In this document: one piece after another, positions 1-64,000 of the stretch
How positions within the stretch are numbered: position 1 is the first letter of the stretch
Layout of the letters: each line of letters starts with the position of its first letter
Assembly (NCBI GenBank): GCA_963804165.1
Contig: CAWDPO010000024.1
Coordinates: 96,001 to 160,000, forward strand
DNA: 64,000 nucleotides
From: an uncultured delta proteobacterium
GTDB taxonomy: Bacteria; Desulfobacterota; Binatia; UBA9968
Direction of reading: 5' to 3'
The notes under the pieces: model-generated
What the model saw: the letters and a program-made list of their open reading frames with translations, nothing else
What the model was told of the DNA's origin: nothing
Database searches by the model: none
Translations under genes and position numbers: made by a program

Positions 1-568
1 TTTGAAAAAGGGCGACACCGCGCTCGTTCATGCGGCGGCGGGAGGGGTCGGATTGCTCCTGGTCCAGGCCGCCAAAATGCTCGGCGCCAGAGTGATCGGC
101 ACCGTATCCAATGAAACGAAAGCAGAGCTGGCACGGCAAGCGGGCGCTGATGAGATTATTTTATACACCCAGTCGGATTTCCTTGCGGAAGTGAAAACAT
201 TGACCGAGGGTCGGGGCGTCAACGTCGTCTATGATTCTGTGGGCGCCACAACATTCGACAAGAGCCTCGATTGTCTCAAGCCGCGCGGTTACCTCGTACT
301 CTTCGGCCAGTCCAGCGGACCGGTGGCGTCATTTGATCCGGGGAAATTGGCGGCAAAGGGTTCACTCTTTCTCACCCGTCCGAGTTTGGCGCACTATACG
401 CTCGATCGCGCGGAGCTGTTGCAGCGGGCCGGCGAGTTACTTGGCTGGATTCAATCGGGCAAACTCAAGCCGCGCATCGAGAAGGTCGTTCCGATGAAAG
501 ACGCTGCTGAGGCGCAGCGCCAGCTCGAGGGACGCAAAACGACAGGGAAGATTGTTCTCATTCCTTAG
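1..568 (+). CDS. qor: NADPH:quinone oxidoreductase (zeta-crystallin/MDR family), 5'-truncated by the window edge
   Basis: LVHAAAGGVG nucleotide-binding motif, VVYDSVG, FGQSSG, KGSLFLTRPSL and C-terminal RKTTGKIVL are typical of Qor. Confidence 0.9.
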   Translation, partial: LKKGDTALVHAAAGGVGLLLVQAAKMLGARVIGTVSNETKAELARQAGADEIILYTQSDFLAEVKTLTEGRGVNVVYDSVGATTFDKSLDCLKPRGYLVLFGQSSGPVASFDPGKLAAKGSLFLTRPSLAHYTLDRAELLQRAGELLGWIQSGKLKPRIEKVVPMKDAAEAQRQLEGRKTTGKIVLIP

Positions 569-1124
569 CGGGAGGGTTTTGTCCGGCGCGGGGCGGGCGC
601 GCCGCGCGCGACTCGAGCGAATCGGCGAATTTCTTCCGCTGCTCCGCTGTGAGGACCGCTTTGGCCTGTTCGATGACCTTGACCCGGGCGATACGCAAGT
701 CGGCGCGCAATTTTTCCGCCTCGCGAATCTTCGCTTCAACTTTTCCGACATCGACCGTTGGACTATCGAGTAAAGTCGCAATATCGAGCTCGACGATGCG
801 CGCGTCGGCTTCGTTGCGAATGCTCTGGCGCTGAAAGCTGTCGCGCAGTTGCTCGAGTTTTTTTACTTGATCGGGCGACAGGCCGAGATAATCCTTGTAG
901 CGGAGCATTTGCGTAATTGCGGGCCGGTCTTCTGATGATTCCCGGCTGCCGAAGCGCTCCTTCAATCGACCGCCCCAATCCTGCAGAGCTTGTTGAAGAC
1001 GATCCCACGCCTCGCTAAGTTCCTCCGGAACGGATTGCCGGAATTTTTCCGCTTCGGCGCCGATCGCCGGCGTAGCGAAGCTGAGACAGCACGCCAGAAA
1101 ACCTCCGACGATGAGTCGTCTCAT
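558..1124 (-). CDS. Spy/CpxP-family periplasmic protein (LTXXQ motifs)
   Basis: Signal peptide (MRRLIVGGFLACCLSFATPAIGA), helical body with LGLSPDQVKKL and VLTAEQRKK motifs; 3' end overlaps the qor stop. Confidence 0.75.
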   Translation of the reverse strand: MRRLIVGGFLACCLSFATPAIGAEAEKFRQSVPEELSEAWDRLQQALQDWGGRLKERFGSRESSEDRPAITQMLRYKDYLGLSPDQVKKLEQLRDSFQRQSIRNEADARIVELDIATLLDSPTVDVGKVEAKIREAEKLRADLRIARVKVIEQAKAVLTAEQRKKFADSLESRAARPPRAGQNPPAKE

Positions 1125-1230
1125 GGATAAATTCTCTCGGTCGTCGCGCGCGATCGAGTCGTGACCGCCACGAACAAGAACTCGGCCCCGCCGTAGTGGC
1201 GGACTTGCCTCGCACGACTTGATTGGAAGA

Positions 1231-2064
1231 CTACGGCCACTCCGCCACGCCGAGATCAGGCAGGTTGATAATATCCGCGTTTACGTCTTTGACGCCCGGA
1301 ATCTGCCTGATCTTCGACACCACCGCTTGCTCAGACATCCAGCTGGGGACGGACCCGGAGACCGCGACCATGCCAGCCGATGCTTTAACGTCGAGCCGCG
1401 TCCGTGGCATATCCGCCGACATCGCCAACACAGCCTTTACCCGCGACGCCAACGCAAAATCCTCGAACGCCTGTTTCGACGCCGGACTCATCTGGTAATC
1501 CGGCAAGCTCACCGCCTCGCAGATCAGATGCTTGGCCGCACCGACGCTCATTCGTCCCAGATTGACCACCAGATCGAACCTGCTCGGATCGCGCCAATCG
1601 ACGCCGAACATCGCCATGAGCCGGCGACTGCGAGCCTTGTCGGTCTCTTCGATAAAGCGTCGCGCGGCCGCTTCACCGAGTCCCTGGCGGGTTTTGACTT
1701 GTTCGATGCGCTTTTCCATCGGCGCGGTCAACAAGACTTTAAGCACATGGGTAAAACCGGGCAGCAGCTCATGCCCCAGATGTCCGTGGTAGACGAGATG
1801 GCTCTGCCCTTCGGTGACGGCGATTTGACAGAAAGCGGCTTGCAGGGCGATCCGGTAAGGCTGCAAATTTTCCATGAACCGGTCCCACCAGTTCGATCCT
1901 TTTTCGACGATGTCGTTCAGCTTGGCTTCAGGGATGTTGTAGCGAAGACTTGCCTCGACCAGCACTTCGCGGCTAATAGAGCTACAGCCTAAAGATTGCG
2001 CTACCGCGTCGGCCAACTCTTCGCCGCTGCCTGAAGCGCCTTGATAAATGGTAATGATCGCCAT
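1231..2064 (-). CDS. Cytidylate kinase-like family protein with C-terminal BON domain
   Basis: MAIITIYQGASGSG start after an AGGAGG RBS; LVYHGHLG, LKVLLTAP..RI, D..R and FDLVVN motifs of the CMK-like family; C-terminal LDVKASAGMVAVSG...IPGVKDV is BON-like. Confidence 0.8.
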   Translation of the reverse strand: MAIITIYQGASGSGEELADAVAQSLGCSSISREVLVEASLRYNIPEAKLNDIVEKGSNWWDRFMENLQPYRIALQAAFCQIAVTEGQSHLVYHGHLGHELLPGFTHVLKVLLTAPMEKRIEQVKTRQGLGEAAARRFIEETDKARSRRLMAMFGVDWRDPSRFDLVVNLGRMSVGAAKHLICEAVSLPDYQMSPASKQAFEDFALASRVKAVLAMSADMPRTRLDVKASAGMVAVSGSVPSWMSEQAVVSKIRQIPGVKDVNADIINLPDLGVAEWP

Positions 2065-2134
2065 GATCCTCGACCTCCTGTCGGCTAACGCGCGGTCATT
2101 CTTCGTAACGCGCACGGGAACACAACCGAACTTG

Positions 2135-2665
2135 CTAAGGGCTCACTTGCAAATCCGCGTGATGGCGCCAAAAATAGGCCGCCATCGCCGCGGCCGCCAA
2201 AAGATTGCCAACCAGCACCGACAGCCACGCGATCGCGTGCAGAATCGATTGCGCGAAAATCAGCGCTGCGCCGACGAAGCCGAACTCAAAGATGACGAAG
2301 AGGAGCAAAATGCCAAAACCCGCGTTGACATCGCGCTCGGCAATCGCCAGCAGCTTGGCAGCGATGCCGCCGATCACGCAGAAAACCAATCCATGAACCC
2401 AGGTGTAGACAAGTACCATCTCGAACGAAATGGCGAGCGTCTGCGGTTGATCGAGGCCGGCGCCGTGGCGGAAGAGCGCCGTTCCCAGCACGTTCGGCGT
2501 GTAGAAAAACGGATGTCCGCTAATCAAATCGACAAGAAAAAACCAAATTGCGATCGTCGCCGCGCCCAGGACGCCGGCTTCGATGCCTTGTCGATAGGAG
2601 TCAGAGATTGCCGCTGTGGGTGAAAGAACGTCAGTAGGGTTTGAAGTGCCAGATGGGACTGCCAT
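2135..2665 (-). CDS. Hypothetical integral membrane protein (about 4 TM helices)
   Basis: GAGGAGG RBS before ATG; several hydrophobic segments; first gene of a minus-strand run. Confidence 0.7.
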   Translation of the reverse strand: MAVPSGTSNPTDVLSPTAAISDSYRQGIEAGVLGAATIAIWFFLVDLISGHPFFYTPNVLGTALFRHGAGLDQPQTLAISFEMVLVYTWVHGLVFCVIGGIAAKLLAIAERDVNAGFGILLLFVIFEFGFVGAALIFAQSILHAIAWLSVLVGNLLAAAAMAAYFWRHHADLQVSP

Positions 2666-2742
2666 GGAAGATCCTCCTCGGCCGACCGACGGCCTGGGTT
2701 ACTCCACAACCGTTTCGTGCGCCTTCGCCGCTACCGGGGTCA

Positions 2743-2771
2743 ACGCTAGCACCCGCACTCCTTCTGGTCAA
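2743..2771 (-). promoter_or_regulatory. Candidate sigma70-type promoter for the 2665->558 operon
   Basis: Minus strand TTGACC-17 nt-TAGCGT with extended -10 TG, about 80 bp upstream of ATG 2665. Confidence 0.4.
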
Positions 2772-2940
2772 TGATTTCTTCTGCCGTCGCCTCAAGGGAA
2801 ATCTCTAACGGAGCCCGCGTACGAGAGGTCGTGTCTGCAGTGAATTCCGGGTGAGAATTGCGGCACCCGTCACGCTTTGCACGACGGGTGGATTGCGGCG
2901 CTCGTTCGTGGTTTAATCGTCGCGGTGATTAAGCCTCATC

Positions 2941-4122
2941 ATGTTCACGCCATTTTTCAACATCGGTCTTGCTGACGTAGCCGACATCTTGGTCGTTGCG
3001 GTGCTTCTCTACACCTCAACGGCTTGGCTCAAAGAGACTCGAGCTGCTTTCATCATTAGAGGCATTTTCATTATCGCGGCGATTTATATTATCGCCCGGT
3101 ATTTCGATCTGCAGTTGACAGCATGGTTATTTCAAGGTTTCTTCGCGATCTTCTTGATCATTATCGTAGTCATTTTTCAGGAAGAGCTGAGACAAATTTT
3201 CGAGCGGATCGCGGTTTGGAGCCTGGCGTCGAAAACCATCCGGCCGCTGCGTTCCGACGCCGTCGATATTCTGGTTGGAACTCTCGCCGATCTGGCCAAG
3301 GATAAAATCGGCGCGCTGATCGTGCTCGAAGGCAAAGATCCCATCGCGCGCCACATCATGGGCGGAATCGAATTGGAAGGGAAACTCAGCGAGCCTCTAC
3401 TGAAAAGCATTTTCGATCCTCACTCGCCTGGACATGATGGCGCGGTCATTATCGGTAACGAGCGTATTATCCGGTTTGCCGCGCATCTGCCGCTTTCCAA
3501 CGATTTCCGACAACTCGCCAACGTCGGCACACGGCACAGCGCCGCCCTCGGACTCGCCGAGCTGAGCGACGCGCTGTGCATCGCGGTTTCCGAGGAAAAA
3601 GGCACAATTTCGCTGGCCCGGGACGGTCGGCTTCGTCAACTCGACAACGTCCAAGAAGTCGGTTTATTGCTGCGACGATTTCTCCAGGAAAAGTATCCGT
3701 TGCCGGGCCAAAGTAAGATTTCGATGTCTCTGATCAGAGAGAACTGGCTGGCCAAACTAGTGACATTCTCGCTGGCCGCGGGTCTCTGGTATGTTCTGGT
3801 GCCCGGGTCCAGCACCGTTGAAGTCACCTACAAATTGCCCGTGCAAGTGCAAAACCTCCCCCCCGAGTATCACGTGGATGAAGTGCAGCCGCCCGAGGTC
3901 TCCGCGACCTTCATCGGTCCGAAGCGCGCGTTTTACTTCTTCGATCCGACAAAACTCAAAGTCACTGTGGATGTCTCCTCAGTGGAAACGGGCCATAAAA
4001 CTTTGCGGCTTTCCGAACAAAACGTTCAACACCCCCAAGATCTGACGCTGCAGCAGCTCAATCCCACCACGCTCAGAATCTCCGTGCGTAAAGTATCCCG
4101 AGAGCAAGCAGACAAAGGTTAA
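2941..4122 (+). CDS. cdaA: Diadenylate cyclase CdaA (3 TM + DAC domain) fused to a TM + YbbR domain
   Basis: N-terminal TM helices, VIFQEELR, GALIV, SPGHDGAV (DGA motif), GTRHSAALG, VSEEKG; C-terminal TM followed by YbbR-like LPVQVQNLP..VSATFIGP. Confidence 0.88.
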   Translation: MFTPFFNIGLADVADILVVAVLLYTSTAWLKETRAAFIIRGIFIIAAIYIIARYFDLQLTAWLFQGFFAIFLIIIVVIFQEELRQIFERIAVWSLASKTIRPLRSDAVDILVGTLADLAKDKIGALIVLEGKDPIARHIMGGIELEGKLSEPLLKSIFDPHSPGHDGAVIIGNERIIRFAAHLPLSNDFRQLANVGTRHSAALGLAELSDALCIAVSEEKGTISLARDGRLRQLDNVQEVGLLLRRFLQEKYPLPGQSKISMSLIRENWLAKLVTFSLAAGLWYVLVPGSSTVEVTYKLPVQVQNLPPEYHVDEVQPPEVSATFIGPKRAFYFFDPTKLKVTVDVSSVETGHKTLRLSEQNVQHPQDLTLQQLNPTTLRISVRKVSREQADKG

Positions 4123-4135
4123 GCCGCGGCGGTAA

Positions 4136-7100
4136 TTAATCCGCAGGGCGCAAAATATCGAATATGCCGCGAATGGGCACGCTGATCCAATCGGGACGAT
4201 TATTCAGCTCGTAGTGCAATTCGTATACGCTCTTGTACAGCAGGTACAGATCCAGCAAGCTCTTTAGTTCTTCATTCGACCCCGGCAGAAACCCTTTGCT
4301 GCGGCTGGACTCCAGGTAGCTTTGGAGAAAAACCACGGAGACCCAAAAGCTCCAGCTTTTGGACAACAACTGAGACCGGGAAAGGTCTTCCGGGCGTATA
4401 TCGCCGCTTTTTAAAAATGACAGAGCCGCGTAATCGAACGAGCGCAGCATGCCCGCGACATCGCTCAGAGGCGATCGTTTACTGCGGCGTTCGCTGAGGG
4501 GCTGTGCCGGCTCTCCCTCGAAATCGGTAATGACAAAATCCTTACCGGTATAGAGCACCTGGCCCAGGTGATAATCCCCATGACAGCGAATGCGCAACGC
4601 CGTGATCTTTTGATCGACGACAAAACGGAACCGGCCCAAGATATCGCTCTTGAGCGCTAAAATGCTCTCCGCTTCGCCGCGCACGTCTTCGGGCAAGGTC
4701 TTGAGTCGATCGCGCAAAAGAGCAAGAGCCCGGTCCGCGAGCGTGCGCATACTTTGGTAGGCGGAGCGGCGATAAAAAGGAGTAAAGGGCTCGGGGATAA
4801 AGTCGGGGTCATTGACGTCCGCGGCCAGCGCCACGTGAAACTCTCCCGTTCGCTGGCCCAGGAGTCGCACCGACTCCAGGTAGGTTCCGATCACATCTCG
4901 CACCGCGTGCGGCAATTCCCGATTGATGAAATCCAACGGATGTCCCGCGGGACGGGACAAATCCGCCGGAATCTCCGTGGTGGCAAAACAATTCTCGAAG
5001 AAGTCGCCAAGGTGGTCCAGCGTGTAGCGCCAAGCATCGCCCTCGTTTCTGATCCAGTTTTGTAGAATACCGAGGGTGGCGCTGCGGTTGTTCCCCTGCT
5101 GCAATTGAAAGCTACCGGCCAGCTGGGGAATATGTTCGAAGGAAGTTTTTTCGGTGAGAAAGCGACCGATCTCCAGGTCGGGATTCACGCCGTCCTGCCA
5201 ACGACGAAACATTTTAAGGATGAAACGGTCGCCGTAGACGATCGAGGTATTGCTCTGTTCCCTCTTCGAAGGGGCCGGTTCCAGTAACGCGTTGGTGTCG
5301 CCCCTGAGATGGCGAAAGAGTTTCGACGGTGCGGCGACAATTTCGCTTGAATTTCCTTTAAAGCTGCGTCGCCGTGAAATCGCGTCGAGCAAAACTTTGA
5401 GGAACGCGCGGTCGTAGAGCGCGTCGACGAGGATGCCTTCGGCGACCTCGCCGTCGCTCTTCGCTTTAAGCCGTGTGATCAGCGCCTGCGGAAATGACTG
5501 CTGCAGTTCCGCCGCGCGTTCGCCCATAACAAACGCGAGCGGCAAAAAATAACTCTCGGGTTCGCCATCTGCGTAGTTAACCACCACCGCGGCAAAAAGA
5601 GCTTTAGTCGAGTCGAACGGGATAGGCACCGCTTCGGCAAAGCTGATCGATCGAATCCTCCGTGCCTTACCGCCAAACCACCGGCAGTTTTTCAGATAAC
5701 CGGGAAGAATTTTTTCCAGTGCCGATTTGGCGCCGGGCGCAAGGATCCGGTCCCACGTACCGGTGACCTCCAGCGAAGCCAGCGATACTTCATCCGCCGC
5801 CCGCGGCGCCGCCGGGTGCGCGGTCTCAATTTTGAACCAATAGAAAGCGTGCGGCCCAAGTGTGATGAAGTAAGGCAGATCGCCCGATCGGTGGGAATTC
5901 GGTCTGGCCGAAGAGTTCCACCGGTACGCTCCCTTTGAATTCCGAGAGATCGATTTCCGCGCACTGAACAAAGCGCGACAAGTTGGCCACCGTGAGGATG
6001 ATTTCGTCCTGCAAGCGCCGGATAAAAACCAAAACGCGGCGGTTTTCGGGAAAGAGAAACTCGAGTCGTGCCGCGGCTGAAAGCGTGAAACCGTTTGCGC
6101 AGCACGATCAGCCGTTTCATCCACCACAGCGGTGAGCTCAGATTCTGCTGCTGCGCCTCGACGTTGATCGCCTCGTAGTGGTGTTCCGGGTCGACAATGA
6201 TCGGCAGATAAAGCCGCTGCGGGTTGGCTCGGGAAAAACCCGCGTTGCGGTCTGCGCTCCACTGCATCGGCGTGCGCACGCCGTTGCGGTCGCCCAGGTA
6301 GAAATTGTCGCCCATGCCGATCTCATCGCCGTAATAGATCACCGGCGTGCCGGGCAATGAAAAGAGCAACGCATTGAGCAACTCGATTTTCCTGCGGTTG
6401 TTGCCCAACAGCGGCGTCAAGCGGCGGCGAATGCCGAGATTGAGTCGCGCCTTGGGATCGGTAGCGTAGACTTTGTACATGTAGTCGCGATCCTCATCGG
6501 TCACCATTTCCAGCGTCAGCTCGTCGTGGTTGCGCAAAAACAAGGTCCACTGGCTGTTGGCCGGGAATCTCCGGAGTTTGGTTGAGAATATCGACGATCG
6601 GAAATCGGTCTTCCATGTGCACGGACATAAAAATGCGCGGCATCACCGGGAAAGTGAAACGCCATGTGGCATTCATCGCCGGCGCCGAAATAGGTGACCG
6701 CCTCTTCCGGCCACTGGTTGGCTTCGGCAAGCAGCATGCGATTGCGATATTTCTCATCGACGTGGCGGCGCAGCTCTTTTAAGAACTGATGGGTTTCCGG
6801 CAGATTTTCGCAATTGGTTCCTTCGCGCTCGAAAAGATAAGGAACCGCGTCCAAGCGCAACCCGTCGACGCCCATCTCCAGCCAAAAATCCACCGTTTCG
6901 AACATGGCGTGTTTGACCACCGGATTGGCAAAATTCAAATCCGGCTGATGGGAATAAAAGCGATGCCAGTAATAAGCCTTGGCCACCGGGTCCCATGCCC
7001 AGTTGGAAGTCTCAAAGTCTTTAAAGATGATGCGCGCCTCTTTGTATTGCTCCTGGTTTTCGCTCCAGACGTAGTAATTGCGCTCCTTGCTGCCGGGCGC

Positions 7101-7493
7101 CGCCCGCCGCGCTCGTTGAAACCACGGGTGTTGATCCGATGTGTGATTGAGCACGAGCTCGGTAATTACGCGCAGGCCGCGCCGGTGCGCCTCGGTAAGG
7201 AAAGTTTTAAAGTCCTTCAGCGTGCCGTAGTCGGGGTGGATTTCGGTATAGCTGGCGATGTCATAACCGTCGTCTTTCAACGGCGAGGGATAGAACGGCA
7301 AAAGCCAAAGCGCCGTGACGCCCAGATCGTAAAGATAATCCAATTTCTCGGTGAGCCCTTGAAAGTCGCCGATGCCGTCGGCATTGCCGTCGGAAAACGC
7401 CCGGACATGGAGCTCATAAATGACCGCGTTCTTATACCAAAGCGGGTCGTCGTCGAGAGCGAAGTCTTGCGTGGTTTTTCTTGCGCGCCTCAT
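4136..7493 (-). CDS. treS: Trehalose synthase/maltokinase fusion (TreS-Mak/Pep2), split by about 4 frameshifts
   Basis: [55 protein letters not shown]; kinase part [33 protein letters not shown]; frame changes near 6650, 6565, 6060 and 5885. Confidence 0.93.
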
Positions 7494-7497
7494 GATG

Positions 7498-9501
7498 TCA
7501 CATGAAATAGTCGAAATCCTGCTCGCGCCGCACGCGCCGGCGCAGCCGCAAGATGTGGGCCGGCGCCATATTCGGATCGAGCGCGACGTAATTTTTTTCG
7601 CCATGCCAAAGAAAACGCGCGCCGCTCAAAAGATCGTGCGCCTGATACGAGGCATCGAGCCGCAGCGCTTCCACCGGGATTTTGACCCACCCCGACTGCA
7701 CATGGTGCGGATCCAGATTCACCACGACGGCGACCACGTTGCCGAGATCCTCCGTCTGCTTTGTGTAGCAGATGATCTGCTCGTTATCGACCTCGTGGAA
7801 CTGTAGGCTCCAATCGCTCTGCAGCGCGGGATTCTCCCTGCGAATCCCGTTGATCCGCGCGATAAATTCTTTCAGACTGTCCGCACTTTCGCGGTCCCAA
7901 TGTTTAATCTCATATTTTTCCGAATCGAAATACTCTTCGCTGCCGGGCTCGCGTGGACGCGCTTCGAAAAGTTCGAACGCCGGTCCGTAAATCCCGTAGC
8001 TGGCTCCCAGTGTCGCCGCCAGAACCAGGCGGATCATGAAGGCTGGGCGGCCGCCGAATTGCAAATACTCGGTCAAAATATCCGGCGTGTTCGGCCACAG
8101 GTTGGGGCGAAAGTACTCGCGCACTTCGGTTTGCGCGAGCTCCTGAAAATACTGCGTGATCTCGGGCTTGGTGTTCCGCCAGGCAAAGTAGCTATAGGAT
8201 TGGCTGAAGCCGAGCTTGGCCAGCCGGTACATCACCTTGGGACGGGTGAACGCTTCGGCAAGAAAAATCACCTCCGGGTGATCCTTTTTCATTTCGCCGA
8301 TCAGCCATTCCCAAAACGGCAGCGGCTTGGTGTGCGGGTTATCGACCCGAAAAATGCGGATTCCCTGTTCGCGCCAAAATTCAACGACGCTTTTTAGTTC
8401 CTGCCAGAGCTCACGCCATTGATCCGAGGTGAAATCCAGGGGGTAGATATCTTGATATTTTTTCGGCGGGTTTTCGGCGTACTGAACGGTACCATCCGGA
8501 CGCCAGCGAAACCACTGTGGATGTTCTTTGACATAGGGATGATCGGGGCTGCACTGATAGGCCAGATCCAAAGCGACTTCGAGGCCAAGAGTCTCGGCTT
8601 TTCGGACGAATCTTTTGAAATCTTCGAGAGTCCCGAGACGCGGATGAACGGACTTGTGGCCACCCTCGTCGGAACCGATCGCCCAGGGGCTGCCCGGGTC
8701 ATTTGCCGTGGCCGTCACCGAATTGTTTTTCCCCTTGCGGTGGGTGTACCCGATCGGATGAATCGGCGGCAGATACAGAATGTCAAAGCCCATCGAGGCG
8801 ACATAGGAAAGCAGCCGCTCGCCGTCCTTAAAAGTCCCGTGCGCGCCGGACTCGGCCGCGCACGACCGCGGAAACATCTCATACCAAGCGCCGCAGCGCG
8901 CTTTCTCGCGGTCGACCACCACGGCGAGTTCCTTGGAATATCGGGTTTCGGCATTTCGATCGGGATAGCGTCCGACCAATCCCAGCAAATCATCGCTGAT
9001 CGCCGTGGCGAGCTTGTCTGATAAAGTTTGGTCGTCGGCGCGCAGGCTTTTTGCCTCCTGCGCGAGTTTTTTTTGATCGGCGGCGGCAGCTCGCTTTGCC
9101 GCTTCTTCGATCCACAGAGCACCGGTCAGAAAGTCCAATTCCGTGTGCGCGCCGACCTCGGCTTTCTTCTGCAAATCGCGTCGCCAGGACTTAAACTGAT
9201 CGACCCATGCGGCAAGCGTATAAACGTAACGGCCGATCTCGGCAGCGACAAACACGCCGCGCCAACGATCGTTCACGAGCAATTTCATCGGCGCTTCGCG
9301 CCAATTTTTTTCCTCTTCGCGCCGGAACAGCAGGCTGCAGGAAATGACCTCGTGGCCGTCGGCGAACATGTCGGCTTCTACCGTCACTGACTCGCCGCAG
9401 GTACGCTTGACCGGAAACAGACCGGCGTCAATTTCCGGCGTGACGTTTTCGATGACAACCCGGCTTCTGCCGTCCCGCGCTGGGTTAAACGATGGCTGCA
9501 T
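7498..9501 (-). CDS. glgE: Alpha-1,4-glucan:maltose-1-phosphate maltosyltransferase
   Basis: [62 protein letters not shown]; ATG at 9501 overlaps the treY stop. Confidence 0.95.
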
Positions 9502-12348
9502 GCGAGCTTTCCTCAATGAGCTGTGATTCCGCCAAAGCGTCCTCGTGATAAAGCAATGCCACCGGAAAATTGTTGAATACGCCGCGCAGAAGCAAATTTT
9601 TCGCTGGCGTCGTATCCGACGCTTCCAAATGTTCGCCGCTGATGATGTCGACCCATCGGCCCGGCATATCGTCGCGCAGGCTGAGCGCAGTCGAATTCCA
9701 AACCTCGGCTCCCAGCGGCGGTGTTCCGTGATAGACCCTATTGGCAACCAAGCACGGCACGACCGCCAGCGCCCAGGTTTGACCTTTGCGTCTGGCGAAC
9801 GCACAAACCGCTTGCCTCGACTCCCCTGTGGCCTCGAGCGCAATATACTCGCCGTCAGTAAACAGCTCCTGGTGCGCCCGGCGAAAGTCTAGCAGTTTGT
9901 GAATCAGATAAAGTTTGATCCGGCCGTCCTCCCAGCGCGACAGCAGATCGCGCAGAAAGCCCGGGCGGTCTTTCACTTCCGCGCCTTTGAGCTCTTCGAG
10001 CAGGTGGCGCCGCTTGGCGTAATCCACCGGCCGGCGGTTGTCCGGGTCGACAAAGCTTAAATCCCAAAGCTCGGTTCCCTGGTAAATGTCCGGCACTCCC
10101 GGCGAAGCTATTTTGAGGAGCGTCTGCGACAGCGAATTAAACATGCCGCAATAGGCGATCCTCTTTGCAAATGGAAGAAATTCTTCCATGAAGCGATTGC
10201 TTTCGGCCGGCGCGAGGATCTGCCGGGCAAAATCGACAAAGGCTTGCTCATAAGCGCCGTCCGGTTTGAGCCATTCAGTATGAACTTTGGCTTCTCTGAC
10301 GGCTTTGATCAAGTAGCTGGTGAGTCTTTCTAGAAATTGCCCATCCTGGTCTTGATTGAGCGGGTGGGAACCGATCAGAGTCTGATAGAGAAAGTATTCG
10401 TCATTGCGGTCCGGCGCTTCCGCGCCTCTGAGCTTGGTCTTTTTCGCCCGGTTAGTTCTGCTCCATGTTCTTAAATTCTTTTCCCATTCGGCGGGCAATT
10501 CCGAGAGCACGTTGATTCGCGCGCGCGCGTCCTCGCCGCGCTTGGTGTCATGGGTAGCCGTGGCGTTCATGGCGTGCGGCCAGTGAGCCAAACGCCGGAG
10601 GTTGAAATCGTGAAACTCTTCGACTGATGCGCCGAACCGATCCGGCGCACCGCCCACTTCATTCAGCGACAGCAAGCGATTATAAACATACAAGGCGGTA
10701 TCTTCCGAGCCTTTGGCCATCAACGGCCCGGTCAGTTGCTGGAAGCGCATGACAAAGTCCGTCCAGCGGTTTCTCTCTTCGTCGGTGGCGTGATCGGCAA
10801 AATCGAGAAGCAGAAAACGGCCGATGTAATTCAATTCGAGAAGCAGTCCGGCGTTGGCTTCCTTGGCCCGCTCGACCGCCGTCGTCAGCTGGCTTCGGTC
10901 TTGGGCGCTAAATGAGCCGGGGCTGACGTAACTGCGATAGACTGGAAAAAATGCCAGCACCTCGACCAGCGCCCTTTTGAGTCCGTAAAGCGTCACATCG
11001 GCGGCGTGACGGTCGCGGCTCGATACCCGTTTGAGCAGGTAAGCGAGGCTTTCAATATCTCCGGCCATGTACTTGCCGATAATCAGCCGCTTCTTTTCCG
11101 TCATCAGCGCCGGCCAGGAAGTCTCGAGTCCGGTAAAGCGCTCATAGATTTGGTTGAACCGGCGCAGCTGCTGGCGTGCGCAGAAAATGCCGTTGAGTAA
11201 ATTCAGATAATCGTAACCCGTCGTTCCTTCGACCGGCCATGCCGACGGCAGCTCTTCATTGACGCCAAGAATCTTTTCCACGGTTAGGTATAAATCGCCG
11301 GCTTCCCGTCGCAGTCTGGCTTGAGATAACCGAGAGGATCATAAAGACCATCGACGTGATCGACCCTGAGGCCGGTAAATTTGCCTTCCCGAACGAACTT
11401 GAAAATCAGCGTGTGGCTATGGCGGAAGACTTTTTCTTCTTCAACCCTCAGGGAAATTAATTCGTTGATATTGAAAAATCGCCGATAATCAAGTTCCTCC
11501 GCCGCGACTTTCCAAAATGACAGGCGATAATGTTGTTGCGACAACAGCCGGTCGAGTAGATTGAAACTTTCCGGATTCCCGGGGATGCCGTTGAATCTGG
11601 CGATATTAGCGTCCAAGTGCTCTTTAATTTCCAGCGTGCCTGTGTAGAGCTCCCAAAGCATTTGTTTCACGAAGAGGATCTGGTCGGCTCGATCGGCGTT
11701 CTCTTGCGACGGCGAAATGTTTTTAAGCGCGTAAAGAACGCCGAGGAGCTTGATGAAATCCACATGATGCGATCCGAGACGTCTTTTGAGCGCGCCGAGA
11801 TCCTGGGTCAATACCTCGCCATAGGACTCGATGATTGACCGGGAGACGCAATTTAAAGTAGTGGATCGTCAGTCCGTTCTCGCCATACTGCAGCGTGATT
11901 TCTCCGTTCTCCAGGCATTCGCCGTAGAAGCCGCCGAGAAACGGCGCGAGCACTTTTCCTCGCATGCTTTCGTAGGGATGCTGCCAATCGATATCGAAAA
12001 AATCAAAGAACGGAGAAGCTTCGCCGTTTTCCAGGACGTCCATGAGCATGCGGTTTTGCCCATCGTAGGCCATGTGATTGGGCACGATATCCTGGATCCA
12101 ACCCAATCCAAGCCGCCTCACGTGTTCGTGCAGCGACTCGAATTCTTCCTCGCTGCCGAGCTCCGGATTGACCTGATTGGGATCGACCACGTCATAGCCG
12201 TGCAGGCTACCCGCTCGTGCATGAAAAATCGGCGACGCGTAAATATCGGTGATGCCGAGAGCATGCAAATACGGCAAAACTGCGCGGCTTCAGTGAAGCC
12301 AAACTCCGGCGTGAATTGCAAGCGATAGGTTGCCGAAGGGATTTTCAT
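9485..12348 (-). CDS. treY: Malto-oligosyltrehalose synthase, split by about 3 frameshifts
   Basis: [82 protein letters not shown]. Confidence 0.93.
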
Positions 12349-14594
12349 GGCGTCGTTTCGCTCACGGCGTTAGCACCGCGCCGGCCTCGGCGCGAAACAA
12401 CGCCGGGTTCTCCATTGCCGTTTTCCTCTTCAACATGCTTCGGCAGGCGCAACAAAACCAGTGAGCGCGCCTTGAGCGCGTAAGCTTCGCCGCCGCGCAT
12501 CGGCTGCGGTTTGTTTCTGCTCACTGCCGGATTATGGGTGTCGAGAATGACTTCCCATCGCACTTTGCGACGGTGCGCGGGCAAAATGAACGGGATCGCT
12601 TCGTGGTGCGCGTTTAAGAGAATTAACAGCGTGTCATCGACGATCTGGTTGCCGCGCCCGTCCAACTCTCCGATGGCGTCTCCCGCGAGACGAAGCGCGA
12701 AAATACGGTTCTCTGAATTGTTCCAATCGTCGTCGGTCATCTCCTTGCCGTCGGGACGAAACCAAACCAGGTCCTTGACCTCGGAGCCGCGAATGCGCCG
12801 CCCTTGGAAAAAGTGGCGGCGGCGCAATACCGGATGGGTGCGTACCAGGTGGATGAGATAGCGGGTAAATTCCAGGAGGTCGCGGCGCGGCCGGTCGAGC
12901 TTCCAATCGATCCAAGAAACTTCGTTGTCCTGGCAATAGGCATTGTTGTTGCCTTTCTGGCTGCGGCCGATTTCGTCGCCCGCCAACAGCATCGGCACGC
13001 CTTGCGACAACAGCAGCGTCGCTAGAAAATTTCTTTTTTGCCGCTCGCGCAAGGCAACCACCTTCGGATCGTCGGTTTCACCTTCGACGCCGCAGTTCCA
13101 GCTGAGGTTCTCGTTATGGCCGTCGCGATTTTCTTCGCCGTTGGCCTCGTTGTGCTTTTCATTGTAGCTCACCAAATCCTGCAGCGTAAAACCATCGTGG
13201 GCAGTGACAAAATTGATGCTCGCATAGGGCAGGCGGCCATTGTGACCGTAGAGATCGCTCGAGCCGGTCAGGCGAAAGCCGAGCGCGCCGACTTGTCCCT
13301 CGTCGCCTTTCCAAAAGCGCCGTACCGTGTCACGGTACGCCGCATTCCATTCGGCCCATAGTGAGGGAAAGTTGCCGACCTGATAGCCGCCCGGTCCGAG
13401 ATCCCAGGGCTCGGCGATGAGCTTTACTTGAGAAATGACCGGGTCCTGCTGGATGATGTCGAAAAAAGCCCCGAGCCGGTCGACGTCGTGGAGCTCGCGC
13501 GCCAGCGTAGAGGCAAGGTCGAAGCGAAAGCCGTCGACGTGCATCTCCACCACCCAGTAGCGCAAGCTGTCCATGATCAATTGAAGAACCCGCGGATGGG
13601 TCATGTCGAGTGTATTGCCGCAGCCCGTATAATCCATGTAGTAACGGCGGTCCTTCTCGACCAGACGATAGTACGAAGCATTGTCGATGCCGCGAAAACA
13701 AAGAGTCGGGCCCAGCTGGTTGCCTTCACCGGTGTGGTTGTAAACCACGTCCAAGATCACTTCGATCCCTTCGCGATGCAGCGCCCGAACCATACTCTTG
13801 AACTCCGTCACCTGCTCGCCGCCCACGCCGCTACTGGCATAGCGCGCATCGGGCGCGAAAAAGCCGATGGAATTGTAACCCCAGTAGTTGGTCAGGCCGC
13901 GATCTTCCAAATGCTTGTCCGCGATGAATTGATGCACCGGCATAAGCTCCACCGCAGTGACGCCGAGCGACTTGAGATAATCCATCACCGCCGGACAAGC
14001 GAGCGCCGCATACGTGCCGCGCAACTCCGGCGGCACGCCGGGATGGCGCATGGTGAAACCTTTTACATGCAACTCATAAATGATGGTTTCGTGCCACGGC
14101 GTCGCCGGCGGCATATCGTTTCCCCAACTGAACGCCCGGTCAATCACCACGCACTTCGGCATTCCCGCCGCGCTGTCCTTCTCGTCGCGCGAAAGATCCT
14201 GATCGGGATGACCCATGGCGTAGCCGAACAGCGCGTCGCTCCAATTGACCGTGCCGGTGATCGCCTTGGCGTAGGGGTCCAGAAGCAACTTTGCCGGATT
14301 GAACCGATGACCTTCTTGGGGCTCGTATGGCCCATAAACTCGGTAACCATAAAGCTGGCCCAGGCGGGCTTCGGGCAGGTAGAGATGCCAAACCTGATGC
14401 GTCTGCTCGTTCATCGCGATGCGCGTTTCTTGCTGTGCCGCCGTGCCGTCGAAAAGGCAGAGCTCGACCTTTGTCGCGTTCTCGGAGAAAAGCGAAAAAT
14501 TAACTCCCGCTCCATCCCAAGTCGCGCCTAACGGATATGGCTTGCCCGGCCAGATTTTCATGTTGTTGATCGCGGTTGCCGTTTGCTCCGTCAC
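12345..14594 (-). CDS. glgX: Glycogen debranching enzyme (isoamylase)
   Basis: [72 protein letters not shown]; intact ORF. Confidence 0.96.
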
Positions 14595-14595
14595 T

Positions 14596-16450
14596 TCATC
14601 TGGGAATCGAACAATGGAAAAGTCCGAATGAGCGCGCCGCGAGCGTCAATCGGGAACTCCCTCCGCCGTCAAACTCGGCAGGCAGAGCGCTGCCTTGGCC
14701 GCGCCATTTCTCCTCCGCCGAGTCAATCAGCTTGCGCCAGCGTCCGGCGTCGACGGTTATCGCGACGGGGACCTTGTCTGTGTGAAGATTGGCGACCAGC
14801 ATCGCTCGCTCGGCGCCGTGCCAGCGTTGAACGATTAATACTTTCTCATGATCGCAGCCGACGACTTCCATATTTTCTTTCGCCAAATGGTCGAGCGCCG
14901 GGAGTGTCTTTCTAAGCCTGATCAGATCGCGATAAAATTCCAGCAGAGTTTGGTGCGTCCCGCCGGTGCGCAGCTCATGACGGAGCTTGGCGGAGAGAAA
15001 GGTCGCTTCGTCCTGCGGATCGGGCATCGCTCCTTGCCACTCGAACGCCGCGAATTCCATCCGCCGTCCTCGCCGTACCGCTTCGATCAGTTCGGCGTCC
15101 GAGTGCTCGACGAAGTACGGAAACGGCGCCGTTTCCCCATACTCTTCACCCATGAATAAAAGCGGCAGATACGGCGAAAGCACAACGATGCCCGCGGCAA
15201 GCTTCAAGTCTTCCAAGGAACCCGACTCGCTCAGCCGGTCACCGCACATGCGGTTGCCGACCTGATCATGATTCTGCGCGAAGACGACAAAACAGCGCGC
15301 CGCGATATCGCGGGATGAGCTGCCATGGCGGCGCCGGCGATATTCGGAATACTCACCGGAATAGACGAATCCTTCCCGGTAAGCTTTAGCGAGCTGCGCG
15401 ACTTCGCCGTAATCCCGGTAGTAACCGCGCCGCTCGCCGGTAAGGAGCGTGCGCAGGCAATGATGAAAATCGTCGTTCCACTGCGCGTCAAGACCGTACC
15501 CACCGCACTCTCGCTCTCGCACCAGGCGCGCATTGTTATCGGCGCTTTCGGCGATGAGAAAAATTTTGCGCTTGAGGCGCAGCGCCTCTCGATGTACGGC
15601 ATCGCCCAAGTCTTCGAGAAAAGTCATCGGCGAATGATCGAGAATCGCGTGTACGGCGTCGAGCCTGAGAGCGTCGATATGAAACTCGGAGACCCAATAA
15701 AGCGCGTTTTGAATAAAATAGTTTCTTACCTCATCACTCCACGGCCCGTCGAAATTGACCGCCGGCACCCCACGGCGTTTGATAGCGGTCGGTGAAATAG
15801 GGTCCAAAATTCTCAAAATAATTTCCTTCCGGACCGAGATGGTTGTAGACCACGTCCAAGATCACGGCTAAACCGCGCCGGTGACAGGCGTTAACGAGTT
15901 TTTTTAAGCCCTCCGGTCCACCGTAGGAATTCTGCACTGCGAAAGGGTAGACGCCATCGTAACCCCAATTCCTGCCACCGGGAAATTGTGCGACGGGCAT
16001 GAGCTCCACCGCCGTGACGCCGACTTCGAGCAGATAATCGAGATACGGAATTATGGCTTCGAAAGTTCCCGCCGGCGTGAAGCACCCCACATGAAGCTCG
16101 TAGCTGATGTAGTCCTCGAGCGCCAAGCCGCGCCAACCTTCGTCGTCCCACGAGAAGCGCGCATCGACCACCTCGGATGGACCATGCACGCCTTGCGGCT
16201 GGAAACGCGAAGCTGGATCAGGGTGCTCTCCAGCTTCCGCCAAGTGAAACAGGTAGAGATCGCCGGGCGCAACGTCTTGCGCCACGCCTTCATGATAGCC
16301 GCGGCCCGTCTTCTCGAGGGGTATGAGGCGGTCGGTTCTGAGCAAGCGAACGCCGACCGGGACTTTTGCCGGCGCCCATACTCGAAACTGGCAAGCGTGC
16401 TCGCCCAAGTACGCCGCGCCGATCGCTTCTCTTGCGCTATTCGCGTTCAC
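14596..16450 (-). CDS. treZ: Malto-oligosyltrehalose trehalohydrolase, one frameshift near 15780
   Basis: [75 protein letters not shown]. Confidence 0.93.
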
Positions 16451-16540
16451 TTTGTTCTCCGAGCATCGATGCGTCGCAAAGGAACCGATCAGCGCGCTCT
16501 AGCCAAACGCGCGCGCCGATCTGCCCGCCGTGCTCTCGTC

Positions 16541-18523
16541 CTAGCCGCTGGCCTCACTGGTGAAGAATAAAATCGATAACGGCGGTAAGATCAGGGGCAA
16601 CGAAAAGCGCCGACCGTGGGCGGGCACCGGCGCGGCTTCCACCGCGCCCATGTTTCCCATGCCGCTCCCACCGTAGGCTTCCGCGTCGCTGTTGAGCGCC
16701 TCTTTCCACGTTCCACCCTTGGGCACGCCAACTCGATAGTTGAGCCGCGGCACCGGGGTAAAATTGCAAGTCACCAGGACAGCGCGCTCATCGCGCCGCC
16801 CTTTGCGCAGCAAAATCACGATGCTGGATTCGGCGTCGCGACAGTCGATCCATTCGAATCCCGCCGCCTCGCAATCGAGCTCGTGCAGCGCCGACTCGCT
16901 GCGATAAAGTCGGTTCAAGTCTCGAATCCACTGCCGCATACCCGCGTGGCGCGGGTCATCGAGCGCGTGCCAATCGAGGCTCTGATCGTGTTGCCACTCG
17001 GACCACTGCGCGATTTCGATCCCCATGAAAAGCAGTTTCTTTCCGGGTTGGGCGTACATGTAGCCGAGCAGCGCCCGCAAGTTCGCAAAGCGCTGCCATT
17101 CGTCGCCGGGCATCTTGCCGAGCAGCGAGCCCTTGCCATACACCACTTCGTCATGGGACAGCGGCAGCACAAAATTCTCCTGAAACGCGTAGATCATTCT
17201 GAACGTGAGCTTATCGTGATGGTACTTGCGATGAATCGGATCCTGGGAAAAGTATGCGAGCGTATCGTGCATCCAACCCATGTCCCATTTGAGCCCGAAC
17301 CCGAGGCCGCCGGTATAGACCGGACGGGACACCATCGGCCAAGCGGTGGATTCTTCCGCGATGGTCTGGACATCCGGAAAGCCCTCGTAGATGGCGCCGT
17401 TGAGCTGCTTGAGGAACTCAATGGCCTCGATGTTCTCTCTGCCGCCGTAGCGGTTAGGGATCCATTCGCCGCTCTCGCGCGCGTAATCGAGATAGAGCAT
17501 CGAAGCCACGGCATCGACGCGCAAGCCGTCGGCATGATACTTATCGAGCCAGAAGAGCGCGTTGCTGATAAGAAAACTGCGCACCTCATGGCGGCCGTAG
17601 TTAAAAATATAACTCTTCCACTCCGGGTGAAATCCCTGGCGCGAGTCGGCATGCTCGAACAAATGCGTGCCGTCAAAATAAGCGAGCCCGTGTTCGTCCG
17701 AAGGAAAATGAGACGGCACCCAATCGAGAATGACGCCGATACCGTTTTGGTGCAGCGTGTCGATCAGAAACATCAGATCCTGCGGCGTGCCGTAGTTGCC
17801 GGATGGAGCAAAATAACCGGTGATCTGATATCCCCACGAGCCGAAAAATGGGTGATCCATCAACGGCAGAAACTCCACGTGCGTGAATCCGGTTTCGCGC
17901 ACATAATCCGCCAGGAGCGGAGCCAATTCGCGATACGAAAGCGAGCGGTTACCTTCTTCAGGAATACGCCGCCACGAGCCCAAGTGGACCTCGTAGATCG
18001 ATATCGGCTGGGCTAGGCCGATGCGCCGGCCTCTCTCGCCCAGCCATTTTTCATCGCCCCAGGAATAGTCGAGATTCCAGACAATCGAGGCTTGTTTGGG
18101 CGGAATCTCATTGAAAATGGCAAACGGGTCGGCCTTTTCGACTCGGTAGTTCTTGAAGCGGGAATGAATCACATATTTATAGAGGGTTCCCGGTCCCAGC
18201 GCCGGAATGAAACCTTCCCAGACGCCCGAGTTTGCTCTCGCACGCAGCGGGTGGCTTTGTTTATTCCAGTCGTTAAAGCTGCCGGCAACAAAAACCTTCT
18301 CCGCGTTCGGCGCCCACACGGCGAAATAAGTGCCCTCTTGGCCATCCACGCGCATGTGATGAGCGCCGAATTTCTCGTATAGCCGCGTGTGGCTGCCCTC
18401 GTTAAATAGATAGAAATCCTTGTCGCCCAGCAGGCTGGCCGCGGCCAAATGTCGTACTTCACCGTGTGGGACAGTCGTTGACGTACGGCCGTTGGTTTCG
18501 ATGGATTCCTTGCTCATGATCAT
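16541..18523 (-). CDS. glgB: 1,4-alpha-glucan branching enzyme
   Basis: FAVWAPNA, SIYEVHLGSW, SWGYQ, LDWVPSHFP, DGLRVDAVASMLY, IAEEST, LSHDEVV, PGKKLLFMG. Confidence 0.96.
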   Translation of the reverse strand: MIMSKESIETNGRTSTTVPHGEVRHLAAASLLGDKDFYLFNEGSHTRLYEKFGAHHMRVDGQEGTYFAVWAPNAEKVFVAGSFNDWNKQSHPLRARANSGVWEGFIPALGPGTLYKYVIHSRFKNYRVEKADPFAIFNEIPPKQASIVWNLDYSWGDEKWLGERGRRIGLAQPISIYEVHLGSWRRIPEEGNRSLSYRELAPLLADYVRETGFTHVEFLPLMDHPFFGSWGYQITGYFAPSGNYGTPQDLMFLIDTLHQNGIGVILDWVPSHFPSDEHGLAYFDGTHLFEHADSRQGFHPEWKSYIFNYGRHEVRSFLISNALFWLDKYHADGLRVDAVASMLYLDYARESGEWIPNRYGGRENIEAIEFLKQLNGAIYEGFPDVQTIAEESTAWPMVSRPVYTGGLGFGLKWDMGWMHDTLAYFSQDPIHRKYHHDKLTFRMIYAFQENFVLPLSHDEVVYGKGSLLGKMPGDEWQRFANLRALLGYMYAQPGKKLLFMGIEIAQWSEWQHDQSLDWHALDDPRHAGMRQWIRDLNRLYRSESALHELDCEAAGFEWIDCRDAESSIVILLRKGRRDERAVLVTCNFTPVPRLNYRVGVPKGGTWKEALNSDAEAYGGSGMGNMGAVEAAPVPAHGRRFSLPLILPPLSILFFTSEASG

Positions 18524-19032
18524 TCACATATTTAGCTGCTAATGTGTGCCTTTCACTAAACTAAAATAATTTTGAAGGAATAATAAGGGGCCGTTCTTCG
18601 AAAAATCCTTGCGCGCTTTGACCCCTCACTTATGTAAATATATTCTTGCCTACGAGCGAAGCCTCAAATCAACGTGCGACCGGCGCGGCGAGATCTCTGT
18701 CAATACGGCAATCCTACGACACCGGGCACGCAACACCGCACCGCCGCACCGTGGAAATTGTATTTTTCGTTTGTTGCCAATGTCCAGGATGCGTCGAGCC
18801 GCGTGCGTAATCGGTCGTGCGTCAATTTTCGGCTCACTTTGATGTTTGGATAACGGACCAATGAGATCTGCGCAAAAAAGAGACCAAGTTTACCGCCGCG
18901 CGCAAGTCGTTTATTCTTTAAGGTAGTGGGGAAGGCAGGAGCACAATATCCCTGGTACTTTGAAGGATTTGCTCTACGGTGAATGAGATCCCCTACATCG
19001 AATCGGTCCGGGGGAAGGCCGGCGGAGGAGGG

Positions 19033-21879
19033 TTAAACGGCCTGCCTCGCATCTTGAGCAGTCTCCTCCGGCACCGCCACGGGTAAATGAATTTTGAAAC
19101 TCGTGCCTCGTCCGGGCTTACTATCGACTTCGATCCGGCCACTGTGCGACTTTACAATCCGGTCGCATATTGGCAGACCGAGCCCCAAACCGCGACGCTT
19201 CTTCGAGGTGAAAAACGGCTGAAAGATCCGCGGCAACACGTCGGCATCGATACCGATTCCTGTGTCCGCCACCGTGATCGTCATCCGATTCGATGAGGTG
19301 ATGCGCGCGCCGATGGTCAATGTACCCCCTTTGGGCATGGCATCCACAGCATTCAAGGAAAGATTCAACAGCACCTGTTGCAACTGCTGCGGGTCCGCAT
19401 GAATCTGTGGGATTTGCGCCTCAATCTCGGTCGTCGTTTCCACATGATTTTTCGTTGCCCGGGGTTGCACGAGATCCAACGTTCTTTGAATCAGCTGTTC
19501 GACGTCGGTGGGAGTAAAATCTGCGCTCTTCGGACGGCCGAATTCCAACAACTCCTGCACGAGCTTTTCGCAGCGCTTCGCTTCCTCTGCGATGATTTCC
19601 ACATGGTGGTAGTTGGCATCTGAGGGATCCATGCTGGACATTAACCCCTGGGCAAAACCCAAGACGATACCCAAGGGATTGTTGAATTCATGGGCCATCG
19701 AGGCGGTGAGCTCCCCGACGGCGACCAGCCGACCCGACGCTAGGAGCTGTTGCTCGAGCTCCTGCGCTTGATTGCGCAGGTGCTCTTCACTTTGGCGCAA
19801 CGCCGCTTCAGCGCGCATGCGCTCGACGAATTGACCGATCTCTCCGCCGATCATCCGCATCATTTTCAAAATGTCTTCTTTAGGCTCGTGAATCGCGGTA
19901 TCAAAAAACTCAACGACGCCCAGCACCTCGTTATGCATTCTTATCGGAAAGCAAAACGCGGCGTGAAGTCTTTCGTCCAACGTAGTCGCGCGACGGAATG
20001 GCATCGGTTCGCTTGCGACGTCCGAAACCCATGCCGGCTCATCTTCCGCCCACACTCGACCCGCAAGTCCCATTTGCCGGGTGAGGGGCGCCCGAACGTC
20101 CTCGTGATGGGCTTTCAGCGAGGGATGATGCCAGGTCTCCACACAATCGAGCGCTTGAGTGGTTTTGTTGACCATCCAAATCCGCCCAAGTTCCCATTCC
20201 AAGCCTTCGCCGATCACTTCGAGAATTCTATGCCACGCTGCCTCCGGCGTTTCGGATTCCGCTAAAACGAGTGTGACCGCGTGCTCCATCGCGATACGTC
20301 GGGCCAATTGTTTGCGGGGACTGATGTCGCGATTACATTCCAAAATCACATACCCGCCGGCACGGTCCTCGATCAATTTAAAGCGACTTTCCACTTCGAT
20401 GCGTTGTCCCTGCTTGGTCTTCTGTTTCAATTCACCGCTCCACTCTCCAGCTTCGAGCAGCGCGGCCTCGAAGCTCTTCCACCCCTGGGGGAATTCTGTG
20501 TCAAGCAATTCATGACTAATGAAACCGATGGCCTCGCTTTGCGAATAGCCGTAGAGTTGGGCAGCACCCCGGTTCCAATAGATGACCTGGCCGTCCAGTT
20601 GTCGCGCAAAGATCGCTTCATTGGCCAGATTTAGCAGGTCCGCCTGTCGTCGCAGATTTTCTTCCTGCCGACGCAGCGCCCCTTCGACTCGATCTCGTTC
20701 ATTTTCACGCTCCCGGAGAAGACCGCCGGCGCGCTCCATCTCTCGAGCTAAATCGTCTAGTTCGGCAATGGGAGACGCCGCTGGGAAAGAAACGGCGCGG
20801 CCCCCGCCCAAGTCGTGGGCCGCCAAAGACAATTCTCCGATCGACCTGGAGACTCTGCGGGCGAAGAGCAGCGCCACACAGAACCCAACTAGCAGGAGAA
20901 GCAAGCCGCCGCCACCCACCAGCGCAATGGAACGGTACAAGATCGCGTTCAACTCCGAGCTCGGAACCGTCAATGCTATCGCCCATCCCGATCGATGGGA
21001 TCGACTGATGGCAGCGTACGAGCTAACCCCTGCATCGTCGACGCCATTAAGCAATTGTTCCGCCGTCTCCGAGTTTGCCTTTTGCAGTAGCGCTCCAACC
21101 GGTTTCCCCGTCAGCTTCACCGCATCGCGCGTCCTGGCGATGACGATCTGTTTAGCATCGAACAGCGTGCCTACCCACGAGCTCGGCAGCTTTTGTTGAA
21201 TCAGGATCTCGGTGAAAACCTCGGGCTCGATCGCGGCTGTAAGGATGTAAATAACGGTTTGTTCGCGCACCACCGGAACATGAATGTTGATCCCCTTCTC
21301 GCCGGATTTCGTGACGGGAAAATCGCTGATCACCGGCCGGCGGGTGCTCAACACGCTCTCTAGACTCGCTCGGCTAATGCCGCCTGGCAGTTCGGTTATG
21401 GGTATGGCGATGCTGATGAGTTGCCGGCCCCTGGGATCGAAAAGCGAGATGCTTTTCCAGTTCTTTTGGGTATTCAGGGTACGGGCCGCAATGCTGCGAA
21501 AAACGTTCACCGCGCCGACATCCAAAGGCTCTGATGTTGCAAGGGCTTCGAGGTTGGTGATGGAAGATTCGATCTGCTGATCCACAGCGAGCGCCAAGGC
21601 GCGCGCCGTATCCTCAAGACCACGCTTGCGATTCGCTTGCTCGTGGCGCGCGAACAAGACCATCATGAAAACCGAAAAAATAAGCAACGGAGCGAGGCCG
21701 CCGATGATTAGTCGAGAAAGATAGGAGTTCAGAGACGTGGATCGGGTAAACCAATCGGCGAAGTACACGCGCAGCGAGGCCATCCGGGATTCGGAGGCAA
21801 AGTTTCGGCTACACCACTGCCTTACCGCTGCAGGGATGCTGCGATGGAGGATCCTTGAGGCTGCATGCTTGGGCGTCAC
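19033..21879 (-). CDS. Membrane sensor histidine kinase (periplasmic Cache-like, HAMP, PAS, GAF, HisKA, HATPase)
   Basis: Two TM segments flanking a periplasmic domain; PAS (YWNRGAAQLYGY), GAF, H-box AHEFNNPL, N-box LNAVDAM, DTGIGI, FQPFFTSK, GLGLGL; true start may be ATG 21783. Confidence 0.92.
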   Translation of the reverse strand: MTPKHAASRILHRSIPAAVRQWCSRNFASESRMASLRVYFADWFTRSTSLNSYLSRLIIGGLAPLLIFSVFMMVLFARHEQANRKRGLEDTARALALAVDQQIESSITNLEALATSEPLDVGAVNVFRSIAARTLNTQKNWKSISLFDPRGRQLISIAIPITELPGGISRASLESVLSTRRPVISDFPVTKSGEKGINIHVPVVREQTVIYILTAAIEPEVFTEILIQQKLPSSWVGTLFDAKQIVIARTRDAVKLTGKPVGALLQKANSETAEQLLNGVDDAGVSSYAAISRSHRSGWAIALTVPSSELNAILYRSIALVGGGGLLLLLVGFCVALLFARRVSRSIGELSLAAHDLGGGRAVSFPAASPIAELDDLAREMERAGGLLRERENERDRVEGALRRQEENLRRQADLLNLANEAIFARQLDGQVIYWNRGAAQLYGYSQSEAIGFISHELLDTEFPQGWKSFEAALLEAGEWSGELKQKTKQGQRIEVESRFKLIEDRAGGYVILECNRDISPRKQLARRIAMEHAVTLVLAESETPEAAWHRILEVIGEGLEWELGRIWMVNKTTQALDCVETWHHPSLKAHHEDVRAPLTRQMGLAGRVWAEDEPAWVSDVASEPMPFRRATTLDERLHAAFCFPIRMHNEVLGVVEFFDTAIHEPKEDILKMMRMIGGEIGQFVERMRAEAALRQSEEHLRNQAQELEQQLLASGRLVAVGELTASMAHEFNNPLGIVLGFAQGLMSSMDPSDANYHHVEIIAEEAKRCEKLVQELLEFGRPKSADFTPTDVEQLIQRTLDLVQPRATKNHVETTTEIEAQIPQIHADPQQLQQVLLNLSLNAVDAMPKGGTLTIGARITSSNRMTITVADTGIGIDADVLPRIFQPFFTSKKRRGLGLGLPICDRIVKSHSGRIEVDSKPGRGTSFKIHLPVAVPEETAQDARQAV

Positions 21880-21923
21880 AAAGTTGCCGCTGCTCGATAA
21901 TCTACCTAAGCCAGGCTAACTCC

Positions 21924-22349
21924 TCAAGGCGGAAATTTTAAGACCTCTGCCAATTCTTGCAAATCTACGGGCTTGGTCAAATAACGGCTGGCCCCTTTGT
22001 CAAATGCTTGTTTGATGGAACTCACCGTCGGGTACGCCGTCATCATGACGACTTTAACTCCGGGGGATTGATCGTTCACTTGCTCCAACAGAGATAAACC
22101 GTCCCGGCCGCCAAGCTTGATGTCGAGTAAAACGATATTAATAGAGCGTTCTTGCAAGATCCCATAGGCTTCATCGGCGCTCGATGCCGTGTAGACGTCG
22201 TAGCCCTGCTGCGTCAGATACCATTTAAGGAGAGTTAGAAAATTCTCTTCATCATCGACGACTAAAATCGCCTGGCGAACCGACGCTGGGGAAACTTGGG
22301 CACGATCCGCGGATGCCATTCCGCTCGCCGTGAATTTAGTCTTTTCCAT
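21924..22349 (-). CDS. Single-domain response regulator (receiver only)
   Basis: ILVVDDE, LLDIKL (phospho-Asp), MMTAY, YLTKP; no output domain. Confidence 0.9.
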   Translation of the reverse strand: MEKTKFTASGMASADRAQVSPASVRQAILVVDDEENFLTLLKWYLTQQGYDVYTASSADEAYGILQERSINIVLLDIKLGGRDGLSLLEQVNDQSPGVKVVMMTAYPTVSSIKQAFDKGASRYLTKPVDLQELAEVLKFPP

Positions 22350-22768
22350 GGCCTCAGTCGCTCATGTTACTCTATGAGCCAAAACAATTGGTGGGCTGAG
22401 ATTGCCTCAAGCCGCATCGTGATTCTCTTCGGTAACAACCTTAGTGCGACGGCTAGTGGCCTCTATCCAGTCTTAAATTAAATGTGAGCATTAATTATAC
22501 CAAAGTTCCTCCTCGCGAAAATCGCAGTGAACTCAAGCACTTGGCGCTGTTACGGCTTGTCACAGCTAGAGCTTGTAGGAATTTTGCCGACGAAAATAGC
22601 CGAGTTTATCAAACACGGCGTCGCAAACAAAAGTTTTCGAAGTGAGTGGCTGAACTCGAGCGAGTAATGAATCGTCAAAAAAGAAGAATTTCATGGCCGC
22701 CGTTCTCTGCAACAGAGGAGAGAACGTGGATTTCGTCTCGTCACAATGGCGGAAAGTGGATAGTTCTA

Positions 22769-23587
22769 TTAGTGCGAGCCTTCCCCCGCCGCTGTCCAAT
22801 CCGCCACTTGCTCCGCAGTCATGGACCCGAATGGTAGCTCGCGCGCGTCTTGGTAACCCCAATTCTCAACGTCGATACGGTACTGAGTTCTAGAAAGAAG
22901 TGTGCCGCGACACACGCGATTTCGCGATAGGGGTTCCCCCTTCTCGGCCTGCAACCGTGCTATCAACTCGTCCATAACCCACGAGGGCACCGCCAGCAAT
23001 CGTTCCGAAGGATAGATAAAGTCAAAAAGCACCAGATGACTGAAAAGCATCTGCCAAGTGTCCTCGAAGCGCCGAAGCAGCCGGTGCCAATCTAACTGTT
23101 TTCCTCGAGCTCGAATAATATGAGCGATGTCTGCGCCGTCAAAGCGCTCCCGTTCCATGACGAAGGCTTTGGTCCAGATCAATTCCTCCGGCGGGCAAAA
23201 TTTTATCGTCACTCCAAGAATTTCCCCTGCGACACTATGTTCAAACCAGCCGTCATCGACGGCGCAAACGCCATTGCCCGAGCTGAAGATGACATCGATA
23301 AAATATTTTCCGTCGATGACTTTGCCGAGCCAATGCGGAAAACAAAGCTCGGTCTTATAACCCCTGTCGGCAAACATTTTTAGAATATCCGGCGCATCGG
23401 TCGGTCTCACGAAGAGATCCAGATCCTTGGTGTCACGCACCATTCCTGCGTATCGTTCCAGCGCGTGTCCGCCTCCGACGAGATAGGAAAACTGACCCTC
23501 ATTGAGCTCGTCGAGCACGTCTCGATAGAATTTATATGGGTTGTCCGTGAAGGTTGACGACTGCCGAGCCAACAAGCTTTTCATCAC
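22769..23587 (-). CDS. Nucleotidyltransferase family protein (pol-beta superfamily)
   Basis: YLVGGGHAL...RDTKDLDLFV signature, third acidic residue in FIDVIF; WTKAFVMERERFDGADI; GGAG RBS 5 bp after the upstream gene stop. Confidence 0.8.
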   Translation of the reverse strand: MMKSLLARQSSTFTDNPYKFYRDVLDELNEGQFSYLVGGGHALERYAGMVRDTKDLDLFVRPTDAPDILKMFADRGYKTELCFPHWLGKVIDGKYFIDVIFSSGNGVCAVDDGWFEHSVAGEILGVTIKFCPPEELIWTKAFVMERERFDGADIAHIIRARGKQLDWHRLLRRFEDTWQMLFSHLVLFDFIYPSERLLAVPSWVMDELIARLQAEKGEPLSRNRVCRGTLLSRTQYRIDVENWGYQDARELPFGSMTAEQVADWTAAGEGSH

Positions 23588-23592
23588 TTCTC

Positions 23593-24312
23593 CTAAGCTT
23601 CCGGAATCTCGATGACTTTAAAAGGAGGTTGGTTTGGATAAACGTTGTGTAAAAGCTTCATGGCGACGTTGTAAACGGGCACGCCGTTCTTCGTGCTCCC
23701 TTCGGGAGCGCCATGGTGGGCATGACCATGGAACACCGCGGTCACGGGGTAGCGATTGAGCGGCTCTTCAAGGCGGCTCGATCCCAGGAACGGAAAGATT
23801 TCCGGGGGCTCACCCAACACCGTCGCCTGAATCGGCGAATAGTGCAGCAACACGATGCGTTTCTCCGACCGCAACCTGGCCAGCGCGGATTCTAATTTAA
23901 GCGCTTCATGAATGGCCTCGTGCACGAAGCTTTTGATAATGTCTTCTCCCCACGGTCCAAGAGCGCGCTCGCCGAATCCGCCGGCGAAACCTTTGACGCC
24001 GACGAAGCCGATCCCTTGGACCTCGCGTGCGTCCCCGTCCAGGACCATCACACCGGCATCCGAGAAGATTTTTTTGACTTCGTCTTGCTTGCCGCTTTCA
24101 AACTCATGGTTTCCGAGCACGGCCAAACTGGGAATTTTTAGGCTGCTTATTTCCTTTGCCAAGACGACCGCTTCCTCGGGTAAACCATAATCGACAAGAT
24201 CGCCGCAGAGCAGGAGCAGGTCGGCGCTCCGGGCAATTTCCGCAAAGAGCGGGCGCATCGCTTCATAGGAAGAAGTGTTGCAGTGAATATCTCCGATCGC
24301 GGCAATGCGCAT
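23593..24312 (-). CDS. Metallophosphoesterase (calcineurin-like/Icc family)
   Basis: GDIH, GDLVD, GNHE, LLHY and HGHAH motifs all present. Confidence 0.9.
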   Translation of the reverse strand: MRIAAIGDIHCNTSSYEAMRPLFAEIARSADLLLLCGDLVDYGLPEEAVVLAKEISSLKIPSLAVLGNHEFESGKQDEVKKIFSDAGVMVLDGDAREVQGIGFVGVKGFAGGFGERALGPWGEDIIKSFVHEAIHEALKLESALARLRSEKRIVLLHYSPIQATVLGEPPEIFPFLGSSRLEEPLNRYPVTAVFHGHAHHGAPEGSTKNGVPVYNVAMKLLHNVYPNQPPFKVIEIPEA

Positions 24313-24431
24313 GGCTTTCTTTCAGATCGCAGGCACCCATCGGTGCGGCACGAATCCATGGCAGACGTTGGTGGATGGCATGCCGATACTCGGTGTCTTT
24401 GGCATTTCTCGCTTAGTACGAAAACTTTCAG

Positions 24432-24830
24432 TTAAGAATTTCTTCGCTCTTCTTCGACTCGTTGGAGAACCTTCTTGCGCAACGCCTCATTACCGTTGAC
24501 CGTGGTGAAGATCCGGTTGTAACGCTCAGCGGTCAGCCCGTGCGTGTCCAAAGATTGTTTAACCTTGGTATTGGCTTCCTGCTCAATCTGCTTCTTGCGC
24601 TCGGCACTGCTCGCCTTCTCGAGGGCGGGCCCGTAGTTGTGACGAATCTTCTGGTAATCCACGTAGGCTTTGACAAATGCCGTCAACTCTTGATCGCTAA
24701 CTGTCGTCGATCCCCTGGTCGTTCCTGGTTGTTTGGTTTCAGCGGCAGGCGCGACACCGGTTCCCGAGAACGCGCAGACCGCCAGCAATGCGATCACGAT
24801 AGGCGCAGACAAATTCTGTCTCATCGGCAT
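24432..24830 (-). CDS. Secreted DUF4168-like helical protein
   Basis: AAGGAG RBS, signal peptide, VSDQELTAFVKAY...GLTAERYNRI pattern typical of DUF4168. Confidence 0.7.
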   Translation of the reverse strand: MPMRQNLSAPIVIALLAVCAFSGTGVAPAAETKQPGTTRGSTTVSDQELTAFVKAYVDYQKIRHNYGPALEKASSAERKKQIEQEANTKVKQSLDTHGLTAERYNRIFTTVNGNEALRKKVLQRVEEERRNS

Positions 24831-24863
24831 TCTCCTTTCTTATTTGCTCTCATGTTTGTGTGT

Positions 24864-25202
24864 TCATCTTGGTAGATCGCCTCGCAACCGTTCATTTTCT
24901 CGCCGAAGCCGTTCGAGTTCGGCCTGGTTACGATCGATCTGGCGCTGTTGTTCGTCTTGCCTGGTCCCCTGATGCATCAGCTGATCGCCGATTAAAGCGC
25001 CGGCAATGAGACCCACGGGTCCGCCGATCAACGCACCCACGGCGGCGTGACCGACCGTGCTGCCAATGATCGCGCCGCTACCGGCTCCCAGCCCCGCGCC
25101 GATCAGACCGCCTTGTTCACGAGTCGTGATCGGAGAACTGCACGCGGACATGAATAAGCCCGCAAGCACGAGCGCAATCGCTAGTCGATGCATTTGACCC
25201 AT
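24864..25202 (-). CDS. Glycine-zipper lipoprotein
   Basis: GGAGG RBS before ATG 25202; lipobox MSAC; GGLIGAGLGAGSGAIIG..GALIGG..GALIG zipper; C-terminal coiled coil. Confidence 0.8.
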   Translation of the reverse strand: MGQMHRLAIALVLAGLFMSACSSPITTREQGGLIGAGLGAGSGAIIGSTVGHAAVGALIGGPVGLIAGALIGDQLMHQGTRQDEQQRQIDRNQAELERLRRENERLRGDLPR

Positions 25203-25740
25203 GTTCTTATCCTCCATGTGTTTGCTTTCACGAACGGGACCATGAACGACAATACTTTTCATCGAGATTATCCATCCGGCACTTTTAGGACGCCGTGTAA
25301 GTTTCGCGCGGCAGCGACATCATCGGCGCGCCACGAGCGATAGACTAGCTTCTAGTGCCAGGTTTGCGAAGACGGGGCTAAATTGCCGAATAAGCCAGAG
25401 AGAAGAAATGCAGCCAGAAGATGAGCATCGATTTGGTGGTGGACCGATCGTTCACCTTCTTCAGTTAACGCGATAAACAGGTCTGCCAAATTAGTTTCAG
25501 GAAAATTGCCCTCGTCCATATCGTTGTCCTCCGCGATGCCTTTTGAAGATTACTCTAACGTTGGGTGGAGCAAGCCCCATGCCAGCAATTCCGTGGGGCC
25601 GGCTACTGATTACCAAGGAGATTCATGTCCGAACATGCCTGGGCTGGCTGCCGTGAAGGAGATACACATACGAAAGGGAAGCATTTTACTTCAGTTATAA
25701 GGGGCTGGTTTCTCGTGAATTACGACAATCGCGCGGCCAT

Positions 25741-26439
25741 CTAGCCAGCGTTTGCTTGGATCGTTGGGTTGATCTCCCAAGGGGGCGCTTCCAGATGCGC
25801 CAGGCGATTTTCCAGTGAACGTTGTACGGAGAGAACTTTCGTGGCGTATCCCAGGGGAAGTTTTTGCTTGGCGGCGATCTTTTTGCTGACCGAGGTCGGA
25901 CCCACATTATAGGCCGTCAGCGCGACCTTGAGATCGCCAAACATTTCTCTCATGTATCCTAGATAGGACGCGCCCACCTGCACGTTTACCGACGGGTCTT
26001 TGAGATTTAGCTTGCGGTTTTTTGCTTGCGGCGGAATTTTTCCTTCCTCGACCAATTCCGCCACGACAATCGGCTGCACCTGCATGAGACCCTGTGCGCC
26101 TTGCGGCGATACGGCTTTGTGATTGAATCCGCTTTCCACTTCGATCATCGCGAGAACCAGCATGGGATCGAGAGAATGCCTTTCGCTTTCTTGCGCAATG
26201 CTGCGCGCCAAACTCATCACGGAGTGCTCTCTCATTTGAAGGGCGCGCAACTCGAGCGTCGAGCGAATCTTCAACAAATGAAACTCCTTCATGCCTCGGG
26301 CCTGATCGCTCTCGCCAATTAATGGCGCGGGATTGAGCAAAAATAATACAAGAGTCGCTCCAAGCACTCCTCGCGACCATCGTCGAAAGAAACATCGATA
26401 GGAAACTGCGAATTCGGATTTTTCGATCCTTGGGCTCAT
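25741..26439 (-). CDS. Lytic transglycosylase (SLT domain)
   Basis: LVLAMIEVESGF (catalytic Glu), GAQGLMQV, ALTAYNVGP; N-terminal TM anchor; start uncertain. Confidence 0.88.
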   Translation of the reverse strand: MSPRIEKSEFAVSYRCFFRRWSRGVLGATLVLFLLNPAPLIGESDQARGMKEFHLLKIRSTLELRALQMREHSVMSLARSIAQESERHSLDPMLVLAMIEVESGFNHKAVSPQGAQGLMQVQPIVVAELVEEGKIPPQAKNRKLNLKDPSVNVQVGASYLGYMREMFGDLKVALTAYNVGPTSVSKKIAAKQKLPLGYATKVLSVQRSLENRLAHLEAPPWEINPTIQANAG

Positions 26440-26515
26440 GTGACACCTGAAGCAAGAAATATTTTGGATTTCCCCATCGCGCGATTGCCGTTGATGGAGT
26501 CGACACTGCCTAAGC

Positions 26516-26530
26516 GCAATTGCCATGCCC
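26516..26530 (-). promoter_or_regulatory. Candidate sigma54 (-24/-12) promoter upstream of the SLT gene
   Basis: Minus strand GGGCATGGCAATTGC = GG-N10-GC with TTGC. Confidence 0.45.
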
Positions 26531-26597
26531 AAAGACCGGTGTGGACAGAATGCTGAATTAAAAGGAGTTTCGGTTTTGCAGGAAGGAAAAAAACTCC

Positions 26598-26638
26598 GGT
26601 TTTTAGGTAATTTTTCCTATGTGAATAACCTAAAAACC
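26598..26638. repeat. Perfect 11-bp inverted repeat (possible terminator of the GAPDH-like gene or an operator)
   Basis: GGTTTTTAGGT-N19-ACCTAAAAACC; followed on the minus strand by GGAG and a T run. Confidence 0.55.
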
Positions 26639-26691
26639 AGCCAGATATGGGCGCGCACGCACGCGCGAAATGAGCTGCTGGATCGGCGAAG

Positions 26692-27760
26692 TTAAATTTC
26701 GCTAAAGAAGCACGAACCCAATACCGTGCACAATTTTCGCTTGTACGTCTCAGGATCGAGAAACCAGAGCGTGGCGGCAATGCTGCTCAATAGAGAGTTG
26801 CCGTCCTGCGGCGTGAAACACATGCCGATGACTTCGCGATCTCCGCGCATCGCGAGACTCTGGCTGACGATTACCGTTTGATTGAGGATGCGGCCAAAAA
26901 GGCCGTGGTCCCGTCCAAAGGAGAAAACCGAAGCCGAGGATTTCTTGCTAGTGAGAGCGATTTTTACGTTGGATTTGAGTCTGTGAATCACATCCTTCAA
27001 TGCTGTCGGACGGCGCAACATCATGTCGAAATGAATCGTGTGCATATACTGGGTGTTCAATTTCAAAGCCGACGAAAAGATATTCAGATTCAGGCCGAGG
27101 GTTTTGAAAAGCAAATGGGCGTCGCGCCCTTGGTGGGTGCCAAACCTCTTGTCCTCATGTTTTCCAACTTCCGGGGCGGGAAGAAATTGGCTCTCCTCGC
27201 TCAAGTCATTGGCGCGCCGCATACAGACAAATTTTCCTTCCTCCAGGTTGTCTTCCTTCTCAGGACCTAAGGCGATCGTATCGATCAACGCGGCCAAATT
27301 ATGCGTGTTGCAGCTGACCACCTGAATGAAACGGTCGTTACTCCGGTCCAACGCCTCATCGTTAATTCCGTACGCATACATTTTCCCAAATCCGAACTCG
27401 CTGCCTTGGGCTATAAAACCGCAGCCGTTGTGGGCATAGCGGTTGTAGTATTTTTCTTTATTTTCGTTTCCCACCGGGGGTGCAATCGATCACCACTTTG
27501 GCGCGCTCAAGAGCCTGCTCCGCCTCATAGCACGGCTCCATTTCCAACTCCTTGAAGCGCTGCCAGTTCATCGCATCCACGCAAAGTTTAACGCCGCGCC
27601 GAGTCAACGCCGCCACCTTGGAGCGGTCGGTCAGCAAAGGCGTGCGTTTGTGGAAGGTGATCTCGTCGATACCGAGTTGCTCCTGAAAGTTGGCCATCAA
27701 ACCGATGAGCGGCTCGCCAATGGTTCCGGTTCCGACGACGTGAACGACATTTTTGTGCAT
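26692..27760 (-). CDS. Type II (archaeal-like) glyceraldehyde-3-phosphate dehydrogenase-like protein, frameshift near 27475
   Basis: GGAGG RBS; VVGTGTIG Rossmann motif, VIDCTP, FIAQGSE, VVSCNTH (catalytic Cys), MRRAND, HQGRDA, match the archaeal GAPDH-II pattern rather than bacterial ASCTTN. Confidence 0.75.
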
Positions 27761-27926
27761 CCATCCTCCAACGGTCAATGAAATTGAAACTGAATCAGTG
27801 ACTAGCGTTCTGGAATCTAAGTCTTTAGAGTCATATCGGCGCCGGTATCCAGATCTCTTCGTAATTCCTAGATTCCACGTCGCCCCGGCCGTGAATTACG
27901 TTTGGCTTCGGGCCTAGCATGTTGCC

Positions 27927-28069
27927 AAATTCGAAATTCGAATATCGAAATCCGAAACAATTTCAAAGTTCAAAATACGAATTTCCGAAACTCAAATTCC
28001 GAATCGAGATATTGTTTCGAGCTTCGAATCCTTCGACATGGCTCAGGGCAGGTTTCGAGCTTCGGATTT
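27927..28069. repeat. Heptamer-based (AAATTCG-like) intergenic inverted-repeat element with a nested 23-bp REP-like insert
   Basis: Left arm aaattcg-aaattcg-aatatcg-aaatccg-aaac; right arm gtttcgagcttcgaat...tttcgagcttcggattt interrupted at 28030-28052 by ccttcgacatggctcagggcagg. Confidence 0.7.
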
Positions 28070-28100
28070 ACTTTTTATCCGTTTGCAGCCTTTGCGCCTG

Positions 28101-28468
28101 CTATGATTTTCCCCGTTCCTCTTCGATCAGCTTAAGCGCTTTCTCGCGCAGGCCGAGATCCGCGCTGACGATTTGATACAGGGCGTCGTAGCGCTGCGGC
28201 GTGAGTCCCTCTTTTGCGAGCGCTACGTCAAACTTTGCCACCGCCTGTTGATCGACTTTGCCTTTTTCTCGCGTCGTCTTCGCGACGCTCCACTTGGGCT
28301 CGTATTCGGCGCGGATCTCTTGAAACTTAACGTAGAGTTTCGTAAAAGCTTGCAATTCGCCGGCGCTGACCGCTTTTGGCGGAGCATCGACTGGCGCGCT
28401 TCGTTTTGACCGAGGCTCGGCGGTGTCGGCGCGAAGTAAAACACGGTGAGCGCCGATCCGAACAGCAA
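28101..28468 (-). CDS. Second DUF4168-like protein, probable frameshift near 28375
   Basis: ELQAFTKLYVKFQEIR...GLTPQRYDAL..LIEEERGKS aligns with the 24432-24830 protein; hydrophobic leader lies in another frame; start uncertain. Confidence 0.6.
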
Positions 28469-28524
28469 CGAAAGGGCCAGGATGGGCTGACCTCTCGAAC
28501 GGCGAACGAAGCTCGCTGCGGACT

Positions 28525-29202
28525 TTAGGACTGCTTTTTCGGCGTCACCGCCTCGAACTGTTTAGCTTTCATCTTTTGCATCAGGTCTTCGAACGACGAT
28601 TTGGCGATAACGCGATTGAATTGCGAGCGATAATTGTTGACGATGCTGATGTTCTCGATCACCACGTCGTAGATTTTCCAGTCGTTGCCCGACTGCAAGA
28701 GTCTATAATTGACGGAGAACTCTTCACTTTTTTTGGTGATGATCTTCGTGTCGACTTGGGCGTGCTCCTTATCCTCCTGCTTCTCGGACGTGATAGTTAC
28801 CTTTTCACCGTCATAGGAGGCCAGATTATCGGCGTACGAATTTTCGATAAGGTCAGTGAACAGTTTTACAAATTCCCGCTGTTCGTCGGGACTGCGACGC
28901 TGCCAATTGGCGCCCAGAGAACGCTTCGCCATCTCGGTAAAATCGAACTTTGGGAAGATGACTTTCCTCAGCTGATCCAAACGCTCTTTCTTCTTGGCTT
29001 CTGACTTAAAGTTCGGATCTTTCAGAGTTGCAGTGACCTTTTCGATCGCGTCTTGAATTTGCTCGCGAGGCGCTCCTGCAGTTGCGGACCCGGCGATCAT
29101 CAGCGCAAGCAGAGCACTCACCAGACTCGCGCCGATGCGGGCGGAGAAAAACCAGCGCGTATTTTTAGGAAAGTTTACAGTCAACATAAGATAAGACCTC
29201 AA
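28525..29202 (-). CDS. mlaC: MlaC/Ttg2D-family periplasmic phospholipid-binding protein
   Basis: Signal peptide; FDFTEMAKRSLG..W, EFVKLF, WKIYDVVIENISIVNNYRSQF. Confidence 0.88.
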   Translation of the reverse strand: MRSYLMLTVNFPKNTRWFFSARIGASLVSALLALMIAGSATAGAPREQIQDAIEKVTATLKDPNFKSEAKKKERLDQLRKVIFPKFDFTEMAKRSLGANWQRRSPDEQREFVKLFTDLIENSYADNLASYDGEKVTITSEKQEDKEHAQVDTKIITKKSEEFSVNYRLLQSGNDWKIYDVVIENISIVNNYRSQFNRVIAKSSFEDLMQKMKAKQFEAVTPKKQS

Positions 29203-29249
29203 AGTTTCGACAGTACACTTAAAAAGACTTTATTATCGGCTGCCAAGGA

Positions 29250-29266
29250 AGCAACGGTCGTGCCAC
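29250..29266 (-). promoter_or_regulatory. sigma54 (RpoN) -24/-12 promoter of mlaC
   Basis: Minus strand GTGGCACGACCGTTGCT, essentially the TGGCACG-N4-TTGCW consensus, about 50 bp upstream of the CDS. Confidence 0.75.
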
Positions 29267-29464
29267 ATTCCTGATTTGTTTGACTCCATTGAATTCAGGA
29301 CATTAGGTACCGCGTGAAACATCGTGCGCAAGACGTTGCAGGAATTTCCCTACAGCCGGAAGGCGTTTAACCTGTCAAGGCCGCGAGCTGAGATTGTTTT
29401 GACTTTGAGTCACGTCGACCGTTTACCTTAAGTGCCGAACACTAAAGTTCGGCGGCGGGGCAAC

Positions 29465-29498
29465 AAAAAAGCCCGGTCTGGGAAATTCCCAGCCGGGC
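29465..29498 (-). terminator. Rho-independent terminator
   Basis: Minus strand GCCCGGCTGGGAATTTCCCAGACCGGGC hairpin followed by TTTTTT. Confidence 0.7.
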
Positions 29499-30033
29499 CG
29501 TTGAGTAACAAAAACGAAAGTCTGATTACATGACTTCCAAATCAACCCGAATCTACGTCAGCGGCGCAATTCGTTGAGGCGTTGTTCACTCGAATCCCAT
29601 ACCAATAGCGAGGGTCTCGTGAAGGCCTGAGAGACTATCGCGACAAAGCGATCATCACTGCGATTCAAATATCCCATATGTCGGTTTCATAGGTCGACCA
29701 AAAATTGCCTGATTTCAGACAAAGTGGAATCGGGCTGATTAAAGGCAGGCGGCTACGGGCAAATCATCCGGTCAGAAAAACACCGCACCGGCTCGGCCGA
29801 TAACGATGGCTTGGAAAGAAAAAAACTGTAGGGACTTTAGATACCACAAAAGTTTTTGTATATTTTATTGGCGAACCTGGGCGTCGGTCTGCGCACGGCA
29901 GCCCTTAGTCACCTCTCGTGGTCGGCAAAGCCGAATTCACTACTCGCATGTTGTTCCGAGAGATTTAGAGGAAGCAAAAAAAAAGCGCGGTGAATTGTAG
30001 TCAATAATTTCCACGAGGAAAGGGGGTTGCCTT

Positions 30034-30252
30034 GTGACATTGCAACGCGGAACTGAGATGATTTGGTACGATACAGTCGGCGGAGTTCCGATTCGAGTCG
30101 GCATTCCGCACGATTTAACAGCGACAGAAGCTAAAGCTGTGCTTGAGGAGTTTGTTGGCTTTTTGGGTGAGCTCGCCAAGCTACCCCATGCGGACAAACT
30201 CACAATCGGGGAAGCCTACAAAATCGTAAGCAACAAAAATAAGGAGCACTAG
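30034..30252 (+). CDS. Small hypothetical protein
   Basis: Purine-rich RBS-like GAGGAAAGGGGG upstream; protein-like composition; no recognisable motif. Confidence 0.35.
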   Translation: MTLQRGTEMIWYDTVGGVPIRVGIPHDLTATEAKAVLEEFVGFLGELAKLPHADKLTIGEAYKIVSNKNKEH

Positions 30253-30837
30253 CCCTCACACTCCTTGCATACGATAACCTTGTTGAATGCGTTGTCCACC
30301 ATCTCTTTATCTCCGCCAACTCATCGAACCATTTGGCCGCACCGAAAGTCAAGAAAAATTCCCGTGAGACGCAAAAATCCAGGTGAAGACGCGTATTTGT
30401 ACAGCGAGTTTATGCCGTTGAGAAAGCGTTTAACCTGCCCAGCGAGCCTCGTTGTCCGTTGTCCGTACTCCGCGCGTTAGTGAACTTGGCCAACAGCTCT
30501 GTCCCGCAGGGTACAATCTTGTGAATTGACGGATTTTGTTTCAAGCGGCAAATCAAGGTAAGCCCGACCTCAGCTTAGGACACTGACGGAAAGTGGACGA
30601 CTCGAATGAATCACTAAAAGGTATTACCACGATTGCCATCTGAATCTGAGAAGATGGTATGGCCGTTGCGTTCTATCCACCTAGATGAATACTCGCTTGA
30701 AACTGGCCGTCGAGAGTCTGATGATGATCATGCTCCCCTATGGCATGGGCTTTCTGCCAACTGTCTCCATAATGACCGCAATGGCCTCGACAGCTTGTTT
30801 GTGGACAACAAAACACCTGACGCTCGTGGTTTGACCT

Positions 30838-31347
30838 ATGTCGCATGCTAAATCCTTACGTGTGATCGGACAGTCCCTGGAAGCCGCGAGGGTTGATACT
30901 TTCGAATTGGAGAAACATGACCGGCACTATCTTGTATGGATTGTTTCCTCAACAAAAGCGGACGAATTGATTTCTCTCAGAGACAAAGATATTGCACCGC
31001 AAAATAGCCTCCAACCCACAGCCGATCCTCTGTTCTGTTTCAGTCCAGCTGACATTTCACGTCTCGATGCCCAGGCGCAAAAAAGACGACGAAATCAGTC
31101 TTCTTCACCTACGCGATTGTCGAAAATGCTATCTCACCAGCTACGTACTTTAGGCGATCATCTTGACAGGATCGAGGTAAGCGCTTTTCAAATTGTCTGG
31201 ACCCCTGGTTCTGTTCTTCTTGATTACCAACCGCTTGACGGGCGGCGGAAAAGTAGAGTATTTACAGCTGAAGAATTGCAGCAACTGTGTCTGCACGGGA
31301 AATGGCTACGGTCCAGCCGTGACCTTTTCCTACGGCTGGATATCTAA
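30838..31347 (+). CDS. Hypothetical protein made of two internal repeats
   Basis: SLRVIGQSLEAARVDTFELE...FSPADISRL versus QLRTLGDHLDRIEVSAFQIV...FTAEELQQL. Confidence 0.6.
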   Translation: MSHAKSLRVIGQSLEAARVDTFELEKHDRHYLVWIVSSTKADELISLRDKDIAPQNSLQPTADPLFCFSPADISRLDAQAQKRRRNQSSSPTRLSKMLSHQLRTLGDHLDRIEVSAFQIVWTPGSVLLDYQPLDGRRKSRVFTAEELQQLCLHGKWLRSSRDLFLRLDI

Positions 31348-31921
31348 AGTTACCAACACAGGACTTTCCCTCGTCTTCCCAACAACGTTGCAACCTGTCC
31401 CCGTTATCTCTACTGCTCCTGTTCCCACTGTAACGGATACGTCGACATAGTTCTTCGCAAGTCTGGGCAGAACACGCCGATGCACGCCGTTAACGGTTAT
31501 TGCCTAAGATGTAGCTACTGGCTTGGATTGTGATTCGAGGCAAACGCGATGCGTCGATTGCGGTGCGCAGGCCAAGACAAGGCCGCGCGTGCAGCCGATG
31601 CAAAACGCTGGCGGGACATTAGCGTCTTGGCAGACGCCAATGCTCCGGACTCTTCGCCTGCTTCGCGATTATGAGCGGATCCGCGCACCGAGTGTGAATC
31701 GACATACGAAGCGTTATAGAATGCGAAATAGAGTTCCAGGCACACAGCTGACCGCCGTCTGCATCGTCGCCGAGCCGAAATTCCACGATTGTAGATCCCT
31801 CAGTTGAGCGCGCCGGCGAAATGCGCGTGCTCAGTTGCGAAGGGAGCACGGGCCGGCGTGCCCAATCGAATTGCCGTCGAATCGTTCGGCACGATCACAG
31901 GCTTGCGGTTCTCGATCGCTT

Positions 31922-33639
31922 TCATGACTGTGCGGGCGCCATATCAGATGCCTCCGGTCGCTTTGTTGACATCATCAACATGTTCCGCCTCGCAGAAGAT
32001 AGAAACATCTGCGGCCAGCCATAATGAAGTTTTAGGATTGTTGGAGTTTCCTCTGTAGTAAAATTTGCAGAATAGGAATCGGTTTCCGGCAAGAGCCTCG
32101 CACTGAACTCCTGCACGATCGCCTCGACAAGTCGCGCCGCGCTAATAATCCCGTACTCATTCGCGATGTCCACATATCCTACTGGGCGATTCGCGCGGGT
32201 CACGAAGACCCGTGTAACAGGATAATCGACCACGTCCGTCAGTGCTGACGGGCATTGACAAACATCGATGGTTCGCGAGGCAAAACCGCTTCCTCGTTCC
32301 GGCATGCCTTTCTTCAGCGTGTATTTTAGGTGCACTTCGCTCTGCGGCAAAGGACCGAACTTCTGTTCAACTTTCTTTGCGACTGAACGTGCCCGACAGT
32401 AGCAAAAGACACCGACAAGCAAACCCCACATCTCAGCGAGAATCAGGCGTCTGTTAGAGCGGGCTGGACGGAGGAAAGAAATCAGCAGACGCCGCAGACC
32501 CCGTTGCCAAAACCAGCGCAACCATAGTTTCAACAGACCTTCGACCTCATGAGGATAGGCGACGGCATTAGTAATCAAATAGCAGCAAAATGCCGTGCCC
32601 CAGGAAAACATTTGCTTACGTAGGTCTTTATCCTCTCGTCGATGGACGTGGCGAACCATGGCACTGGGCTCGTAAAGTAAAGTGTATCCTTCCTTGATGA
32701 CGCGAAAGAACATATCGATATCCCCGCCCCCGTTGGTGGGTGTACCTACGTCCAAGGCCGGATCAAAGAACCCGATATTTTCGAACAGCTCGCGACGGTA
32801 TGCCATGTTCGCGCCTGTGCCAACCTTCCCTATTCCACCATGAGTTCGTGCGATTCGCCTATTCTTCTTGGTATCGGCACGATACCATTTGCGCCGAAAA
32901 CCGCGGCCAAAGCCATGGTCCTTTTCAAATAAGGTCTGCGCGTTTGTCTCAAGTTCGTAGGGGACAACAAGGCCGGTAACAGCCATCACGTCGGGCTCTT
33001 GCGCGAACACGGCAGCCAGGGCAGATACCCAATTCGGATCTACCACGACGTCATCATCGGTATAGGCAATAATTTCACTGCGGGCCTCTACGATTGCCCG
33101 GTTACGTGCCCAGTCCAATCCCGGGCGTGGCTCACTTATATACCGGACGTTAGGATATTTCGTGCACGAGACGCTCGGTTGAATCGTCGCTGGGGGCGTT
33201 GTCAACGACAATTATTTCCAGCCCGGGATATTTGACGAGATTCAAAGAATCGAGACATCGTCTTAAGGCAGCCGTGCGGTCGCGTGTACAGACTGCCACT
33301 GTTACGGTTGGCAGCGGACCGCTGTACACTGGGGTGCGGGACTTCAAGCAAATCTTCGAGGCAAAATCCCGTGGGTTTGATGCCCGCGGCCAGACTGTCC
33401 GACAACATATGTCTGGTAATGGCCCCGATATGTTTCTCCAAGATCGCGTCTATCAGTGGCTCCGCCAGGCAGCGGTCCCCATCTACCGCCAACTTGACGA
33501 ATCCGATAGGAGCACCATGGAGACGGACCAATGCATGCAACTGGGCATAGCCATGCAAACCTTCGATCGTGTCGATTGGGCGACCGAGCTCAACGTCGAT
33601 TACTTTTGCCGGCCTTATTAGATGAATGGGGGCCTTCAA
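31922..33639 (-). CDS. Multidomain GT2 glycosyltransferase, frameshifted, 3' end possibly degenerate
   Basis: KVIDVELGRP N-domain; VTVAVCTRDR, IIVVDNAPSDD, EPRPGLDWARN, YTDDDVVVD, GTGANMAYRR; frame changes near 33335 and 33160. Confidence 0.82.
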
Positions 33640-34881
33640 TCCGGGGTGAAGCTGGACCAAGCTGGGCTCACAGAGATCACACCGGACACTCCCGGGGATG
33701 TTCCCGTAGAGCTCTCTATTCGCAAGACGTGCATGTGCCAGTGGTAGTCGTAGCAGTAGTTCCAGTCGACAGGATAGAGTCCTAGATCGATATAATAACG
33801 GCCCGCGAGGAGGGGCAGCTTCGGTAACTGGCAATAAAGCGTTCCGCTGTTGCCGCGCCACGGCGAAATCGCGCTGACTGATGACACAACGGTCTCGAAA
33901 CACTTCACGTTGGCTTCACTATAAATTCCCAAGATCACGGCCATGTCCGAGAGAGGTTTCGTAAGATCGTATTCAAGCGCAACGGTTACATTATCCCCGC
34001 TTAGCACCGCGTCCGTGGACCTACCTTGCTCGTCAAGGATTCGAACAGAACGAATCGTTGCTTCTTGTGTTCCTACGCGCCTCCCTCTTTCAACGGAGAG
34101 ATCGGGTAAATTTCCTCCCGAGAGTTGCGCCGCGCGCCTTTCCGATCGCTGCCGCATCAAGTCGTTGTAGCACTCGAGAGCGTCCTTTGGATGAGCCTGA
34201 GTGACGACTCGCCCCTCCTCCAACACGATCACCTCGTCGCACAGGATCTGGATCTGGTCCTTATTGTGGGATACCAGACACCAACGATTTCCCGGCTTTT
34301 CGAAAGGCGTTTAATCTGTCGAGGCATTTCTCCTGAAAGCGGGCGTCCCCAACCGCCAATACCTCGTCGACCATCAAAACATCAGGATCGAAATGGATCG
34401 CTGCAGCGAAGGCCAGTCGCACGTACATGCCGCTCGAATAGGTCCGTACCGGTTGATCGATAAAATCCTCCAGCTCAGCAAAGGCGATGATCTCCTCCTG
34501 CTCCGCCAGGATCTGTTTTCGCGTGAGCCCGTTGAGAATTCCCACAGTCACGATGTTTTCCCTGCCGGTCAAATCACAGACAATCCACTGCCGAGATCCA
34601 GCAGGCCGCTCACCTGCCCGCGATGTTCGATACGCCCGCGCGTGGGTCGTCCAAGACCGCAAAGCAAGCGCAGCAAAGTGCTTTTGCCGGCGCCGTTATG
34701 TCCGATGATCCCCAAAACCTTCCCCTGCTCTAGAGCAAAGCTGATATCCTTGAGTGCCCATAGTGTTTCGCTGTCTTTGACTGGAAGCCCAGTATCGGAT
34801 CAACGAATCTACCAAAGTTAAACGCTTGCGTTGAACCGTAAAGCACTTTGCGACGGAGTCTACAATTAATGCGCTAGCCAT
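33636..34881 (-). CDS. wzt: Wzt-type polysaccharide ABC transporter ATPase with C-terminal domain (copy 2), frameshifted
   Basis: Walker A GHNGAGKST (34676-34705), LTGRENI, YSSGM, VDEVLAVGDARFQEKC, Wzt_C-like C-terminus (LPLLAGRYYIDLG). Confidence 0.85.
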
Positions 34882-34922
34882 ACCTATTTCATCAAAAGGC
34901 GCGAGAGCTTTCCGGCACTCTC

Positions 34923-35783
34923 CTACAAAGCATCGTATACGCTCGATAGCTGCCGGCTGTAAATGAACTGACCGAGCCCCCATAACGCAACGCTTGCGAT
35001 CGCCAGAAGCACCAGCGAGCTCAACTCAGGCACATTGCCGTAAAAAAAGATTTGACGATATCCTTGGATGAGAACCGCGAGCGGGTTCCATGTGTATAGG
35101 GCTTGATACTTTTCCCCGACGGTTGTCGACCTGATAGAAAATCGGGGTGAGATAGAACAGAGGCATCACCGCCAAGTTCACCATGTACCTTACGTCGCCG
35201 TAGACGACGTTCAAACTGGCGGTGATCAGACTTATGCCGACGATTAACAGACACTGGATCGACAGCAGCACCGGAAGAAATAGAAGAGCTGGGGTTAGAC
35301 TTCGATCGTAGAAGATCAGCATCGCCAGGAGCACCGGCAAAAACACCAGGTAGTTAATGAGCTCCACCAAGGTATTGACGATGACTAACGTAGAAGGTTC
35401 GAAGTTAGGGCGTCGCACCAAATCACGATTACTGCTAAACAGCAGACTAGACGAAGTAACACAATTGCTGAACCATGCCCACGGCAGTAACGCGCTCAAA
35501 ACAAAGGCGGGATAGGCCTCTATTCCTAACGGGAACAACCTGCTTGAACAGAAACACCAGCGTCAACAGTTGGGTCAATGTAGGCACGATGGACCATAAG
35601 ACTCCGAACGCTGACTTTCTGTATCGAACCGCAAGATCGCGCCACACCAGGTGAAACAACAGATCCAAGCGGTTTGCCCTGGGCTTCACAGGAGTACGTG
35701 TTTTTTACAACCGTTGTTGCGATAGGAAGTCTGATGTACTGCGAGAGACTTCTCTGTATTTCAGCTGCTCTGAGCAATTGCAT
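34923..35783 (-). CDS. wzm: Wzm-type ABC-2 permease (copy 2), frameshifted
   Basis: LVWRDLAVRYRKSAFGVLW, YPAFVLSALLPWAWF, LFYLTPIFY; stop TAG at 34923-34925; start may be GTG 35689. Confidence 0.85.
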
Positions 35784-35918
35784 GGGTGTGGCTATTCTTT
35801 CCAGACAATATTTACTTTCTCTGATCGGGATCTAAAAAGTGCAATGAAGTGCCTTTTGCGTTGTTTTTAGTCTCTTGTAATTGTTGCGTCCGCCGAGGGG
35901 TTCAAATATCCTATCGCA

Positions 35919-36626
35919 TTACCAATGACTGTTGACGGTCATGACCAAGCGTTCGCCTTCGAGAATAGACGGGACGCCATGAAATGTTAAATCACCAAAA
36001 AACACAATGATTGTCCCTACTTCATAGTGTACTTTTGTACTGCCGAACCAATCGCGAAACCATATAAAGTGTCTTAACAAGCGTGCGATAGACGCGCTTA
36101 GTAGATACGGCGAAAACCGTTTACGTAAATTAGGAAACAGCTCCACGTCCGGCCGAGCATGCTGGCCACGTGGCGGCAACATAATCGGCAAAACTAGATT
36201 TATATACGCCCCATCGAAATGATAATCCGTCTCTGCAGTCGTTGCGCCGCCACGAGCATCTTTATAGGGGAACCCGACGACCTGGCGGGAACGTTCGAGA
36301 GGCATCGGGTTTTTTCCTTCGATTTCACGACGCGCGTTATGCAATGCTTCACACATCGAAAATATTTCGTCTGAATACGCAAGATCGTGAGCGAGGGTCC
36401 CCTTCAATTGCTCGTTTTTTTTATTGATGATCCTGCGCGACTCACCCAGCGCCTTGAGTTGAGCAAAAATATCCTCGGCGAGGAACTCGGGGAGTTGCAC
36501 GTATCCCTTGTTCAATATTTCCTGGGCGAGAGCCTTGATCTTATCCGGGTCATTGAAAATATCGAGATACTTGCGGTTGATGAACGTCGATCCCGCATCA
36601 TTATGTTCGTGCAACACGGAAAGCAT
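35919..36626 (-). CDS. 2OG-Fe(II) oxygenase-like protein
   Basis: KGYVQLPEFL, YHFDG (HxD), distal FFGDLTFHGV followed by ERLVM (H...R). Confidence 0.55.
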   Translation of the reverse strand: MLSVLHEHNDAGSTFINRKYLDIFNDPDKIKALAQEILNKGYVQLPEFLAEDIFAQLKALGESRRIINKKNEQLKGTLAHDLAYSDEIFSMCEALHNARREIEGKNPMPLERSRQVVGFPYKDARGGATTAETDYHFDGAYINLVLPIMLPPRGQHARPDVELFPNLRKRFSPYLLSASIARLLRHFIWFRDWFGSTKVHYEVGTIIVFFGDLTFHGVPSILEGERLVMTVNSHW

Positions 36627-36687
36627 CCCTAATCTCCCCAGCCCGGCTTTTTATCGTTAAACATCAGCCTTTTGGTCTTGTCGTGAA

Positions 36688-37669
36688 TCATCTCGATCTT
36701 AGGTACCACTCCACGGCCCGATGCAATGCGTCTTCCATGGTCACGGGCTGTTTGAATCCGAGATTGCGCAGCGAAGTCGCATCAAAGTTTGTCGGCCGAC
36801 AAAACTTCTTAATCCTCGCAGAAGTGATGGGCAGGTCTCTGCGAGTCACAGCCGCGGCAATATCTGCGACATGAGCCAGGGGGGCGGCAATTCCAAGAGG
36901 AACGCTCCATTTAGGCGGTCTCTTCTGAAGGAAGGCGCAAATTTGCCGGACCATGCTCGCTGTAGAAAGTTTCGGTTCATCGACATAGATGAAAGTCTGA
37001 ATGCCTTCCCTCATTCTTTCTATCAGGAAAATCGTGGCCGCCACCAGATTCTCGATGTAGGAGGTCGCTTTGATGGCATCGCCCTTCCCCACCATAATAA
37101 ATCGATTCGTATGAATGGAATCGATCAATCTATAGACGTTGGTATTCGGTGGATTGTCGGGCCCGAAAACTACCGAGGGGCGTACTATGGTAATTCGTGC
37201 CGACGGCTCTCTCTCGGCGAATTGGCGGAAGAGCATTTCACCTTCTGCTTTTGACTCTCCGTAAGCGCCCTGGGGGGCATGCGGGGCTGATTCATTTAAT
37301 GCCGCGGCACTCGGCCCCAACACGCCGACAGAGCTAAAAAACAGCCAATTTTTTATGTTCCTCTGTTCACCGCGCGACCTGCAAAAGTCTGCGCGTCGCG
37401 GTGACGTTGTCGTCAAAATATTCCTTGTCCGACAGCCCCCAATCATCTTTGGCAGCCGCCAGATGGCATACCATGTCGATGTCATCTGGAATTTGTTTCA
37501 AGACTGTCTCGTCCCGCAAATCACCGTGGATGAAGCCGTCAAGGCTATCCACTGTATTGGGGTAGGACTTTCGATCCAAGCCGATAACAGAAAACTTCTT
37601 CTGTCTCAGAAAGGGCACCATGGTATGAGCGATATATCCACTGCATCCGGTTAAAAGAATTTTGTTCAT
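36688..37669 (-). CDS. NAD-dependent epimerase/dehydratase, frameshift near 37385
   Basis: ILLTGCSGYIA, HLAA, FSSVGV, YGESK (YxxxK), RPSVVFGP. Confidence 0.88.
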
Positions 37670-37670
37670 A

Positions 37671-38804
37671 TCAGCTACCAAGCAGCCTTTCGTACAACTT
37701 AAAATTCTCGTTAATGACTTTTTCAAGGGAGAACTCGCTCTCGGCGAACGCGCGGGCTTTTCGTCCCATGGAGATTCTCAATTCCGGGTCTCTGATGAGG
37801 GTGCGCAGCGCATCGGCCAAGGCGCGGCTGTCCCTTGGAGGCACCAACAAACCAGTATCGCCGTGACGTACGACTTCGCGGCATCCTGAAACATCGGTCG
37901 TCACAACTGGCTTTCCACAGGAGGCGGCCTCGATGAGAACCTGAGGAGCACCCTCTCGGTAGGAGGGCAAGCAGACAATGTGAGCTTCCGAAAAGAGGCC
38001 CACCATATCCTGGCAATACCCTCGCCATTCAACCACGCCGCTCTCATGCCACTCTTTCAACTGCGCTGCCGGAATGCCCGCCGGGTTTTCAGGGTCCGGA
38101 TCGCCAACCAGAACAAAATGGGCCCGGACTCCTTCCTGTCTCAAGCTCTTGGCAGCCTCGACAAACTCAACGACACCCTTGTCTCGAAGCATTCTCGACG
38201 CGAGAATGACAGTCGGAATACCCGGGCTCTCTGCCAGCATTCGATACTTTCTAACATCCACGCCGCAGCCCACGATGAGGTTTAATCGCTCACGAGCGAT
38301 GCGAAACTCTTCGTTGAAGAAAGCCAAATCGTCCTGGTTCTGGAAAATGAAATCGTCCCCAGCGCGCTTGAGCAATCGTGGCATAATCGTGGACACAGCT
38401 TTTCCAAGGAGACGAGCCTTTAGACTCTGTGAGGTAAAAGCATAGCCCAAGCCGGTTACCGTCATGAGAACAGCCGACTTACTGGGACGTAGGAATGCAA
38501 GTCCTCCGACGCACATCGCCTTGAGGGTATAGATGTGGATCAGATCCGGTTTCAGCTTTTCGAAGAGTTTGGCCAAATCAAATCCGAACATCAGAGGCTT
38601 TACTACCGATCGATCCGTAGAGTTACGGGACAATTTGTGGAACATCATGCCCTGAGATGAAATCGCATCGATGTCCTCTTCTCTCCGGCTCAGTGCCGTA
38701 ACATGCACTTCCGCAAGGCGATCTCGAACAGCGACAGCTAGGGGAAGCCGATGCGCCACAAAATATTGGGAACGGTTGTCGACAAAGAGAATCTTTTTTT
38801 TCAT
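37671..38804 (-). CDS. GT4 glycosyltransferase (CapM-like)
   Basis: HRLPLA, VTGLG, FQNQDD, SRMLRDKGV, LPSYREG..LIEA. Confidence 0.92.
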   Translation of the reverse strand: MKKKILFVDNRSQYFVAHRLPLAVAVRDRLAEVHVTALSRREEDIDAISSQGMMFHKLSRNSTDRSVVKPLMFGFDLAKLFEKLKPDLIHIYTLKAMCVGGLAFLRPSKSAVLMTVTGLGYAFTSQSLKARLLGKAVSTIMPRLLKRAGDDFIFQNQDDLAFFNEEFRIARERLNLIVGCGVDVRKYRMLAESPGIPTVILASRMLRDKGVVEFVEAAKSLRQEGVRAHFVLVGDPDPENPAGIPAAQLKEWHESGVVEWRGYCQDMVGLFSEAHIVCLPSYREGAPQVLIEAASCGKPVVTTDVSGCREVVRHGDTGLLVPPRDSRALADALRTLIRDPELRISMGRKARAFAESEFSLEKVINENFKLYERLLGS

Positions 38805-38827
38805 TGAAGATTAACGATTCTTACCCA

Positions 38828-38974
38828 GCGCGGCAGAGCCGCAACCAAAGGAGCACAAGAAGGACTCACCGCAGAGGCACAGAGGTCGCAGAGTTAGGAG
38901 TTTGACTTGATAAAATTCTTTCTCGGCGTACTCCGCGTCTCCGCGGTAAATTCTCTCTGGTCCGCTCCGGTTGC
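38828..38974. repeat. Composite intergenic palindromic element (9-mer CGCAGAG-type arms nested in a GCGGC...GCCGCAACC/GGTTGC REP-like frame)
   Basis: caccgcagaggcacagaggtcgcagag (38867-38893) pairs with ctcggcgtactccgcgtctccgcggt (38922-38947); flanked by gcgcggcagagccgcaacc and ggttgc. Confidence 0.65.
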
Positions 38975-39002
38975 ATCTTGTTAGAAGTATTTCCGTAATC
39001 CC

Positions 39003-40145
39003 TCAGGCTACGGATCTCTTCAACGCACGTTCGCGGAGAACATCTTCGTAGAGCAACAAGGTTTCCTCTGCCATTTTTCCAGCAGAAAAATGGCTGTAAA
39101 CTCTTGCTTGCCCATGTTTCCCCATTTCTTGGGCTTGTTCAGGATGGGTAAAGAGCCACGCGATGGCATTGGCCATGGCTCGAGGATCGTCGCGTGGTAC
39201 TAAAAAACCCGTCTCGCCTTCTCTGATAATCTCCGTGAGCGGGGCTATCTTGCTCGCCACTACCGGTTTACCCGCCGCCATCGCTTCAATGACAACCTGA
39301 CCGAATCCCTCCGATTGCGTCGCAAACGCGAATACATCAATCGCGCTTAAGAATGCGGCGATATCACTCTGGAAGCCGACCAGGCGCACTTCCTTTCTAA
39401 GATTTAATCTGTCGATCAGCGACTCTAACTCTTTGCCGTATCCCCAGGGATCATGCCCGGCTATCACCAGAGAGACACCGGGAACAATTTTCTTAAGTTC
39501 GGCGATTGCGTGGAGTAAACAGTCATAGCCTTTACGCGGCTCGAGACGGCCAATAGTTCCGATGACGAGCTTGTCATCCAATGCCCACTGCCGTTTTAGG
39601 TCCGATTGAGATAGTGAAAAACGCTCCGGCTCAATTCCATAGTGGATCACCGATACTTTTTCATCCGGCACGGCCCGCTCTTTTATCAGCCAATCCTTGA
39701 CCGCATGAGAAATCGCAATCACCCTGTCCGCCCTAGGCCAGATAAAGTTGAAAAGAGGTAGAGTCCATCGTCCGGACCACGAATTGTCGTGAATATCGTG
39801 CACCGAACAGACCCAGGGGACGGATGGATGCAACAGACGCCGGCAAGCCCCAGCTATATCGGCTCGCGGCAGATGAGTATGCAGGATATCTGGCCGCTCC
39901 TTTGCGACGAGACCAGCGAGTCTACTAATCGAGCGCAGATCAAACCGGCCATCCGCTTCCAAGCGGATCACTCGGATCCCCTCATCCTCAAAGTCGCCGC
40001 CCAGTGATCGACTGCCTTTGACTTGCTCGCGCAGACACGCCACCACCGGCTCTAGCCCCTGCCGTTTCAGGTGACGGCATAGAGTCAAAAGATGCAGTTC
40101 CGCCCCGCCGGCAGAAAGGGTATTGATGAGGTGAAGAATTTTCAC
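39003..40145 (-). CDS. GT4 glycosyltransferase
   Basis: GGAE, IGRLEPRKG, EGFGQVVIEAMAAGKPVV. Confidence 0.93.
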   Translation of the reverse strand: MKILHLINTLSAGGAELHLLTLCRHLKRQGLEPVVACLREQVKGSRSLGGDFEDEGIRVIRLEADGRFDLRSISRLAGLVAKERPDILHTHLPRADIAGACRRLLHPSVPWVCSVHDIHDNSWSGRWTLPLFNFIWPRADRVIAISHAVKDWLIKERAVPDEKVSVIHYGIEPERFSLSQSDLKRQWALDDKLVIGTIGRLEPRKGYDCLLHAIAELKKIVPGVSLVIAGHDPWGYGKELESLIDRLNLRKEVRLVGFQSDIAAFLSAIDVFAFATQSEGFGQVVIEAMAAGKPVVASKIAPLTEIIREGETGFLVPRDDPRAMANAIAWLFTHPEQAQEMGKHGQARVYSHFSAGKMAEETLLLYEDVLRERALKRSVA

Positions 40146-40170
40146 GTCTGTTGGCAGCAGGCAAAGACTT

Positions 40171-41647
40171 TTAGACGTTTCTCTTTATCACCCGCAATTG
40201 CTCCACTCTTTTTCTTTCGAGCTGCGCCACATTCGCCAGCAGAGCGAGGAAAGTGAACGCCAGCATAGTTTCAATCTGCCCACCGAACAGAGCACTGTTG
40301 TTCCACCAGATCAGCAGATAGATGAGTCCCAGCGCATAGAATTGCGCCCACACTCTATAAGGAGATTCAGCGGGTATATTCTTGACGATTCGGGCGACGC
40401 TCTTTCCCGTGCGAAAGCAGACCCAGACAAACAGGGCGAATCCGATGATCCCCAACTCCGCCAGGAACTGGATGTACATATTGTGAAGTGAGGTTACCGG
40501 CTGTTACAAAAAAAGCATTGCTATGCAGATGAGAGAACGTCTCGGTCACAGCCGTCAGCAATTGAGGGGAAGTGATAACCGCCTGGGATGTAGTAGCCTG
40601 CCATCCCACACCTACCAAGGGGTTGGCTAAAAAAATCCAAAGTCCCGCATAGGCGATCATAAGGCGCTCGGCGAACGAGCCACCGCTAAGATCAGCGGAG
40701 CCTGACACGTCGCCCTGTCGGAAATTGAAGATAGCCAGTGCAGCAGCCGTCATCATGATTGTACTAACCACAGCCCACCTCAATAGGTCGAATCGTCGGG
40801 ATCGCATGCTTGCGAAGTACACGGTGACAGTTACCGCGACGGCAAATGCAGCAGTAGCCGTTTTAGCCAAGTAAAGGCCCAATAAGCCCGACTGCAAGGG
40901 AGACAATCCATGCCATCGACCGGCGGTTCCCGTCTCTCTCAATGAGGGCATATAATACCAATAAACCTGACACGAGCCCTAAAGGGCCGATACCGATCAC
41001 ACCACCAGATCGGACTGCAAGCGCTCCGGCTGCCGTGAGTCCCCAGACGAGCGCGGCCCCGACAGCTACAGTGGCCATAGAAAAAAAAATCAGAGCTTTG
41101 TTAAAGAATTGCATGTCCCAATCTATCCCTTAAAGTAACGCAAAGTACTGGGACAAATGATGCGGTTAGGAGCAACCGCATGTAGGACGCTATAGAAGCG
41201 CCGATGAAAATCCGGCGCGGAAATACGCACTAAGACCACAGACAGACCGATGTATAAGAGAAAGACCAACAGTGGCGTAAATAGTTCGCGGACCTCGGTT
41301 AAAATGGCAGTGCGGCGTCCGATAACACTCCGGGCCAGAACCATGCCGATGAACAAGCAAAACACTCCATCGATGTAACGGAGCGACAATGGGCCAACTT
41401 CCATTAACGGCGAAAGCAATGATGGACTGACAAAGCCAAAGCCAATAAACGCAGCCGCACCGAGTACCGGACGCATAGCCATGAGCAAGAGAACGGGTAG
41501 AATGAGAGGTGCTAGTGCTAGCCAGAAGTTTTTTCCACTCGTAGCTTGCTCCACAACGATCGGTGTTAGCAAACCTATGGCAATGCCGAACAGCCCGAAG
41601 TGAACGATGGCATTGCTTTCTCTGCTTACGAAGTTGCCCTTGTGCAT
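40171..41647 (-). CDS. O-antigen ligase/polymerase (Wzy_C) family membrane protein, frameshifted
   Basis: Many TM segments; SFAERL, NPLVGVGW, H-N-x-Y-I-Q-FLAELGIIG motif spread over four frames. Confidence 0.75.
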
Positions 41648-41673
41648 TTGTTACTCCGGTTAACGTGCGAACT

Positions 41674-42841
41674 TTAAATACTTAACCGTGTAAGTATTTC
41701 ACTAGCCCTCTGCTCCCAAGTGTAACTTTGAACATCCCTCGTCGCCTGTTTCGCTAGTCTTTGTGCTACAGCATTATTCTCGAGAAGAGAGTGAATTCCC
41801 TGTGCTAGAGCGCTGGGGTCGTCCGGTTTTACCAGCCACGCGCTTTCTCCATGCCGGATAACTTCGCGATGGGACGGCAAATCACTTGCAACTATCGGCA
41901 CCCCTGCCGCCATATATTCGAAAAGCTTCAGAGGCGAAGTATAATATCTGGAGTGGACGGATTTCATTGAATGTGGCAGCGCCAGCACATCCGCGGCCTT
42001 TTGAAACAAGAGAGCATCCGAATGCGACTTGAATCCTGTTAACGTTACATTATTCCCGTCAACTTCCCGGAGCACTCGTTGCAACGGCTCCTTCGTCTGG
42101 TGGCGCGTCACCCACAATAACAATACCAATACCGTTCAGCATCGGGGCTGCTCTTACTAGAACTATCAACACCCTTCTCACCGGAAAGCTTCCCGGTGTA
42201 AACAACCAGCGGCTTATCCAAAGGTAGGCCAAGTCTTTGTCTTGCTTCTTTTTTAGTCATTGAGCAGCTCAACGTGTCGAGTTCTACGCCGTCGTGGAGC
42301 GTCAACAGCTTATCAGAGGGGACGTGCACTTGGCTTTCCAGATCTGCTCGCAAGTGCTCTGTAACCGCCAGCACAAGTTTAACGCTGGTTTGCTGAGATG
42401 CCCAACGGATGAATATCCGCTCGTGTCCCTTCGGCATCTCATGTATCTCAAGTACCGTAGGCAAGCCTCGTCGTCCTAGCCACCAGGCAATCATAGGCTC
42501 TCTGACGAAAAAAGAGATCGACCTTCGATTTTGAGATCAAATGACTCACTATTCCGCACCAGACAAAAGCATGAAGAAACGAAGGGAGAAGATCTTAACT
42601 TCTCCAATTTAAAACTTTTGCTTATAGGAAAAACCGCTCGCGGCAACGGTTTCAGCATGATCTGTGGCTTCGAATCATCGAAGCGAAGCGGATCATTTTT
42701 GGCGTAAGGGGAAGGTATGTAATATAAGGTGGTTTGAAAACCTAGCTTTGCAAATGCATGTCCCATGGAAATGGTTTGCAATCCATTTGCCTGCCGGGTC
42801 GGTAACCAGCCGGTTCTTAAAATCACTACAGACCCTGCCAT
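41674..42841 (-). CDS. GT4 glycosyltransferase, frameshifted
   Basis: ANGLQT, EIHE, VYTGKL..KGV, TSPLKLFEYMAAGVPIVASDLP. Confidence 0.85.
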
Positions 42842-42889
42842 TCCTGTTGCCTCAGAACTAAAGCATCGTCTCTCTGGTAAGCTCGAGAG

Positions 42890-43976
42890 TTACCGCGATT
42901 TTTTCTCTACTAACCGGGCGAAAAGGTCGACCAGTTTCGTGGCAAGACCGTCGAGGCTGTGCAGCTTCATCACCTGTTCCCTCAGATACTGTCCAATGCG
43001 TTGCGTTTCGGTATCGGTCAAAGATAATGCCCAGCGCAGGCGGGCAGCGAGACTCTCCGCGTCTCCGTGGCGGAAAAGCAGCAGGTCCGCGTACCTGCCG
43101 AATGTATCTCGAAAGCCTTCATTTGCAGCTACACAAAGCTTCCCGCAACTCATCGCTTCCCACGCGACTTTGTCGCCGAAACCGGTCGGCGTCAGATTCA
43201 CATAGACCGCGCAACGCCGGTACCAGAACGGGAGCTTTTCCATGGAAACCGCGGGCTCGAACTTAACAATATTTTCCAATCCTAACTCGCTAATCTGTTG
43301 ATGAAGCAATCGGACATAGGACTCGTCACGAGGAGCGGCAGGCCCTCCGACAATCACGACTCGGAAAAGTTGGTCAGAAGTTTGTCGCAAGAGCCAAGCT
43401 GCCTTAAGGAGGGTCGGGTGATCTTTGACCGGCGACAGCCGGCCTACACAAAGGATCATAGGGTGGAGCTCCGGGGATGTCTCCCCAGTCGGGTGAGAAC
43501 AGCTCTGTGTCAATGCCCTGCCCAATCGCAATCAATTTGTCGCGCTTATACGGATAAGCTGTCGGGAAGCTCGCAACCATGTGAGTCGAGAAACGAGTGA
43601 GCCACCTTTAAAATCGGCGTCACTGCTCGGATGTGCATACCAGGTCACGATCGGGATCCTTTTAGGTCTCAATACGGGTGCCGCCAGTACCGTAAAAAGC
43701 GTTATCATATGCGAGAAGCATGCATCGATACGGTCTTCCCGTAAAACGCGAAAAAGCAACCGATAGAACTCGAAAGCTCGCCGCGGCTCACTGTAGCCTT
43801 TCTCCTTACCCACTGAGTAAACTCGCACGTTGCCTGGCACCTCGAGTCGGCCCACTCGCATGGTGATGACATGGATGAACTCCACCCGCTTCGCCAGGGC
43901 ACCGAATCCAGCGCGTCGTAAAGCCCAGAAGCGGGTCATCGGCATCAGTTGCCAGGTTAAACAGTAGAATGCGCAT
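42890..43976 (-). CDS. GT4 glycosyltransferase, frameshifted
   Basis: MRILLFNLATDADDP start; WYAH; VGRLSPVKDH; GFGDKVAWEAMSCG. Confidence 0.83.
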
Positions 43977-45153
43977 GTTGGCTCCCCTCGTCAGCCAGCA
44001 GACCCCGAGCTATAGCAAACAACTCGCGATAGCCTCCCATGTAGGTTTCCGTCGAAAAAATTTGCTCGGCGGCTACACGAGCCCGTTTTCCCATCGCCTG
44101 CGCTTCCAAGGGATTTTCCAATAGCCAGTGGATTTTCTCAGCGAGAGACAACGCATCACCCGGGGGCACGAGGAAACCCGTAACCCCATCTTCGATCATG
44201 TCTGGAATGCCGCCGACCGAGCTGCCGATAACCGGGGTTCCGCTTGCCATGGCTTCAAAGACCACACGCCCCAGTCCTTCCGACACGGAAGGCAAGACAA
44301 AGACGCTCGCTCGCCGCATCCACGTTGCCAACTCAGCTTGTGACATGGCACCGATGAACTGCACACGCCCATCCACACCCAGTCGCTTGACCTGTTCTTT
44401 CAACTCGGCGGCGTAGGTCTTGTTTTCCTCATGTCCCACTAGGAGCAAACGGGTTTGAAGGAAATCCTTCGCAACGTGGGCGAAGGCGTCAATGAGGTGA
44501 TGCACACCTTTGCGTGGTATGAGGACACCGGTGTAAAGAATGTCCGGACTCCGAATATCCTCATTGACGCCGGCGGCAAGAAAAGCGTCCATATCCGTCC
44601 AAGCGGGAAATTGAACGATGGGCCGTCCCGGCATCCAATTCTCCAGTTGGCGTCGAGTGGAGTCAGAAATAGTCCGAAACACGTCAGCATGTTTGATAGC
44701 GAAATGGGCTGCTCGCCGCATGAGTGAGCGATACAGCCGTGGCAGCAGCACACGGCGCTGCATAAATAAGCTTTCTTCAAAATCACCGTGGCTTTCTACG
44801 ATAAGCACGACCTTGTGTCCGAACCAATGGCAAATTTTCTTTGCCAAGGCAGCGGCAAAACCTTCGTACGGGCTTTGGGCCACAAGAACCTGCACTCCAT
44901 GCCGCGCAACAACCCACAAGGCGAGGGGGACCCCCAACAAAAGCATCTCGGCATATCTAAACGGCGCAAAGCGCAATGTCGGCAGAAGATAAAACTTTGC
45001 GTGTTCGGTAAACCAACGGGGCCCCAACTCTCCAGAGAAACCGATGACGAAGATTTCGCCCAAAGACTTTATGGACCTAAACTTCTTCTCATTGGTTGCG
45101 TCGAGCGGACTGCTGTAACGGGCGCCGCCAAGAAAGCAAACTTTACTACTCAT
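43957..45153 (-). CDS. GT4 glycosyltransferase
   Basis: LYTGVLIPRKGV, LPSVSEGLGRVVFEAMASGTPVI. Confidence 0.92.
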   Translation of the reverse strand: MSSKVCFLGGARYSSPLDATNEKKFRSIKSLGEIFVIGFSGELGPRWFTEHAKFYLLPTLRFAPFRYAEMLLLGVPLALWVVARHGVQVLVAQSPYEGFAAALAKKICHWFGHKVVLIVESHGDFEESLFMQRRVLLPRLYRSLMRRAAHFAIKHADVFRTISDSTRRQLENWMPGRPIVQFPAWTDMDAFLAAGVNEDIRSPDILYTGVLIPRKGVHHLIDAFAHVAKDFLQTRLLLVGHEENKTYAAELKEQVKRLGVDGRVQFIGAMSQAELATWMRRASVFVLPSVSEGLGRVVFEAMASGTPVIGSSVGGIPDMIEDGVTGFLVPPGDALSLAEKIHWLLENPLEAQAMGKRARVAAEQIFSTETYMGGYRELFAIARGLLADEGSQHAHSTV

Positions 45154-45201
45154 ACATCACCGATCAGACGGAGCTCCTTTGTCGGCAGCCGGTACACACC
45201 C

Positions 45202-46234
45202 TCATCTTGCGAGATTCCATGAGCGACGGCGTGCCAAGCCTGTCAGTATCGCTGCAGGGGACAAAAGCCGATAATTGAGCTGCAGCGCGCGTTTGAATAG
45301 CAACAAAAACTCCAGACCGCTGAATCGCAACGCTTGCAATGCCAAACATCCCATTTTCTTTGCGGCATCCCATGAGATTTCATTCAGCTCTTCAGATGCC
45401 AGTGCGTGCTGCGACACGAAACGATAGTACAATTTTTCGAGCAGGGCCGCGGTCAAATGAATTTCTCCTAAACTCTCCAACTTCGTCCCGCGCAATCCAA
45501 CCACGGCCTCGATGGAAGTGTTCTCCTGCAAAAAGTCGCTTATGAATGGAGCCAGCACTTTGTTCGGAGCCTCCCGGTACTCTCGGCTAAGACGTTTGGA
45601 GATGTTTTTACCCGAGATTCTATATTTGAAGAGGATCTCCGGTGTGTTGCTAAATTCAGTGATCGCGCTCGCCCGCAACCAGAGGTCCCAATCGTCGGCA
45701 TGAACTGCCTCGGCTCGATAGAAATTGACTTTCTCGAGTATTTCGCGACGCATCAAAACCGTCGGATGGATCACACACACCCTGAAAAAGAGATTCCATT
45801 TTAGCACGTTCGGGTTTGGAGGCAGGCACCACTCCCCTCTCAGTGAACCACGCTCGTCAATTCTATTGGCCCATGTCCCGACAATTCCGATCTCCTGATG
45901 TTTTTCAAGAAACTCGAGCTGTCTCGCAAACCGATGAGGCAAGCTAATGTCGTCCGCATCCATCCGGGCGATGAACTGACCCTGCGCCATCCGACAACCT
46001 CGGTTTAACGCACCGATCACGCCCTGGTTTTCTTGCCGATACACTCTTACCCGGCCATCGGCTTTCGCGTATTTCTCGAGAATACTGGCGGTAGTCGTCC
46101 GTGGATCCGTCATCAACGATGATGAACTCGAAGTCTCGAAACGTCTGGTCTAGGATGCTGCATACAGCCTCATCGAGAAACGCCGCCGCATTGAATGCCG
46201 GCATCACGACGCTAACAGTAGGAGTAGGAGTCAT
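45202..46234 (-). CDS. GT2 glycosyltransferase, frameshift near 46095
   Basis: [41 protein letters not shown]. Confidence 0.88.
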
Positions 46235-46339
46235 ACCCGTTAACTCGTCTTTAAGTATCGAGCTATCGCAAGAAGAAACGGTGGCAGCCATCCCGATGGT
46301 GGCTGGCGCGGCAATCCAACCGCAATAGAGTTGACGTCA

Positions 46340-47455
46340 TTATCGAGGGATATAGAGACCGTTTCCGTTTTGCCCAACAACGACTTCCTGCGCCGTCTCC
46401 ACTTCGCTACGGAGATAGCCGATAAATCTTTCTACAACAGCGCAAATGGCATGGGTGGGCACTGTGCCGAGCGGCTGTAGTCTTCCCCGCCGTTGCATAT
46501 CGAGATACTCTCTGCTCTGACGCACCGCCTCTTCTTCTGCTAGACGATAAAGCACCGTTGCGCTCGGACAATAAAAAGGCAGCCAATTGGCTGTGCCGTG
46601 ATGAGCGGCAACAATTACGCGCGCGCGGAGAAAGCAAGCCAGATGGGTAATTCCCGTATCGGTGCCGATGAAAAACTCAGCCAATTGTATGAAAGCCGCG
46701 ATTTCCCGCGCGGAACAACCTATCGCGTTGATGATTCTTTCTTTTTGTTCGATTCCATTCCTGATTTCTTCAAGCCAATTTCTTTCGGCGCTACTGCCGG
46801 AAAGAACCACATGCATTTCAGGATTTCGTCTAAGCACGTGCTCGATCACCTCTCGCGCAGCTTGAACGGTAAAAGCTCGTTTAGGATTTGAACCACCTGG
46901 ATGAAAAACTATATAAGGCCTGTGATCCAGGCCGCACGCCTGAATGGGTTTAAAATCGGCAGTGATCGTTAAGTTGGGAACTTGAACGAGGACGGGAATC
47001 CCGAGCGCACGGACGATATTTTGAATGTTCTCGCTGTAAAGTTGATTGGTATCGTAAACGAGTGTTTTGGAATAGAGCGCCTTGCAGAGCGGCCCTTTAT
47101 CTTGAAATCCTATAAACTCGGTTCCAGAGGATCGGCTCATCAACCATCCGAGTGCCTTTATCCTAAAAGGAATTTTACCGGGGGTGGGTTGGATAATGAC
47201 CAGGTTAGGGTGTCGCATCCTTTTGACCATCTGCCCCCAACCGCTGCGCCGCGAAACTTCCATTGCCGAAATATACGGATATGCCCCGATGAGGCCCCGC
47301 AGAAAATTCAAGTTTTTCGGCACGACGATGGTGCTGTGATCGACGTACCCGGATTTCTGAAGTAATTCCGCAAGGAAAATAAACATCAAGAAATCGCCGA
47401 TAGACCCGTTTTGAAAAAGAATGGCGGTCTTGAGTTTCTTCGCTGATCGATTCAT
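46340..47455 (-). CDS. GT9 (heptosyltransferase-like) glycosyltransferase
   Basis: SIGDFLM, FHPGGS..KR, FIGTDTGITHLA. Confidence 0.85.
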   Translation of the reverse strand: MNRSAKKLKTAILFQNGSIGDFLMFIFLAELLQKSGYVDHSTIVVPKNLNFLRGLIGAYPYISAMEVSRRSGWGQMVKRMRHPNLVIIQPTPGKIPFRIKALGWLMSRSSGTEFIGFQDKGPLCKALYSKTLVYDTNQLYSENIQNIVRALGIPVLVQVPNLTITADFKPIQACGLDHRPYIVFHPGGSNPKRAFTVQAAREVIEHVLRRNPEMHVVLSGSSAERNWLEEIRNGIEQKERIINAIGCSAREIAAFIQLAEFFIGTDTGITHLACFLRARVIVAAHHGTANWLPFYCPSATVLYRLAEEEAVRQSREYLDMQRRGRLQPLGTVPTHAICAVVERFIGYLRSEVETAQEVVVGQNGNGLYIPR

Positions 47456-47505
47456 ATCGGCATCACTTCTTGATCTCGACTACGACTTGGTTGCGTGCGC
47501 AACAT

Positions 47506-48486
47506 TCAAAACCTTCCTGAGAGCACTCTTCCTCGCGTTGCCGAGTGCACAAGGGCCTGGCCTTCTCGTAACCCGGTATAACGCCCAACCTCCTGGACAA
47601 TTATGCTCGGTAAGCCAACCGTCAACGTGCCAACTCGTTGTCTCCACGTTGCTCCATACAGCAATCCGCGCAAAGCTTGCTTACACACTCGCCAAAGAAC
47701 TTCGCCGTGAGACGGAACCGGGAGTTCCAGAAAATTAGCGAAGCCCACATACTCCCGATGATTGCGGTACCAAATTTGCCGAAGCGTCTCATGATGATAA
47801 TGCCATACCAATGCTTGACCGTCGTGAACAATAGTGTATCCAGCCTTTAACACTCGCCACGCCCACTCCTTATCCTCTGTATAGGGAAGTAACTCATCAA
47901 ACGCGTAGAGCCGCCAAAGATCCGCCCGAATCGCCGCATTGCCATTGCACAATCCAAAATTGTAGTTGCGCAGAAACATCTCTAAGTCCTGCCGCACGAC
48001 ACGTTCTCTAGGCTGACTCATCTTGTTCCGGGTCTCTTTACCCCACACAGCCGCAACATTGGCGTCATCGAAATGACTTATTAAGCATCCAAGCCAATTC
48101 GCGGTCAGGGGAACGGCATGCGCACTGACAAAAACCAGGAATTCTCCCTGGGCGGCGCTACAGCCGATATTCAATGCCCTGCCGAAAGTAAATTCTTCCG
48201 GCCGAATCTCGATAATTTTGAGCGGAAACTTTCTGGCAATTTCGAGGGTTCGATCCGTTGATCCAGAATCCACAAGGATGACTTCAACGTCACGAACTGT
48301 CTGTTCATAGACGGCGGTCAACACCTCCCCGATTAAAGCCTCTTCGTTCTTGGCTCTGATGATTATGGAAGCTACAGGACTTCGACTTACTTTTACCTGG
48401 TCTTTATCTCGAAATGTCTGACCCACAATACTGCTAACCGCCTCGTCCAAATGAGCCGCAGCGCCCAGTGTCTTGATCATTTTCAT
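47506..48486 (-). CDS. GT2-fold glycosyltransferase, DxD replaced by SAH
   Basis: SIIIRAKNEE, VDSGSTD, FTFGRALNIG, FVSAHAVP, NGNAAIR, EDKEWA; ATGA overlap with the SDR gene. Confidence 0.88.
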   Translation of the reverse strand: MKMIKTLGAAAHLDEAVSSIVGQTFRDKDQVKVSRSPVASIIIRAKNEEALIGEVLTAVYEQTVRDVEVILVDSGSTDRTLEIARKFPLKIIEIRPEEFTFGRALNIGCSAAQGEFLVFVSAHAVPLTANWLGCLISHFDDANVAAVWGKETRNKMSQPRERVVRQDLEMFLRNYNFGLCNGNAAIRADLWRLYAFDELLPYTEDKEWAWRVLKAGYTIVHDGQALVWHYHHETLRQIWYRNHREYVGFANFLELPVPSHGEVLWRVCKQALRGLLYGATWRQRVGTLTVGLPSIIVQEVGRYTGLREGQALVHSATRGRVLSGRF

Positions 48487-49232
48487 TCCGTGCTCAATTT
48501 CACCGTCGCTCCCCCGTCGATGACTAACGCTTGCCCGGTCATAAAGGACGAGCGCTCATCGTCAGCGAGAAAGAGGACCGCCTGCGCAATTTCCTCTGGA
48601 GTTCCGACACGCCCCATGAGATGTCGCGCGGCAAGTTGCTCTGTCAGCTCACGCACGTTGCCACTCTCGCCCCTTCCCCGATTCAGGCCTGCGTGCAACA
48701 TAGGAGTGTTTACGGCACCGGGAAGCACGGCGTTGACGCGGATGTGATCCGGTGCCAATTCAATGGCCAGCGCCCGCGTTAAAGCTACGACGGCGCCTTT
48801 ACTCGCAGCATACGCGGCGATGTTAGCTGAAGTGGCAACTGCGTGTACTGAACTGACGTTCACGATGGCACCGCCGTGGCCGCGCATGAGCGGATAGGCG
48901 TGACGGACGGACAGATAGACCGAGCGTACGTTGGACGCCATCACGGCGTCCCACTCATCAGGCGTGGTCTCGATCAGCGGCTTGCAGATCTGGATAGCCG
49001 CGTTATTGACCAGAGCGTCAATGCGCCCTTCACCCTTCGCCACTTCGGCAAAGATCTGTTGCGACGCAGCGGTATCGGAAAGGTCAGCATGGATGAAATG
49101 ATGAATACCGGGTAGCGAATCGACTTGACGCCGATCAACGCCAATGACGCGCCAACCGGCCTTGTCAAATGTTTGTGCAGTAGCGCTGCCGATCCCGCCG
49201 GACACTCCGGTTATCAGGACCACGTTGCTCAC
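48483..49232 (-). CDS. Short-chain dehydrogenase/reductase (classical SDR)
   Basis: TGVSGGIG, VNNAA, NVSSVH, YAASKG, RVNAVLPG. Confidence 0.93.
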   Translation of the reverse strand: MSNVVLITGVSGGIGSATAQTFDKAGWRVIGVDRRQVDSLPGIHHFIHADLSDTAASQQIFAEVAKGEGRIDALVNNAAIQICKPLIETTPDEWDAVMASNVRSVYLSVRHAYPLMRGHGGAIVNVSSVHAVATSANIAAYAASKGAVVALTRALAIELAPDHIRVNAVLPGAVNTPMLHAGLNRGRGESGNVRELTEQLAARHLMGRVGTPEEIAQAVLFLADDERSSFMTGQALVIDGGATVKLSTE

Positions 49233-50173
49233 GAGCCCGATCCGCCCAGTCCGTCCAGCAAGTTACGAATGGCCAGTTCGTTGACGCGCATCACGGCTTC
49301 AATCGTGTTTGAGCTGTTGTGCGAACCGAAGATACAGTTATCCAGTTCCCGCAATGGACTGCTCAGGGGAAGCGGCTCTTCCTCAAATACATCCAGGGCA
49401 GCCCCCGCTACTTTTCCTTGTCCGATCGCCTGAGCTAGAGCCCTCTCGTCAATGAGCTTTCCCCGAGCCGTGTTAATGACATAAACGCCGGTCTTCATCC
49501 GGCTGAACTCCCGTTCTCCGAGCATGTGATAGTTCAAAGGCGTGAGATTACAGTTCAGCGAGATGAAATCAGCAACCGCCAGAAGCTCGTCCAGAGTTAC
49601 CATCCGGACCTTAGTTTCCTGCGCAAGGGCTGCCGGAACCGAAGCAACATCGTGTCCGACGCAGGTCATTCCGATAACGTCTGCGCGTCTGACAACGGCC
49701 TGTCCGATACTGCCCACACCGATCACCCCGAGTGTTTTGCCGTGCAACGAAGTACCCCGAATCCTTCTCCAATCTCCGCTACGCACTCGTTGATTCAACT
49801 CATGCAGCTTTCGAGAAAGTAGAATCATATATCCGAGAACGACATCGGCTACTTCCTCGGCAAAAGCGTTGGGAGTATTGCACACCAGGATACCCAGTCG
49901 TTTGGCGGCGCACTGGTCGATCGCATCCACGCCGATGCCCCATTTCGAAATGACTTTCAGACGCTTTGCCTTTTCCAGCACATTGGCGGTGAAGGGGTCA
50001 TCACCCGCGATTACGCCATCGAACCGGTCAACGATATCGAGCAGTTCCTGCTCCGTCAGCTGCTGGACAACCGCAGGCAACTCGATTTCAATGCCGCGCT
50101 CTTCGAACAGGGAACGGTACGGCTCAATCGTTTCCTGCAGTTGGCGACAGCTAATGAGCACCCGGTATTTCAC
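49229..50173 (-). CDS. D-isomer-specific 2-hydroxyacid dehydrogenase (phosphoglycerate dehydrogenase-like, no ACT domain)
   Basis: KWGIGVDAID, GVIGVGSIG, INTARG, ALDVFEEEP, GSHN. Confidence 0.92.
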   Translation of the reverse strand: MKYRVLISCRQLQETIEPYRSLFEERGIEIELPAVVQQLTEQELLDIVDRFDGVIAGDDPFTANVLEKAKRLKVISKWGIGVDAIDQCAAKRLGILVCNTPNAFAEEVADVVLGYMILLSRKLHELNQRVRSGDWRRIRGTSLHGKTLGVIGVGSIGQAVVRRADVIGMTCVGHDVASVPAALAQETKVRMVTLDELLAVADFISLNCNLTPLNYHMLGEREFSRMKTGVYVINTARGKLIDERALAQAIGQGKVAGAALDVFEEEPLPLSSPLRELDNCIFGSHNSSNTIEAVMRVNELAIRNLLDGLGGSGS

Positions 50174-50850
50174 GACGATTTCTCCCGTTCCCGATACAGA
50201 AACTCGGCGACCCGGAAGTCCTGTTCTTCATCGATATCCCAGCTCTCGATTGAATCGATCTCGAACATGAGCGGCCGTTCGCCGATTCGGTTATGCCGTT
50301 TCTCCAGGTTAGAGCGGGTGAAGAGGTACAGACACGAGTTCTCCTCGTAGATCGGCGGAAGATCTTGGGTGCGTAACAGAACGGCGGGGTTGTGATTGAC
50401 AGCTCTCGCCAAGCCATCCCACAAACGGCTTTGAACTCTCGTAACCGAGAAGAGTGAATCATGGATGGGATACTGATGCAGAAATGACTCGATGGCACGA
50501 GAGATCGTCTCGGATCGCAGCAAGGGATTGGTGCTGTGGGTTTGCAAGTAATAGTCGGCGCTGACCTGCTGCACGTCGTAGAGCAATACGTCGTTCATGG
50601 GCACGCTGCCGCCGCGAAGCGACTCCGGCCGCTCGATCAGTCGGACCTGAGGAAACTGACGGCGCGCATCTTCCATGATGACGGGACTGTCCGTGTTGAT
50701 CAGGACCTGAGAGATCATTGGGCAATCCAGGAGGCTTCGGACGATGCGGCGATAGAGAGGCTCGCCGGCGAAAGCACGATAGTTCTTTCCCGGCACGCGC
50801 TCGCTTTCATGCCGCATAGGAACCAAAGCCGCAACAGAGGCCTGCACCAT
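50170..50850 (-). CDS. Acylneuraminate/Kdo-type cytidylyltransferase (CMP-ulosonate synthetase family)
   Basis: LVPMRHESERVPGKN (PxRxxSxRxxxKN), INTDS, RPESL, HSTNPL, YEENS, DIDEEQDF; ATG at 50850. Confidence 0.9.
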   Translation of the reverse strand: MVQASVAALVPMRHESERVPGKNYRAFAGEPLYRRIVRSLLDCPMISQVLINTDSPVIMEDARRQFPQVRLIERPESLRGGSVPMNDVLLYDVQQVSADYYLQTHSTNPLLRSETISRAIESFLHQYPIHDSLFSVTRVQSRLWDGLARAVNHNPAVLLRTQDLPPIYEENSCLYLFTRSNLEKRHNRIGERPLMFEIDSIESWDIDEEQDFRVAEFLYREREKSS

Positions 50851-50866
50851 TCGCGATCCTCTTTCT

Positions 50867-51511
50867 TCAATCCGTCGGCAACGCACGGAGAACCGCACGT
50901 ACCGGAGCTCCATCGGACCCCATCAGTCGGATAGGCAGACAGATCAGCTCGTATGAGCCCGGCTCCACGGCCGCCAGGTTTAAGCCCTCGACGATGATGA
51001 CGCCCGCTTTCATCAGGATTTGATGTGTCAGCGGATTGTCTTCGTAGCGTTGGACGGAGAGATAATCGATACCGACTAGGCGGATTCCCCGCTCCACAAC
51101 CCAACGCGCCGCATCAGCGGAAAGTGCGACGTAATCCTTTCTGAACTCGGTCACGCCAGCCGCCCAGAGGTCCGAGTTGCGAGTTTTTAAAAGGAGCCGT
51201 TGAATACCAGACGCCAGGTTCAGGTCGGCCAGTTCGTTCGCTGTGATCACACTGGCCTCTGGCAGATAAGCAACTATGGCAGGACCAATGAGTACGTCCA
51301 GAGACATCTCATCGACAGTAAAGCCATCGTTGAGAAAGTGCCAAGGAGCATCCACATGGGTCCCCATGTGCACATCGCAGTCCAGTCGCGATACGTTCGC
51401 CCTGTCTCCCGCTTCCAGCGACATCGTGCGAGTCAATCGAAACCCGACGCTATCGGGCCAGGTCGGCATGTCCGGCTTTAGCGGCAGGGAGATATCAATG
51501 ATGGCCGACAA
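50867..51511 (-). CDS. Cyclase-family (kynurenine formamidase-like) metal hydrolase
   Basis: HMGTHVDAPWH (HxGTHxDxPxH), GIDYLS, IVEGL, DGAPVRA. Confidence 0.9.
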   Translation of the reverse strand: MSAIIDISLPLKPDMPTWPDSVGFRLTRTMSLEAGDRANVSRLDCDVHMGTHVDAPWHFLNDGFTVDEMSLDVLIGPAIVAYLPEASVITANELADLNLASGIQRLLLKTRNSDLWAAGVTEFRKDYVALSADAARWVVERGIRLVGIDYLSVQRYEDNPLTHQILMKAGVIIVEGLNLAAVEPGSYELICLPIRLMGSDGAPVRAVLRALPTD

Positions 51512-51513
51512 GC

Positions 51514-52479
51514 TTAGTCTCCCTTAACGTCCACATATTGAACGCGTCGTTCAGGTTCGTGCGATGGTTCCGGATGAGCACGCATTCTCCCGTTGGGGTA
51601 GTAGAACCGCTGCCTGAGCTGAGTGCCGATGGGACCACTTTGAGAAAAACCGCGATAGGTTCCCCAGAACTGCATGAAGCGGAACGAAAAAATGTTCGCC
51701 AGGTTGCGCGACAGCATTCCGTCCTGCCAGGCATGGTAACAGTCAGTCGCGGAGTTGGCAGAGAATAGGCGGGCGAAGTTCCACAAGTTGAAACGCTCGT
51801 GCGGAAAGACGTGCTTTAGAGCAATCGCTTCCCGCCGGTAACGGTTGTAAACACTCGTTGAAGTTTCGTCATGGACATGCACGATCTCGGCGTCGGCAAT
51901 GTAACTGATCTTGTGGCCTAGCTGCATGGCGCGCTTTGCCCAGTCAAGGTCTTCCAGACCCGTAAGGGTTTCGTCGTAGGGCAGCCGTTCCCATAGCGAA
52001 CGGCGGATTGCCGCGTTGGCATTGTTGCAGAAAGGATGATCCTGCTGCGGATTCGACTCCTTCGGGAACCATTTGGCGAAGATCTCATGCTCTGAAAACT
52101 TCGACGATTCGTTCCCCCTTTGCTTTCCGTAAACCAACGCGACTTGCGGGTTCGCAAAGGCAGCTATCAGACGCTCCAGCCAGTCCTTGTACACCGGATA
52201 GACGTGGGCGCTGGCGATCACGACGAGCTCTGCTTTGGCCGCCTCGCAACCTATATTGAGAGAACGGCCGAAGGAAAACTCCTCGGGACGAATGGAAAGG
52301 ATCTTAACCGGAAATCGTGATGCGACCGCAACCGTGGCATCGGTTGAACCCGAATCGACTACGATGATTTCCACATCTTTAATCGTTTGCTGCATGATCC
52401 CACTGAGGAGGCGACCGATGTGTTTCTCCTCGTTGTAACAGCGAATCACAATACTGCACAAAGCTTCCGCGGCCTTCAC
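51514..52479 (-). CDS. GT2-fold glycosyltransferase, DxD replaced by SAH
   Basis: SIVIRCYNEE, VDSGSTD, FSFGRSLNIG, IASAHVYP, NNANAAIR, GLEDLDWA. Confidence 0.9.
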   Translation of the reverse strand: MKAAEALCSIVIRCYNEEKHIGRLLSGIMQQTIKDVEIIVVDSGSTDATVAVASRFPVKILSIRPEEFSFGRSLNIGCEAAKAELVVIASAHVYPVYKDWLERLIAAFANPQVALVYGKQRGNESSKFSEHEIFAKWFPKESNPQQDHPFCNNANAAIRRSLWERLPYDETLTGLEDLDWAKRAMQLGHKISYIADAEIVHVHDETSTSVYNRYRREAIALKHVFPHERFNLWNFARLFSANSATDCYHAWQDGMLSRNLANIFSFRFMQFWGTYRGFSQSGPIGTQLRQRFYYPNGRMRAHPEPSHEPERRVQYVDVKGD

Positions 52480-53446
52480 GATAGCTCCCCCCGCGTGTTT
52501 CCTTGAAAAAGCAATCCCACCGTTTGATAGAGAAACCCGAACCAGTGAGCTATGAACTGCACTTCACCGAAGCGGCTCTCCTCTTTAATCATATTCCGTG
52601 CGAGCGTTCTCGGATGGACACACTGCGCGAGCAACCTCCGGTTAAGCTGCAGGGTTTGCTTCAGGAGCTGAGCGCGACCGGAGCTTCGGGCCATGAGAAT
52701 CGCTTCGGAACGGCCGTTCCCGTAGGCGCGATTATAAAAGTACTGTTTGGTCATACGATCCACAGGGACGTGATGCCGGACCACCGCCCGTGGCGTGTAG
52801 AAGACCAGCTTTCCCAGCTTGTGGATTCGCTCTTGAATCTCGGTGTCTTCATTGCCGAGCAAGAGCTGTCCTCGCCGTCCCCAGGTCCGTCGCAAAAGGA
52901 TCCGATCTCTGAGAACACTCTCTTCCTGAAGGAAAAATTCGTCCCAATGACTCTTTCCGGCCATTTCAGAGGTCGTTCGTCATCTCCCCATTCCACCAGG
53001 CTTAGACTGCGAAGCATCTTGTCTTGCAGCCATGCCGGTCGCTCTCCATCCCATATGGGCAAGACTTTCCCGCCGACCACCCAGGCATCCGCAACTTTAT
53101 CGTAGACGTCCAGCAGACAGCTAAGCCAATTTGGCTCGGCCACCGCGTCGTCATCCAGGAACGCTACGATGTCCGCCCGGGCCTTCCGGATACCCGTATT
53201 CCGCGCGTGCGAGAGCCCCTGCCGACTTTCCAAGACATAGTGAAGATGAAAACCGGCATCTCCTTGGTGTTTCCGGACAATCTCGGCCGTCCCATCCCTT
53301 GAGTTATTGTCGACAACGATGACTTCGCATTCTTCAGCCGAGAGCGTTTGATTGCGAAGGCTGTCGATGGCAGCCGGTAGAGTATCGGGACGCCGATAAG
53401 TGCAAATGACAGCGGACACGCGTGGGTTGCTATTCTTGATGGCCAT
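52476..53446 (-). CDS. GT2 glycosyltransferase, frameshift near 52895
   Basis: VICTYRR, VVDNNS, GLSHARN, AFLDDDA, GTNFSF, GNEDTE. Confidence 0.88.
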
Positions 53447-53652
53447 TGAATATCACCTTTACGAGTAACTAAAGCCTCGCGGCTACCAAACGCTTTAAGA
53501 AACTTTTAGCATCCGTGGTGCCGATGATTGAAAGGTTGAGAGGCCTTTATCCTCCTTGAACATCGATCCCACCTCAAGCACGCGGAGAGGCTCGGTCGCG
53601 AACACAGAAGACACGTGCTGTAAAGCCAGTAAAATCGTCTGCCCTCGAAAAT

Positions 53653-54866
53653 TCATAAGCTCAAGAACTCGGCTCCATTGCCATTGGTCTGTTTCGAAAC
53701 CATTACCGGAGATGCGGTTCTACCACATTGGGTTACAACGTCTTCATTTGCTGGGATTAAATCGGCCCATCTAAGAAACTGACCGGTCAAGGCCATCCCA
53801 CGCTCAAAACTGAATGCCGGTTCGTAACCAAGCAGACGGCGTGCTTTATCAATCTTCACTTGGCAACGAGTTCGGTAGAGCTTTAATTTCGATTCATCGG
53901 GAGGCCGGACGGTCTGCGCCTTCTTGGCGAGAAGCTTCAACACTGTAGACTGGATAAGTCCGTTGACATCGTGCGGCAAAAATCCGCGAGACTTTTCGTA
54001 AGCTCTCCGTAAAATCCGAGACTCCATCGCTGCGTCAATCACACGGCACTGGAAGGATGATAGGGTAGACGATACTCGCTCAGGCACATCCGATGAAATA
54101 GATGCCGTGCCATTTCTCCCTAACAACTTCTCAAAAGCAGCGTAAAATTCCCTCCACGTAATCGCGTGTCGGACCTGAAATCAGAAACGCCTCACCGACC
54201 GCATGCGGCTCGGTGCCGGCCAAAATCAACGCATCTACAACATCATCAATGTAGACGGGGTTGCAGACGCCATCACCTCCATCGACCAGTACCAAGCGTC
54301 CGTTTTTAATTTGCTCGACTACAGAAAGCGTCCAGGGTCGCGAAAAAGGGCCGTAAACAATGGTCGGCTGCACGACAACCAAAGGGAGTGCGTGCTGCCG
54401 ATGATAGGTCCACAGCAGCTCCTCTGCAGCAAACTTGGTTTGCGCGTAGATGTCAGCACCGGGAGATTTCGGAGAGCTCTCATCCAAAGTCTCCTGTAGC
54501 GGCCAGCCGTAGACATCAACCGTACTCACGTGCACGAGCCGAGCCCCGGTTTTCAAAGCAGCCTTGGCGATATTTTCCGTGCCGCCAACAGCGACGTGCT
54601 GGCGATTCTTACTGGGAGCCTTTGAAACCATAGGCACAGTGAAAAATCACCTCACAGCCTTTAGTCGCCTCGGTTACCGCGGAGCTGTCCGTAATATCCC
54701 CTCGCATCATTTCTAAGTCGAAACGAGCGATACGCGACGCGTGACTAAAGTCGCGCACCAGCACTCGAACATTCGCGTGTTGCTCGAGGACCAACTTCTC
54801 CACCAAACGCCCACCGATAAAGCCCGTAGCGCCGGTGACTAACACCTGCTTACCGCTCAGCTTCAT
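53653..54866 (-). CDS. NAD-dependent epimerase/dehydratase, frameshifted
   Basis: VLVTGATGFIG, FHCA, HVSTVDVYG, YAQTK, QPTIVYGP, KARRLLGYEP. Confidence 0.87.
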
Positions 54867-55901
54867 AGGACTGCTTCTTTCTCTTGGTAAGGAGTAACCC
54901 ATGGTAAATCCAGTTGTCGTCTTGTCGAATAGCATTTCTCAATCAAAGCAACAGAGCGGCAGGCTTCTGTCCCTGGTACTGCCACGGGCCGCTCGCCCCG
55001 AATTGCCGCCAACCAATCTTCCAGCTGAGGTCGAAAGAGATCGGAAAAACTTTGCGCAACTCCCTCCTTGGAGGCGTCGGCGACGCCTTTGCCCGACAGA
55101 CCGACACCTTTGTCTGGACAGTACAAGGCAACCCAATTTTTGCGAAGGTCAACCTCGATGGTAGCGTGCTCGCCGGTGATAATCGCTGTATTACGCAGCT
55201 TTCGTGTCCGGCTCAGCTCTACCACGCCTTTAGCGCCCGACTGCATCGCCAAATAGAGCTCACAATCAGCCTCCACACCCCCATAGCTGTCATCGTAGTA
55301 TTCCAGACCAGCCACTTCGCCTAACCACCACAACACCAAGTCAAGGGTATGCGCACCCGTATCCGCCAAAACGCCGCCACCTGCGGTCTTTCGTCGAAAG
55401 AAAAAATCAGATTGAACAGGCCAGTCGTAGACGCTGCCCTCGCGCACGTCGAATGCCTTAATTCGCCCAAGAACCCCTTGCTGCAACGCCCCGGAGACAA
55501 ACCGAGCACTATCCAAGAACCGTCGCATCAGACCCACAGCCAGAATAACCCCATCTCTCTTCTGCAGCCTCCAACATTGCTTGGCACTCCGCGGAAGACA
55601 TCGCCATCGGCTTTTCCACCAAGACATGGATGCCTCCCTTCATCAGCTCGCAACTGACGGGAGCATGCAAATGATGAGGCAACGCTATGATAGCTCCGTC
55701 GGCACGTTGCAAAGCCTCCCGATAATCGTCTGATACAGCGGGTACGCCGTGAACATCGGCCAATTGCTTGGCGCGATCCAGGTTGCTATCCACGAGAAGC
55801 GTAATCTCGCAGTTCGGCGTATCTACTGCAGCCGGCAAATGGCCCCGCTCCGCAGCCGCCCCACATCCGATAATGGCGACTCTAACGGTTCGTTGCGTCA
55901 T
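54863..55901 (-). CDS. Gfo/Idh/MocA oxidoreductase, frameshift near 55555
   Basis: VAIIGCGA, HVLVEKPMA, GGGVLADTGAH. Confidence 0.88.
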
Positions 55902-55923
55902 GAATTAGATGGAGACCTTTCCT

Positions 55924-55957
55924 TTCATGTCTTTGTTCGCTTCATGTCTTTGTTCGC
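55924..55957. repeat. Perfect 17-bp tandem duplication
   Basis: TTCATGTCTTTGTTCGC x2 (55924-55940, 55941-55957). Confidence 0.9.
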
Positions 55958-56041
55958 CAAAGTAAGCTTTGTTCAAAGTCTCGTAAACTTTCTCTTTGCG
56001 CATAGCCAAAAGAGTAACCCTCCGTCTCAATTTCCCCGATT

Positions 56042-56932
56042 TCAGACCACTCCTTCCACCACCCTTCGAAATTCAACGCGAGGAAACACTTCCAATTGGC
56101 CACCGACGGTCGCGTTGTAAATGACCCCGCCATGAGATTTGAAGAAGCGTTCGGCTTCTCTGTAACCTGTTTCCATCCGTTCGACTTGAGGATCGTGCCA
56201 GCGATACCCCGGTCCAAAATAATCTGGGTGAAAATGATTGAGATCGGCAGAGCGCGAAGTAATGACGATGCCTTTTACCTCGTCCACCTTTGCGGGCGGT
56301 TGATAATTATGATCGAAACCGATCAGGTACACCTCGCGAATGCCGAGATAGTACGCCAGTTGCAGGTTCAGAAAGCTCACTGTTCCACCCCAATAAGCAC
56401 ACCTCTCAAAGGCGGGAGAAAACTGCGGAAAACTGGGTGGACGCCGAATGAAATTGACATAGATTATTTCTTTGTCTCGGCACAGCCATTGTGAGAGATC
56501 GGAGGGAACAATCTTGGTTGTGCCGCCGTATTGGCAGATGGCTGCGGCCCGGTCCTCGGCCACGAGCGAGTCTTCCACAGTGTAAAAGGTAGGGCGAAAC
56601 CCGTTCTCCTGGGTCAACAGAAAAATCCCGTTCGAACCGATGGTAATTTCACCGGCAAGCTTCGTAACATCCGTCTGCCGCAAGCTCGGTCCATTTCCAA
56701 TAACAAAGGCGCGACGACCCGCATACCGGTTCTTCAAGCGCAGCAATTTGCGCTCATTATCCGTCAGTCCGACGCCTAGACCCGCCGCTCCAAAGCGAAC
56801 CTTTTGCAACGCGCGACGGCAACGGCCCGGAGCCATAAGCGACTTGACTACAGGGCGAGCCGCGCGTAGAAACCTTCTCGCTGGCGCAGTCGTTTCTAGT
56901 TTGGCCTCAGCAGTTGTCAACACTTTTACCAC
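56042..56932 (-). CDS. DUF115/Maf (GT42 sialyltransferase-like fold) protein
   Basis: AFVIGNGPSL, IGSN, GTVS..LQLAYYLG..EVYLIGFD, NHF, IYNAT. Confidence 0.8.
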   Translation of the reverse strand: MVKVLTTAEAKLETTAPARRFLRAARPVVKSLMAPGRCRRALQKVRFGAAGLGVGLTDNERKLLRLKNRYAGRRAFVIGNGPSLRQTDVTKLAGEITIGSNGIFLLTQENGFRPTFYTVEDSLVAEDRAAAICQYGGTTKIVPSDLSQWLCRDKEIIYVNFIRRPPSFPQFSPAFERCAYWGGTVSFLNLQLAYYLGIREVYLIGFDHNYQPPAKVDEVKGIVITSRSADLNHFHPDYFGPGYRWHDPQVERMETGYREAERFFKSHGGVIYNATVGGQLEVFPRVEFRRVVEGVV

Positions 56933-57704
56933 CGTCGGCGCAGGAAAGTGATCCCGTCTCCGTCACTGGTCGCCATGCTGAACACATCAAAGTCACCCGA
57001 TTGGGCTATCTCTTGCATAAGCCGTCTGAGCGCCATGATCTTGATGGTGTCGTGATACAGCATCATGCCTCGTGGCGACAACTTTTTAGAGAAGGTCTCG
57101 TAATCGTGTCGAGCTCCATCATAAGAATGATCTCCATCAATGAAGATTAGTTCACTTTCAGGCAATGGACTCGACCAGAGACGTGTCCTGGGAGCTACCA
57201 TGATAAAAACTCGTCTAAATGCGATAGCTTCGCCTGCTCTAAATGATCGCGCGTTAGGTCTATATTATACTGATCGATTTCCACGCAATGGAGGTGTCCG
57301 GAATCGCCGTTGTCGTGCAACGCCTGAGCCATGGAGACCGTCGAGGCGCCGTTGTAGGTCCCAACTTCAATAACGTTCCGTGGACAGCGCAAACGCATGA
57401 CGGAATAGAGTGCATGACCGGTCTCGCGCTCCGCACTCCACATAACCCGCTGCGGGCGCTCACCAGAATACGTTGAGTCTGTCCGACATCGCTGGGCTAC
57501 CTCGTTCACATGGGGGTGAGCGGGCAAAAAATCTTTGCCGTCGAAAAACCAAGCGAAGACATCCCCCAAGCTAACATTACTTATGGGCCGCGGCAGTGGA
57601 GACTCGCGATAAGTGTAGTCGTCCGCGTAAAGCTGTGGGGTTTTCGAAACGCGTTTAGGTTCCTTCTGGATCATCCAATTGTACGTATTCTTAAGAGCCT
57701 GCAT
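56926..57704 (-). CDS. Class I SAM-dependent methyltransferase (Methyltransf_24-like), frameshift near 57205
   Basis: VIEVGTYNGAS, LIFIDGDHSY, YHD. Confidence 0.82.
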
Positions 57705-57752
57705 TCGTTCTTTCCTCCATGTAGATTCCTTATGATCGAAGCTGTTCGTACG

Positions 57753-58941
57753 TTAATAACCGACCTTAACGAGAGCCTGTACAGAGTTAATTCTTTCTGT
57801 TCCGTTCCTCATGCTAATCATTTGTGTCAGTGCATTTCGGAATTCTTCTTCATCGATCCGATAATCATAGGGACTCCTTCCCAACTTGGACCGTGGCCTC
57901 ACTGATGTACTTTCACCGATGAGATACCCGTAATGGAACCCGGCGGCCTCCGAGAGCGTGTACATTATGGCGGAAACTTGATCCGATGGGATGAGTTCAA
58001 GCACTTTCGTACCCGGTTGGCACACGGCCAAATTTGCCAATCCCGACCCGGTCCCTCCCACGACAATTGCCGCCCGAGCGAAATAGTTAAGCGGATCTTC
58101 GTGCCGGGGAGGATCAAAGACCTCAAAGCCATGCTCTTTGAGAGTCTGAACTAGAATATTTCTCATTGATGATCCGGCGCGTAGTAGTACGCGGGATATA
58201 GAGCCGCAACTCAGGAGTGACTGGACTCGGCGCAAATGTCCGACGTAAGAAGTCAACTGCCCAACTCGGATAATTCCACCGTGTGCCGGGAAAGCTCGCG
58301 GCCAGAACGACATCCGCCTGAACAGCTATGTCATTAGTTGCTATGATCCACTTCTCGGGAGGAACGCCTAACTTTACCAGCATGCGTCGTGAATGTTCAT
58401 CCGGCGCTCCGAGGTAAAAGTAGTCGACATCGGACAGTGCGAACCCAGCTCTTCTAAAAAGGTCGAGACGACTTAGCCCGTGCAACAGGAAATGCCCATA
58501 GGTATATGACGCCCAGTCGCTCGCGAGTGATAGGCAGACCCCCTTTAACTTAACGATCGTGTAGGATCTGTTCGGAATTTCCATGTCGGACACATGTGCG
58601 CCATCCCAGGAATGGTCCGGCAACAAGTAGCCTTCCCGACTGACGACCCAACCGTGCCGCCCGACCAAATATCCATTCTCCAGCTCAAGAACCCCGAAGT
58701 CCGGGAATGCCGACTCTAACATCCACTCGAAATCAGCAACTCGTTGCCCGTAACGAATGGGCGGCTTACGGTCGACCGTGGTTCGACCGTAGACTTGATG
58801 CCAGCGGCCAGAAAATCTGCGGACATACTCTTGCGATTTGAGCGAGCGCCGAGGCACAACCATCCGCGTTCGAGACCAGCGGTTAAAGGCTGTGTACAAG
58901 AGATGCTTCTGCTCCCTCAAAAGCAATTCAATCCCGTTCAT
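57753..58941 (-). CDS. GT61/DUF563 glycosyltransferase, frameshift near 58165
   Basis: YGHFL, LYIPR..RRIINE, IVVGGTGSGLANL..C.PGTKVLEL. Confidence 0.82.
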
Positions 58942-58959
58942 CGCTGATTCTGCATGCCT

Positions 58960-59910
58960 TCAGATTCTGTCAGATTCATTCTCTTGTTCCGGACGCCCAT
59001 TGTGGCGCGCAGACATCAGGTAAGGTGCGTCTTTGGGGATGACGAGAAGGTCGCACCAGCCAAAGTCTCGTTTGTTGAGCGAGGTTATATGGCGCGTGAA
59101 CTCGGTGACGTCTTCCTTCACAAGCGGGTCCTTGAACAGTCTTCCCAAAACATCGCCCCGGAACCGCGTCCGCACGGGTTGCTCGACAACAACAAAATTA
59201 GTGACCAGAAACTCCAGCAACTCCTCAGGGCTGTTGCCCTGGGATTTTAGCCAATACGGGGCAAACTCGGTCGTGATCATCCAGTTTTTGTGTTGACAGA
59301 GATAATCCATCCCTCCGCGAAACACCTGGGTCTCGAACCCTTGCGTGTCAATTTTGATGAAGACATTGCCTCCATCGCATCGCTCTTGCAGGATGTTCGA
59401 AATCGTTACAGCGGGGACTTCGACTTTGGTCCAAGATTCGTTCTCTCCACGGACGCGGTTGTCTTGGCTGCCCGACGGATTCAGAGCGAATTCAACTGCG
59501 GAGGAAGCCACGTCGCTGCAAATTGCGCCAATCAAATTGTATCGTTCGACTCCATTCTTCTTCAGGTTGGTATGGATATAGGATTGCAAGCTCGGCGACG
59601 GTTCCACTAGGACCAGTTGAGCCTTTGGGAAACACTTCGCGAACACATTTGCGGTGAAACCATAGTTTGCTCCGATATCGACAACCAGTGAGGGATCGAG
59701 ACACTCTGCAATCTGATCGTAAAGATAATCCACGGCCATTTCGAAAGACGGTCGTGCGTCATATTGCAGGCCGCCAGGATCACTTCCATCCACGAGAAGC
59801 GAGATGCCGTGAATCGAGAGATTGACGTTTGAACGCACCGGCGCCGACTGGCCTATGCCTGGGAAGCGACATAACTTGCTACGCACTAGCCTAATCGTTT
59901 TCCGGAGCAT
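58960..59910 (-). CDS. FkbM-family methyltransferase
   Basis: VDIGANYG, VEP, FIKIDTQGFE, EFAP. Confidence 0.88.
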   Translation of the reverse strand: MLRKTIRLVRSKLCRFPGIGQSAPVRSNVNLSIHGISLLVDGSDPGGLQYDARPSFEMAVDYLYDQIAECLDPSLVVDIGANYGFTANVFAKCFPKAQLVLVEPSPSLQSYIHTNLKKNGVERYNLIGAICSDVASSAVEFALNPSGSQDNRVRGENESWTKVEVPAVTISNILQERCDGGNVFIKIDTQGFETQVFRGGMDYLCQHKNWMITTEFAPYWLKSQGNSPEELLEFLVTNFVVVEQPVRTRFRGDVLGRLFKDPLVKEDVTEFTRHITSLNKRDFGWCDLLVIPKDAPYLMSARHNGRPEQENESDRI

Positions 59911-59927
59911 GTCGTTAATCCCAGTGT

Positions 59928-61223
59928 CTATTGTGCGCCGAGTTGGTAATAACTTAGTCCGGCAACCGGTCCATCAACCTCGACTGCACATTGCTTCTCG
60001 GACCACAAAAACAGCGCGGGACTCGCAGATCCCAAGAGGTTTACTCCTAGCTTGTAACGGCCACGCTTTAAGTTAATCGGGCCGATGGTCTGCTTAAAAA
60101 CATAGTTGTTTCCGATGACTCGATTCGGAGCTACCGCCCCGCGGCTGTCGTATTCAGCAACCAAGGAGCCATCTTCAGCATAAAGGACTACGCGTATCCG
60201 GCAGGGGGCTAGAGCCTTCTCGGTCGAGCATTGCACTTGAACATCAAGCATGCCGCCCTTGGGCAGAGATTGCGGTTCAATGCTAACGGAGCCGGACTCG
60301 ATACCGTCGTCCAGTGACAGAAACGACTCGGTTCCATCGTCGGCTTCTGCGTTCAATTCAGCATAATGCTTTACCGCATTCTCGACGTCGCCCGAATACA
60401 ACATTGTCCCGCCCGCAAGGCACAGCGCCTTGTTACAGATGCGGGTTACCTGTTCCATGCTGTGGGTTACGAAGATGACCGCAGCGCCCCGCTGCAGTTT
60501 GTTGATACGGTTATAGCAACGGGCGCGAAACGCGGCGTCGCCCACGGCGAGCACTTCGTCGAGCAGCAGGATGTCAGGGTCAAGCGCTGTGGCCACTGCA
60601 AATCCCAACCGCACCTGCATGCCGGAGCTATAGCTCTGCACCGGACTATCGATAAACTTGCCGATTTCGGCAAAATCGATGATCTCATCCAGTTTCTGAT
60701 CGGTCTCTCGTTTGCTCAAGCCGAGCACGGAAGCATTGACATAAATGTTTTCACGCCCGGTCAGGATGGGGTTGAATCCCGCTCCCAGTGCGATCAACGC
60801 CCCGACGCTCCCGCGCATGGTGATCCGACCCTTGTCGGGCTTGATCAGGCCATTGAGCATTCGCAGCAGCGTTGTCTTGCCGGCGCCGTTGCGGCCAATC
60901 AATCCCAGGCACTCCCCGCGCTTCAGTTCAAATGAAACGTCGCTCACCGCCCAGAACTCGTCATGGCGAAGACCTTCCCCGGCCCGCCCGTTATCAGTCA
61001 TAGGAATATTGAATATTGCGGTTGGGGATTCCGTCGGGCTATTTGCATCCGGGGCACAACTTCCATTTCTGCCTGCTAACGAATAAGTTTTGACCGGTGA
61101 CCTATTCCCCCTGAAAGGATTTAGATCCGCAAGAATATCTTGCACGCCGTACCGCAGAGAGCGCTTGAGACTCGGGCAGAACTTTTTCGAGACCCCTTCG
61201 ACTTTAACTAGAACGTCGGACAT
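59928..61223 (-). CDS. wzt: Wzt-type polysaccharide ABC transporter ATPase with C-terminal domain (copy 1)
   Basis: MSDVLVKVEGVSKKF, GRNGAGKTT, LTGRENI, YSSGMQVRLGF, LDEVLAVGD, VTH; C-terminal beta domain. Confidence 0.93.
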   Translation of the reverse strand: MSDVLVKVEGVSKKFCPSLKRSLRYGVQDILADLNPFRGNRSPVKTYSLAGRNGSCAPDANSPTESPTAIFNIPMTDNGRAGEGLRHDEFWAVSDVSFELKRGECLGLIGRNGAGKTTLLRMLNGLIKPDKGRITMRGSVGALIALGAGFNPILTGRENIYVNASVLGLSKRETDQKLDEIIDFAEIGKFIDSPVQSYSSGMQVRLGFAVATALDPDILLLDEVLAVGDAAFRARCYNRINKLQRGAAVIFVTHSMEQVTRICNKALCLAGGTMLYSGDVENAVKHYAELNAEADDGTESFLSLDDGIESGSVSIEPQSLPKGGMLDVQVQCSTEKALAPCRIRVVLYAEDGSLVAEYDSRGAVAPNRVIGNNYVFKQTIGPINLKRGRYKLGVNLLGSASPALFLWSEKQCAVEVDGPVAGLSYYQLGAQ

Positions 61224-61225
61224 CG

Positions 61226-62169
61226 TCACGCCCCCAATCTCGCAATGATGTGCGGCAGGGCGATGCGGTACATGATCCAGCCGGCGAAGAGGAGAACAAT
61301 GGCAACGGTAGTTATGATGGCAAACGCTGCAATCTGAGTGGCGTCGCCCGTCGTCATCCAGTCGCGCGTCACCATGATCAATGGGCTCAGAGGATTCCAA
61401 CTGGCAACCATGGCGGCCAAACCTGTCCGAGGAGGTGGATAGACGACCGGCGTGAGAAGCATCAGAAACGTCGTGGCGATCGGTATGATCTGCTGCACGT
61501 CGTTGTAAAGCAGGCCGAGGGGAGTTAGGGCCAGCCCGAGGGTAAATCCGACAAGGATCAAGGCGAAAACCCCGACGGGGAACAGGAAGGCCGTTACCGG
61601 CGGCACAATCTTAAACCAAGTAAAAACTAAAGTGAGCAAAACCAATCGTATCAAACAATTTAAGACCACGTGTCCCAAACCAGACACAAGGATCGCCTCC
61701 CTCGGGAGGTTGATCTTGACAAGCATAGACTTTGCCGCGGTTACAGTCTTCAGCGGGCTGTTCAAGGCATCCGCAAAGATCTGCCAGATAATCGTGCCGA
61801 TCATCGCGTAAGCCGGATAAGGAATCGGCGTCCCTTCGATGGTCACACGCCTTGGGCGTTTAAGAATATAAATGGCAGGCTCGCCACCAGAGGCGGAAGA
61901 AAAGCCCAGACGTAGCCGAGCATACTCTGGCGGTATTGGGCACTCGTGTCGCGCACGAACAACCTCCAGGCAAGTTCACGCGACGCTCGCAAATCGCGGA
62001 ACATCTCGCGTAAAAAGCGGCGAGGATTTCGCAGGGGCGATTCCGGCGTATAGACGTTGACGGCAAGCGGGGCTGCTGCCTCGCTCGGGCGAATCTCAAA
62101 ACGGGGAATCTTGAGTGACTCGTTTCGCGATTCACCGTGAGTTGTCAGGTTGTCTGAAAGAGTCTCCAT
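61226..62169 (-). CDS. wzm: Wzm-type ABC-2 permease (copy 1), frameshift near 61845
   Basis: RELAWRLFVRD..QYRQSMLGYVW, PYPAY, LTPVVYP, NPL. Confidence 0.9.
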
Positions 62170-62351
62170 ATTTACTCAAAGGGAACAAGCATTAAACTTA
62201 CAAAAAAATCTATCGATTGCGGGTTTGTAATCCCACGACGCTTGATATTGCCTGAACCAATCCTGCGGACAAACTTCCGTCCTCAACGCACAAACCGTTG
62301 CCAATAAAAATGACCTGCAACATCGCTCTCAGAGTCGCCACCGCTGGAAAG

Positions 62352-63477
62352 CTATAGCGCGCTAGCTCGCAGTAAGGCTTCCGTCGCCTCAATCATCACG
62401 GACTGTTGAAACCGTTGCGTTGTTTCCTGAGCACCGGCGGCCAGCCTTTGTCTTTCCTCTGAAGAAGTCAGGAGCTTCATCAGAGTTTTCGAAAGGTCGC
62501 CATTGGCATTGGGAGAAATCAGCAAGCCGTTCTCCCCATCGCGCACTAACTCCGGCGTACCGCCAACGTCCGTCGCGACGACGGGCAAGCCAGCGCGCAT
62601 GGCCTCCAACACCACATGGGGAAATCCCTCATAGGTCGAATTCAGCACAAAGAGATCGCACGCCGCCATCAACGCAAAGGTTTCCTCTTTGCTTCTTTGC
62701 CCCGCGAAGTAAACCCGATCCGCCAGCCGGCGATCGCGCGCAACTTCTTCGAGCCGCTGGCGCTCCGGGCCATCTCCCACGATGACTAAACCCGCCTCCT
62801 CGCACTCAGCTAAGCGCCTCAATCAGATGATCGATCTGTTTCCATGGGACCAGGCGCCCCACCGTCACTAGGTTGATCCGAGTCGATAACGGTAGCGCCG
62901 AACGAGACGATAAAAGGGATTCGACGGCGTTATAAATCACGATGGTTTTGGTTCCGGAGACACCCCAACCGGCTACGATGCGTGCCAAGTATTGGCTCGG
63001 GACAATCACGGCATCTGCGCGCCGGGAGCAAAAACTTCGGAGAGTCTTAAGCAGCGCGACCTTCGGGCCGTGCCTGCCCTTTTGAAACTCTTCGAAGCTG
63101 TCCTTCACCCAACCCTTGCTTGTCGCGCGCTCCCACGCCCAATCGCCGACGATTTTTTGCACCAGGGGTTTGCGTAAAATGAAATTCGCAATCACGGCTT
63201 CGATATAAAGCCCGTTGGCGTACAGCACTTCGCTCTGTCGACCTTCCCGCAGTAGGGTTGCCACCGTGAGCACGAACCGCCAGGGCTTGAAGATAGCGCG
63301 CCGGATACGCAGCAGGCGGAACGAATACGATCGATCATCATGTTCGAGACTGTCACTAAGAGTGATTACCGTAACCTCGTGTCCACGCATCGCCAGGTCG
63401 TTGCTGAGGGCGGGCACATAAGTGGCCGGACCGCCGATATCTGGAGGGAAAATCCCGGTGATCACAAGAATTTTCAT
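62352..63477 (-). CDS. GT4 glycosyltransferase, frameshift near 62815
   Basis: ITGIFPPDIGGPATY, VGRLVPWK, NSTYEGFPHVVLEAM. Confidence 0.9.
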
Positions 63478-63511
63478 TGAGTGTCCCGTGACAGCAGTGC
63501 CATAAGCAACG

Positions 63512-64000
63512 TTACCGCTTCGTGACCTCGTGCGCGGCACTCAGCGCTTGGATATAAGACGGTGCGATCCCGGAAGGAGGAAAAAATCGCGCACGTTGAC
63601 TATAAATCCAGACATAACCGTCGGTTCTCGCTAAGGCCGCGCTGACGACCTGGCGAAAATTTTCCGGCGTGAAGTATTTCGGATTGTTTTGATTGTCGAT
63701 CCACAAACCAAAGCCTGCTTTTGCCTTGGCTCGGTAATGATCCGGCACCTCGCTAATTTTCACAGCCTGCTGAATTTCCTTATACGCCACGCCAAACTGC
63801 CTCGGCTCCTTGAACCCGTAGGAGATTTCAAAACCGTCAATTAGCGTTGCCCCGGAGGGGAGCGTTTCCAGCAAGCCGTCGTAAAATGCTGGCAAGAAGT
63901 TATATTGAGTCTTCTGCAGCGTATGACGCAGCGGATAAGTGTACGAGTAGAGAGAGAGAATCGCGACCTTGGGCAGAGAGCCTGTAATTGCTTTGGCGAC
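63512..64000 (-). CDS. Hypothetical protein, 5'-truncated by the window edge
   Basis: Frame stays open to the window end; YNFLPAFYDG, IDGFEISYG, AGFGLWID, DGYVWIYS. Confidence 0.65.
   Translation of the reverse strand, partial: VAKAITGSLPKVAILSLYSYTYPLRHTLQKTQYNFLPAFYDGLLETLPSGATLIDGFEISYGFKEPRQFGVAYKEIQQAVKISEVPDHYRAKAKAGFGLWIDNQNNPKYFTPENFRQVVSAALARTDGYVWIYSQRARFFPPSGIAPSYIQALSAAHEVTKR

Follow-up and report, generated by a model that had tools for sequence, protein, structure and literature searches.

The six intact minus-strand open reading frames at 47506-52479 of the window (the whole stretch of 64,000 nucleotides analysed here) form a cassette (table 1), a copy of an uncharacterised glycosylation module that has spread horizontally. 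Without a condensing synthase of the NeuB or KdsA type, the module probably produces a 2-ulosonic acid that is amino-free and CMP-activated, and attaches it to a glycan; its product is probably a sialic-acid-like acidic sugar. We put at about one half the probability that the 2-hydroxyacid dehydrogenase (HADH) converts a sugar acid into a 2-ulosonate by oxidation and that the cytidylyltransferase (CMPT) then activates this product for transfer. The module lies within an extensive surface-glycan locus that is partly decayed and of the ABC-transporter type, and no paper describing it was found in the literature.

Table 1. Genes of the cassette and of the surrounding glycan locus, in window positions.
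Feature	Position	Strand	Evidence
GT2b	47506..48486	-	Pfam Glycos_transf_2, 85 bits
SDR, classical, NAD-type	48483..49232	-	Pfam adh_short_C2, 202 bits
HADH, D-isomer 2-hydroxyacid dehydrogenase	49229..50173	-	Pfam 2-Hacid_dh_C, 193 bits
CMPT, NeuA/CMAS-type cytidylyltransferase	50170..50850	-	Pfam CTP_transf_3, 101 bits
Cyclase-family hydrolase	50867..51511	-	Pfam Cyclase, 88 bits
GT2a	51514..52479	-	Pfam Glycos_transf_2, 83 bits
Frameshifted GT2, sugar epimerase/dehydratase-family gene and GFO/IDH/MocA oxidoreductase	52479..55901	-	Pfam; L001 frame switches
Maf/MptE-like (DUF115) protein, candidate CMP-sugar transferase	56042..56932	-	Pfam MptE-like, 44.7 bits vs 34.6 cut-off
ABC transporter ATPase and ABC-2 permease (Wzt/Wzm-like)	59928..61846	-	Pfam ABC_tran, ABC2_membrane

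Integrity of the cassette and its recurrence across phyla

Neighbouring cassette frames overlap by 4 bp at 48483-48486, 49229-49232 and 50170-50173, and gaps of 2 bp (51512-51513) and 16 bp separate GT2a from the cyclase gene and the cyclase gene from CMPT. The latter gap holds for the CMPT ATG at 50850; a longer version of this frame extends to 50913, and the start at 50850 is backed by 226-aa homologues covering 100% of the query from that position. The coordinates, overlaps and gaps given in a preliminary description of this DNA were reproduced from the ORF coordinates, and its family calls for the six genes all lie above the Pfam cut-offs. Its observation that the cassette is free of frameshifts amid broken neighbours also holds in the alignment with a syntenic locus, L001: each of the five cassette genes shared with L001 aligns in a single frame (GT2a with 85% identity), whereas the 5 kb or so upstream of the cassette (52.5-57.5 kb) align piecewise, with about six frame switches. 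These fall in the GT2 (52479-53440), epimerase (53740-55016) and GFO/IDH/MocA (54866-55901) genes, which lie between GT2a and the Maf-like gene and have intact, syntenic counterparts in L001, and in a gene at 56929-57494. The glycosyltransferases downstream of the cassette are split too. The breaks are not located at long homopolymers, and are either sequencing errors or real decay.

The loci of the best 80 of 342 relatives in species-representative genomes were compared, with genes called by a simple ORF caller and clustered at 30% identity and 60% coverage. Among these 80 loci, HADH adjoins CMPT in 51 and the SDR is close to it in 42; the Maf-like gene is present in 28 (following the SDR), GT2a in 26 (upstream of the cyclase gene or CMPT) and the cyclase gene in 21. 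For the 49 of them whose flanks are complete, the corresponding numbers are 33, 31, 22, 18 and 14. The order GT2a-cyclase-CMPT-HADH-SDR recurs in other phyla, and since many of the 80 loci share it the arrangement is not due to chance. The core of the module is CMPT-HADH-SDR, usually followed by the Maf/sialyltransferase-like gene. Where CMPT has no adjacent HADH, four of five genomes encode a 42-44% identical HADH elsewhere (paralogues reach 28-35%).

Fusion proteins mirror this gene order. Among 120 listed of the 125 long CMPT relatives with E<=1e-30, 70 are CMPT-SDR fusions, 18 CMPT-HADH, 13 GT2a-CMPT, one CMPT-HADH-SDR and one CMPT-MptE-like, and another carries a fused GT29 sialyltransferase domain; GT2a-cyclase fusions occur as well. 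The cassette is therefore a conserved unit, as had been proposed, but one of five genes rather than six: GT2b is a window-specific, 37%-identical paralogue of GT2a, and a tblastn search of the other loci found no separate orthologue, the best matches falling on the GT2a gene.

The cytidylyltransferase and the two dehydrogenases

The best PDB match of CMPT is the CMP-Kdn synthetase PpNeuA (9t4z), and the protein aligns over its whole length with PDB chains of CMP-sialate and CMP-Kdn synthetases; it scores far below the cut-offs of the PseF and KdsB equivalog models. In 84 aligned sequences the catalytic residues Arg13 (83/84) and Lys22 (84/84) and the DxD aspartates 205 (83/84) and 207 (84/84) are kept. 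Gln103, Arg160, Gln162 (84/84), Tyr175 and Arg188 are present on the sugar side, and Arg188, kept in 81 of the 84, aligns with Arg196 of PpNeuA, which gates Kdn versus Neu5Ac according to the report on that enzyme (PMC12934254). Its likeness to PpNeuA, both as closest match and in the retained Kdn-specific arginine, suggests that CMPT is probably a synthetase that forms a CMP-ulosonate from an acid lacking an amino group, and that it would couple the anomeric hydroxyl of the ulosonate to CMP.

The established chemistry of D-2-hydroxyacid dehydrogenases takes place at the C2 hydroxyl beside a carboxylate. Since HADH keeps the Arg/Glu/His triad and the NAD-type Asp (alignment of 51 sequences), making a 2-oxo acid is its most natural role, and it is proposed as the maker of the 2-oxo (ulosonate) group. 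As an NAD-type enzyme whose substrate must be a free 2-hydroxy or 2-oxo acid, it would oxidise an aldonic-type sugar acid at C2, giving a 2-oxo acid that cyclises to the ulosonate. It counts against this role that HADH is nearer to phosphoglycerate dehydrogenases than to known 2-ketoaldonate reductases: its PDB matches are the phosphoglycerate dehydrogenase 1wwk (176 bits), McyI and the 2-ketogluconate reductase 9m0t. It is PGDH-like, yet not an orthologue, scoring 230.6 bits on the PGDH model TIGR01327 (cut-off 454). A conserved Gly-Asp-Asp replaces in this family the Arg-Ser of the human PHGDH stretch IVRSATK, whose arginine we take to bind phosphate; this replacement speaks against substrates that carry a phosphate, 3-phosphoglycerate among them.

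The likeness to phosphoglycerate dehydrogenases would suit a product of another kind, namely a small, glycerate-like hydroxy or oxo acid linked to CMP or CDP and used for phosphodiester decoration of a glycan, with the MptE-like protein as a kinase and no glycosyl donor; the fold match of that protein to an archaeal pterin pyrophosphokinase points the same way. The lost Arg-Ser stretch of HADH, the end-to-end alignment of CMPT with CMP-ulosonate synthetases, its five kept sugar-side residues and the GT29 fusion make such a product highly improbable. We know of no member of the cytidylyltransferase family of CMPT that makes CDP-linked acids. According to SugarBase, CMP-activated forms are the only ones in which ulosonic acids have been observed to date, which also counts against it.

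The SDR keeps the motifs TGxxxGxG, NAD-type Asp33 and Ser/Tyr/Lys. The preliminary description had made it an aldose 1-dehydrogenase, the evidence for which consists of the best PDB match (3vtz, deposited as a glucose 1-dehydrogenase, 157 bits) and of sub-threshold NCBIfam matches (197 bits on the glucose 1-dehydrogenase subfamily model NF005559, cut-off 215). CMPT-SDR is the commonest fusion, so a place next to the activation step fits the SDR better than one two steps upstream. It may either supply the sugar acid, from an aldose, or, like the SDRs ElaC and EpaB, tailor the sugar at a stage that precedes or follows activation.

Condensing enzymes and the source of the acid

Tailoring of that kind is the core of the main rival explanation, in which the ulosonate is made elsewhere, activated by CMPT and then epimerised, through oxidation and re-reduction, or otherwise redox-tailored by HADH and the SDR before transfer; the acid would be Kdo, made by KdsA, in the window's genome, or a NeuB product in Chloroflexota. 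Precedents for a cytidylyltransferase with two NAD(P) oxidoreductases are found in two reports, which describe ElaA (Gfo/Idh/MocA), ElaB (CTP-transferase) and ElaC (SDR) for 8-epi-legionaminic acid (PMC13656337), and, for 8-epi-pseudaminic acid, the SDR EpaB together with EpaA, in which a CTP_transf_3 domain is joined to an aldo-keto reductase (PMC12053666). The predominance of CMPT-SDR fusions is in keeping with it, as is the frameshifted GFO/IDH/MocA gene just upstream.

The distribution of condensing enzymes bears on both explanations. The claim that the window lacks NeuB, KdsA and an aldolase stands: NeuB has no match anywhere in the window's genome (80.9% complete), and matches to DAHP_synth_1, KdsA, DHDPS and HpcH all lie on other contigs. 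One of these contigs carries KdsA together with a canonical KdsB, which makes Kdo a possible substrate in this genome. Of 50 carrier genomes, 30 have NeuB, and in 12 of the 80 loci compared it lies within 6 kb of CMPT; this may indicate a link to nonulosonic acids and favours tailoring. In at least 9 of these 12 loci NeuB is next to a HAD-fused cytidylyltransferase of its own. For the Chloroflexota loci, where the fusion partner is a HAD phosphatase, this points to two separate pathways.

On the other hand, 20 of the 50 carriers lack NeuB (E<=1e-20), and 14 of these 20 also have nothing that scores at KdsA level (best matches of 51-135 bits, the cut-off being 314; three such matches inspected were DAHP synthases), gene absence being uncertain because most carriers are metagenome-assembled genomes. 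The genomes without these enzymes include those of the isolates Lyngbya sp. PCC 8106, Microcoleus sp. K1-B1 and Geitlerinema sp. P-1104. The conserved unit is thus present in genomes devoid of both NeuB and KdsA. These 14 carriers would have no known precursor to tailor, and the cassette proteins of carriers without NeuB and KdsA are mostly about 55-75% identical to those of the window. Moreover, HADH has no obvious site on a CMP-ulosonate, because C2 is there a ketal. Tailoring of a ready-made acid is accordingly possible but doubtful. In two of the long relatives the fusion partner is a pyruvate-aldolase-type domain (HMGL-like in one, 50% identity; HpcH in the other, 37%), so some relatives may use an aldolase after all.

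The hydrolase and the candidate transferases

The preliminary description had read all six genes as a linear chain, in which an aldose is turned into its lactone through oxidation by the SDR, the cyclase-family hydrolase opens this lactone, HADH makes the 2-ulosonate, CMPT activates it and both GT2 proteins transfer it. The HADH and CMPT steps, which are the same as in the reading preferred here, and the conserved unit without NeuB or KdsA are retained from that chain; the lactonase step and GT2b are not. As a whole the chain is improbable. Besides the glucose 1-dehydrogenase matches of the SDR and the existence of GT2a-CMPT fusions, it can draw on a weak, family-level likeness of the cyclase protein to isatin hydrolase, whose ring opening yields an alpha-keto acid. 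That likeness amounts to 24 bits, against 132 bits for the best PDB match, KynB (4cz1), and the nearest characterised relatives are kynurenine formamidases (161.5 bits on the arylformamidase model TIGR03035, cut-off 223). The cyclase gene is absent from 35 of the 49 full-flank loci, compared with 16 for HADH and 18 for the SDR. Among 18 long cyclase relatives, seven are GT2a-cyclase fusions and one is a cyclase-CMPT fusion; none is fused to the SDR or HADH. Judged from its sequence, in which the metal motif HxGTHxDxPxH is kept (alignment of 22 sequences), the protein is a kynurenine-formamidase-like metal hydrolase and an accessory partner of GT2a, and it would act with GT2a on an amide or ester, not between the two dehydrogenases.

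GT2 enzymes normally have a DXD where GT2a has Ser-Ala-His (S90, A91 and H92), residues shared with GT2b and invariant or nearly so in the 27 sequences aligned, GT2b included. The predicted structure (pLDDT 89) has PcManGT, TarP, TarS and ppGalNAc-T2 as nearest PDB folds, and by sequence and model GT2a is a soluble, DXD-less protein of the GT-A glycosyltransferase family. Assigning transfer to the two flanking GT2 proteins placed it partly on a gene outside the conserved unit and overlooked the Maf/sialyltransferase-like protein, which is encoded outside the cassette. Sugar transfer would be carried out by this protein, by GT2a or by both, the Maf-like protein being the likeliest transferase of the module on sequence and predicted fold. 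It matches Maf (5mu5) in sequence (E=2.7e-4) and, as top fold match, in its model (pLDDT 86; E=9.6e-7), other top folds being an archaeal HPPK (8sd5, E=6e-5) and GT29 and GT42 sialyltransferases. Its gene is intact, is 68% identical to the L001 copy and is the only one in the window's genome to match PF01973.

Gene content of the cassette and its surroundings

The six minus-strand genes encode a GT2 protein (GT2a), a KynB-like metal hydrolase of the cyclase family, a NeuA-type cytidylyltransferase (CMPT), a D-2-hydroxyacid dehydrogenase (HADH), a short-chain dehydrogenase (SDR) and a second GT2 protein (GT2b). The start/stop overlaps and gaps between them agree, by ORF coordinates, with the figures in the preliminary description; the 16-bp gap between the cyclase and CMPT requires the CMPT ATG to be at 50850, and this start is backed by 226-residue homologues that span the full query and by the alignment to L001, a syntenic locus in a MAG labelled Candidatus Eisenbacteria. 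Each of the six proteins scores above the curated Pfam cut-off of its assigned family, and none reaches the cut-off of an NCBIfam equivalog model. Judged by sequence, they are clear family members and not orthologues of named enzymes.

Features of the window considered in this part
Feature	Coordinates	Strand	Remark	Evidence
GT2a	51514-52479	-		ORF + Pfam
Cyclase-family protein	50867-51511	-		ORF + Pfam
CMPT	50170-50850	-	longer ORF to 50913	ORF + Pfam
HADH	49229-50173	-		ORF + Pfam
SDR	48483-49232	-		ORF + Pfam
GT2b	47506-48486	-		ORF + Pfam
MptE-like gene (DUF115/PF01973)	56042-56932		outside the six-gene range 47506-52479	Pfam
Alpha-glucan cluster	4136-18523	-		
CdaA-type diadenylate cyclase	2941-4122			

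Over approximately 31.9 kb up to the window end, the scanned ORFs are nearly all minus-strand glycan genes: transferases (GT1/GT4, GT2, GT9 and GT61-like), a Wzy_C fragment, FkbM-type and other methyltransferases, sugar epimerase-family genes, a GFO/IDH/MocA oxidoreductase and two ABC-transporter components. Upstream of GT2a there are a GT2, an epimerase-family, a GFO/IDH/MocA and the MptE-like gene, in an order that is syntenic with L001. Aligned to L001, the window shows about six frame switches across 52.5-57.5 kb, which spare the MptE-like gene, and GT2a, the cyclase, CMPT, HADH and SDR each align in a single frame at 78-85% identity. The cassette and the MptE-like gene are intact, but many glycosyltransferase and sugar-modifying genes around the cassette (37671-47455 and 52479-57494) are broken into pieces or cut short. 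No long homopolymers were present at the neighbours' frame breaks inspected for such runs, and the breaks could reflect assembly or sequencing error or real decay. The window genome amounts to 7.5 Mb in 46 contigs and is 80.9% complete.

The first 19 kb of the window are occupied by GlgE-type alpha-glucan genes (maltokinase-cap, alpha-amylase/TreS-like, GlgE, isoamylase-like, DUF3459 amylase and GlgB-like) and the diadenylate cyclase. Several overlapping ORFs in the alpha-glucan cluster suggest frameshifts there too.

Conservation of the gene set and its fusions

At least 8000 CMPT relatives were recovered by sequence search, and a scan restricted to a single genome for each prokaryotic species gave 342, the best 80 of which were used as loci. 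The ORFs of these loci were clustered at a minimum of 30% identity over at least 60% of their length, and cluster representatives were annotated. Genes within 6 kb of CMPT were counted as partners, both in all 80 loci and in a full-flank subset (at least 3 kb upstream and at least 4 kb downstream).

Partner genes within 6 kb of CMPT
Partner	Best 80 of 342 loci	Full-flank loci
HADH	51/80	33/49
SDR	42/80	31/49
MptE-like	28/80	22/49
GT2a	26/80	18/49
Cyclase	21/80	14/49

The order GT2a-cyclase-CMPT-HADH-SDR(-MptE-like) is common to cyanobacteria, Deltaproteobacteria, Bacteroidota, a Chlorobiaceae MAG and the Eisenbacteria MAG; no partner gene at all is found in 14 of the 49 full-flank loci. GT2b has no separate counterpart in other loci, where the matches fall on GT2a (37% identical to GT2b), and therefore the conserved unit consists of five of the six genes and the MptE-like gene. 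Of the cassette originally described as a six-gene unit, the five genes that recur in order stand, whereas GT2b is a local duplicate of GT2a. The cyclase had been placed as a catalytic step between the two dehydrogenases, a role that its distribution does not bear out: it is accessory (14/49 full-flank loci) and goes with GT2a.

In lone-CMPT loci of the Saprospiraceae type, an HADH of 42-44% identity is encoded elsewhere in four of the five genomes tested (paralogues, 28-35%). In 13 Saprospiraceae loci (L021, L039 and others) CMPT is preceded by a conserved Ham1 gene and a family-less protein of 340-510 aa, and the neighbourhood, with SUI1 and EamA genes, is housekeeping-like; the 377-aa protein before CMPT matched no Pfam or NCBIfam family, and its protein-atlas neighbours are only 'hypothetical' and TPR-like. 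Geitlerinema sp. P-1104 carries two complete GT2a-cyclase-CMPT-HADH-SDR copies on different contigs (L014, L017). Within the window's phylum a CMPT match at E ≤ 1e-30 occurs in 12 of 401 sampled genomes, the window genome included and the other eleven at 36-71% identity, which is a patchy, transfer-like spread.

The module is widespread, extending from prokaryotes to giant-virus contigs and eukaryotic proteins. Five viral contigs (L084-L088, four of them labelled giant-virus MAGs) contain CMPT relatives of 42-47% identity; HADH and SDR homologues are located within about 1.1 kb of CMPT in four of these, and in the fifth the SDR adjoins CMPT and HADH is present only as a fragment at the locus edge.

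The gene order is also reflected in fusion proteins. When the 120 long CMPT relatives listed (125 at E ≤ 1e-30) were sorted by blast against the window proteins, 70 were CMPT-SDR fusions, 18 CMPT-HADH fusions and 13 GT2a/CMPT fusions, with one CMPT-MptE-like fusion and one CMPT-HADH-SDR triple fusion (a Triparma record of 786 aa); the remaining 17 have other partners, including sulfotransferase, methyltransferase, GT29 sialyltransferase, HMGL-like and HpcH aldolase domains. Among 18 long cyclase relatives, seven are GT2a-cyclase fusions and one is a cyclase-CMPT fusion, and none is fused to SDR or HADH. The fusions mirror the operon order and link all five proteins functionally. Several of the long CMPT fusions are eukaryote records. 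CMPT fused to HADH and/or SDR is found in P0134, P0138, P0141, P0154, P0232 and P0237, which derive from eukaryotes including a brown alga, an annelid, Triparma and records of a eukaryote protein collection. Two other CMPT relatives, P0143 (50% identity) and P0235 (37%), carry a fused HMGL-like and a fused HpcH-type aldolase domain, respectively, a hint that a pyruvate aldolase supplies the acid in some branches of the CMPT family.

Predicted activities of the individual proteins

CMPT matches CTP_transf_3 with 101 bits (cut-off 22.6) and aligns over its full length with CMP-sialate synthetases, the best PDB match being PpNeuA (9t4z), a CMP-Kdn synthetase. Its loop Arg/Lys and C-terminal Asp-x-Asp align with those of 9t4z, 1qwj, 6ifd and 1eyr. 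Across 84 aligned sequences, Arg13 is conserved in 83, Lys22 in 84, Asp205 in 83 and Asp207 in 84; together, the loop Arg/Lys, the Gln-Asp stretch and Asp-x-Asp are kept in 82-84 sequences and the Arg before the Gln-Asp stretch in 74. Orthology to PseF is not indicated (TIGR03584, 75 bits against a cut-off of 205.7), nor is orthology to KdsB (at most 31 bits against cut-offs of 155-281). Arg188 of CMPT, an Arg in 81 of the 84 sequences, aligns with Arg196 of PpNeuA, which gates Kdn against Neu5Ac (PMC12934254). No aminotransferase or acetyltransferase family was detected among the scanned window ORFs and the cluster representatives. The likeness to PpNeuA, Arg188 and this lack of aminotransferases and acetyltransferases suggest that the substrate of CMPT is a hydroxylated, amino-free ulosonic acid. 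Homologues of CMPT are routinely labelled 'CMP-N-acetylneuraminic acid synthetase', so that genome surveys of sialic acid capacity likely miscount them.

CMPT shares its fold and catalytic residues with the cytidylyltransferase of the CMP-Kdn/CMP-sialic acid pathway, which comprises a NeuB-type synthase, a CMAS such as PpNeuA of Prymnesium parvum and a sialyltransferase; a sialyltransferase-like or Maf-like transferase lies near the module too. In contrast to that pathway, CMPT is partnered with HADH and SDR, not with a synthase and a phosphatase, and NeuB is absent here and from many carriers, as detailed below.

HADH contains both Pfam domains (193 and 84 bits), an Arg-Glu-His triad that is kept in 51 sequences and aligns with PGDH structures, and the Asp that marks NAD preference. 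It falls outside SerA/PHGDH (TIGR01327, 230.6 bits against a cut-off of 454). Where human PHGDH has Arg-Ser, the HADH family has a conserved Gly-Asp-Asp; the arginine of this stretch is presumably involved in binding the substrate phosphate, and because of its replacement a phosphorylated HADH substrate appears unlikely. D-2-hydroxyacid dehydrogenases act at a C2 hydroxyl or oxo group beside a free carboxylate, and the only such site in the module would be C2 of the acid in its open-chain form, prior to its activation with CMP. The family interconverts aldonic acids and 2-keto acids, and HADH shares family membership and the catalytic triad with enzymes of this kind, namely 2-ketogluconate reductase (9m0t, 149 bits), GhrB (178 bits) and PdxB (99 bits). 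However, it is an orthologue of none of them, every equivalog model remaining below cut-off, and its proposed direction is oxidative, with the NAD-type Asp present. The SDR is a classical, NAD-type enzyme with TGxxxGxG and Ser-Tyr-Lys motifs; it scores 197 bits with the glucose 1-dehydrogenase subfamily NF005559, just under the cut-off of 215, and its best PDB match is 3vtz, deposited as glucose 1-dehydrogenase.

The cyclase (Pfam, 88 bits) has a conserved His/Asp metal motif in common with kynurenine formamidase KynB (4cz1, 4co9), its best match at 132 bits. It differs from KynB in staying below the arylformamidase equivalog cut-off (TIGR03035, 161.5 bits against 223), in having no tryptophan-catabolism context and in being fused to or adjoining a GT2.

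The preliminary description had assigned sugar transfer to the flanking GT2 proteins, but the likely transferase is the MptE-like gene outside the cassette. GT2a and GT2b match the GT2 Pfam family and their predicted fold is an otherwise ordinary GT-A fold, but the DXD motif is missing: Ser-Ala-His occupies its position in 27 of 27 sequences of the GT2a/GT2b alignment. An invariant His-x-His-x-Glu is found further along in the same alignment. The fold search with GT2a returned only generic GT-A enzymes, which do not reveal the type of donor. The MptE-like protein (PF01973, 44.7 bits; cut-off 34.6) is the sole member of its family in the window genome. The Maf flagellin nonulosonic-acid transferases belong to this family, and Maf 5mu5 is the best PDB match of the MptE-like protein by sequence and by fold (predicted model pLDDT 86, probability 1.00, TM-score 0.46). 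An archaeal pterin pyrophosphokinase (HPPK) comes next in the fold search, ahead of GT29 and GT42 sialyltransferases, and the TM-scores are modest throughout (0.25-0.46). In contrast to Maf, with 632-666 residues, the MptE-like protein has about 270-300 and so corresponds to the Maf central domain only; a flagellin context was not apparent in the scanned parts of the window and the loci.

Origin of the proposed ulosonic acid

To our knowledge, the CMP-activated ulosonic acids described so far (Kdo, sialic, legionaminic and pseudaminic acids, Kdn) are all made by PEP-condensing synthases. A canonical synthase of this type feeding CMPT was not found. In the window genome (80.9% complete) there is no match to NeuB, and a canonical KdsB (185 bits) lies about 2 kb from KdsA (407 bits) on contig 38, which provides Kdo with an activating enzyme of its own; DHDPS-type and HpcH-type aldolases are absent from the window's contig. 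Among the 50 carriers, that is, genomes whose loci have CMPT with HADH, NeuB is present in 30 and absent from 20 at E ≤ 1e-20. Six of the 20 NeuB-less carriers have KdsA above the model cut-off and a split KdsA is found in one, the match of the window genome, which was searched alongside them, being counted separately. In the other 14 only KdsA matches of 51-135 bits were found, against a cut-off of 314, and the three of these that were inspected are DAHP synthases. Nine of the 14 carriers without NeuB and KdsA are labelled cyanobacteria, three of these being isolates. Weak NeuB matches in three cyanobacterial carriers were rejected as NeuB, the fetched sequences being DAHP synthases. NeuB occurs in 5 of 20 carriers with the cyclase at the locus and in 25 of 30 without it, a split that is largely taxonomic (cyanobacteria versus Chloroflexota) and carries no functional conclusion.

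In eight Chloroflexota loci (L034, L045, L047, L055, L056, L058, L075 and L078) CMPT-HADH-SDR-MptE-like is immediately preceded by a second module, made up of an SDR, a cytidylyltransferase of about 410 aa with a fused KdsC/Kdn-9-P-phosphatase-like domain, NeuB and a 545-aa KpsC/KpsS-like protein; GT2 and PMT_2-type membrane transferases come after it. By its gene content this NeuB set is a complete conventional pathway beside CMPT-HADH-SDR, without an obvious feed into the module.

The best-supported reading is that of a self-contained module, in which HADH would make a 2-oxo sugar acid, CMPT would activate it, and the Maf-like protein and/or GT2a would transfer the activated sugar. Co-occurrence of these families without NeuB and KdsA was found among the best 80 of 342 loci (14/50 carriers without both). 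The idea at the centre of the preliminary description, an oxidative, NeuB/KdsA-independent origin of a CMP-ulosonate, withstands the tests that were run.

The main rival to such a module is the arrangement known from Acinetobacter baumannii, where epimerisation of a nonulosonic acid at the CMP level is the work of a cytidylyltransferase together with two oxidoreductases. ElaABC carries out C8 epimerisation of CMP-linked legionaminic acid (PMC13656337) and EpaAB that of pseudaminic acid (PMC12053666). On the one hand, the cytidylyltransferase comes there with a pair of NAD(P)-dependent oxidoreductases that includes an SDR, as in the module, and EpaA is a cytidylyltransferase-oxidoreductase fusion; the many CMPT-SDR fusions and the presence of KdsA in the window genome agree with this. 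On the other hand, the second oxidoreductase in those systems is a Gfo/Idh/MocA protein or an aldo-keto reductase, whereas in the module it is a D-2-hydroxyacid dehydrogenase, which epimerisation would leave without a chemically sensible site. Moreover, many module carriers have no accompanying nonulosonic acid pathway: a NeuB-derived substrate is lacking in the window genome and in the 20 carriers, and the rival fails for the 14, which lack any known precursor.

The self-contained module can be extended to a wider proposal, which we hold tentatively, at roughly three chances in ten: non-amino 2-ulosonic acids would form a new class of glycan building blocks, made by NAD-dependent oxidation of sugar acids rather than by aldol condensation, CMP-activated and moved by a short Maf-like enzyme and a DXD-less GT2 subfamily, in cyanobacteria, Chloroflexota, Bacteroidota, giant-virus contigs and several eukaryotic lineages. 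If true, the synthase-free route would be a new way to make ulosonic surface sugars, probably including an undescribed sugar, and the DXD-less subfamily would be the first GT2-family enzymes with a CMP-sugar donor. Full-text literature searches returned no account of the cassette. A glycan with a hex-2-ulosonic acid is mentioned only once in the literature searched, in a reference-list entry on the E. coli K3 antigen. Some carriers of the module can be cultured, among them Lyngbya sp. PCC 8106, Microcoleus sp. K1-B1, Geitlerinema sp. P-1104 and Catalinimonas sp. 4WD22, which makes the question accessible to direct testing.
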